DNA from: Malacoraja senta
Taxonomy: Eukaryota
NCBI GenBank assembly: GCA_038087875.1
Contig: CM075989.1
Span: 12,650,001-12,710,000 of the forward strand
Direction: 5' to 3'
DNA length: 60,000 nt
Position numbers and translations under genes: made by a program. Positions 1 through 60,000 of the stretch are shown piece by piece (within the stretch, counting starts at the first letter, position 1; each line of letters opens with the position of its first letter). The notes under the pieces are model-generated. The model was not told where the DNA came from. It saw nothing but the letters and a program-made list of their open reading frames with translations, and did no database searches.

Positions 1-1666
1 CATGATATAGACCAGTTGGATATTTGGGCAGAGAAATTGCAGATAGGGTTTGAGGTGTTACACCTTGGCAGATCAAATGTAAAGAGAAAGTATCCGGTAA
101 ATGGTAGGTTTAATTGAAGCACTGATGTACAAAGAGATCTTGGGGTGTAAGATCATAGCTGCCTGAAAATAGTAAAGAAGGCATGCTTGTCTTCATTGGT
201 TGGGGCACTGAGTATAAAGTCAGGAAGTCATGTTGCAGCTATATAAAATTTTGGATAGACACCAAATGCTGGAGTAACTCAGCGGGACAGGCAGCATCTG
301 TGGAGAGAAGGAATGGGTGACGTTTCGGGTTGAAACCCTTTTCAGACTGATGTCAGGGGAGTGGGCGGGACAGAGGTAGAATGTAATCAGAAACAGTCAG
401 ACTGGTGGGAGAACTGGGCCGGGGGAGGGGATGGAGAGAGAGGGAAAGCAAGGGCTATTTGAAGTTAGAGAATTCAATGTTCATACCGCTGGGGTGTAAA
501 CTACCCAAGCGAAATATGAGATGCTGTTCCTCCAATTTGCGTTGGGCCTCACTCTGACAATGGAGGAGGCCCAGGACAGAAAGGTCAGATTGGGAATGGG
601 AGGGGGAATTAAAGTGCTGACCAACCGAGAGATCAGGTAGGTTAAGGCGGACTGAGCGGAGGTGTTCATCGAAACGATCACTGAGCCTTATTAGATCGTT
701 GATCTCGCCGATGTACAGAAGTTGACACCTGGAACAGTGGATATAGTAGATGAGTTTGGAGGAGGTGCAAGTGAACCTCTGCCTCTCCTGAAAAGACTGT
801 CGGGGTCCTTGGATGGTGTCGAGGGGGGAGGTAAAGGGACAGGTGTTGCATCTCCTGCGGTTGCAGAGGAAAGTACCTAGGGAGGGGGTGGTTTGGTTGA
901 GAAGGGACGAGTTGACCAGGGAGTTGCGGAGGGAACGGTCTCTGCGGAAAACAGAAAGGGGTGAAGAGGTGAAGAAGTGGCCAGGAGTGGGACCCGTTGG
1001 AAGTGGCGAAAGGGTTGGAGGATTATATGCTGATGGGGTGGAAGGTGAGGACAAGGGGGACTCTGTCCTTGTTGCGAAAGGTGCGAGGTGGAGCATGAAC
1101 GGAGCTCGGGATATGGAGGAGATCCTAGTGAGAGCCTCATCTATATACAATTCTGGTTAGACCGCGTACAGAGTATTGTGTGCAGTTCTTGTCACCACAC
1201 TATAGGAAGGATTTGGAGGCTTTGGAGAGGGTGCAGAAAAGGCATACCAGGATGTTGGCTGGATTGGAGAGCATTAGCTGTAAGGAGTGGTTGGATAAAA
1301 TTGGAGTGTTTGCTCTGGACTGTTGGAGGCTGAGGAGTGACTTGATAGAAGTTTTAAAAAAATATGAGAAGCATGGATAAGATAGTTAGTCTTTCTCCCA
1401 GGGTAGAGGGCATAACTTCAACATAAAAAAAGGGGAAAAGTTCAGAGGAGATGGGTGAGGCATGTTTTTAACATAGAGAGTTGATAAATGCCTGCAATGG
1501 GCTGTCAGACGAGGTGATAGAACCAGATATAATAGCAACGTTTAAGAGACATTTAAATCGACACACGGACAGGGAATGGAGAAATATAGCAGGCAGGCAG
1601 ATGGGCTGAGTTATATTGGTATCATGATTGGTGCAGACATAGTGGGCCGAAGGGCCTGTTCCCTCT
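1..1666 (+). mobile_element. Degraded CR1 LINE 3' fragment, interrupted by a Penelope-like element at 261-1140
   Basis: QFLSPHYRKDLEALERVQKR.TRML.GL and RLRSDLIEV motifs; CR1-type 3' UTR gggccgaagggcctgtt. Confidence 0.8.
261..1140 (-). mobile_element. 5'-truncated Penelope-like element (Neptune-type): Cys linker, GIY-YIG endonuclease and 3' pLTR with hammerhead motif
   Basis: ORF 455..1150: CNRRRCNTC linker, LIYYIHCSRCQLLYIGE, RFDEH, VGQHFN, EQHLIFRLGSLHPSGMN; imperfect 22-bp TSD at 239-260 / 1141-1162. Confidence 0.85.
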
Positions 1667-1791
1667 AAACAAGTTTGTAATCAAAATAATGATGAATACA
1701 TCAAAGAAATTTGAACATCAATTCTGCTCAATGTGTGCACTAAGTATTAAGGCCTGGAAAGACCCGACACATTCTTCATTGTTTGCAATAA

Positions 1792-1998
<207 letters not shown>

Positions 1999-2232
1999 TA
2001 ACTGTTTCAGTGGAAATCAACCTGGGAAGAGCCTGCCACCTTGTGGTGTAATAAAATAACACAGCAAATCCTTCATTTGTACAGTCATTAAACCTTAATT
2101 TCTTTGGTTACAAATAAATTGAAGAGATCTTCGTTCTTGAATGCATGTTTTGCTGATGTCAGCCAGGTTAATGACATTATTTCAACAAATAGATTAAATT
2201 GCAACAACTAATTGTGAAATTCTTAGATGTCC

Positions 2233-3234
2233 ATATTAATGATTTGGATGAGGATATTAATGATTTGGATGAGGGAATTGAATGCAACATCTCCAAGTTT
2301 GCGGATGACACGAAGCTGGGGGGCAGTGTTAGCTGTGAGGAGGATGCTAGGAGGCTGCAAGGTGACTTGGATAGGCTGGGTGAGTGGGCAAATGCATGGC
2401 AGATGCAGTATAATGTGGATAAATGTGAGGTTATCCACTTTGGTGGCAAAAACAGGAAAGTAGACTATTATCTAAATGGTGGCCGATTAGGGAAAGGGGA
2501 GATGCAACGAGACCTGGGTGTCATGGTACACCAGTCATTGAAAGTAGGCATGCAGGTGCAGCAGGCAGTGAAGAAAGCGAATGGTATGTTAGCATTCATA
2601 GCAAAAGGATTTGAGTATAGGAGCAGGGAGGTTCTAGTGCAGTTGTACAGGGTCTTGGTGAGACCACACCTGGAGTATTGCGTACAGTTTTGGTCTCCAA
2701 ATCTGAGGAAAGACATTCTTGCCATAGAGGGAGTACAGAGAAGGTTCACCAGATTGATTCCTGGGATGTCAGGACTTTCATATGAAGAAAGACTGGATAG
2801 ACTCGGCTTGCACTCGCTAGAATTTAGAAGATTGAGGGGGGATCTTATAGAAACTTACAAAATTCTTAAGGGGTTGGACAGGCTAGATGCAGGAAGATTG
2901 TTCCCGATGTTGGGGAAGTCCACGACAAGGGGGCACAGTTTAAGGATTAAGGGGAAATCCTTTAGGACCGAGATGAGAAAAACAATTTTCACACAGAGTG
3001 GTGAATCTCTGGAACTCTCTGCCACAGAAGTTAGTTGAGGCCAGTTCATTGGCTATATTTAAGAGGGAGTTAGATGTGGCCCTTGCGGCTAAAGGGCTCA
3101 GGGGGTATGGAGAGAAGGCAGGTACAGGATACTGAGTTGGATGATCAGCCATGATCATATTGAATGGCGGTGCAGGCTCGAAGGGCCGAATGGCCTACTC
3201 CTGCACCTATTTTCTATGTTTCTATGTTTCTATG
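2233..3234 (+). mobile_element. Relatively young 5'-truncated CR1 LINE (RT C-terminal part and 3' UTR)
   Basis: ORF 2199..3038: SKFADDTKLGG, LQGDLDRL, RPHLEYCVQFWSP; (TTTCTATG)3 tail; 21-bp tandem duplication at 2233-2274. Confidence 0.92.
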
Positions 3235-3845
3235 TCAGGGCTCAATATTTTGAAAATTCCAAAATGCCCATTTTTCTGTGAAACTGATAGGTTGACAAAA
3301 TCCCCAGAAGGTGATTGGGCAAGTGCCTCCTGAGAATGTGGTTTCAAAATAAATCTAAGTTAATCATCGAACGAGGAAGTTTACATAGAGACTCCCTGCC
3401 CTGCCTTTACCCACCCCATTATTCACCATCACTCCTGCACCTTCCCTGTGATGCCACTCCAAACCACATTTTCCGTTTCTCTCCCCTTTCGGTATTCTGG
3501 AGGGAGACTTCTCGCTGCTGCCTTCTGGTGTCTTCCTTGGTCACCACCAAAACCAGCCCCACCCCACAGTCACATAAAATATAGCAACTTGTGCCTCATC
3601 ATTTCCTCCTCATTGTGCATTTGAAGGGTTTTTTTTTATTTCCAGTGCTTTGAGATGCCTGTTGGAGGAAGTCCAGGTCTCTGAAGCATAGAGCAGGGTA
3701 GTGGCCACTTGTAGATGTCAAGTTTTATACAGGTCTGAAGTCTTGATCTTCAGATAACCTCAGTGAACCAACTCTGCTGGAACAATGAAGGCAATGGTGA
3801 ACTTTAACATCAATGTCTACCGCTGGTAATTGGTAGCTCCTGAGT

Positions 3846-4080
3846 TAGACAATAGACAATAGGTGCAGGAGTAGGCCATACGGCCCTTCGAGCCAGCACC
3901 GCCATTCAACGTGATCATGGCTGATCATCCCCAATCAGTACCCCGTTCCTGCCTTCTCCCCATATCCCCTGACTCCGCTATTTTTAAGAGCCCTATCTAG
4001 CTCTCTCTTGAAAGCATCCAGAGAACCTGCCTCCACCGCCCTCTGAGGCAGAGAATTCCACAGACTCACCACTCTCTGAG
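3846..4080 (-). mobile_element. CR1 3' end fragment
   Basis: QRVVSLWNSLPQRAVEAGSLDAFKRELD; 3' UTR like that of 2233-3234; (ATTGTCT)n tail. Confidence 0.85.
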
Positions 4081-4169
4081 TTATGGGAAGTGATCCACAG
4101 GTCATCTGAAATGTTAACGGCAAGGAATTTGAAACATGCTGACAGTCTCCACTGCCGACCCACAAATGA

Positions 4170-4725
4170 AACATAGCAAGTGGTCTTCCGGCATCACCTT
4201 TCAGAAGTTAATGATTAGTTCCTTGGTCTTGTTGATGTTGAGTGAGAGATTGTGGCACCACTCAACCAGTTGTTTTATTTCTACTGTACGTTAATTTATC
4301 ACCCCACCCGTGATTCGGCCACCAACAGTGGCTTCATTGGCAAATTTATCGATGGCAAATGAGCTGTGTTTAACTACACCAGTGGTTCTTAATCTGGGGG
4401 TCGTTTGGGATTTGCTGGGGGTCATGATGGGGACACAAATAACATATCAATTTGTTGAGCCCATGTTTAGGAACCTAACAAAGGTACATACCACATACAG
4501 TATTTTGTTCACGTATGCACGTACTGGTGCCAAAAAGATTAAGAACTACTGAACCACACAGACACAAAATAAAGATAGTAGGACAGAGGAATAAGCACGC
4601 AGCTTTGAGGTACACCTGCGTTTATGGTCACTGAGGAGGAGATGTCGTTACCAATCTGCACCAATTGAGATCTGCCTATTAGAAAGTCAAGCATCCAGTT
4701 ACAAAGGGTCGTACAGAGGCTCAGT
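4170..4725 (-). mobile_element. Degraded Rex1/Babar-like LINE RT fragment
   Basis: LCNWMLDFLIGRSQLVQIG...INAGVPQSCVL in ORF 4539..4844; similar to the 23.5-24 kb copy. Confidence 0.6.
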
Positions 4726-6603
4726 GGTTGAAGCTTCCCATTGGTTCTGAAGGTCAGCTTTACACCTGCAGGAAGTTTGTTGTAGGTGAACTGTAGCATT
4801 GCAAGGAAAAGATTAGGGAATGTAATGATGCAGCCTTGTTCCACATGAGGTCTTCACTGAGATCTTCTATTGGTTGGTGTCACGACTTTCATACTATCTT
4901 GGAGCTAACAAAATGGAGACAAATTTCTGTGGGAATCTTTTAAGAGTGTTCCGCAGTCCCTTCCAATTACAGGAGTTAAAGGCATTAGTGAGGTTAAAAG
5001 GGCCATGTACTGCTCTCTGAATTGTCTTGGAGTATTCACATGGTGAAGATCATGATCACTGTCCCTCATGATTTATGGAATCCACACTGGATTAGGTTTT
5101 ACCTTTTCAGCCAATAGGACGAGGCAGTTGTGAGGAACTCTGGCAACGAGTTTCCATGGATTAAGCAGCAGTGTTACCACAGTCAGATGTGTCCTTTCTT
5201 GACCACGGCCATGATTAGGGCATCTCTGCAGTCCACTGGTATAAGGTTTATTTCCCAGATGTGGATGATCCGATTGTGAATTTGTGACTGAAGCTGTTCA
5301 CTGCTGCATTTATTGTACTTGCTGCTCACAACATCATTTCCTCAGCACTGAGGAGACTAAATGCAATGGGTAATCACCTCCAAAATGCCTACATTTGAGC
5401 CTCCAGTTACCTGCAGTTCTCCATCAAATTCCCCCCCTGAGCTCTCTGTTCATGTCCACTTTTCCAATGAAGCTCAATATGAGCTGGAGGCCAGCACCTT
5501 GTCTTCCAGCAGGGCACTTTACATTCTTCTATATTTGACATCTCCCAGGAATTAATATAATAATTTTACTATTTCTATTTACACCTTGTCCAACCCTGTC
5601 TTTGTCACATTTACTTGTCATGCAAATTTGGAATATATATATGAACACATGAGCAGGAGGTGGTCATTCAGCCCGTCGAACCAGCGGGTTATTTAATAAG
5701 ATCATGGCTAATCTGATGATAACTTAAATTCTACTTTTCCATTTAGTCCCTCTCCGCCTGGTAACCTTTCATGTTTTGCTTATGAAGACTACATTTCCTC
5801 TATAGTAAAATTATCCAAAGACTACTTTCACTGCCCTTTAAGGAAATGAATTTCAAAGACACACACCTAAGACAAAATATTTGCTAAATTTCTGACTTAA
5901 AATGACCTATTTTTAATCAGTGACCCTGGTTTAGATCTTCCACCCAGTAAAGGAGGCATCCTCTCCACACCCACCCTATCGAGAAACATCAAGATCTTGT
6001 ATACTTCTATCACCCCCTCTCAATCTTCTAAACTCCAGTATCCACAACTTAGCCTGTCCAAGCTTTCCTCTTAAGACAACCAATCCATTCATGTATCGAA
6101 TGAGCAACTCTTCTGACAATTCTTTCTAACTAATTTCCACCAGCTTTTCACTTTGCACTATTGTCCCTTTGGTTGTTGCCTGTCAGCTGCCTGCCACCAC
6201 CATTTATTCTTTTCTCACTTCCCTCTTTACCCTGCCTCTGCATTTGCTTATAATCTGTTTGACGTTTTTCTAAAACATTAACTATTTTTTTCTTTCCACA
6301 GATGTACCTGAGCTGTAGGATTCAAATGTTTCTGTTTTAAAGTACCTTAAACATGCCTCCATCTCTGCACAAATTTCTTCCTATTTTCTCACTTTTAATG
6401 GCAGATTTTGGCAAAAGCCCCATATACAACATGTCTCTGTTTCTAGCCTCTGCGAACCCCCCAGAATTGCTGATGCTTTGGGAACAGGAGATCTGTAGTT
6501 AGGACACCTTGGAACTAGTTGCAGTTCTCAAACCCTGCTATTCCCCCATGGTTCGGAATGCAATGGTTCAGGAAGTATTAAAACCTTACAGAGCTTTTTC
6601 TAA

Positions 6604-6756
<153 letters not shown>

Positions 6757-7083
6757 TGAGACAGAGGTGCCAAAGGGAAGGTTTCCCATTAACGCACACA
6801 TTCCTACCATATATATTGGAGATTTCAAGATTTACCATTCATGTATTTGGCAATCTGCTAACTGCATCATCCAATTTCCCTGTCAGTCTTAATCAACATG
6901 GTTCAATTACGTGATAGTTTCTGGGACACAAAATACCTGATGGTAAAACCACTGTGCTTTTGCTTCATGTCTTTAAAAAAATAAGTAGGGATTTTCTTCC
7001 AATTAAAATACCACACGATTTACTTAAGCCCACTTGCTACTTCTAGCAGGACACATTATGTGAAATTTCCCAGTATTAATTTC

Positions 7084-7759
7084 TTTTTTTTTTTTTTTAA
7101 TTTTTATTTATTAGAAGTACATTACATCACAGCCACATACATTAATACTCGTCATTTATATCTTCTTACAATTAATGTACTCCCTTTATTTTTTTTTTTT
7201 TTACACTAAAGAAAGAAAAGATTGAAAGAGAGAAGAAAGTGAAGGAAAAAGTGCAAGTGTAGAAAAGTGTAGAAAATGTAACAACAAAAAAAAAAGGACG
7301 AGGACCCTATGAGAGCGAAATTAAAAACAAAAAGAAAAAGAGTTAAGAAATAGGCCCTAAGAAAAGAAAAGAGAGAGAGAAGAAAAGAAAAACAAATGTT
7401 TTTTTTTGAGCATCACGTAAATAGGACATACCAACTCTTCAACTATCATCCCCCCTTACCCGACCTCAATTTTTTATTTTTTTAAAGTACTTTTGCACCC
7501 TATGTTTGTAATAATTCTATAAATGCAGACCACGTCAGGTGGAAGTGATCTGGTTTACCTGCTAGGAGGAGTCTTATCTCTTCAAGGTGTAGTGTTTCAA
7601 ACATATTTGAAATCCACATATTTATAGTTGGTATTGGAGCCTTCTTCCAAAATTTTAGAATTAGCTTTTTTCCAGTTATTAACCCATAATCCATTAATTT
7701 CTTTTGAAACACATTTAGTTCTGGATCATCTTCCGTTATTCCGAAGATAATCCATTCTG
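7084..7759 (-). mobile_element. Short 5'-truncated L1-like LINE (ORF2 C-terminus, 3' UTR, polyA)
   Basis: ORF 7500..7775 nearly identical to ORF 8617..8829; T-run at 7084; 14-bp TSD ccagtattaatttc at 7070-7083 / 7760-7773. Confidence 0.9.
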
Positions 7760-8224
7760 CCAGTATTAATTTCAATGGAGGGAACCCTCAGGTGCTGATA
7801 TTTTAATTCCCCATGAATATTTCTGAAGTTCAACAAAAGAACCAGTCATTAATGCAGGAAGTAGTTATTTTCAAGAATAGGATGGGTTTAAACCTTTTCA
7901 GTTCCTCACTAGCCGTTAGACATAACCTTAATGAGCTGTTGGGAAATGGTATTTAAAGGTGTTTCTGCATATTTTCAGTATGGAGCCATTTTGCAGAGAG
8001 CTACTTGTCACTCATGCAATGATAGTGATGTAGACACAAAATAAGAACCAAAAACAATCTGTATATCATTAATGTACAAACCCCTCTCTGTAATTACATT
8101 CCTACCTGTCTGCATACCACGTGTCTCTTGGTTGTAGCTGTGCAGTGAAGATTGGTCCTCCCTCTTTAACAGGAAACCATGAAATTCAGTTAGTTATACA
8201 TGTTCCTTCACCACAGGGATTATT

Positions 8225-11200
8225 TTATTTTTTTATTTTTATTTTTATTTATTAGAAGTACATTACATTACAACCAATTACACTAGTACTCATCACGTAT
8301 ATCTTATTACAATTAATGTACTCCGTCATTTTTTACACTGATAAAAAGGAAAGGTTGAGATTAAGAAAAAAGAGAAAGTGAAGGAAAATAGTGAAGGTGT
8401 AAAAACATGACAACAAGAAAGAACAGAGAACCCATAGAAAAGAAATTAAAAAGAAAGGATTAAGAGATAGACACTAAAGAAGAAAAAAAAGAGAAAGAGG
8501 AAAAAAGAGAAAAACAAATACTTTGTTATAAGCATCACGCAAATGGGATATACCAACTCTCCAGCTTTCATCCCCCTTTACCTGACCTCAGTTTTTTTTT
8601 AAAGTACTTTTGCACCCTATACTTGTAATAATTCTATAAATGCAGACCACGTCAGGTGGAAGTGATCTGGTTTACCTGCCAGGAGGAGTCTTATCTCTTC
8701 TAGGTGTAATGTTTCAAACATATTTGAAATCCACATGTTTATAGATGGTATTGGAGCGTTTTTCCAGAATTTTAGGATTAACTTTTTTCCAGTTATTAAC
8801 CCGTAATCTATTAATTTCTTTTGAAACACATTTAGTTCAGGACTCTTCCGTTGTTCTGAAGATAATCCATTCTGCTTTTGGTATCAGTTTTATTTTAAAT
8901 AATTTTGTAAAGATTTCAAAAATTTCAATCCAAAATTTTTGAATTTTTGTACAAAAACAAATGAGTGCGCTATAGTAGCTTCTTGAGATTGACATCTATC
9001 ACAAATGGATGATACATCGGGGAAAATGTTATAAATTTTAGTTTTTGAATAATATAATCTATGTAAAATTTTAAATTGTATTAAAGTGTGTCTAACATTA
9101 ATCGAACATTTATGCACGTTTAACAAATGTTCATTCCACCTTTCGTTTGAGATTTTAATAGCTAATTCTTGTTCCCAGTCTCTTCTAATACCCGTAGATG
9201 GTATTTCTACATTTAAGATAATATTATACAAATATGATATTAAGTTTGCTGATTCAGCTTTTATCTGCATTGCTTCATCCAATACATCTGCTGGGATATT
9301 ATAATGATCTTTTGTATATTTTTTCAAATAGTCACATATTTGAAAATATTTAAAATATTGATTATTTCCCAGTTTATATTTTATTTGTAATTGTTGGAAT
9401 GATAGTAATTTTCCAGTTTCATACAAGTCACCAAACGTTTTAATTCCTAGTCTATCCCAGTGTGTAAAAGATTTGTCTGTAATAGAGCGATTAAACGAAG
9501 GGTTATTAACTATTGGAGATAAAAGCGATAGATTTCTTAATTTTAAATTTTGTATTATTTGTTTCCAAGTTCTGATTGTACTATGTATAATTGGGTTTTT
9601 GTTATAATTTATGTTATTCAGTTTCATTGGTGAGAGGAAGATCGCTCCAATATTACCAGAGGAGCAGTCCTCTCTCTCCATTACACTCCAGTCCACTTGC
9701 TGGGCAGAGTTGTCCATCAGTTGGATCATATTTTTAATATTTACTGACCAATAATAATACATGGTTAGGGAGTGCTAAGCCCCCTAATACTTTAGCTTTG
9801 TTCAAGTGTGTTCTTTGTATTCTATGGGATTTATAAACCCCATATAAAATTAATAATGTCTGAGTCCAATTTAAAAAAAACCTTCTTTGGTAGGTATATA
9901 GGAATCGATTGAAATAGGTATAAAATTTGTGGTAAGAAGATCATTTTTATTGCATTTATTCGGCCTATTAAAGACATCTGAAGCGTTTTCCAAAATTTAA
10001 TTAATGTATTTAATTTATTAAGTAGAGGATCATAATTTGCTTTGAACATGCCTTGATATGTTCTGGTGATTTCAATACCCAAGTATTTAAATTTTTCTGT
10101 AGCTATTTTAAAAGGGAATTTTAAAAGATGTGTTGAGTCTTTCGGTTTTATTGACATAATTTCACTTTTATTCCAATTTATTCTGTATCCAGAAAAGGAT
10201 CCAAAGTCCTCAATTAGATTTAGTATGTTTGGTATAGTATTTTGAGGTTTTGTAATGTACAATAATATATCATCTGCGTATAAAGATATTTTATTATTTG
10301 AGTATTTAGTATTATACCCATGGATATCTGGATGTGTTCTAATTTTTTCTGCTAAAGGTTCAATTATGAGAGCAAACAACTGTGGTGATAATGAGCATCC
10401 TTGTCTGTTTCCCCTTGATAGTTGAAATTTTGAGGATAATATGTTATTAGTTAGTATTCTAGCTGTAGGTTTATTATATAATAATTTAATCCATAAAATA
10501 AAATTCTCTCCCAGTTGGAATTTTTGTAATACTTTATCCATATAATTCCATTCTACTTGGTCAAATGCTTTTTCAGCGTCCAGCGAAATAATTGATAATT
10601 CTTGTTCTTCAATTTTGTGTGAGTGCATTATATTGAGTAGACGTCTCATATTATTAGATGAATATCTCTTAGGGATAAACCCCGTCTGATCTGGGTTTAT
10701 TAATTTACTAATATATTTACTTAATCTTCTATCTAATGTTTTCGCTAATATTTTTGATCTGTATTTAACAATGCTATAGCTCTATATGAACCCGGTTCTT
10801 CTATATCTTTGTCATTTTTAAGTATTAGTTTGATCGTTGATTCAGCTAATGTATCAGGTAATATTTGTTTTTTAAAAGCATATTGATACATTTTTTGTAA
10901 CCGTGGTATAATTTTGTCATAAAAGCTTTTATAAAATTCATTAGTAAATCCATCAGGACCTGGAGTTTTTCCATTCTTTAATGAATTTATTGTGTCTTCT
11001 AATTCCTTGATTGAAATTTGTGCACCCAATTCCTCTTGTTCCTTCAACTCTAACTTTGGAAGATTACAATTATCCAAGAACTCTGTAATTTTATTGGAGT
11101 CCGTTGTCGTTTTAGATGTGTACAAATTCTCATAAAATTGCGCAAATCTTTTATTAATATCCTTCGGTATGGTTAGTAATTCCCCTCTATCTGATTTAAT

Positions 11201-12704
11201 CTTTTGGATCGTATGTTCTTTTTCTCGTTTTTTTAGCTGACGAGCCAAAAGTTTATGCGGTTTATCCCCAAATTCAAAGTGTTCCTGTTTTGTAATTTGG
11301 AAAAGTCTTATAAGTTTGGCTGATAATAGTTTATTTAATTTAAATTTCAAAATTATTATTTTATTATGTTTATCTATTGATGGATCTTTAGCATTATCTA
11401 TATCCATTTGTCTAATAAGTTCTTCTAACTCTTTGTTCATTCTTATTCTTTTTATTTTGAAAAGCTTGGTATGAGATTATAACACCTCTAATAAATGCTT
11501 TAATAGATTCCCATAGTAAAGTAGGCGATATATCTGGAGTGTCATTTATTTCAAAAAAGACGTCCATTTGTTCTTTTAAATATATACTCGCTTGCGGATC
11601 TTTTAGGATTTGAGAATTGAATCTCCAAAATGATTTATTCTTAGACATTCCTTCCAGTTTTAAAAAGAAAGTTAGTGGTGAATGGTCTGAAATCGAATTT
11701 GTATGGTATGCTGGGTTCACAGTGTGAGGGATTAATTTTGTATCCACCAGGAAATAATCTATACGTGAGTATGTTTTGTGTACCATTGAATAAAACGAGT
11801 ATTCCCTGCCAGTCGGATTAGCAATTCTCCAAACATCTGTTATATTGGTATTATTTATATAAGTATTTAAAAGTTCACTAGTTTTAGATTTCGTATTCCC
11901 TCTCTGTTTTTGGCTTGATTTGTCTAAATACGGATCTAAAATACAGTTAAAGTCTCCTCCTATTATAACATTTTGATAATTAAACTCTGCGATTATGTTC
12001 AGAATTTTATTGAAAAAATGAGGATTGTCAAAGTTAGGCGCGTATATATTTACCAAGGTAATTGGAGTATCATGAATTTCTCCGGTAACTATCAAATATC
12101 TCCCTTCAATGTCTGTTATGGTATTCTTTGCTTTGAATGGTATACCTTTTCTAATAATGATTGACGTACCTCTAGATTTCGAAGTATATGAAGAATGATA
12201 TATTTGACCTATCCATTTCGCCCTCAACCTAGCTTGATCCTGGGATTTTAGATGAGTTTCTTGTAAGAAAATGATGTCAGAATTGTACAGTTTCAGCTGA
12301 GCTAATATCTTACCCCTTTTAATAGGTTCATTACTACCTCTTATATTCCAACTGCAGAATGAGACTCCTCCTAGGTTCATTTGTTTAACATCTTGCATTT
12401 TGAATAATTATAATACCTTTAAATCTTGCGGTGCATCCATGTCTCAGGTCTTTGGGTATTGGGGGAACCTTTGCATTACTAAGTTTTGTTGGCATATCCC
12501 TTTTACGCTTATCACTAAACACAAAACACAAACATGTGACTTTATGTGGTAATAATAATAATTTAAAAACAATTTAAAAAGTGAAAATACAGTGTCTAAA
12601 ATGGTCGACACTGTAACAAGTGGCCCACCTGTAGGTGGGAGAAAACCTTGTTTCGACTTCCATTGTTGATGTTAAACATATAACTCCGTACCCTTGGTTA
12701 ATCA
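8225..12704 (-). mobile_element. L1/Tx1-clade LINE with entire but frameshifted ORF2 (APE endonuclease, RT, C-terminal Cys region), truncated before ORF1
   Basis: SWNIRG, LQETH, GGDFN, SRIDY, SDH (APE); KTPGPDG, SLDAEKAFD, RQGCSLSP, LYADD (RT); C..C in ORF 8890..9762; 15-bp TSD accacagggattatt at 8210-8224 / 12705-12719. Confidence 0.93.
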
Positions 12705-13901
12705 ACCACAGGGATTATTCATGTAATTCATGTTAAGTCTGGATTTCCCTGTGGTTGGGAAACCACTCCCTATCATACTTTTGTAGGCACCAAAAATTGC
12801 AGTCACGGATGAATCTACCAAAGTTAGGGACCCAACAATATTATCCATTTTCTCACGTATTAGATTGTTGGAAATTGAATCATTAATGGACAAGACATTT
12901 AAGTAAAGTGGAAATACAGTTCAACATTATGTATTGATCCATTTTTTTCCGTTTTATTCTTACAGCCTCAAGGCAACACATAACAATTTGCTAGTGAAGT
13001 ATTCTGCCTGCAACATGACAGCAGTTATATACACAGATTAATGTTTGCTTAATTGTCAGTACTGTATTTCAAAGGAGCTGCACTGGTGAACCTCGATTGT
13101 TTACTGGAGTAATGCATTGTCAGACAGAATTAGAGCTCTTCTGTAGGAGCCAATTCACCAGCTGTTCATTGTCTCCCACTACTTCTCTATTGGTGCCAGC
13201 ATATCCCCATTTGAAGATGAGTAGGTACTGAACCTGTCATTGCTCCAAAGCAGGCTGGGTTGTTGACCATGCCTCTATTTTCAAAGTAACTAACACATTT
13301 GAGAATAAAATTTCTACAATGCAAATATAAAATAAGGAAATATTGCATGACTTAAAAGAAACAGAACTAATTGAAAAAGGAACTGCATCTGGACCCCCTA
13401 TCCATTCACTTCTCTATCTCTTCCCCCCCCCCCCACCCCCAACACCATTCCTAGGTGAATCATTTAGAGAGCGGTGAGAGAGTCATTGAAACAAGGTCAT
13501 TAACAGCATTTAAAAAGACTCGAACACTTGAATTGCTTAGGCATAAAAGGGTATGGGAGATGAGATTAGATGGATAACTATTAGTTAGTGCAGATGTGGT
13601 GGGCCGAATGGCTTGTTTCCATGGTGTAAATCTTTATGACTGATGAATGTGAGGAGATTTTCTGTGGGTTCCAGCCCCTTAGTGTGCATTGGTGGGTGGG
13701 CCTTAATCTGCCACCATTCCTCTCAGACCTTTCCTTTCTTCTCTGGTCTGCACGAGCTTCAGTGTGTCCACTAAGCACATACTCTGGCCCTTTTGAATGT
13801 GCCACATTGGGCCATGGAAAGCTTCTTGAACTAGATGGCTTGCAAGTTTCGAGAAAATCAAAGTGAATCATTCAATAAACCTTATGCCACTGAAATATTG
13901 A

Positions 13902-14087
<186 letters not shown>

Positions 14088-14687
14088 TGACTACAAAAAA
14101 AGTCGTTGTCAGTTGGATTACTGGCCTGAATCTAAATCTAAGATTTGGGTCTTTGGGAAATCTTGATCTAATTCACTGAGGCAAGTGGCATTTAAATGAA
14201 CATTGTAAATAAAGTGGGAACTACTGTCTTGTGTCTATGCAATTGTAGCTTCGGTTCGCTGCAGTCACAATTTGAAAGCATCATATTGGATGCCAGAATT
14301 TGGGAGTGATTTTAATGAAAACTGGAAAGGCTTTGTCAAAGTTTGCATAAACATCAGAATAACTTTTTGTTTGACTTCACCCTTTCATCTCCGGAAAGTA
14401 AAATTCACCACATACCAGGTGGTGACAAGATGATTTTAGTGAGAGGAATGATGCAGTAAGACCACACCTAGAATATCATGTACAATTCTGGTCTATCTGC
14501 TTTGGCAAGTGTCTTAAAGGTTCATCTGATTAATTCCTCAGCTACATGTTTATCACATCAGGATAGATTAAACAGACTGGACCTGTACTCTGTTCACTTT
14601 AGGGTTCTTTCATGATTAGATGCAGAGGGATATATCCCCTGACTGGGGTGTTTAGAACCAGGGATCGTAGGTTCAAAATAGGAATTT

Positions 14688-15000
14688 GTGGTGACATGGT
14701 GGCGCAGTGGTAGAGTTGCTGCCTTGTAGCACCAAAGACTCAGGTATGATCCTGACTGCGGGTGCATTCTGTATGGAGTTTGTACGTTCTCCTTGTGGCT
14801 GCGTGGGTTTTCTCCGAGAGCACTGGAATCCTTGCACTTTCCAAAGACATACAGTTTTGTCGGTTAATTGGCTTTTTTTATGTTGTAAATTGTCCCTAGG
14901 GTGTAGGATAGTGCTAGTGTACGGGGTGATCGCTGGTTGGTGTGGACTTGGTGGGCCAAAGGGCTTGTTTTCATGCTGTATCTCTAAACTAAACTAAACT
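14688..15000 (+). mobile_element. tRNA-derived V-SINE (HE1-like) inserted into a CR1 remnant
   Basis: A-box-like tggcgcagtgg; V-domain tgtatggagtttgtacgttctcc...gcgtgggttttctcc; CR1-like 3' part; (CTAAA)n tail. Confidence 0.75.
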
Positions 15001-15370
15001 AGCCATTCAGGACTGAGATGGGATGAAATTTCCTCACCCAATGCCGTTGAGCCTTTGGAGGCCATGACGCTTCAGTCACTGAGTATATTAAATATACCTA
15101 TCAATAGATTTTTAGTTATTGATAGAATTGTGGAACATGGGGTTAGTGCAGGAAAGTGGTCTGAGTTCAAGATTAACCATGAATGTTCTGAATGGTAGAT
15201 CATGCATCAAAGGCCAGTGGCCTGCTTTTGTTTCTAGTTTTTTTTATTTTAATGGAAAGTTGGAGGGGTTACGGTAGGGAGATGTGAAGAAGGCTTGTGC
15301 GGGCTGTGTGGGAGGGAAATGGGCTGAATGGCCAGTTTCCATGCTGTACATTCTTTGTTATTCCATGTAA

Positions 15371-16520
<1,150 letters not shown>

Positions 16521-18788
16521 GCGGTGGGAGATTAAACAGTTCAACTGCTTTTGAGGGTTGAATAGTTTTGGTGGAATCCTCATTCTCTTTAACAAAAAAA
16601 CTGTATCCACATCCATCAATTACTGTTTCACCAGGCTGAACACTGTGTGATTATTCTATACTGGCATAAGAATCTAGAAGGGAGATAGTCATTGTATCAC
16701 TGTGTAGTGACTAATGGAGTGGGCGTATGGTAGGGAGGGGTGAGAATGACTGGGCAGTGTGTCCAAGGTCGGTGGGGAAGAGGAAGAGATTCAAAAAATC
16801 AACATGATCTGTGGCTCATTCTTGAATGCCATTTTGTAAATGTATATATTTTTCATATATTGTTACAATTTTCACCATGATAGATGAAATATCTGTTCTG
16901 GGAAACTATGTGCCATGGATAAATAATTCAGTTGAAATGTCATTAATTGATTGTGAATGGAGTTTTAGAATTATCTTTGCAAGAGTGTCCGTGAATTAGA
17001 GCGTCTGGTCCTAGGTATGATTTGAGGCAGGGAAGGTAGGAAAATGTTTTAGTCAGAGCCATTATGTTTCCTGTCACAGAATTATAGCTGATATCTTTGA
17101 CCTTTTGGAGGCACAAATTGTTCAATATTTTCATCTGCAATTCTCTGTATTGCATTGTTCTACTTCATCTTGATATCATAGGTCATTTTTGTGTCACCAT
17201 TGCCTTTAGCTCATGAGGCTAATTGTAAGAACCTTTTGGGGGAAAAATAAAACTATCTTGGACCAGTCAAACTGTAACTCACTTGGTTTAGTTTATATCG
17301 TTAGGTATGTGACGAGAAATGTTGGTGTTACTTATTTAGTAGTTTTAAAAGAATGTCCAGTGATCAGATACGATTCATGGTAATACTTGATCCTGCCATT
17401 GAAACCAATGAACTGCCCTGCTAGTATTCACCATCTGTAACGCTACCATGCTTCTCCGAGGGACATGTCTGGGTACGGATTTCACACAGAGTAGTGAATG
17501 TCTGAATGGTACATGGAGTTGGAGATGTTTGAACCTATCTGTGATCCCACCTAACTTTGAATGTGAAGGATGGAACTTGAATAGAGATGCAGGTGGTGTA
17601 AGTTGGGGATTGTTTGAACATGAAAATTAAAAACTCTGCAGAAAAGACTCAGCAGGTCAAGCAGCATCTGTAGGGAGAAAAACTGACTTAACATTTCAGA
17701 TCGAAGTCCCATTTGAATGTTCTGATAAAAGGTCTTTGACTTGAAACATTAACTCTGTTTCTCTTGTAACAGATGTGGCATGACCAGCAGAATATTTCCA
17801 GCCATTTCTGTTTTTATTTAATATCTCTGTGGCGTTTGGGCTTTGCAGTATTTTCTCAGTCTCGGCCAAATAAACAAACCTTGATATCACCACTGATTCA
17901 ACTTTTGGCAGCTAGCTGTAAGTTATTGAATTCTACAATACAGAAGAAGGACATTCTTCCCATCCTGCTGGTGATGTTTTTTTGGAAAAGCTCTCAGTTT
18001 ATCCCATTCCCTTTAATAGGTATCCTACAGACTACGTACAATGAATAGGAAACTGTGGTTGATATCATTATGGGGAGACCTAAAGTATAAGAAAACTAAT
18101 CTTACGGACTGAAAATAAAAAGAAAGTTTAAGTCAAACATTTCTCACTCCCAAATGCTTTGTTCCCCTCGGAGTAGTTCAGGCTGGTAACTCAATTCCTC
18201 GAGTAATGTGTTTAAGCGTTCCAATTTTCCACAAAATCTTATTGATGTCAGAAATAATGTGTTCAGCAAACATTTGCAGGGTTGAACTGATGTAATCTTT
18301 ACAGTGACTTTGTGTAAGTGACTGGTCTCAAGAATTCCTTCAACATCTCAGATGTTCTTTCTGCAGAGTTGGTACGTATTGGTGCATTTCAGTGTCTCTA
18401 CAGCATTTATTCTTGGTTCAGATTTGTTTTCAAAATACAACCAGTGTGTTATATTGTGGCAATGTGTGCCTATTTATTCTACTTCAATGTATTTTGTTTC
18501 TGCTTTACACTTGTGTCTTATTTGAAAGTCTTAATAGCATTAAAGTGTCCACTGGCATTTAATGTAGAAGATATTGGTGATTATGATACTGGAGATCATT
18601 AATCTTTCATTAATTTTCTTTCTCTGTCTCTATTTCCTTTCTTATTCTCGTTCCCACTTTTCAGACTTCTTTTGGACCATACATTTCCTACTGTCTGTCC
18701 CTCTGCTCAGTCTTTGCTTGTCTCACTCTTAGATATATTTATATTTACTCCATGTGCATATATTTTGTGCTGACTTATCTTTCCTTAG

Positions 18789-18907
18789 ATCCATCTCAGA
18801 GTACCAGCACCCTTCACTGTTTCACCAACCCTAGTTACCACACACTGTCCCAATGTGGCCAACTCACTCGTTTTATCAATAACTCAGATGGAAGCTGTCA
18901 CATTAAG
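18789..18907 (+). CDS. MEGF11: MEGF11 cytoplasmic exon with NPxY motif (DPSQSTSTLHCFTNPSYHTLSQCG...CHIK)
   Basis: ttccttag| ... AAG|gtatgt; 119 bp phase 1-0; FTNPSYHTL as in MEGF10/Draper-type tails. Confidence 0.85.
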
Positions 18908-19858
18908 GTATGTATCAAAACAATATTCCACTAAATTGCAGTGGCTGTAGCACTCACTTGTGACCTTGTGATCTAAAGCCACAAATGCTGCAAATCTAAT
19001 TAGAAAATTACTTTGGGGAAAATTGGCAAGCATTAAAGACGGTCTCAACTTATTAAATAATTTCCATCCACCTTTTAAATGCAGCTAAATGTTTTACTGA
19101 TATTTCTCCCCAAACTGACATCCGAGCAAGATAAATGCATAAAACACTGCAGCAGGCTCAAGTTATGAAGATAGCTTTGCTGCTAATCATTGTGGCAGAG
19201 AGAGCATTGGGAATCCTATCACTGTGCGATGTTTTCAAATGTCCTGGCAATAATGATCAGAAAGACAGAGCCAAGAGCATGCTATCTGTTCTCAGCTACA
19301 GCTGAGAACAGAGAAAAGTAGATTAAATGAGCAACTTGGAGCCTTACGCTTAAAATAAAGCAGCTTGGTGTCATTGTGTCAAGAAGCTCTCTTACACAAT
19401 GGCAGTTTTATATAGTTAAGACTTGAGATTTCACTCAGGTCAGCCTCTCGCCTGGGAGGCAATCTCCCTTGGGATTTTACACAGCCACGATGCAGATACC
19501 ATGTCTGGGAGAGAGAATCCAAGCTGTAAACTGGGGGCCAGAGGAAGGGGAAAGACACTAAACAAAACACAGCCATGAGTTTTGTACCTGATCACATCTA
19601 ATTACCGAGGACATGTGGCAGTATTTTAAAAAACATATTAAAATTTGTCGGATCTGTTCCATCGTCAGATTGGAGCAGAGATTATTAATCAATTAATTAC
19701 TTGTAATCATTTATTTGACCCCTAGAACGATGTCCTGATACACACTGGGCTATGCATTACGTTATGTAAAATGAGCTTTAACATTGAAGTGACAACTCTG
19801 TCACACCAAAAGTTAGCCCGATGAACTAAATTTGAATCTTTTATTAATTCACAAACAG

Positions 19859-19982
19859 ACAAAAAAACAGCTTTTCTCAAGTCTCAAGAGTGTAGAGCTT
19901 TCTGGGCATGAAGGCTGTAGACAAGATATCAACAACTCATTGCATCCTGAATGGCGAAACTACAGTAACTTGAATGATTTAG
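19859..19982 (+). CDS. MEGF11: MEGF11 cytoplasmic exon (TKKQLFSSLKSVELSGHEGCRQDINNSLHPEWRNYSNLNDL)
   Basis: aaacag| ... G|gtcagt; 124 bp phase 0-1 restores the frame; resembles MEGF10 KNNQLFVNLK...W....LNEL. Confidence 0.75.
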
Positions 19983-22900
19983 GTCAGTAAGCCCTCAACA
20001 TAATTTTACTTTGAAATGTTTTGGCTAAAATGGCAGTGGTAATATTGTAGATGAACCTCATTCACTGGTAACAAGGTGAATGCTCACTTTACTGTCTTAT
20101 CTCCCCTCTATAGCTCCCATAGAATCATATTGCTGACAAAGTACTGCACAGCCTTTGATTTCTTTATTTGAGCAGAATTACTGATGTGTCTCTATTGCGA
20201 AGTTGTGGACTGACAACCCAAACTACAATCACAGAAAGGAGCTCGACATGATAATTGAGGTTGATGCATTATTGATTTGTGTACGAAAGTTGCAGTGTGA
20301 GGTTATGGAATGCCCTCTCAGCATGTGGAAACACAGCTACAGACAGCTGTACAGTCTTACAATTTGCATCTATAATGGAAGAAATTCAGACATACTGGCA
20401 TACGGATTGCCATGCACATTGTTCTGTAAAAATAACTCATGACCTCTTTTCATATCTGTCCTGGATGGCTGACCATTAATTTTGAGACTGTGACCATAAT
20501 TTTGGACTCCGCAAAGGGAAAGATCATTGCCACATCTATCTTGTGAAGTCCAGGGAAAGTATTGTTGTAAAATGCCTGGGACAACGCCCCTGCTCTTCTT
20601 TGGAAATGTAGTGGGACATTTTGTCTCGATTTGATGGTGTAGAAAAGATCTCATTCAGCCTCTCGTCTGGAAGGCACTCTCCCTTTATAATGCATGAGTA
20701 ACTAAGTGCTGTCCCTCAGAAAGAAAGGACAATTCAGCGTCTAGTCTCTGTTACCATATCTTCACATTGATATCCAATTAAAACCGCATAATCCATCGTC
20801 TCTTTCCACAGATGCTGCTTGTTCTGCTGTGAATGTCGGATCACAGAATGTGTCTGTGCTCGCTCTTTTAAAGAGCATTCCAGTTTATTTCCACTGCTCA
20901 ACATTTCCCTCGTCACCCTATAATTATTTCCAAACGCATTCAGTTGCTTTTCCAGCATTTTTAGTTTTTCTTTCAGATTACTACTTCTACAGTAAAGCAG
21001 ATTCTGCTAGTCCCAGCTGGTTCCGGGTTTTAACTAAATTCCATATTTATCTCAGTAAGGTTGGCTTTGCCAGCACTGTAACCACTCTCCGTCATTGTAA
21101 CCTGAGGACCAGGTCTGACTCAGTTGTGATGCTTCCTGCACCATCTAGGCGCACCTTAAATTTATGCTTTTGGTGAAGTGCCATCAGGATTTGGACCGGC
21201 ACACAGTGAAGGGGGGTCGTCAGGAAGAGGAGGAGGAGGGGCTGCAAAAGTAATGCTCTAGGGCCAAGTGCACCTGGGATTCTGTGAGTTGGCTCTTGGT
21301 ATTTGCATTGTGAAATTGACCCTTTCCACCAGGAGCAGCTTCCTAGACACGTGGACGTAACTGTGAGGGGTGTAAGGGAGCCTGATGATATGAAAAGCAG
21401 AGTCAGGTCATGACCAAGCAAACCAAACAAAGGTAATTGGCAAACCAAACCTGGCCAACAATGTGGTGAGATGTCTGGGTACCTCTGCCATTAACCAACT
21501 TTTCCTCTTTCTTTCTTTCCAGCCATTTCTGGAGCTTGGAGGAAGTTTCAGCGGATTACTGTCAGTGGCAGAGGGGCAGCTGGAGGGGGCACGAGTAGTT
21601 ATTTCCCTCTTTCAGTCATTATTCTGCATTATTCAAATATTATTTGTAAAGTTCACTTCCCGTATGTTTGAATTTTTACAACCGTCACTCAATGTTTTTA
21701 CGTGTGAAATAATGGGCTTGTTTTGAAGTGTGAAATGTTGCTAGTTTGCTACAAATCTTTGTGATGTTTGTTAGAGAAACGGCCCGAGGTTGGTAAGCTG
21801 TCCCTTGTGCTTCCGCGCATCAGGATGCACTATGTATGTTTTTTCCTTTGCTTCCCTTAATCTCATTGTGTTTATTTATTACCTGTTTGTATATGTATGC
21901 ATCTCTTACACACTCAGTGATGGTGTAAGGGCAGTTGTTATGGCCAAGCTCACTGAGAGATGAACATAGACTGGGACATCCTGGGGATGTAGTGATCAAA
22001 CACAAACCTTGAAAGAAAAATGGGAGATGCTGTGTGAAGTCCCCACCCAGCGCTCTCCCATAAACACACAGCATAAAGATAGACGGATGGATTTTGAGCA
22101 CATTTTAAATGACCTCAAGAAGGCGAGAGCCAATAACAGGGGATTCTGTTACCGAGTTAATGGTTTCAAATTCTAAGGCTTTAACTCGGTGCTTCCTCTC
22201 TAATCCTCTTGAACTCATTTCTACTTTTAAGATGTGCTCGAAATCTATCTGTTTAACTACGTTTTTTTCCCCAGATCTCATTATGTAGCTCAGTGCATGC
22301 TTCAGCAGTGCATCTTTGGGTGTTTCCCATATTAAAGTTGCTACAATCTTTATGGCTACTGCTGTTGGTTTTGGCAGGTCCTGAGATTATTTGGGTCCCA
22401 CCACTCAAAATACATTACAGCACAGCTGAAGGTCCCGTTAGCCCAGAAAACCAGGGAATCCCTGATGTCAAATTATTTTTGTCTTACATTTGTAATGTTT
22501 GTGGAGGTCTTACATAAAATGTAAAGGACACAGAAAGCACATAATTACTGACCTGTTAGGTGCAACATGATGTTTTCACTGAAGGATCTAAGGTAGAACA
22601 TCTTGAAAAGAATAAAAGGACCAAGCAGTGTCAGCATGGATTTATGAAATGAAAATCTATTGGGGTGCTTTGCATTTATGACTTGTAGAATTGATATGGT
22701 GAACCAGTGGATATGACCTGTTTGTATTTACAAAAGGCTTTCAATAATGTTCCATGGAGCAGGTTGGTCAACAAGGTTAGGGAACACAGAAATGGGGTGA
22801 TGAACTGACATAGATTAAGAAATAGTTATCAGACAGAAAGCATAGAGTAGGTATAAACAGATGCTTCTCAGGTGAGCAGGCTGGGGCAGGTTTGATGTTT

Positions 22901-23147
22901 GGGACCCAGCTATTCACAATTGACATCAACAGTTTAGCTGAAGAGACTATATGTTATGTTTCCAAGGATAAATCAGGAACTACAGATGTTGGTTTACAAA
23001 AAAAAGGCACAAAGTGCTGGAATAACTCAGCGGGTCAGGCAGCATCTCTGGAGAACTTGGATAGGTGGCGTTATGGGTCAGGACCCTTTTTCAACTTGTT
23101 GTGGTGAGGAATGAGTGAGCTGGAATGGAAGAGAGGCAGGACAAAGT

Positions 23148-24850
23148 AGTTTAGTTTATTGTTTCTGAGGTACAGTGAAAAGCTTTTTCTAGCGTGCTAA
23201 CCAGTCAGCGGAAAGACTATACATTACAATCACACTGTCCACAATGTACAGATACATGATAAAGAGAATAACGTTTAGTGCATGATAAGATAGTCTGATT
23301 AAAGATAGTCCGAGGGTCTCCAATGAGGTCAGTAGTACCAGATTACAATAGATAGTAGCTCAATAGAAAGTAGCAATAGATAGTAGCTCAGGACCACTCT
23401 CTAGTTGTTGATAGGATGGTTCAGTTGCCTGATACTGTGATGCATCCCGATAAATGCTTTCTATGGCGTATCTGTAGAAGTTGCTGAGAGTTGTTGGGGA
23501 CATGCCGAACGTCCAAAGCCTTCTAAGCCAATAGAAGCATTGGTGTGCTTTCTTGGGTGGTCGAGGACAAGTTGCTGGTGATATTTACTCCAAGGAACTT
23601 GAAGCTTTCAACCATCTCTATTTCAGCGCCGTCAGTGTATGCATACTGCTTTGCTTCCTGAAGTCTATCACTATCTTCTTTGTCTTGCTGACATTGAGAG
23701 AAAGGTTGTTGTCTTGCCACCAGGTCACAAAGTTCTCAATCTCCTTCCTGTACTCCATGTCGTCATTATTTGATAGCCGGCCCACTATGGTGGAGTTGTC
23801 CGCGAATTTGTAAACTGAATTGGATTTGTACTTGGCTGCACAATCATGGATATATAAGGAATAAAGAAGGGGGCTGAGATCACCAGTATTGAGAATTATC
23901 GTAGAGGATGATTTGTCTCCTCTCCTCACTGATTGTCTGTCGCCTGTTGGTCAGGTAGACGAGGATCCAGTTAGAGGGATGAGTGCTGACTACAGGTTCC
24001 ATGAGTTTGGAAATGAGCTTGGATGGAATAATGGTATTAAAAGCAGAGCTGTGGTCGATGAATAGAAGTCTGATGTAAGTGTGCCTCTTATCCAGGTGTT
24101 CCAGGGATGAGTATAGGGCCAGGGAGATGGCATCAGTCGTGGTCCTGTTATGGGGGTAGGCCAATTGCAGTGGGTCAAGGCTGCTTTGTAAACTGGATTT
24201 AATGTGTTCCTTAATAGCCTCGCGAGCTCTTCATGATGGTGGATATCAAGGCCACTGGTCGGTAGTTATTAAGGCATGAAATCTTGTTTTTCTTCAGTAC
24301 TGGGATGATAGTGGCCTTCTTGAAGCAGGTGGGTACCTCAGAATGGAGAATGGGGAGATTAAAGATGTCCGTGAATACTCCCGCTAGATGATCCACACAG
24401 TTTCTCAGGACACGACCAGGGACTTCGCTCGGGCCAGTTGTTTTCCGTGGGTTCACCCTCAGGAAGGCCAGTCTAACTTCTGCAACAGTGACCATGGAAG
24501 AGCACACGAGTCTGATGGGACGGATGTCATAGCCCTATTGGCCTTCTGTTCAAGTAAACATAGAAAGCACTGTACATTAGGCAGGGCTGCACTATCACCA
24601 TTGATGTTGCCTGACTTGTCCTATTATAACCCTATTGAAGCAATGGCCAAGAAAACAGACCAACGCCTCTACTTCCTTAGACGGCTTAGGAGGTTCAGCA
24701 TGTCCGCAACAACTGTCATAAGTCAAACGATCTCGAGCGGTACAAGAAAGCTCACTATGATCTTTGTAAAGCTATTAAGGGTGTCAAGAGACAATACCGG
24801 GACAAACTTGAGTCCCAGTATGATCACCGCAGAAAATGACACGGTCTGAA
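23148..24850 (-). mobile_element. Rex1/Babar-like LINE RT with an inverted 5' portion
   Basis: TIIPVLKK...NYRPVAL, IRLLFIDHSSAFNTIIPSKL, LSPLLYSLY.HDC, KFADNSTIVG, LNVSKTKKIVIDFRK; 24620-24850 is in the opposite orientation. Confidence 0.8.
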
Positions 24851-25219
24851 AACTATAACTGGCTGTCGTAGTCAGGAAGTGAGAGTGGACTGTATGACTG
24901 GGAAAATTCATATGAAAATGTGAGAAAGGGAGAGAGGGCAGAAGACATTTTTAAAGTGAGCAGAGTTGGGTATTGTTAATTGTATTAGAGAGGCATCTGG
25001 TCCTATTGCATAGAGTGTAATAGGGTAAGATGTGAGGCTAAATCACATCGAGAGTGCTTTGCGTACTCTAGGATAGGAGGTAAGTCAGTGTTCCAGATCA
25101 GGGATTCTTGCTGACGTTCACAATTGAATATGTTTACACTGCACAATGTACTGAGGTATAAAGCATTACAGTTTTATGTTTTTTCTGCTTTCTCAGAACT
25201 AAATGGGATCTCTAATTAG

Positions 25220-25729
<510 letters not shown>

Positions 25730-26283
25730 TGATTGTCTCATCCCTAATTGACTTCAGGATCCACACAGATGTGAAATTTACTTTAGTTCAGGATATCAAA
25801 AGACTTAAGACTTGTATTGAACAAACCCTTGGATCAACTTTCCTGATCATTGTAGTCACTTTCTCTTGTTAATGACGCAGGGTTCCATTCACTTCTGTCT
25901 GACAAGAATCTGATGCCCAGTTTTTACACAGTTGTGGCAGTGGCTCTGACCTTTTCCACATATCCCAGCAGTCAACTAGGAGAATGGAGCAAGAACCTTG
26001 TGCTGTAGGATTGTGGCCTCGTTCCCTATTTCTCCTAATTTGAGGCTACTAATTAAGTCAACACCATTCTGAATCCAAATGTTCAGTTTGAATGTTTGCC
26101 TATCTAAGGATCTATTGCACTTTAGCCAAGGACAATCTCTTAAAACCAATCCATTCAAATGATATAAATGGAGATGTAGGGGGACAATTGCTCAAACTGA
26201 ATTGCCATCTAATAATTAGCAGAGGTTTGGGTACAGAGTGGGTCACAATTGTTATTCTTGCCCTCCAGGTTCTCAGGATTTGA

Positions 26284-26514
<231 letters not shown>

Positions 26515-26787
26515 TCCACACATCAGTCTGTTGCTCACGAGAAATGGTGGCAGAGAAGACAATCTTTTTGCCCTAAAATATGCTGAAACTCAAAGATAAC
26601 TTGAAAATAAACTTTGATCCTGAACCTAATGTGGACATTGCATACTGGCAACCTGTCAGCCTCATGGGATTTTCTGTATGGTATTTAAGACAAAATATTT
26701 AATTTAATCAAATGAGAAGGTGTTAGTCCAGCCAAGAAATTAACTTTTTCTGAAATAAAAGTTTGCCGGCACTGCCAAGCTCAGCTA

Positions 26788-28462
26788 CAGTGCCCTCCAT
26801 AATGTTTGGGGCAAAGACCCATCATTTATTTATTTGCCTCTGTACTCCACAATTTGAGATTTGGAATAGAAAAAAATCACATGTGGTTAAAGTGCACATA
26901 GTCAGATTCTAATAAAGGCCATTTTTATACATTTTGGTTTCACCATGTAGAAATTACAGCAGTGTTTATACATAGTTCCCCCATTTCAGGGCACCATAAT
27001 GTTTGTGACACAGCAATGTTATGTAAATGAAAGTAGTCATGTTTAGTATTTTGTTGCATATCCTTTGCATGCAATGACTGCTTAAAGTATGTGATTCATG
27101 GACATCACCAGTTGCAGGGTGTCTTCTCTGGTGATGTTATGCCTGGCCTGTATTGCAGCCATCTTTAGCTTATGCTTGTTTTGGGGGCTAGTCCTTTTCA
27201 GTTTTCACTTCAGCATATAAAAGGTATGCTCAGTTGGGTTCAGATTTGGTGATTGACTTGGCCACTCAAGAATTGACAATTTTTTAGCTTTGAAAAGCTC
27301 CTTTGTTGCTTTAGCAGTATGTTTGGGATCATTGTCTTGCTGTAGAATGAACCGCCAGCCAAAGAGTTTTGAGGCATTTGTTGAACTTGAGCAGATAGGA
27401 TGTGTCTATACACTTCAGAATTCATCATGTTACTACCATCAGGAGTTGTATCATCAATGAAGATAAGTGAGCCAGTACCTTCAGCAGCCATACATGCCCA
27501 GGCCATAACACCCCCACCACTGTGTTTCACAGGTGAGGTGATGCTTTGGATCCTTCTCTCCTCCATACTTTGCTCTTGCCATCACACTGATATAAGTTAA
27601 TCTTCGTCTCATCCCATCCACAAGACCTTATTCCAGAACTGTGGTTGCTCTTTTAACTACTTCTTGGCAAACTGTAACCTGACCATCCTATTTTTGCGGC
27701 TAACCAGTGGTTTGCAACTTGCAATGTAGCTTCTGTATTTCTGTTCATGAAGTCTTCTGCGGACAGTGGACATTGACAAATCCACACCTGACTCCTGAAG
27801 AGTGTTTCTGATCTGTCGGTCAGGTGTTTGGGGATTTTTCTTTATTATAGAGAGAATTCTTCTGTCATCAGCTGTGGAGGTCTTCCTTGGCCTGCCGGTC
27901 CCTTTGCGATTAGTAAGCTCACCAGTGCTCTCTTTCTTCTTAATGATGTTCCAAACAGTTGATTTTGGTAAGCCTAAGGTTTGGCTGATGTCTCTAATAG
28001 TTTTAATCGTGTTTCTCAGTCTCATAATGGCTTCTTTGACTTTCATTGTCACAACTTTGGTCCTCATGTTGATAAACAGCAAAAGTTTCCAAAGGTGATG
28101 GAAAGATTGGAGGAAAGACTAGGTGCTGAGAGCTCTCTTATACCTGCATTAAGGAGGCAATTAAACATGCTTGAGCAATTACAAACGCCTGTGAAGCCAT
28201 GTGTCCCAAACATTATGGTGCCCTGAAGTGGGTGGGGTGGGGGGGGGGGGGGGGGGGGGGAAGAGAGAGACGGGACTATGTGCAAACACAGCTGTAATTT
28301 CTACACGGTAAATCCAAAATGTATAAAAATGGTCTTTAATAAAATCTGACAATGTGCACTTTAACCACGTCATTTCTTTTCTATTCCAAATCTCAAATTG
28401 TGGAGTACAGAGGCAAATAAATTAATGATGGGTCTTTGTCCCAAACATTATGGAGGGCACTG
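26788..28462 (-). mobile_element. Full-length IR/DR-type Tc1 DNA transposon with disrupted transposase
   Basis: TA|CAGTGCCCTCC...GGAGGGCACTG|TA; roughly 225-260 bp inverted repeats with inner direct repeats; HTH/GRPRK in ORF 27657..28082; VKHSGGGVMAWAC in ORF 27240..27566. Confidence 0.95.
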
Positions 28463-31400
28463 TAGTACAGGGTTAAACCAACAATGATTCATGCACTATA
28501 ACTTAGGGTGTCAGGGAAATGATTCAATCACACAGCAGCATAATTGAATGTTGTAAATACATTGAGGCAATAACAAAATTAGCAAACATTGCGTTGACAT
28601 TAATTTGTATTAATGACTTTATTGTCACTTAATTCTAATGGCATTGAACGAGTGGCATCAGTTAAGAAAATTAATAATATTGTAGCCACAGCTTAATTGA
28701 CCATTCTGGTTCAGTCTTTTAAGCCCATCAGATGCAGTGTATAGTTTGGTCGGCTGGCCCCCAAAAGGACTGCAAAGGAAATAGTTTAAGATATTGATGG
28801 GGAAATGAATGAATATTTCCACCTTTATCTTTATGTTCAAATCAACATGAATTATTCCGGGGTCAGATTTAATTTATATTCAAGAATAAATTACTGTCTT
28901 AGAACCCAAGCAAAAGGAACAATAGACAAAACTGATGTTTGAAGATTTGGAAAAGAGTTAAATTTAAATTTCTGACTTTAATATTCATGTTTGGATTTGC
29001 CATGAGGATGAATTTTCCTGACAGGTTTGTCTGCATGTTGTATTGAGATCACACTGTCCAATAAATAAACCATAATATGTATCGTGCTGAAACAAACATC
29101 AGACACAAAGGAAGTCCCAAGTAGGTGGCATGCCAAACTTAAAGTATTGACGGCATCTGCTATTAATAATTCTGAGGAAGACAAAATTGGTTTTGCCACC
29201 GTAATGAATAATCCTTGGCAGAATTGCAATGGAGATCACAAAATCCATTGGTCATAGTGGATACAGTTACAAGCTCCACAATCAAGCATGTTTTCAATTG
29301 ATTAACAGTGGAATAGAGTGTGAGATACCAGAGATGTGTTATCCATCACTATTGTTCTGCTTCTTGTCCTGGTTACTTTCTGTGCCATTGGCAGGTGGCT
29401 GAGCAGAATATTTGTCAAGGATATTACTTGATACAGATTGTGTGTGTGGTTGGGGTAGGAACAGGAAGAGACTACAATTAGCAATGAGAATTTTTTTTTT
29501 TGTAAAATAGTTATAAGATAGCATCCACTCAATCTCGGCTGCATAGGTTGAAGCTATGAGGGTTCTGGAAATCCAGCAGCAGCTGCACCATCAACATTCC
29601 TTGGGACAGAACTTTGCTTTGAGCAATAAAATGATAATTCTATATTTTTAAAAAGATTGACACTGACATATTGCATTATTCAGGTTGAATTATGTTAACA
29701 TATAATATTAGTGTTAGGATTCTCCAGTTGGACATCTGCAACTAATTATAAAAAGAATGTTCATGCTGTCCTCTTGTAGGAGGTTACAATATTACAAGAT
29801 TAACAGCTCATGGGTCCTTGAAGCAGATTTCTTATCTAAAACATTCACAGTATATGTGCATGGTTTTGTCTTTCCAATTCAGTGATTATTTTGCTATTGT
29901 CTGGCTTGTATATCTGTAATTGAACCGCAAACCACTACAGCAATACCAAGATTTGAAGGCCACCAATACCATTTTTTATTTAAATGTTTTTTCATATTTC
30001 CCTGTTTTAGAATGTTTATTGTATAGGGTTTTCTGAAACTCCAATGCTCCCATCAAACATTGGCCTGGTTTGAGCAATGCTGCAATTTGCACCTCAGTTT
30101 TGATATAACACTACCTGCCACATGAACTATTCATTCTCCTCTCCTCCCTCCCCCCCCCCCCCCCCCCCAACCTAATTGGTTAGTTGTTGTCAGGGACAGT
30201 TGAGATGAAGAGAAAAGCAGGAGCAATGGGAAATTTTCCTGAGTACAAGTGACAGAAAAGGCACTAGCACAAAAATTGGCAATTGAAATTAAACTTCAGA
30301 CTAAATTGCAGTGAGTATAGTTACACCCAAGGGATTACTATAGTAACAAGGAAATTAAATATTATTCACCAACTTCCTACATGTGAAAATAAACTTAACA
30401 TGAAGGTGGGGGTTATTTTTCAACACTGCAGTGAGCTATTTACTGTCAAATTGTAATATATTTCAGTTTTTAAACTTTCCATCATGTCCTCAGTTTTTGA
30501 AAAAGTAAGTATTTTTAAGCTCGAGATTAGATGTTTTACCTGGGAGCATACTAGGACCAAAATCTAAGTAGTTAGCAGTTGGTACTGTCTGTTAATTCTT
30601 ACAAAATCTTGGAACACAATTGGTTGGGAATAAACTAAAATTACAGGATTAAATAGAGACAGTTGCAAATTATCAAATAAATTGTGGTGCTGAGATCAGA
30701 AATGATCATTTACACAAACTGCAGAGATGAAGAGTAATGAAATTAATACTAATTCTGTAATCAGAGATCAGGACAAACTATTCAAAGATTTGTCCGGGAG
30801 TGGGATGAATGCACAGTAACAGTAGGAAGTAGCAATAGGACTTAGTTTCCCCATTCAATATTCCTGAATTAGAAAGAGCAGTGATCAAGGGTTAAAGTAG
30901 TTTGTTTAATGAATAGTTGGCAGCAATGCCAGGAGGTGAAATAAATTAAATCACATGAACAAGAGGTAGGTTTTAGCAGTAAAAAAAGCTAGGTGTCGCC
31001 ATGAAAGAAAGCAGTTAATATTTGTACAATGCATTAGGTGAAAGTTCCATATGAAGCTCACCCCCCTCCCCCCGGTCACTGCTGCACAACTCCTAAAAAA
31101 CACAAAACAATCGTGATAGTGACTGCCTGCCCATTCCCCCAGGCACCAATCAGCAGCAGCAAAGTTATTTCCGAAAGTAGTAAAAGGGGAATATTTCATT
31201 TTAACTGCCAAAAGATTATTGGAGCATTTCCAAAGTCACTGTATCTTGAGGTTTGTTTGAAAGTTCATTCTTGCATATCCTATTAATAATTTAATGTTCA
31301 AGGATTAACAATCTTGTTCTTTTCAGTTTAAGACAGTTAACCTTTTAGTAGATTTTGTGCCCAACATACAGAAGTATGAAACATCTAGAAGTTTGAACTG

Positions 31401-33049
31401 GTTTTACCATACTAACCCTTGAAATTGCAGCTCAAATTGTAACTTTTGACAGAATGCTTCACATTATTTCCCTTTAGTCAAAACATGTAATAGATTAGTG
31501 CAAAACAGATCAGTGGCACTGGCTCCATTAACAGTATGGATAACACCATAATTGCAGGTACTTCTCCATTTAAGACCTATTTTGTCATATTTGCTGTTTT
31601 CACTTTAAAAATAAATGTTACTTTCACCAAAATTATATTTTAATGCCTTTCAATATGCAATCACTTTATTCAATTTCTTTGGGACAACAATCAAGGAGAA
31701 AGGTATCAGTGGCAAGAAGAGTCAAATCTGTTCATCTAGTCTTCTGGTTAATGTTGGATTGCCCACAATCTCCACAAAAAGTGGTGGAAATCACCTGGTT
31801 TCACTGTTTGGTATGGATCAACTCCAATTGGTTTTCCAGTCAATGCCATCAAGGAGCATCATTAATGCCAGAATGCTGATCAGGCAGACTCAATTAAAAA
31901 AAAGTCACAGGCAGTCAACCCAAAATCAATGTACGAAAAATATGGAGAAATGCGAACAGAAATTAGCATTTAGAGAAATGCTGATTAATCAAAGATGGTC
32001 AATGTTGATTATTAAGAAGAAACTCTGCCCAACATGATTGTTTTGAGGTATCAAGGAGTGCTCACGAGAGCAGCATAATTGAAGCAGCCGTTTGGTTTTT
32101 GAAGCAACCAAAGCAATTGGTTTTAGAAAAGCGTGTGACAAGAGAAAGTAGTAACGTGCTGGTCTCATAACATAAGTAGTAAAAACTGGTCTCGTGGAAT
32201 ATCAAAAGGTAATAGCCAACACGAGTTGTGGGTATGTGATTCAGTACTAGACTTATTGCTTTTCTTGACAGATACAAACTTTAGACTGGAAGCATAGGGG
32301 GTATGTTTGCCTTTGATATCAAAACTGGTAATAGGATTACCAAAGAAGAAAGTTCAAAGCTGCAGCCCCAAAAATCAGTAAATAGGTGGGCACAAGAGTG
32401 ACAAATGAAATGCAATCTTCAGAATTGTGAAGCAGTTCACTTTTTTGGGTTAAACAAGGGACAGGATATGGTTTCAAGGACATGTCAATTGTGGAGGCAA
32501 AGAGAAAAACAGAAATGCCCAAAGACACAAGGCTAGAACTAAATGATTCCCAATTAGTGCACATACAGTTCTGGTCACAACACAAGAGGGATTGAACAGC
32601 ATTAGAGAACGTGCAGAGATACAAGGATAGGGAGCAGTTAAGAGAGACTGGATTTGGTTTGCTCAGGTTAGAGGTGGGAGCAAAATATAAAATTGCAGGG
32701 TATAGACAGGGTAGATAGTGGGTAATGTTTTATCAGCAGAGATGTCTAAAGTTAGCCTTAGGGAAAGAGGTTTACAGAGGATTGAGGAATACTTTTTTCA
32801 CCAAGAGGGTGGTTTATATGGTGGAGAAATACTCTTAGTTATTTAATGATTGTGTACATATTTAAATGCTAAGGCATAGAGAACTATGTATCTGTGCTGG
32901 TAAATTGAATTAGTATAGATTGACACTTGATCAACATGGTTTATGGTGGGCTGAAGGGCATCCATGATATTGTCAGGACTGTTACAGGAGAAGATCAATT
33001 AGTTCAATTTTTGTTCCAAAGAAAATAACCCCAACTTAGTTGAAGTATA

Positions 33050-33292
33050 TAGTTTAGTGATACTGCATGGAATCAGGTCCATCGAGAGCAAGCCGACTAT
33101 GGATCACCTGCTCATGTGAGTTCTATGTCATCCCACTTTCTCATCCACTCCCTACACACTAAGGGTAATTTACAGAGGCCAATTAACATACAAACCCACA
33201 TCTTGGGATGTGGAAGAAAGCAAAACACCTAGAGGAAACCCATGCGGACACAGAGAGAATGGGCAAACCTCAAGGTCAGGATCGAACCTCGT
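33050..33292 (-). mobile_element. Degraded V-SINE
   Basis: Reverse complement of the V-domain (gaaacccatgcggacacagagagaatgggcaaac) and B-box-like ggatcgaacc. Confidence 0.55.
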
Positions 33293-33899
33293 GGGGTTTT
33301 AAACAAAGCGAAGATTGACAGGATTAGAGTGGAGGAGCAAACCATTTACCCAGATGTGGGGTATTGAATTCACAGGCAAAAACTGTCACTGCATTTAAAA
33401 CGTGCCTGATGAGCTCCTGAAGAGCTGCAACCCTCAGCTAAGCACCAAGATCGGGAAGTAGAACTAATCCATTTTGGCTGGCATACAAATTTGCCATCCA
33501 TTTTTACAACAGCTCTGCAAGCACTGTCCAGCAATGCTTCTGGAACTCCTGAAGAACAGCGACAAATGTGTGGATTAGGCAAAAGCAGCTTTAGATGTAT
33601 AGATTCTCTGTGATGCAGACCTATTTAATCATTATCCTTCTGGAGACAGACAGACAGAATTGATACCACCAACAATGTCCCATACATAATGGCATAATCC
33701 CCCCCCCCCCCCCCACCCCCCGAGATCTGGGACAATCTGGATACTTGTGTTTAAAATTTAAATACAAAATTGGTAGAGTGTATCTGTGGAGCACATGCTC
33801 AGCCGGAGACCAGGATTGGTTCCAACACCAAGGAATTGTCATTTGTCTACCACCGTCTAATGCCCAGTCCTGCAAATGGTAGCATCACCTTGCCTTGAA

Positions 33900-34210
33900 A
33901 TAAACAAAACAAATTCACCAACATTTCATTTTAATTAAGATTTAAATGCACAGAATATATTTTAAATGGTTATAAACTGAAAATTTGGAAAACAATCATA
34001 GTACATGCATAAAATACACAGGAGTAATTTACAAAACAACAATTACATTTAATACCAAGAAACGTGACAGAAAGAAATGGAAGGACAAATTAGTGATTGT
34101 GGAAAAGAAACGCCGTCTGTGTGGTTAACACTTCATGAACATTCCTATTCTTAAACAGCACGTGAATCTTGTAAAGCACCTACGATAGTAAGGCTTATGG
34201 GTGTTTTATT
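33900..34210 (-). promoter_or_regulatory. Candidate RAB11A polyadenylation signals: AATAAA (34205-34210) and ATTAAA (33930-33935) with a GU/U-rich downstream element
   Basis: Plus-strand TTTATT and TTTAAT; the minus strand reads tggtgaatttgttttgttta just after the distal signal. Confidence 0.5.
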
Positions 34211-34467
34211 CAATTTGCCCTTTTGCTAACACCACTTAGAAAACCCATCACTTTACATGATAAACTTATTTTTACACTACTTGTGAATATTATAAAAATG
34301 TTCCAAAGCTGAAATTAATTTAATGCAGTAATTTGCTTAGAAAGACAGTGCAACATGTTTAAGATAATTGTCACATTAATCAGCAAGTTTTGAATTACAA
34401 AAAACAAACGGCAAGCATGACATACATACAATATACCGAGGCCCAGGGAATGGTGAAAGAAGTCAGT

Positions 34468-34626
<159 letters not shown>

Positions 34627-35549
34627 TTAGTACAACAATCCTTAAACTGAAAAAAAAATCAAGCTAGCTCTAATTCAAGAATCATTTTTGCTCATTTTAC
34701 CAAATGTATTAATTTAGCATTGACAAAAATCTTGGTGACAGTATAGGAGTGTCCCTAGAATAAAAATGGCAAGCCCTTTTTCGTTATTTACTCACCTCCC
34801 TTCACCCAAGTTTGATGCCAAGCCGAGATTGTCATGCCGGAAACAAACAAGCAATAAGCCCAAACCCTGTTCCTAGTAGGTTACAATGTTTTGAGTACAG
34901 GGGTAAACACAAATCAACTATGAAATAATGGCCATTGGTTTACATTGTTAAAATTAACCTAAAGTGGTCTCTGCCAGGTGCATTTTAATCTGCCATTAGC
35001 CAGTAAGCAGGAGTTGAATGTTCCCCAGGAAAGACAGTTTGAATCATTTCAAATAACGTCGTGAAAAGTTAGGCTAAAACAGCCTAACCAAAAAACAGGT
35101 TTTTACATTAACTGAAAACAATCTTAATTGTGTTTCATTTTGTGAAAAAACTAAATTCATAAGATCCAACAGTAAATCTTTAAATAAAGAAAAAGTCACA
35201 CAAACTAAGAATTTTCCACAATTCAATTGAAGGAAGTGGACTTTAAACCTTGTTTATTTTCTCACTTCCCGTCTCCTAGTTTACTAGCCAATGCTGTAGC
35301 TTTTGCTTTGTTCACCAGGGGTAACAAAGCAACATTGAACCACAATTCAATAGCAGGACCAAGAGGCCAAGACTGGTCGTGCCAGGAGCAAAAAGGTAGG
35401 TTTCGCCACAGTCTGTTGTAGCGCAATATCTCTACAGTCAATACAAACTCCAAAAGAATGCATTGGGCCATTGTCATTAAGTGCCAATAGGCATAATGTG
35501 GGGCAAATTCAAAATGAACTATTCAGCCCTGAAGAGCTGCTGTAGCATG

Positions 35550-36100
35550 CCTCCAATGACACTTACCAATTACTACAGATGCATCATAAAAAGCATCCTA
35601 TTTGTATGTATCACAACTTAGTTTGGAAATTGCTCTGCCCAACACCTCAAGCAATGGTAGAGTTGTTGATGTAGCCCAGTCCAACTAACTAACCAGCTTT
35701 CTTTCCCCCTCCCCACCCTCAGACTCCATCTGCACTTCATACTGCCTCAGGAAAGCAGCCAACCTAACCATGGACCACCCATACTTCAGTCACTACATCG
35801 TGTCAGGCAGAAGATACACCCTGAAAGCACATAGAATCGCTCATGAACCGCTTTTTGTCTTCTGATTTAGGACTATTGAATGGGCCTCTCATACGTCAAG
35901 GGTGTAGTCCCAATCTCGCAACCTATCTCAGCCCTTTTATTTTTTGCTGTCTGCACTTTCTTTAACTGTAACACTATTCTGCATTCTGGTTATTTTTCTC
36001 TCTGCACTTTGTTGTACTTGTGTTGTACTCGTGTATGGTACGATTTACCTGGATAGTACGCAAATGCATTTTCACTGTGACATGGTATACATGACAACAA
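35550..36100 (+). mobile_element. Degraded Rex1/Babar-like 3' fragment
   Basis: Reverse-complement similarity to the 15.7-16.5 kb copy (tactacagatgcatcataaaaagcatcct...; cattttcactgt tail). Confidence 0.5.
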
Positions 36101-38056
36101 TTTGTAGCTTAAACCTGTACACCAAAGTCCCTCTTTACCTCACATTCTCAAGCACCCTAGTGTATGTCCCATCCTTATTAGTCCTCCAAATGAGTATCAC
36201 AATTAAAGGTTCAACACAATCTGTTCTGCTTATGTTAGTAATTGATCAATACCATCCAGTATCATCGTACAACTATTTTCCTTACAATCAACAAGACCTG
36301 CAAACTTACTAATCATATCTCTGAATTTTCATATCCAGAATTTCTCTCACTCTCTCTGTGATGAGATAATGAAGGTGAGCATCCCTTTTTGAATTTCCTC
36401 ATTACCACAATCATGGACAATCGACATTGCATTGTCACCCCCTCTGTTGCATCCCTAGGCCATACCTGCAGATTCCAGACTCTGGAATGTTGCCTTGTTA
36501 GTCTTGCCCTCTAGGCAGTAACAAGAAGGCCAATTGATCTTAACTCAATGACTACTTCATATCCAGCAAAATGCTGCAACATACATCTGGACCCCCCCCC
36601 CCCCCCCACCCCCATTACCAGCAGCTCCCATATGGTTGGAAGGAAATCTTTGATCCTGCCACCTTTGCCGCATCAATTTCAACACTAATGACAATTGAAA
36701 TAAAGCCTACACCAAACACATTATCAAAAACAAGCAAATCATTCCCAAGCTCCCCGATTAACTCCAGGCTCAGAGATCATGGTTACAGACTACACCGTCT
36801 TTTGCCAGTTACTGCAGTAACTCAAGATTAGACAGTGGATCATTCTGCCCTCCACAGAAATTGGTGGATACAACTTTGGATGAACTCAATCTCTGAAAAA
36901 GTTTTTTAATTTCCACTTTAATTTATGCAAAATCAACAACACTACTGAGTGATGACCTTGGATACAGCTCTACATTCCACAAAGGACGTAACATCAGTGC
37001 ATGGAAATCAACAGTTGCCAGTCATAGAATACAATCACAAAAAGGTCAAAGGGATTTGTAAATTGCTTATTGTACAACAGGACCCAGTCATCTCTTGTGG
37101 TTTATTGGAAGATAGCTTCAAACAAAGTTTGTTCTGTTGTCATGCAGAGACTCGTGAAAATTCCAGAGAGGTTTGGGACTCTGCATCCCACCACCCAATA
37201 ACATAACCAAACCCTTTCAGACCGAGAGCAGCTTGGAAGACAAGTCATCAGAATTTGAATGGGTTGGAATTTACTGATGGATCTTTACCATCATTTTCAC
37301 CCTCCGTTCCAACTTCCAGGAATGATGGGGCAAGGACAACAGAAATCTCAGGTAACTGAAGAGGCAAAGGTATCCAGTAAACGAGTGAGAGTATAGGATT
37401 GATAAAGAAATTAAAAGATACGAGCCAAGTTCAGAAAGAAACACTCCACAGAGGAAAAAGAAAATATTTATAGTATTAAAATCTGAATTATCTATCTGAA
37501 GGATTGAATTGTTCATTTGCTGGCAAGAGTAGACTGCTATTAATTACATGATTTTAGTGGAAGTTTAACAACACATGAATTTCACAAAATCAAGTACGAG
37601 CTAATAGTAGAACAGTGCAAACCTCCTTGTGACAGGGTGATTCATAGGTCATCGCTGCACTAACTTATGCCCTAATAACAGGCCCATTCCCACACCATTA
37701 GTTTACCAGAAGTCCCATTGTATATAGATAAGAAAACGTAGATTTTATTTTAATTGAAATGGGAGCACTGGGCCATTTGGCCCTTAAACCTGTTCTACCA
37801 TTCAACATGATGGCTGAGCATATACATTTGTGCACTGGATCTCCTTTCTGACAGCATCCCCACGTTAAATTTAACAATCTAACCTTAACTGTCTGATAGC
37901 GAATTCCCATATCTAGAGAATTCCTGACTTGAGGACATTTCTCCCTCCTCCGCCTCAAACAACTTGTCCCACATCCTTGACCCATGACCTCTGGTTCCAA
38001 AATCCTCATTAACAGGAACATCCACTGTTGATTCCCATCGCAACTTTACAAGATTC

Positions 38057-38306
38057 TTTTTTTTTAAAATATTTTAATTTTATTAGAAGTACAGTAATAT
38101 GGCACCAAGGTGCCTAATATATATTGACATGTTACATTGTATGTACAGCTTCTTAATTTTTTTAAAATAATGAAAGAGAGAATAGATAATAAAAGATAGA
38201 AAAACATGTGATATATGGTGTGTGAAAAGGAAAAAGGGGGGAAAGAGGGAAAGTGACAAAAAGAAAAGGAGAGAGAAAGAGTAGAGAGTAGGAAATTAAG
38301 GAGATA
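38057..38306 (-). mobile_element. L1-like 3' UTR and polyA fragment inserted in a CR1 remnant
   Basis: T-run followed by ttattagaagtaca as in the 7084 and 8225 copies; exact 16-bp TSD caactttacaagattc at 38041-38056 / 38307-38322. Confidence 0.8.
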
Positions 38307-39605
38307 CAACTTTACAAGATTCAATGAGATCCTCTCATTCTTCTGATCTCCAGTAAAAATGCCTAACCTTTCTAATCTCTCCTCAGTAACAAACACTGAC
38401 ATCCTAGGAGTCAGTCTGAGTAACCTTCACTGCACTCCTGCTACCAGAATATCCTTCCTCAAAACTGCACACATCACCAAGCCCCCCCCCTTACAATTGC
38501 AGCAAAACATCCACGCTCCAGTACACAAAACCTCACTTTGCACTTCAGACTTTTTCTGTAAGATTACTCGTATACCCAATGTTTCTCCTTTTATTTAAAA
38601 CCCCCTGGTGTACCTCTGCTTAGTTCTCAATTGTTTCCAGGCCTCAGGTTTGCTGCTTTCTTAAGGAATATATCTTATTGGATTCAATACTATCCCTAAT
38701 TTACCTCCTACCACGTGAGGAGGCCTCAGGAGAAGACTCGACAGCGATGTGGAGCAGTCGGTGCGACGGCTGATGATGGCGCAATCAGCAGTCGATGAGC
38801 ATTGGAGGGGGGGGAGAGAAAGACAATGGGGACCGGGTGTGGGGGGACCACCGTGAAGAACAATGGAGGACCCGGAGTGGGGGGACCGCCGTGAGGGACG
38901 GTGTGAGAACAAAGGGGGACCCAGTGTGGGGGGGCCACTCTAGTTGTAGAATCCTCTGCCCAGGGGATAAGCCTGCGTTCATTTGTTCATTAAGGTGCCG
39001 TTAAGGCAGCCAGCCAACAGTTGCTCATCTTTTTCTTTTTTGTTTCCAATTTCACTTTTAATTTAATTTTAATTTCAAGTTTTCGTGTACCTTGTTGTGT
39101 GTTGTGACTGTTGGCAGACCAATTTCCCTCCGGGAATGAATAAAGTTCTATCATATAGTATATCAGTGTAATTTTCTTTATTTAAATTTAGGACAGTCAT
39201 CTTAATCCACCACACCCCTCTCTCCATCTCAATGAAGAATTCTACCATATAGTGGTCACACTATTTCAAGGGTCTCAAGCATCAAAACTGTTAATTAATC
39301 TGTTTGGATCACACAATTCCCAGTCCAGGATTGCCTGTTCTGTGGTTGGTTCTTTGACATATTTGTGCAGAATATCATCCCATGTATATTCCAGGAATTC
39401 CCCCTCCATACTATTGTTACTAATTTGGTTAGCCCAATTTGTGGGTGGATTCAAGTCACCCATGATTACAGTTATATCCTCAATGCACATGTTCTGTTAG
39501 TGCCATCCCCAATATCCCACTACTATTGGGGGGGGTTCTGTAAACAGTCTATTTTTTGTCCCTTGGTAATTCTTAGCCCTACCCCTACAGATTTCACATC
39601 ATTGG

Positions 39606-39998
39606 TAGACAAAATGCTGGAGTAACTCAGCGGGACAGGCAGCATCTCTGGAGCGAAGGAAAGGGTGATGTTTCGGGTTGAGACCCTTCTTCAGACCGAG
39701 AGTCGGGGAGGGGGAGATACAGAGATAAGGAAGTGCAAGGTGTATGAATGAGACATCAAAGGGGGTGGAGATAAAGAAAAATATAGAATAGATCATTGTT
39801 AGTTTGTTAGGTAACAACAAGCAAACAGATAAAATGTAATCAGGGACAGTCAGACTGGTCATAGAACTGGGAAGGGGAGGCCTGGAGTGAGGAGGAAAGC
39901 AGGGGTTACGTGAAGTTAGAGAAGTCAATATTCATACCATTGAGGTGTAAGCTGCCCAAACTAAATAGGAGGTGCTATTCCTCCAATTTGCACTGGGC
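39606..39998 (-). mobile_element. Penelope-like element 3' fragment (GIY-YIG C-terminus and pLTR) inside a CR1 endonuclease remnant
   Basis: Homologous to 261-560; 11-bp TSD cacatcattgg at 39595-39605 / 39999-40009; flank encodes VIMGDLNPPTNWAN...AILD (CR1 APE). Confidence 0.8.
39664..39697 (-). ncRNA. Minimal type-I hammerhead ribozyme motif in a pLTR (GGU-CUGAAGA-stem II-GAAAC-AUC-ACC)
   Basis: CUGANGA and GAAA boxes intact; stem II GGGU/ACCC; stem I GGU/ACC; G16.2 replaced by A, consistent with CpG decay. Confidence 0.6.
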
Positions 39999-41277
39999 CA
40001 CATCATTGGAATCAATATCCTTTCTCACCACTTTATATGCAATAACACCATTCCACATCCTTTTCATACCCAAACTAACACTCCATACTCATTTCGATTC
40101 TCAGTATCCACAATCCCAATAATGCCCATATATTAAGATGCCTTTTTTCCTTTGGAAAATGCAACACCTCATTCTGACTGAACTACTATTAAAGTTTCCA
40201 CAAAGGTACGCTTGTAAAAAAACAGCTCGGCTGTCCCGTCACATGCAATCACACAACAATAATAATACGGAAACTTACACAGAACTCAAGCTGGAGACAA
40301 AGCACGGCAGATGCTAGGATCCCAAGCAAAAAATTAAAAAAAACAGCATGAGGAACTCAGCAGGTCAGGTCGTATCTGTGCAGGCAATGAAGACTATCTC
40401 TTTGCCACCATAAATAATATCTGACCCACTGACTTCCACCAGCAGCTTGGATTTTTTTCTCCCAAACACAAACTCTACACTTGATCGACTCGGCATCTGT
40501 AATGGCAGCTCATTTAACAACCCCATCAAGGTTTGTCCAGCACAGAAATAATTACACAGCCAGTTCATCACTTCTGAAATTCTGCCACAGTTCTGCCTTG
40601 GTATTTGTTTAGCTGGATGAGAGGTTAAACCCTGGGTTAGTGGCTATTTCACCACTTGTACAGGGTTCTGATCTAGACAATAAAATGAGGCTCTCCAAAG
40701 GCATCAAGATCTTTCTGCATGATACGAGTCAAATCAAGTATCATGAATCCACCAGAGAAGTCTGCTGCCCAAAGTGGACTAATGTGAAAGTCTGTATGAG
40801 CTGTTATATTAAGGCAGAGGAAAGGATCTTTTTATCTACCGAGATAAGCACTGGCTATCTAAACTATTCACATTCACCACCCAAAATATTGCACACAAAA
40901 TAGTGAGATTTCAAAATATCTCTTGCAAGTTTTACTCCCTATCTCAGAGGCTGATGACAGTGGGAATTCTTGTTTATCATCAAGTTACAGCTGTAAGTGA
41001 CAGGAAGTTGTTCCAAGCTGCATGCCCTGACGTCTTTGAGTAACCGCACTCTGGACGTGCAGAGACAAGCCACAGAAGCCTCCCTCAGGAAGACAAATTA
41101 CCCAAAAAAAACACACCACTGTCCCCCACACAATGAGAGGAAGCTAGTGTCACAAATAAAAACCACAATTACCTTTATTTTGCACAATATAACTATTAGC
41201 ACACATATTGTTTATCAGGTCTGCATCTTGCATTTTAAGACAATCTTCATTTTAGTCCCAATGAATCAACATACCTG

Positions 41278-41408
41278 CGGGGTGGGAGATTACAACCTTC
41301 ACGTGGTCCACCCTATTTCGACTAATGTAATCAACCCGACATGCACAAATAGATCAAATAGAACAAGTTGACCTACAACTTTAGGCTGTGCACGCCATAC
41401 ACAAGAAG
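41278..41408 (+). mobile_element. 131-bp retroelement 3' fragment with (GAA)n tail (RTE-like) at the RAB11A exon 4 donor
   Basis: 10-bp TSD aacatacctg at 41268-41277 / 41409-41418; caagaagaa tail. Confidence 0.7.
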
Positions 41409-41415
41409 AACATAC

Positions 41416-41496
41416 CTGTGAGAATAGTCTGGAATGCAGTCTCTACATTTGTCGAGTCCAAAGCTGAAGTTTCAATAAATGACAGTCCATTTTTCT
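41416..41496 (-). CDS. RAB11A: RAB11A exon 4 ([27 protein letters not shown])
   Basis: ttccag| ... G|gtatgt; 81 bp; ETSA motif; FQTILT is RAB11A-like rather than RAB11B-like (FKNILT). Confidence 0.95.
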
Positions 41497-42324
41497 CTGG
41501 AATGAAAGTCACAACAATTTCATCACAAAACAATTCCTTATTTTATTTTCAGCTCGTTTGTCAGGTCTGGGCAAAGAGCAGATTAGTTGATCCTCTTCAG
41601 TGACCAATAGAGGATGTCCAAGTCACCGCACAAATTCCATGGTGGCAGAATGTCCCTCGTCCCACCCTCACGGTGACAGGCAACCAACCCCAGCCAGTTC
41701 CCCAACCTTCACTCAAATGGACCGCCTTCCACGGCAACCTTGCAGTGGGCCGTTTTAGCACAGCACGTAATCTCCACTGATCTGCCATGCTCACCTGCTC
41801 CCCAAATTGTTACTTGTTTGTATCTTTTAGTAAATTTAATCTAGTTTGAATAAATTCATATAAAAACAACAGATTTTATAAGACTGAATTATTGCAAATT
41901 TGGTTAATTCCCATCCACTCAGTACCTCCTGCCCTGGACACATTCCTGTGTGCAAAGCACAGCTTTGGCAATGGGTGAAAAACTCTAGGCTACCCAGGAT
42001 CACAGGGAATGATTTGGCCCAAATGAAGTTGCACCAGAAAACCAGACACCTGACAGATTGCTCCAAATGTGGCAGGTCCATCCCCTGGGGAAACTGGGTG
42101 GAAATCAAGATGTGTTTTGATGCCTTAAAATACTGAATATATAATCTGCAGGAGACCTGTCCTATCCCCAAGGCAAATGTTGATCAGCCACAAAGCAAAG
42201 TCCCTCACAAGAAACCTATGTTCAGTCAAATCCTGCAAAGAGTTGGAGGAAACCACCCTTCTCTACACATTAATTTGTGAAATCCATTATTAAATAGAAA
42301 CGGCTTAAAAACTGGCCTGGATCA

Positions 42325-42546
<222 letters not shown>

Positions 42547-42680
42547 TTAGCTCAGTAACACTAAAGAGGCATTCAACCTTTAAGTTAGACTGAAATGTTG
42601 GATGATTGAACTAGAATAAAAATGCTAGTTCACCCAAACTGAAACAGTTTAATGGCTTATGTGTTTACATTTGCTGTATA

Positions 42681-42867
42681 CAGCTGCTCCTCGACCTACG
42701 ATGGGGTTACGTCGTAAACCGAAAATATCGCACGTCGAAAACGCATTGCGATATATTGCGGTCACGTGACCGGAAGTGACGTGCGGCTCGCTGCACGTTG
42801 CCGAGCGTTTGCCGATCGTAAAGTCTAAATATTGCAAGTCGAAGCATCGTAAATCAGGGAGCACCTG
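42681..42867. mobile_element. Tigger/pogo-like MITE (termini resemble MER47/Tigger5)
   Basis: TA|CAGCTGCTCCTCGACCTACGATG ... CATCGTAAATCAGGGAGCACCTG|TA; CpG-rich. Confidence 0.8.
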
Positions 42868-43337
42868 TACTCCAAACTGACCTCATTTGCTATTGAGTAA
42901 AAGACGAAAACAGGGAACACTAAACCAAATTGGCTGATCTGACATTTGCAAACAGCAACACCCTGTTAACACCCAGCCTGTCGCACACCCCACCCATATC
43001 TCATCACTGCTTCCCTTCCCCACCATCACTATGCAAACCAGAGCTAAAATATATCCATTTCCTCCCCAGATGCTGCCTGCCCTGCTGAGTTACTCCAGCA
43101 CTTTGCTCAAGATTCCAGTATCTGCAATTCCTTGCTTCACTGCTTTTCAAATATCCAGCTTGCCCTCTAGCTGTGTCTGAAAGTTCTCAGTTTGACAGCC
43201 TGCTTTCCCAAGCCCATAAATACTTAACCCCAAACACTACTGCACCCACTTCATCTCTGTACCTGCATATGGGAGCAGTAAGAGGAAGGAGAATTCTGTA
43301 CAAAGATAATTCCATGATCCAGTAAATGCCAAACTTA

Positions 43338-43553
<216 letters not shown>

Positions 43554-46009
43554 TTATTGATCAAATGCAGTGCACTAATCCAAAGGCCTGTGACCAGATG
43601 CAGTTAGAAGTGACATATGAGAAAATAATTCACTGCCTCATACTCAAATCCGACAATCAACGACAGCAGCAAGTCCAGAGTTAACAGCCTTTAATCGGCT
43701 AATGTTAGGAATTGTCATCAACTGCCATCATCACACTGCCGAAAAGGGAGAGTCTGGACTGCATGTGTCCAGACAATGATTCCCAGCTCCTCCGAGGAAT
43801 GCAATGTTTTGTGCGGGAGACAGCAGGAGTCAGCAAATCCAAACAAGATATGGGAGGCCCTGGGTTGCAACCCTGCATCGACATTCACCAAGATCAATTA
43901 TCATGGCAATACTTATTAGCACCACCCCCACATCCCAAAATCCTCAACATCCAGAAGTCAATGAAGTGTTCAGATTTCCCAAAGTAATCCCCACATAACA
44001 TCGAACTGTGTTGTAAAAGCATGGATACTGGCGAATTCTCTGGTTCTAAAACAGATTTCTCTTCCATACGATCAGTAATTCCCTCACAAATATATCCAAA
44101 TCTGCCCAGCAGATTACTGGACCTTTCTGCACAGCTTTCTTCGAGTTCAGAGGCAAGCATTGTGGCATCATTGCATTATTCAGGCCAATACGGTCAACTG
44201 ACTACAACCTGCACTGGTTGATTTTAACTCGGGATAGGTACAGAGAATAGTATCAGGACAGTACAATCACTTGTGGAGCAGGAACAGAGACAGCTTATTG
44301 TCAGTCTAGAAATTCAAAAAACAGATTTGTAACTGAACAGACACCCAGCCTTTTGCCATCCAATACAATAACCTGCCCATATTTTCAGTGTTACAATCTG
44401 CTCAGACCCAATTTATCACAAATCAAGAACTCTCATTTTTAAAATGCCTTCAACAATCTCAGGGCACACCAAAACAAAGAACTTTTGAAGTGTGGTCCGT
44501 GTACTAATATTGGAGACAGCTATTGCACAGTTTTCCTATCATTTATGAACAGGAGGCATTTTCTGTAAATGTTTTGCTCCTGGAGAGAACATCTGGTTAG
44601 GATAGTGGAATACAACAGCATGCACAGCAAGAGCCCAACCAAATGTATTAACCAATTGCTTTGGTTGTTGTTTAAGAAATAAATCCCAAATAATTACTAT
44701 TTGAATTTGCCGTTGTTTGTGTAGATACCACCAGTCCACAACTAATCCCCTTCTCACTGACTTTGCCCTAGAGGGAGTGCCACATCTTTTCTCCTCCCTC
44801 CTCGCCGACTGCTCCCTTTAATGTCCTTCCAATGACAGCCTCAAAACTCCACAGGAACCTCCTATGCCCCCAAAATGCTCTCACCCATCTCCACTGATTT
44901 CACTTATTAGCAGTACCTATTAACAATAAAGAGTTTGTTTCAACTATGATATTCCATGCTGCATCAGTGAAATCAGCCCACTTTACATCACGTTCCTTCA
45001 CTTCAGTCCTTTCTGGACAATTAATGTTTCTAAGATAAACATGATTTCACCACTTGGGCATCAAGCAGTGGGAACTTGTCCAGAGCAGGGAATCACATTA
45101 AACAATGGCCACCTGTCAGCAGAGCAGGAAAAACTAGTCGGCAAAGTCTAACCTCGCAGCAGTTCCTTTAATGCATGACCTCATCATTACAAACTTGCCA
45201 TTGTGCAAGCAGAAGTTGCTCGCAAGCAGAAAATGGAAACTCCAGGCAGGCCTCAGATTACACTGCCAACCATGTAATCACATTGTTAAAGCAAATATCT
45301 TCATTATTCATAACACTCAGCTGCACCCCAATTACGGACTTCAAATTCAGGAGCAAAGACAGTGGCTTCTCCTGCCTAAAGAAACTTAGGTTACACTTCA
45401 CGTTGCACTCTAATTTCAGCTTTACTTTGACCGTGTACAAAATTGAGGCAGTGTTACAATGCAGCCACACCCTACAAAGATACTTTATATTGCAATCCTT
45501 AAAGATACTATGACATAATCTATAGAAGATCGTCCTGCTTTCAACTCACTGCTGCATCGTAGGATGAAAAACAAAGCAACCAAGCAAACACTTTCATCCC
45601 TGAAACCCTGTGTGTGGAGGGCAGGGAGCAGGACAAAATTACACTTATACATTGCCCTTAAGACAACAAATATTCCCACACAAGGGTTTAAAATGCCAAG
45701 CCATTTAGGACATGACAAGACACTGACTCATGGAGAATGAGTCAGCAACCCGACCTCAGTGATGAGCACCATGGGTGAGATTTCTCTGGAACAGGCCAGG
45801 TTTCTGCATGTTCTGTGTGCCTGCTTACCTCTCCCTCCCCCAGCACCCGAAAAAAACTATTATCCTAATGTCTTTAAGTGACACAGTTGGGGTAAGGCAG
45901 AGATATTAAACTCAGAATGCTATGAGGCATCAGAGCAGGCCCAAGATAGTTGCTTGCTGATTTCTGGTTAGCATCCAATTCGCAGAATTGCAAAACCTAA
46001 CTAGAGAGA

Positions 46010-46680
46010 TATTCCAAGCACCTTTCACAACCTCAGGACAACTCAAAGCTATTTACTGGCAATGCGTTAACTGAGGTGTCGTAACATCTGCATGTGGCAA
46101 GATCTCACACGCAGAAAAGGGAAATATGTTGTAGATGACAGCAGATACGCAAATATGTACAGTCATTGAGAAAGTTCCTGTCCTTTCCAGTTGTTCTACC
46201 TAGAGCAGCAGGTGGATCCTAATTTAATATTTCATTTGAAAGACCACACAAGGTTCACTTTGGATGTCCACTCAAGCTTTCCGAGTGGGTCAACCACTTC
46301 GACTCAGGGGAAACTGATAACTGAACTGTGATAATAACAAACAAAAATGTAATCTGCTTTTGTTGGAAAGTATTTGTTCTATTCAGCACAGTTCTGCTAT
46401 TGATAAGCTTCCTTTGGAAAATAAATGCTTGCATTTCTACAAACCTTTCACCATCTCAGGAAGTCTCAAAGCACTTTGCTTCTGTTGTAAAGTAGGAAAT
46501 GCAGCTGCCAATTTGCAGAGCAAAGACTTACAAATAACATTAAGATAACTGACCAGTTCATTAGTTTTAATGATGCTGGGCTAAACATTGCCAGGGATTT
46601 CAGAGAACTCCTATAACCAGCTAAGTAGCAGAAGGGGCCTCAGTTTTAACATTTTTACTAAAAAGTTAAGTCAAGACTTT
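46010..46680. mobile_element. Two degraded Deu-domain-like SINE remnants (similar piece at about 20560-20720)
   Basis: cctttcacaacctcagga...caaagc, aaatgcagctgccaatttgc and ggggcctcagttttaac motifs recalled from DeuSINE/SacSINE1. Confidence 0.4.
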
Positions 46681-47330
46681 GAGATGTCTTCCTTTCTCCG
46701 TACAGCTGGCCTCTCCCTCTGCCAGTTAACAGAGCTCTCCACTGTGTCCCATGTTTTCTGCACTGCTGCTCCTCCTGCTTTCCTCTCGACCACAATAACA
46801 AATGTTCCCCTTGTCCTCACCCTACACATTCTTCAGATCATCTGCCATTATTTTTGCCACCTTCGACAGAATTCCACACATCCTTCTAATATTCCATAGT
46901 GACTATTCCATTGACTCCCTGCTCCATTCTTCCATCTCCACCAATCAGATCCCATCCCCTGGCACTTTCCCACACAACGTCAGGAGCTGTATCACTTATC
47001 CCAACCTCTTCCCTTCCACCATCCAAGCAGGCGGGCAGTCCTTTAGTTGAAGCAGCAATTCACTCACACTTTGTTTAGTGTACTACATTCAGTGCTCATG
47101 ATATGGTCTCCTTTACACTGTGGAAATTGGGTGACCATTTCTCAAAACATCTCCATCCTGCCAACAAGGTGACCCTGAGGTTTAGATACATGGCATTTAA
47201 CCTCACCAACCTACTCCCACTCTGACCCCAGTCTTTGGCCTCCTACACTGTTCCAATGATGCTCAGGGTAAGCTTGAGCAACATTTCATCCTCCATCTGG
47301 GCACAATGCAGACCCCCACTCACTGAAGTT
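46670..47330 (+). mobile_element. Old degraded Penelope-like GIY-YIG fragment (similar remnants at about 3370-3630 and 5360-5560)
   Basis: NVPLVLTLH...QIICHYFCHL and PSPGTFPH parallel the 455..1150 protein. Confidence 0.6.
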
Positions 47331-50300
47331 AACATGTTCACAGTTCCCCCCCCCCCCCCTCTTTACACAGAGGTTACTGGATATTTAAGTTTCAGTTTGT
47401 TTCTTTGCCTCCAACTACTGGTTTATTAAGTAATTGTTACCTTAACAACTTTGGTGAGCATCCCAGACACTTCCTTTTATTTGCCACATCCTTCTCCCCC
47501 TGGAATTTAAATAACTTGTTTTGTAGTTGTCTCAGTTCTTTACCTGGAACACACTCTACCCCTACCGCTCTTTCCTCCCTCTCCCCCACAGTGAGACAAT
47601 ACAATTAGTAATTGGCTTTAGTTTCTCCGAGGCATGATTTCTTGCTGCAACAAATTAAATTATGCTTGAATAGTTATGGACAGTCGGTGACCTGTTTATT
47701 GAACAGACAAACACAGTGTAATATTTTCAATCCGTCAACCCTGAATCTTCAGCAAAAAAATGTCAGGTCACTGGGAGGTGGACATTTTGGGAAGGAAAGG
47801 TGTACTCGGGTAACATTTGATCAGCATTTCTGTCTAAATGGCAAACCTTTCCTTATCTGGCTGGATCCAGGCAGGGCTGCTGTGAGAACGATTATATCAG
47901 TCCTTTTAGAACCCAACCAAGGCTGACTAGAGTTTAAATTTCAGATGCAAGCCTGGATTTGTGATTAACAATTTCAAAGTATGCAGCCAGCAGCAGGATG
48001 AGAGTTTGAGCATGTCCAGATCTCAAATGGTGGAGGAAACTTATCGCAGCTGCTGATAAGCTGGGTGTTTCTGGAAAGAATGACTCGTGTATAATCAAAG
48101 CTGGAGCAGAAGGTCGAGAGGTGATCATGCATTAAACTGTACGCCAAAACAGATAGGGATTGTTTGAATAGCTGATATTTAAATTGACTTTCCAGAGAAT
48201 TTTTTAATCCGCACACAATGAAGATATGGAATAGGTGGATAGTTGCCATGAGCAACAATTATCTAGAACTCAACTCATTCAAGTCTTTAAAATAATAAAT
48301 TAGGAACATTTCTATGATCTACTGGAGAGCTACAGACTGGTTCAATTGAGGGCCAAACTGAAGCTTCTGCTGTTTCAGTTTGAATCTCAAACCCCTCACC
48401 CTTATTTCCTCTTTAAATTGACCTTAGATATTGTCGTTACCCAATACCATTCCACAAACATTACAAAGGAAACATTCTCTTATTTAACGCTGATGACAAT
48501 CAAAATACATTACAGAAGCAACATACTGCAGATTTGAACTTAGAAAAAAACAGGAACTGCTTGGATCAGACAGCACCCAAGGTATAGTGAAATGGTAAAC
48601 ATTGCAGGTAGATGACTTTTCACATTTACTTTAATGAAAGGTTCAATCTAAAATGTCCACTCTCCCAGGTGCTTTCTAAATTGTAAAGTACACGTAATTA
48701 CCTGGTTTTATAACAATGGTTTCATATTTATATCCAAATGTTGCATGATCTTTTGAAGGTGATTATGTCCATTTTATGTTGAGGTAAACGGTCAAGGCAA
48801 CAAAGAAATTAAATCAGGAACAGATAATTTTGTGGAGGTCATTGTTGGTCAGCTTCAAACATTGGATGAAGCCATTTGCTGGGTCACAAAATCCTGGGAA
48901 GTGCCGTCACGATAAAAGCCTTAGTCTGGGCAAGAACAGCTGGTTTCATTCCCAGAAAAGTTTAGGTAATGCTGGGCACGAGCTGCATCTCAATAAAGAA
49001 TCAGCTATTTCAATTTCCCAATTAAACACATTCACATTTTTATGACAAGCAGATTCACTTATAGTTCATCCAGATATATTTTGTTGGAATTTCCAACTAT
49101 CCAACAGAGGTAAAAAAAAAACTCCAAAGGCTATTTATATTATCACAATGTCAGCAATGTTCTGCACCAAAGATTCTGGAATACCTGATCAATTCAGTGT
49201 TCAGTGTTGCAAGCAAAAGCTGTAGCAGCTGGCTCAATGACAAGATAGCAAAAAAAGCACAAATCACTTTTTCTGTTGATTCAGACATCAGTATGAAATC
49301 CAACATTAGGTCATGGAAGCATAACATTGACTGCTGCTTCCCCCCCCCCCCCCCCCCCCCCCCACACACACACACAGATGCCAGCTTCTTAGATGGAAAT
49401 GCACAGGTAAATCCAAGTATTGGAAAAGGATTTAATTTCAGACCATACACGCAAACACTGCGCCATTGCACCGAGTGTGGTTACAAATGACTGTCAGTTA
49501 GAATTTGTTCGACTAGACACAATATCACCATATCCCAGAGGAGAAGCTAGGCATAAGATTGGATATAGTTTAACTGCTTAGGGAAAGTCAGGTAGGTGAA
49601 CCGAGCAAGGATATACATTAGCCAGTAAAATGTAGAAACAAGGAGCCGCAGATGTTGGTTTACAAAATGTGCTGGAGTAATTCAGCAGGTCAGGCAGCAT
49701 CTCTGCAAAACAGTGATATTGTGTCTAGTGATATTGATATTTTAGGTCGAGATCCTTCTTCACAGTCCATGAGCCTGGACATTATGAGCTCTAGATTCTG
49801 GGTAGCACTGGTTGCCCCTTAACTGCATTGATGCACAAATGGATCTTAGGATACAAGTCCATAGTTCAAACAAAGTGGCAACACAAGTAGATAGGAAGTC
49901 TACAATTTGCCTTCATCAATCAGGGTACAGTGTACAAAATCTAGTAATCCAAAATGTGTTTAATGTACAAAGTAGTTGCAACTCCAAAAACCGTTGGTTA
50001 AAAAAAAATTTAAGCCATATTTTAGTATTTTGTGTAGTTCTCCTCAGCACTTTACGGGATGTGGCAGCTTTGGAGAGGGTGCAGAATAGGTTTACCAGGA
50101 TGTTAACAGGGTTAGAGTATATCAGTGCGGGCTTATTATTGTCAAGCATACTGAGATACGGTAAAAAATATATATTTTGAGCTATTGAGGCAAGTATGCA
50201 AGCACGCAGTGCCTAAAGGGAAAATAAACAGAGCAGGATACTATATTAGCAAGAATATTAGCTAAACTTGGACTGGTGTCTTTAGAGTAGAAACAGAGGC

Positions 50301-51905
50301 AACCCAACAGATGTATATATAATTCTGAGCGGCATTGATAGGGCAGGGAGAGTCTTTCTCAGGGTTAAAATGTAATCTTCCTCATGGTTGAAGTATCAAA
50401 TATTAGAGGGCATAGCTTTGAGATGTGGAAATTTAAAGAAGATGACAAGGCAATATTTTCACTTTATTTCTTAAACAGAATGAAAGGTGCCTGGAACGCA
50501 CAGCTGACTGAAATGGAGAAAGCAGAAATGATAATGTTTAAGAAGCTTGAAGACAAACACATGAACAGGCAGATGTGCAGTTTAAATTGGCCTTATGGTC
50601 AGCATGGACAGAGGGCCGAGAAGGACTATTCCTCTGCCCTGATGAGCTCACAAAAGACAAACAACTTCCATCTTCTATTGAGAAGCATTGCAAAACAGTA
50701 TTTAGAAAGAGTGTGTCAATTGAAGTCAGATCATACAATCACCAAACTCTGTGGCCTATTGCATAAAAAGGAATGGTGAATTTGCTAAAGTGACAATGCA
50801 ACCCAAGCCCATGACCAGATTGCTAAAGACAGCTGATTTTTTAATAGACATAGATTAATATTAAACCATCAAAATAAGACAACAAAGTTCAACAAATTTG
50901 GTACAACACAACAAGACATCAGCAGTGTACATCAAGAACATATCCGATCTCAATCTTGCCCTAGATCTTGAAGCCATGCACCATAAACCCAGTTCAGGTT
51001 AATGATCAAATTTTGTCCAATTACAGACATGTTTGGATAATGCAAGTTTAAAATACCAAAAAGAGTGAAGCAACAGGAACTGTGCTTTTAGTAAAGCAGC
51101 TGTTGGTTGCACTAAAAATTAAACTGCTTACTTCATCACATCTCTCCTGCTCAACAGCAGTTACAGTAAACCTAACAGGTAAACATTTTCGTTCAGTTGT
51201 ATAGAAAGAGGTGGCCATTCAGCCCTTGGAGTCTGCTTTGTCATTCACCACGATAATGGCTGATCATTTACTTCAGTACTACTTTCCTGCGCTATCCCCA
51301 TATCCTTTAATTCCATACATTTAAAATATAACAACCTGCCCTGAATATACTTTTTACCTGTGCCCCCACATCCTCCTTGGGCAGGGGGTTCCAAAGACTC
51401 TTGGTGAAGAGGTCCCCGTTATCTCTCAAATGATTGACCCTTTATTTAGAAACTGTGACCACTGATTCTAAAATCTATCAATTCCACATCACCCTGTCAA
51501 ACACCTTCAGAGTTTGAAATATTGCAATGAGATCACCCATTATTCTTCCAAAAGCTTGAGATTCGAGATCCCAGTTTGCTTAATCCCACTTGAGATTTCA
51601 AACTCTCCAGTCTTAGACTCATGCTGATGCACTGCACTCCCTCTATCACAAATACAAAGCAAAGTTGGGGTAGGATATATAGTAACTGGCTTTAATGAAG
51701 CCAATAGTTTCCCTTAAAGGACCAAAACAGGTGGACATAGGGTGGTAAAGGCAGCATATGGCTTGCTGCACTTGGACTGTTGTGTGTAGTTCTAGTCACC
51801 ACACAATAGGACATGATTGCTCTGGAGAGAGTAAAGAGGAGATTTACCAGACTCTTGCCCAGATGAGATGCCTCCGGTTATAGGGAGAGATTAGATAGGC
51901 TGGGT

Positions 51906-52360
51906 GTGCAGGAATGAACAACAGATGCTGGTTTAAATTGTAGACACAAAATGCTGGAGTAACTCAGCGGGACAGGCAGCATCTCTGGAAAGAAGGAATG
52001 GGTGACATTTCCCTTCTTCAGACTGATGTCGGGGAAGTGGGCAGTACAGAGATAAAATGTAGTCAGAGACAGCAAGACTGGTAGGAGAACTGGGAAGGGG
52101 ATGGAGAGAGAGGAAAAGCAAGGGCTACTTCAAGTTAGAGGTCAATGTTCATACCACTGGGGTGCAAGCCACCCAAGCGAAATGTGAGGTGCTGTTCCTC
52201 TAATTTGTGCTGGGCCTCATTCTGACAATGGAGGAGGCCCAGGACAGAAAGGTCAGTGTGGGAATGGGAGGGGGAGTTAAAGTGTTGAGCAACCGGCAGA
52301 TCAGGTAGATTTAGGCGGACTGAGCGGAGGTGTTCAGCTAAACGATCGGCGAGCCTGCAC
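51906..52360 (-). mobile_element. Penelope-like element 3' fragment inside a CR1 remnant
   Basis: High identity to 261-690; TSD core gataggctgggt at 51894-51905 / 52364-52375. Confidence 0.82.
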
Positions 52361-53622
52361 TTGGATAGGCTGGGTCTGTTTTCCCTGGAGTGAAGGAGGT
52401 TGAGGTGACCTGATAGAAGTATGAGAGGTTTAAATAGGAAACATACTCAAAATCATTTGACATTGCAGGGGAATCAAAAAACAAGAGATCATTGGTTTAA
52501 AGTAGGAGCTTTAGAGGGGCATTTTTTTTTTTTTTTTTAAATACAGAGTGGTTCATATCTGGAGCTCACTGCCAGAGGAGGTGGTGCAATCAGATACAAT
52601 TACTTTGTTTAAGAGACTTTTACGTGAGGGATAAAAGTATCCAAGCCTTGTGTAGACAAATGGGATTCATGTACATGGTCGGAAAGGTAATTGAGGACAT
52701 GGTGAGCAGCAAGGACTCTTTCTGCGATGTACTATTCTGACTCCGTGGGTAGGAAAACCAGACCTGTGCTCGTATTCCAGATAGTGTCTCCAGGCTCTCT
52801 AAAACTGAAGCCAAACATCTCCATGTTTGCATTAAAATCACCCTGTGAAACAAAAGCAGATTATTTGCCTTCTTAACTGCTTGTTGTACGTGTAGTGACT
52901 CATGGTTAAAGACTCTGGCTCTTTGAACACAGACAACTGCCAATCCCTCCAATTAAAAAAAACGACTACTTTATCTACCACAGTGGATGACTTCACTTTT
53001 TCTAGTCTACATTCTATCTGGCATGTACTGACCCATTTCCTTAATTTGTCTCGATCCCCAAAGCGTCTCCACATTCTCTTCGCAGTCTACTGCCACCTAG
53101 TTTTGTTCTAAGGGCAAGCATGAATATTATTCTTGATCTCCTTATCCAAGTCAGTGACAAGGATTGTGAACTGGTGTCCCATCCAACGCCAAAACAACCC
53201 ATTGCCTGCTCTGTTTTCCCCAGACAAGTTTTAAAAATTTCACTTCAGTATATTATCCCAATACTATGCGCTTCAAATGTGTTTAATAATCTTTATGTTA
53301 CACCACAATGTAGACATATTATTGGTCTGGGCCTTATCAGAAGATCAAATTCCTAAACTACCAAATCGTTTTTTTTAAACAGGGACGAATTTTAACACAG
53401 GATAATACTTCGAGACTGTATTTCACGGAGTAAAGCCCAAGGTCCGCTGTGAAAACAGACCATGTGATTATAAAAGGATCTCGTCGGGTCAGAAACCTTG
53501 GCGCAGCGAGGGGAAAAGCAATTTATCGAATAAACCTGGTCCTGGCTCAGCGCAGGCGGAGACTCTAAGACAAAGTCAGTGCCACCCTTAATCACAAGGA
53601 ACACGGCAACTGGAGAAGGGAG

Positions 53623-53758
53623 AGAGCCAGGGCCAGAGGAAGAGCCAGGGCCAGAGGAAGGGCCGGAGCCAGAGGAAGGGCCGGGGCCAGAGGAAGGGCC
53701 GGGGCCAGAGGAAGGGCCGGGGCCAGAGGAAGGGCCGGGGCCAGAGGAAGGGCCAGGG
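53623..53758. repeat. 18-bp minisatellite (GGGGCCAGAGGAAGGGCC), about 7.5 copies, in RAB11A intron 1
   Basis: Direct reading; it produces the repetitive GPEEGP / WPRPFL / ALPLAP ORFs. Confidence 0.95.
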
Positions 53759-53881
53759 CGGGGGCATCAGCCACGGCGTGAGGCTCCTGCGTCGCAGAAA
53801 CCGCCCACCGCAGCGGGTCACAGTTGCCTCTCCCCGGGACTGAGGGACCAGCCGCCGCGGAAGGAGGTGAAGGACACTCAC

Positions 53882-53921
53882 CTTTGAACAGGTAATCATA
53901 CTCGTCGTCCCGCGTCCCCAT
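53882..53921 (-). CDS. RAB11A: RAB11A coding exon 1 (MGTRDDEYDYLFK)
   Basis: ATG at 53921, 40 bp, donor G|gtgagt; canonical Rab11 N-terminus. Confidence 0.97.
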
Positions 53922-54490
53922 TCCTGTCGGTATTAAAAATAATATTAAAGGAAAAGTTGGAGACAGCGACCAAACGCCAGTCCAGTAGAACACTGACTCT
54001 GCACTTCCTCTTCCGGGCCAAAGTTCACAAAAAAGCTTCTGATTCAGTCCTGCAATTATTTTACGCGATTCCTATTTCGTTTAATTGGGAATATTACCAA
54101 ACCCCTTCAGACTCTGTCACTGGTTGAGGATAGCAAGTTTCAGAGATCAGCTTTTGAAATTGGGCGATATTCTGACGTCATTGCCAGGAGGGGGAGGGAC
54201 TCCAGTGGTCGAGGCGCGAGTTGGGATTGGACAGACTCGCTGTCAATCATCCATCCACCACTCGGTGGGTGCAGGCGGGCTCTGGCGCCCCCAGCGGCGG
54301 TGCCCGAGCATGACTGGCAGGAGGTGCGGCCCCGCCCCCACGCCGTCTTTTGGAGGCCCCGCCCCGATAGCGGCTCCACCCCTGCCGCAAGCCACGCCCC
54401 TCAGTGCCCGGCGGCTTCGCCGAAGCCCCGCCCATCTCCAGAGGCGCCGCCCCTCGCCAGAGGCCCCGCCCACCCCGTGGTCAAGGTAAC
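53922..54490. promoter_or_regulatory. RAB11A 5' region / CpG-rich promoter
   Basis: ETS sites CACTTCCT and CTTCCGG (54002-54016), CRE TGACGTCA (54173-54180), ATTGG (54226-54230), five GC boxes (54330-54471), locally high CpG. Confidence 0.75.
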
Positions 54491-54499
54491 GCAAGAGAC

Positions 54500-54695
54500 C
54501 GGTCCTGGAGACGTCACCTCTCTATTCCCTTTGTAGATGCCGCCTGACCCGTTTAATTGCTCCAGCATCGACACAAAAAGCTGGGAGTAACTCAGCGGGA
54601 CAGGCAGCATCAATGGAGAGAAGGTGACGTTTCGGGTCGAGACTTTTCTTGTGTCTATCTTCGGTTTAAACCAGCATCTGCAGTTCCTTCTTGCA
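54500..54695. mobile_element. Cluster of alternately inverted Penelope-type pLTR segments next to the RAB11A promoter
   Basis: acgtcacc...agatgccgcctgacccg...ctccagc is followed by its inverse gctgggagtaactcagcgggacaggcagcatc...ggtgacgtttcgggtcgagac. Confidence 0.7.
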
Positions 54696-54929
54696 CGCTA
54701 ATTCCTCCAGCATGTTGTTTCTTGTTGTGGTTGTTGGTACCAAAGATCATAGAGCGGAGCCCTTTGGTTGGTACTGCCCTGAATCCAGCTGCGCACGGTG
54801 TCCGGTGAACCCAGCTCCACCCCTGGGCTCGCACCTTCAGCCTGGCTCCGACAATTCTTGGCGGGTCCAAAGCTGCACCAAGGCCTTCAGGCGTGTCGGC
54901 TGCTCGTTGCCCCGAGTCCCAGCACCTTC

Positions 54930-55600
54930 CCTGTCCTATCTCTGCACGTTTACACTTCCATACCACCGACCGCATCCTTTCCGAATCTCCCATTCATCTC
55001 CGACTAGTTTCAATGTCCTCCTGATTAATTTTACTGTTTGTATGCCTCGTTGTCAACTTCCCTCAGCCAACAATGAACCATTCTACATTTCCTTGATCAC
55101 CGTCTGCTTTGATCTGTCGTTTTCGCACCTAAAAGCCCTGTCCCACGGTACGGGTTCATTCCAAGAGTTCTCCCGAGTTTGCCCTGATTCTAACTCTGAG
55201 ATTTACGGTAATGGCCACTCGTCGGTACTCGGGGCTCTCGTGGACATTTTTCATCATGTTGAAAAATCTTCACGAGTCTTCCCGTGCTTACCTGCCGTTA
55301 GCGAGTCTTCCCGAGTACCTGCCGTTAGCGCTAAGAGACGTCCCCGAGCTCCGACTTACCCGCTACGTTCATTCTCCGTGCTTACCACGAGTTTGATTTT
55401 TTTTAAACTCGGGAGAGCTCTTGGAATGAACTCGCACCGTGGGACAGGGCTATTACATTCTCTCTGTACCCTTCCATTTATTAGTTCCTCTTGCCCCCGA
55501 CTCTGTCTGAAGAAGGGTCTCCACCCGAAACCTCACCTAATCCTTCTCTCCAGAGATGCTATCTGTCCCGATGAGTTACTCCAACATTTAGTGTCCACCG
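54930..55600 (+). mobile_element. Penelope-type pLTR/3' region with hammerhead motif (55505-55537), interrupted by a MITE
   Basis: Reverse complement of the 39606-39900 pLTR; gtCTGAAGAagggtctccacccGAAAcctcacc. Confidence 0.7.
55133..55452. mobile_element. PIF/Harbinger-like MITE with about 47-bp TIRs
   Basis: agccctgtcccacggtacgggttcattccaagagttctcccgagttt ... aaactcgggagagctcttggaatgaactcgcaccgtgggacagggct; flanked by TAA and TTA. Confidence 0.75.
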
Positions 55601-57264
55601 TTCATTGAAGTTTTGTCACTGAGGTCATGTGCGAAACTGTCACAGTTGTAAATCCGATCAGATGGAGACCACAGCAGTATAAAAAGTCTATTCAGCCCCT
55701 CTTAACCTGTGTCCAATGAGCCACATCTAATTGACGTCTATCGTGGTTTGACTTAGATAATTATTTATTGCTCATTGGAACCTACTGATGAAGAGAAAAG
55801 CAATTTGCGTTGAAGGATAAGATCTCAATGCTGTAACCTCTTCATAGGTTTTAATGACAATTGCCTGAGTTGAATGGATAACTTTAATGGATTTTAAATT
55901 AATTTAACAACCTCTTGTTGTGATCAATAGCATTGAAATTATAATGAAACTGCCAGTATTCACTGTATATTGATATTTGATAAAAACATGCCCTTGAATC
56001 ACAGAGTTTCGGGTCTAAGTGTGCTCCAACACCAGAACCTGTGTTGCACCAACAATTAATCTAAAGGTTTGCTATTGAAACGCGAGTAAACTCATCAAAA
56101 GTAAGTTATTCAAATATCTGCTCTCTGGTATTCAAGCAGATTTTGCACCTGCAGCTTAATTTTAATATGTTGGAAATTTGTATAATTATAATAATTTTTT
56201 AAAATCCTACTCTTCCTATCTCCATTATCTCTTAATCCAATCTTTTTACTTCTCTTTACGTTTAATCCTTAATTGTAAATGAAATGGCCTATAATGCTAA
56301 TTCATAAACAGTCATAGATTTGTACTGCATAGAAAAGGGCCCTTTAGCCCATCATGGCCATGCTAACTTTTTAATCCATCTACACCAACTCCCATTTGCC
56401 TGCATTACATAGGGGCAAGTAGAGGAAGCGGGGAGTCTGCAGAAGGACCTGGACAGGTTGGGAGAGTGTGCAAAGAAGTGGAAGATGGAATGCCGAGTAG
56501 CAAGTGTGTGTTCATGCACTTTGGTAGTAGGTATAAGGGCATAGACTATTTTCTAAATGGGGATAGGATTAAATATTAGGAGGTGCAAAGGGACTTGGGA
56601 GTACTGGTGCAGGATTCCCAAAAGGTTAATTGCAAGTTGGATCAGTAGTAAAGAAGGCAAATAAATGTTAGCATTCATTTTGAGAGGACTGTGCGGGTGG
56701 CATATAACTTAAAAGCATAATAAACGGTGAGGGTGGAGTTACACCAAGTCTACAGACATGTTGATGGAGGGCAATGAAATTTGACAAAAAAATATGCAGC
56801 GATAGACTTTGGGAGGAAGAACAGCCAAATATTCGAAAGACTGCAACTCAAAAGAGGATGCAGGAACAGGGTATATTTGAGCGAAATGTATTTTGAGGCA
56901 GGATAGGTTGACAAAGTTATTTCAAAAACATATAGGCTCCTTGGATTCATACGTATGTGCACAGATACAAGCGCAAGAAGAACTTTTATAAAACCCTGCT
57001 AAGGCTAAAGGCTGCATTTGGACTGTTGTGCCTAATACTGTTTACCACACTTTAGGAAGGACTAGACTAAGTGCGACCCCTTGTGTCCCAGTCACATGGG
57101 AGGCCTGGTCCCCCAATGCAACCCATTCCCCAACGCAATTATTCCACCACTCACCCGTTCTCCCAATGCAATATTCCACCACTCACCCATAGCCCCTAAC
57201 TGCACAGGCGCGGCTCATTTCCCCTCATCCCCGAGCACTCCTCCCCCTCCTCTTCATGTTTGGC

Positions 57265-57585
57265 AGGGGATGAGGGAGAGGGGGAGGGAAGTGGGGTGTG
57301 TGGCGGGGGGGCGTGTTTATGTGGGCGGGAGGGGTGTGGGGAGGGGGGGACGAGGGATGTGGGAAGGGGGTGTGTGTAGGGTATGTGTGTGTGGGGGGGG
57401 GGTGTGAGCGGGAGGAGGGGTGTGGGGGTGTATGGGGGAAGGGGGGTGTGGAGCGGGCGGGGTTGTGGGAGCGGGGGGGTTGTGGGGCGGGGAGAGGGGT
57501 GTGGGGTGTGGGGGGGGTGTGGGCTGCAGTGGGTGGGCGGCGGGGTGTGGGAGGGGGGTGGATGTGTGGGGGCGGGGTGGGAGTG
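57265..57585 (+). repeat. G/T-rich low-complexity tract with G-quadruplex potential
   Basis: Dozens of G3-G9 runs. Confidence 0.85.
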
Positions 57586-57797
57586 TGTTTTAAGATTTTT
57601 AAACCTCGCTAACTTTTACGACATTAAACCGATCGGAACGAAATTTGTTGCACTCGCAGCACAGGAGAACGGTGAGTGAACTGGTAAAATATCGTAGCAC
57701 TATCGCGCACCGTTTTTGCGCAAATAGAAAGACCGCCAAACCGGAAGATAACAAGAAGATAGATAGATAGATGGATGGATGGACGGACGGACGGACG

Positions 57798-58900
57798 AAT
57801 AATAATAATAATAATAATAATAGATTTTATTTATATAGTGCTTTTCAGGACTCAAAGTCGCTTTACATTGAGAGTCAGGAATAAACAAAACAAAATAGAG
57901 CAGTAAGACAAAGGGGAGGGGAACATGGGACTAAGGGTATGCAGAGGTGAAGAGATGGGTCTTGAGGCGAGACTGGAAGATGGTGAGGGACTCAGAATTT
58001 CGGACCGATTGTGGGAGGGAATTCCAGAGCCTGGGAGCGGCCCTGGAGAAGGCTCTGCCTCCAAAAGTGCAGAGGTTTGCTTTCGGAGTGGAGAGGAGAC
58101 CAGCTGATGTGGATCTGGAGGGACCGTGAGGGTTGGTAGGGGGAGAGGAGGTCAATGAGATAAGGGGGGGCCAGGTTGTTGAGGGCTTTGTAGGTGAGAC
58201 CAGGATTTTGTAGGTGATCCGGTGGGAAATGGGAAGACAGTGAAGTTCTTTGAGAACTGGGGTGATGTGGTGCCACGATTTGGTGTGGGTAATGAGTCGA
58301 GCCAGTTGGAGTCGGTTGATGCTGCTGGAATTGATTCCGAAAAGAAGAGAGTTACAGTAGTCCAGTCGGGAGGAGATGAAGGCATGGATGAGTCTTTCAG
58401 CAGCGGGGGGTGTGAGAGAGGATCTGATTTTTACAATGTTGCGGAGGTGAAAAAATGATGTTTTGACAACATGGCGGATGTGAGGCTCAAGGGAGAGGGT
58501 TGAATCAAAGATCACGCCAAGGTTGCGGGCCTGAGGAGATGGGGAGACAGTGGTGCCGTCAATAGTGAGAGTGGGGGTTGTTAATTTTAGTGAGTGTTGA
58601 TTTGGAGCCAATGAGGAGAAATTCTGTTTTGCTACTGTTTAATTTAAGGAAGTTGAGTTGCATCCAAGATTTGATGGCTGATAGGCAGGAGTTGATATGG
58701 GAGAGAGGGGGGTGGTGGGGGGACTTGGTGCTGAGATAGATCTGGGTGTCATCAGCATAGCAGTGGCAGTCCAGGTTGAAGTGACAGAGTATATGACCAA
58801 GGGGGAGGATGTAGATGATGAAGAGGAGGGGACCAAGAACGGAGCCTTGGGGAACGCCTTGAGTGACAGTGGCTGTGGCAGAGGTGTGGTTATGGAGAGA
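57798..58900 (-). mobile_element. 5'-truncated L2 LINE
   Basis: GVPQGSVLGP and YADDTQIY; ORF 57931..58611 ARNLGVIFDS, LIHAFISSRLDYCN, APRLWNSLP, LKTHLF; L2-type 3' end tgtaaagcgactttgag...tatataaat and (ATT)n tail. Confidence 0.9.
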
Positions 58901-59049
58901 GATAGATAGATAGATAGATGTGAAGTTCTTTGAGGTGATGGAAAATGGTGAATTTCTGCTGCGTGGTAAAACTGGACAAACGTGCGAGGATTTGTGTAGA
59001 AAAAGCGTCTCATATTCCGCTTGGGCAGCTTACTTAAGCCCCCTCCTCT

Positions 59050-59462
59050 TCTTCCCCCAGGCATGGCCCCTTCCCACCCCATCCCCCGTGCCTAAAGTGG
59101 ATGCTCCTATTTCTCCACTAACCCCAACCTTTTCACCTATATTCCTTTCTCTAGCGTCACAATCTACAACTCTTCAATCCTTTGTTTCACATCTTCTGAT
59201 GTGGCCTTTGTCCAACTATCTGCCTATCTAAAACCCTCCAACGTACTACCTGCCAGGCTTTGTCCTGCCTCTCCCCTCTTCCAGCTGCTTCCACCCCTCC
59301 CAGACCCCCCTCCCCAATCCCCAACCCCCAAACTACAATAAGCCTGAAGAAGAGTCCTGACTGAAAATGTCACCTGTCCATGATCACCAGAGATGCTGCC
59401 TGATCTGCCGAGTTATTCTAGCTCTTTGTGTCTTTATTGTAAAGCAGCATCTGCAGTTCTGT
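59050..59462 (+). mobile_element. Penelope-type pLTR remnant with degenerate hammerhead motif (59344-59374)
   Basis: cCTGAAGAagagtcctgactGAAAatGTCacc followed by agagatgctgcctga...gagttattctagc. Confidence 0.6.
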
Positions 59463-59582
59463 TTATATCTGATCATTTTGCTCAGCAAAACCTGTATGTT
59501 TATATATATTAAATAATTTCAGTTTGTTCATGAATATACTATTTTTCTGCAGAGAATGCGAAAGAATTACCACAAGTAATTT

Positions 59583-59727
59583 ATAATAATAAACTGCAGA
59601 TGCTGGAAAAATCTAAGGCAGATAAAAGTGCTGGAGAACTCTGCGGGTGAGGCAGCAGCTATGGAGCTATTCCTTCGCTCCATAGATACTGCCTCACCCG
59701 GCTGAATTTGTCCAGCATTTTTATCTA
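59583..59727. mobile_element. 145-bp palindromic pLTR-derived mini-element with 14-bp TSD
   Basis: TSD accacaagtaattt at 59569-59582 / 59728-59741; inverted arms at about 59620-59667 and 59677-59726. Confidence 0.75.
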
Positions 59728-60000
59728 ACCACAAGTAATTTGTTCTAATTTCTGATGACCCTCATTTTCCATAATCTCAAACGGACATCTGGAAAAACCT
59801 TTAATGAAACAAGTGATTGTGATAGGGAATTCAGTAACAAAAGGGGTAACAAAAGCAGATCAAATAATGGCTTTCAAAGAGGAAGTGGGCAGGAATTTGA
59901 CAGAAAACATTGACAGCCCTGCAGAACTGATGCGGGCCTGCAGAGGGCGCTGTCAGTTAGTCAGGCGCATCAGAGTAAATACAAGGTACACAAAATGCTG

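Follow-up and report, generated by a model that had tools for sequence, protein, structure and literature searches.

Penelope-like elements (PLEs) of metazoans carry minimal hammerhead ribozymes, and those reported by Cervera and de la Peña (2014, PMC4209133) are the closest described counterparts of the motif considered here. The two share a type-I topology, the CUGANGA and GAAA boxes and a UH cut site, together with an extra base lying between 9 and 10.1, the G10.1-C11.1 pair and a loopless, palindromic 15.2-16.2 stem; in both, the motif lies 3' of the ORF and occurs mostly as dispersed single copies derived from truncated elements. One published minimal motif does not cleave as a monomer, and its dimers and trimers cleave little (PMC4209133). 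A second system, the Poseidon element PAc of the green anole (Frangieh et al. 2024, PMC11167929), likewise combines a pseudo-LTR hammerhead with a downstream stem-loop and has two 3' ends set apart by an optional tail of 30-40 nt, which these authors mapped to two reverse-transcription start sites. Its hammerhead cleaves only with the element's protein; hammerhead mutants nevertheless insert normally in vitro, and no RNA-seq reads end at the cut site.

Two further groups of elements bear on the comparison. The Neptune and Nematis PLEs (Craig et al. 2021, PMC8557442) possess a C-terminal GIY-YIG domain with a CCHH motif, a CX2-5CXXC linker, 5'-truncated and inverted copies and a tail on one end of the unit, all of which recur in the family described below; the targets seen in this family, by contrast, are not microsatellites, and the linker alone does not separate Neptune from Nematis. 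Animal non-LTR retrozymes (PMC7229834; 10.64898/2026.07.22.740005) contain type-I hammerheads within short, non-coding repeats related to pseudo-LTRs. They are built as head-to-tail tandem units with canonical hammerheads (PMC7229834), whereas we find dispersed truncations joined to an endonuclease ORF and a minimal motif.

We report a computational analysis of a 60-kb stretch of DNA (the window) from Malacoraja senta, whose commonest repeat is confirmed to derive from a Penelope-like element, of which it forms the 3' pseudo-LTR and whose linker is of the Neptune/Nematis type. We put at roughly 0.7 the probability that this family is an endonuclease-bearing Penelope-like retrotransposon that has been strongly amplified in this lineage and, judging from predicted folds and by analogy with the anole element, place a similar value on the view that its hammerhead would cleave conditionally, as a protein-assisted dimer. 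The family adds an example to a known kind; its chemistry and architecture are not new, and its copies in the window are dead. It extends the Penelope-hammerhead association to the cartilaginous fishes, which are absent from Table S1 of PMC4209133 and from the 56 motifs in its Fig. S3. Likewise, no Penelope hammerhead of a skate, ray or shark was found in the openly accessible literature searched, and the terms looked for do not occur in the main text of 10.1101/2025.02.19.638963; a related motif may be treated in the supplements of the preprint 10.64898/2026.07.22.740005, and Repbase or Dfam probably already list the repeat itself. With its abundance, its several subfamilies, its two classes of 3' end and a fold predicted to be inhibitory, the family is handy material for testing protein-dependent cleavage and selection against intact sense copies in introns.

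The Penelope-like repeat is the most frequent one in the window, as the preliminary description of this DNA had stated, since all 11 of the segments with at least three self-BLAST hits are pieces of it. A search of the window with nhmmer, using 256-400(-), returned 20 hits (17 at E < 0.05). The family fragments listed, 20 in number, amount to 2.4 kb when the ORF part of copy A is excluded. About half consist of the downstream hairpin only, without the hammerhead. Four groups of fragments are inverted pairs or nested units (17637-17806, 40346-40449, 54506-54702 and 59592-59734), so that the 20 fragments correspond to about 15 insertions. All nine of the sites at which a motif had been named do hold the motif or a remnant of it, and a tenth lies in copy J; the coordinates are collected in Table 1.

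Table 1. Copies and parts of the Penelope-like repeat in the 60-kb window. Sense and antisense are relative to the host gene named.
Feature	Positions	Strand	Motif or remnant	Remarks
Copy A, minimal type-I hammerhead	315-348	-	315-348	G8 deleted
Copy A, helix I	347-346 with 318-317	-
Copy A, core C3; helix II	345; 338-335 with 330-327	-
Copy A, G12; palindromic stem III	326; 323-320	-
Copy A, predicted cut	between 319 and 318	-
Copy A, ORF remnant	455-1140	-		5'-truncated, decayed; RT-region end, CX4CXXC linker, GIY-YIG with CCHH; stop 457-455
Copy A, conserved hairpin	264-299	-		3' of hammerhead; commonest part of repeat; short-class 3' end at 256
Copy A, target-site duplication, 3' copy	239-254	-		about 16 bp; 5' copy 1141-1156; 2 mismatches
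Copy B, endonuclease end and pseudo-LTR	51906-52356	-	52000-52025	helix II deleted; long tail; ~15-bp duplication; sense, first Rab11 intron
Copy C, endonuclease end and pseudo-LTR	39606-40007	-	39664-39697	intact core; helix I of 3 bp; palindrome of stem III lost with change of G16.2; 11-bp duplication, exact; sense, last Rab11 intron
Copy D	55495-55595	+	55505-55537	core intact; G16.2 changed; short 3' end
Copy G, second subfamily	59336-59459	+	59344-59374	damage to helix II, stem III and the G12 region; long tail
Copy E, second subfamily	22975-23102	-	23065-23095	several core lesions; long tail; antisense, EGF-repeat gene intron
Copy H	49637-49765	-	49740-49765	G12 lost; insertion after motif; long tail; sense, first Rab11 intron
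Copies J (-) and I (+), head-to-head inverted pair	17637-17806	-, +	J 17637-17714; I 17718-17753	older subfamily; in I, helix I and II letters differ, G8 and 16.2 changed
Nested unit, copy F (-) and inverted long-tail piece (+)	54506-54702	-, +	F 54623-54650	F truncated within core; ~15-bp duplication
Copy K	54506-54568	+		older; host of nested F unit in its 3' hairpin
Inverted pair, hairpin-only pieces	59592-59734			long tail on one end; 13-bp duplication; without hammerhead
Older inverted pair, hairpin-only pieces	40346-40449
Hairpin and long tail	15915-16018	+		without hammerhead; like pieces 43051-43133(+), 20786-20832(+)
Related Penelope-like element, endonuclease remnant	46669-47323	+		old, frameshifted; 32-34% aa identity (main segment); antisense, first Rab11 intron

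The majority sequence of the motif was formed from seven of the ten aligned copies; I, H and J, being older or interrupted, did not contribute to it. It passes a strict descriptor consisting of a 2-bp helix I, CUGANGA plus one nucleotide, a 4-bp helix II with a 4-nt loop, GAAA, a palindromic 15.2-16.2 stem and the UC cut site, which bears out the expectation that the core is intact in the family consensus. The same descriptor gives 0.005 hits per 60 kb on 200 dinucleotide shuffles of the window, or about 1e-5 per 250 nt. The helices differ somewhat from those first drawn: a helix II is present, but 4 bp with a 4-nt loop describes it better than 5 bp with a 2-nt loop, and the 3-bp helix I applies within the window only to copy C, and otherwise to most of the relatives. 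A 2-bp helix I occurs in 6 of the 56 published motifs, always with two G-C pairs (PMC4209133); one of the two pairs of our majority is U-A, which makes it weaker than any of those listed.

Every one of the ten remnants has at least one lesion in the core, stem II or stem III, as had been noted (A has lost G8 and B its helix II, C and D are altered at 16.2, and the others at several positions; the row of copy I is misaligned in the lesion table and its lesions were judged by eye). No single copy in the window passes the strict descriptor, and with stem III relaxed two do (39694-, 55507+), against 0.01 per shuffled window in 200 shuffles. A palindromic, loopless stem III is present in the majority, in copies A and F and in 9 of the 13 distinct rows of the 14-motif alignment described below, CpG decay having removed it in others; across the seven window copies, 13 of 53 CpG cells and 53 of 546 other cells are changed. 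The search with hammerhead models that had been proposed as a check returned nothing of the kind from Rfam: at E up to 10 there are eight weak matches in the window, none of them a ribozyme or hammerhead. With a loose core pattern, 14 overlapping matches were obtained at eight start sites, shuffles averaging 3.1 matches; three of the sites belong to the family and the other five, which fail the stem tests, were dismissed as chance.

Contigs of two public sequencing runs, matched at 80% likeness and from an organism that is possibly not the species of the window, carry the majority letters at 331 (72% and 84%) and 334 (93% and 96%). Loose ends at 340 restore G8 in 2,300 and 377 contigs, with no insertion row listed, and loose ends at 306 represent a second subfamily. 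Changes at G12 and C11.1 amount to 13-19%. Run X15 is tagged as probably DNA, and runs X22 and X23 amount to two and four poor reads.

The motif lies behind the endonuclease in copies A, B and C, in each of which the endonuclease ORF is continuous with the motif-bearing repeat. In copy A (256-1140) it begins at 348, 106 nt past the stop codon, in agreement with the distance of about 105 nt given previously. Against proteins of Mobula, Hypanus, Stegostoma and Chiloscyllium, the ORF at 455-1156(-) shows 51-55% identity, the protein relatives comprising six hits among 1,492 candidates. In the protein alignment the residues C141, C144, YIG, H165 and H181 are invariant, identifying a C-terminal GIY-YIG domain with CCHH; the window ORF has a CX4CXXC linker, of which cysteines 1 and 2 are invariant and the third is kept in four of five sequences. 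This zinc-finger-like linker places the element outside Penelope/Poseidon in the strict sense of Craig et al., whose linker definitions make it, on its sequence, Neptune- or Nematis-type. Reverse-transcriptase-like motifs lie upstream in four of the protein relatives (P0001-P0004) and in the metagenome locus L003, the window copy being truncated past the RT core. Pfam matches are faint: RVT_1 reaches E 0.053 on the L003 ORF, GIY-YIG (PF01541) reaches E 0.0008 on P0002, under the Pfam cut-off, and no domain is reported in any of the six window ORFs or in the window endonuclease fragment. No relative was found for the protein alignment among 68 candidates in viral contigs or 43 in prokaryote genomes, and no solved structure matches it.

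Two of the protein hits, P0005 (neuromedin-U receptor 1, Rhinoraja) and P0006 (DCC, Amblyraja), hold short pieces of the endonuclease as if exonised, at 77-87% identity to the window ORF; these are either exonisation or annotation error. P0003, a predicted protein of the zebra shark, runs through the 3' repeat, and its C-terminus reads like an in-frame translation of the motif, which at the protein level is compatible with an intact hammerhead core in that species; such a core would hold an in-frame ATG that is missing from the window majority. The related endonuclease remnant at 46669-47323(+) has no recognisable motif behind it.

More distant relatives come from metagenome contigs, in which 164 candidates reduce to 22 loci at 31-56% identity. 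A similar descriptor hits eight of these loci, with about 0.07 expected from shuffles; in five the motif is in sense, 114-213 nt behind the protein match, in one it is in sense upstream and in two it is inverted upstream, and the longer motif-to-protein distances arise because those protein matches end short of the ORF end. With nhmmer, 19 motif copies are found in 16 of the 22 loci. Of the six without a motif, three (L014, L018 and L019) end at most 156 nt past the match and two (L010 and L022) change sequence before the motif, the sixth being L005. The metagenome motifs have the core and spacing of the window majority, while helices I and II differ from it with compensation. A hairpin pattern found no stretches in viral contigs and none in metagenome contigs. 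The loci (L001-L022) represent a Penelope-like family about 40% identical to the fish endonuclease region with the same hammerhead spacing, and L004, L013 and L020 show an inverted-partner arrangement like that of the window.

Covariation in stems I and II had been suggested as a check, and compensated changes are indeed found in both helices, though essentially between two lineages. In the alignment of 14 motifs (six from the window, eight from the loci) 87% of the cells pair, and both sides have changed in 22. Helix II is paired in 94% of its cells and has double changes at three of its four pairs, copy I being out of register there, and helix I has double changes between the two lineages. 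The covariation score is 0.51 against 0.22 for shuffled alignments, with none of 500 as high and all slid controls lower, but the eight locus motifs are 95% alike, so that the score is close to a comparison of two lineages and the shuffle counts are not probabilities. Two further measures of covariation do not beat the shuffles (92 and 197 of 500). A covariance model built from the eight non-window motifs ranks C, D, A and B first of nine window matches, with rough E values of 0.004, 0.03, 0.08 and 0.33.

The insertions have ragged 5' ends and two fixed classes of 3' end about 40 nt apart, the short class comprising A, C, D and F and the long class B, E, G, H and the pieces at 15915 and 43051. 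The same tail of about 40 nt continues in the loose ends of run contigs at place 254 (2,441 in run X1 and 427 in X15). The outer end lies about 123 nt from helix II, compared with 111-118 nt in PAc (PMC11167929). PAc belongs to a different clade, the Penelope/Poseidon elements without the CX2-5CXXC linker, and its ORF begins at helix II; protein-assisted cleavage has been shown for PAc, whereas here we infer it. Target-site duplications measure about 16 (A), about 15 (B), 11 (C), 13 (the 59592 unit) and about 15 bp (the nested F unit). 5' truncation, inverted partners, an optional tail of 30-40 bp and variable target-site duplications are thus all present in the window family, and the duplications, inverted pairs and tail are compatible with insertion of the Penelope type. 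The 60-kb window holds no full-length element, 5' pseudo-LTR or same-strand tandem, and among its matches there are no head-to-tail tandem units that each have a complete hammerhead.

In four insertions (239-254, 39595-39605, 51891-51905 and 59735-59747) the duplicated target starts with CCA, at most 1-2 bases from the element's 3' end. These few cases make a target preference of the element possible. Copy A shows four bases of microhomology between the element end and the target. At 54506-54702 a young copy sits inside an older family member, in whose 3' hairpin it occupies a site containing AATT, with a duplication of about 15 bp; this recalls the anole element cutting within its own pseudo-LTR region.

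In the predicted minimum-energy fold of the majority sequence with its flanks, the core is paired to a downstream pyrimidine tract. By nearest-neighbour prediction, which takes in neither tertiary contacts nor protein, the hammerhead fold costs the majority 6.5 kcal/mol relative to the minimum, with a helix II probability near 0 in three lengths and helix I pairing near 0 in the monomer; for the relatives L003 and L011 the hammerhead folds lie 0.8 and 0.5 above the minimum, with helix II probabilities of 0.76-0.98. In an explicit dimer the bare hammerhead helices give -6.1, against -14.9 for the relatives. These predictions argue against spontaneous cleavage by the majority motif and are the chief result that weakens the earlier proposal of a self-cleaving consensus; because helix I has only two base pairs and the core is buried in the monomer, cleavage would likely need both a dimer and the element's own protein.

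Taken together with the order of the element (the end of the GIY-YIG ORF, the hammerhead about 110 nt downstream, the hairpin and the optional tail of about 40 nt), this suggests a scheme in which, in transcripts of tandem copies, two motifs would pair through the palindromic stem III. A cut after C17 (319/318 in copy A) would process the precursor RNA, with the element's protein most probably required as a chaperone, as in the anole element. Reverse transcription may begin at either of two points, about 80 and about 120 nt downstream of where helix II starts, yielding the two classes of 3' end, and early termination would leave mainly short pieces made up of hairpin and hammerhead. The dispersed single copies would be inert by-products, decaying fastest at the two CpGs over G12/C11.1 and stem III.

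The preliminary description had proposed a Penelope-like element with the minimal type-I layout and loopless palindromic stem III in its 3' pseudo-LTR, and our results support this assignment. That the likeness to a hammerhead arose by chance is next to negligible: such a motif is short, Rfam is silent and no single window copy passes the strict descriptor, yet the shuffles put its occurrence at the rate given above and distant relatives have the same position and core with different stems. Hardly more credible is an independent, non-autonomous retrozyme or SINE family of short pieces spreading through circular RNA. Most pieces do lack an ORF, and a 2026 preprint (10.64898/2026.07.22.740005) reports hammerhead-bearing retrozymes in one chondrichthyan genome and derives them from pseudo-LTRs; three copies here, however, run straight into the endonuclease ORF, the ragged 5' ends and two fixed 3' ends speak against such a family, and the window has no head-to-tail array of motif-bearing units.

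The remaining alternatives concern what the motif does. Efficient self-cleavage as a monomer or simple dimer, with intact genomic copies cutting sense read-through transcripts, seems very improbable, even though the core is intact in the majority and one Rab11 pre-mRNA would contain three same-strand remnants. The monomer has no stem III and an unfavourable predicted fold, the published minimal motif behaves poorly on its own (PMC4209133), all three Rab11 copies are lesioned, and neither host gene shows a visible shortage of sense copies, though the cases are few. A homologous Penelope hammerhead might instead have stopped cutting here and have been kept or inherited as a structure for protein binding or for the start of reverse transcription, or through an overlap with the ORF start in the 5' repeat. 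We consider this possible but on the whole unlikely. The 2-bp helix I and the predicted pairing of the core with the pyrimidine tract would suit it, as would the normal insertion in vitro of the anole mutants (PMC11167929) and the success of Naiad elements that lack hammerheads (PMC8557442; 10.1101/2021.04.23.441226). Against it, the majority keeps all core positions, the older copy I keeps paired helices with other letters, P0003 suggests the same boxes in a shark, and long conservation of an unused core is unlikely. Conditional cleavage by a protein-assisted dimer is thus the reading we prefer.

Two host genes occupy the window. On the minus strand lies a Rab11 gene, with exon motifs at 53909, 43523, 42522, 41473 and 34608 and Rab11A/B as its best PDB match, and on the plus strand an EGF-repeat gene, which we take to be MEGF10/11. 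Remnants B, H and C are in sense within introns of the former, remnant I is in sense within an intron of the latter, where E and J are antisense, and copy A is probably intronic and antisense. No effect on a host gene is indicated, because every sense intronic copy carries lesions. The high density that had been claimed, introns included, holds within the window, where ten remnants in 60 kb correspond to one per 6 kb, none intact. Extrapolated from the decay rates of this one window, perhaps 5-10% of remnants are intact genome-wide, which for a genome of about 2 Gb would give, to an order of magnitude, at least about 10,000 intact motifs. Were the window typical, with some 100,000 remnants and at least 10,000 intact, this would be among the largest hammerhead loads of any vertebrate; that such a load exists and is coupled to a protein-gated switch we regard as quite unlikely. 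In such a switch the 2-bp helix I and the pyrimidine tract would hide the core until protein binds the adjoining hairpin and tail; if true, RNA cutting and the onset of reverse transcription would be coupled through it, and intact intronic copies would be cut only under expression of the element. Published counts of minimal hammerheads are about 4,000 for the coelacanth and 9,000 for Xenopus (PMC4209133).

The window also holds other elements. At 8890-12407(-), in an intron of the EGF-repeat gene, lies an A+T-rich LINE of nearly full length, presumably L1/Tx1-like, whose endonuclease-like and RT-like frames are broken into four long open frames. Decayed elements occur at 2193-3038(+), 23618-24534(-), 57931-59091(-) and 27240-28118(-); we take these to be what is left of CR1-like, Rex/Babar-like and L2-like RTs and of a Tc1-like transposase. 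A G+C-rich tandem repeat of about 18 bp is located at 53392-53932, near the start of the first Rab11 intron, in a CpG-rich promoter region.
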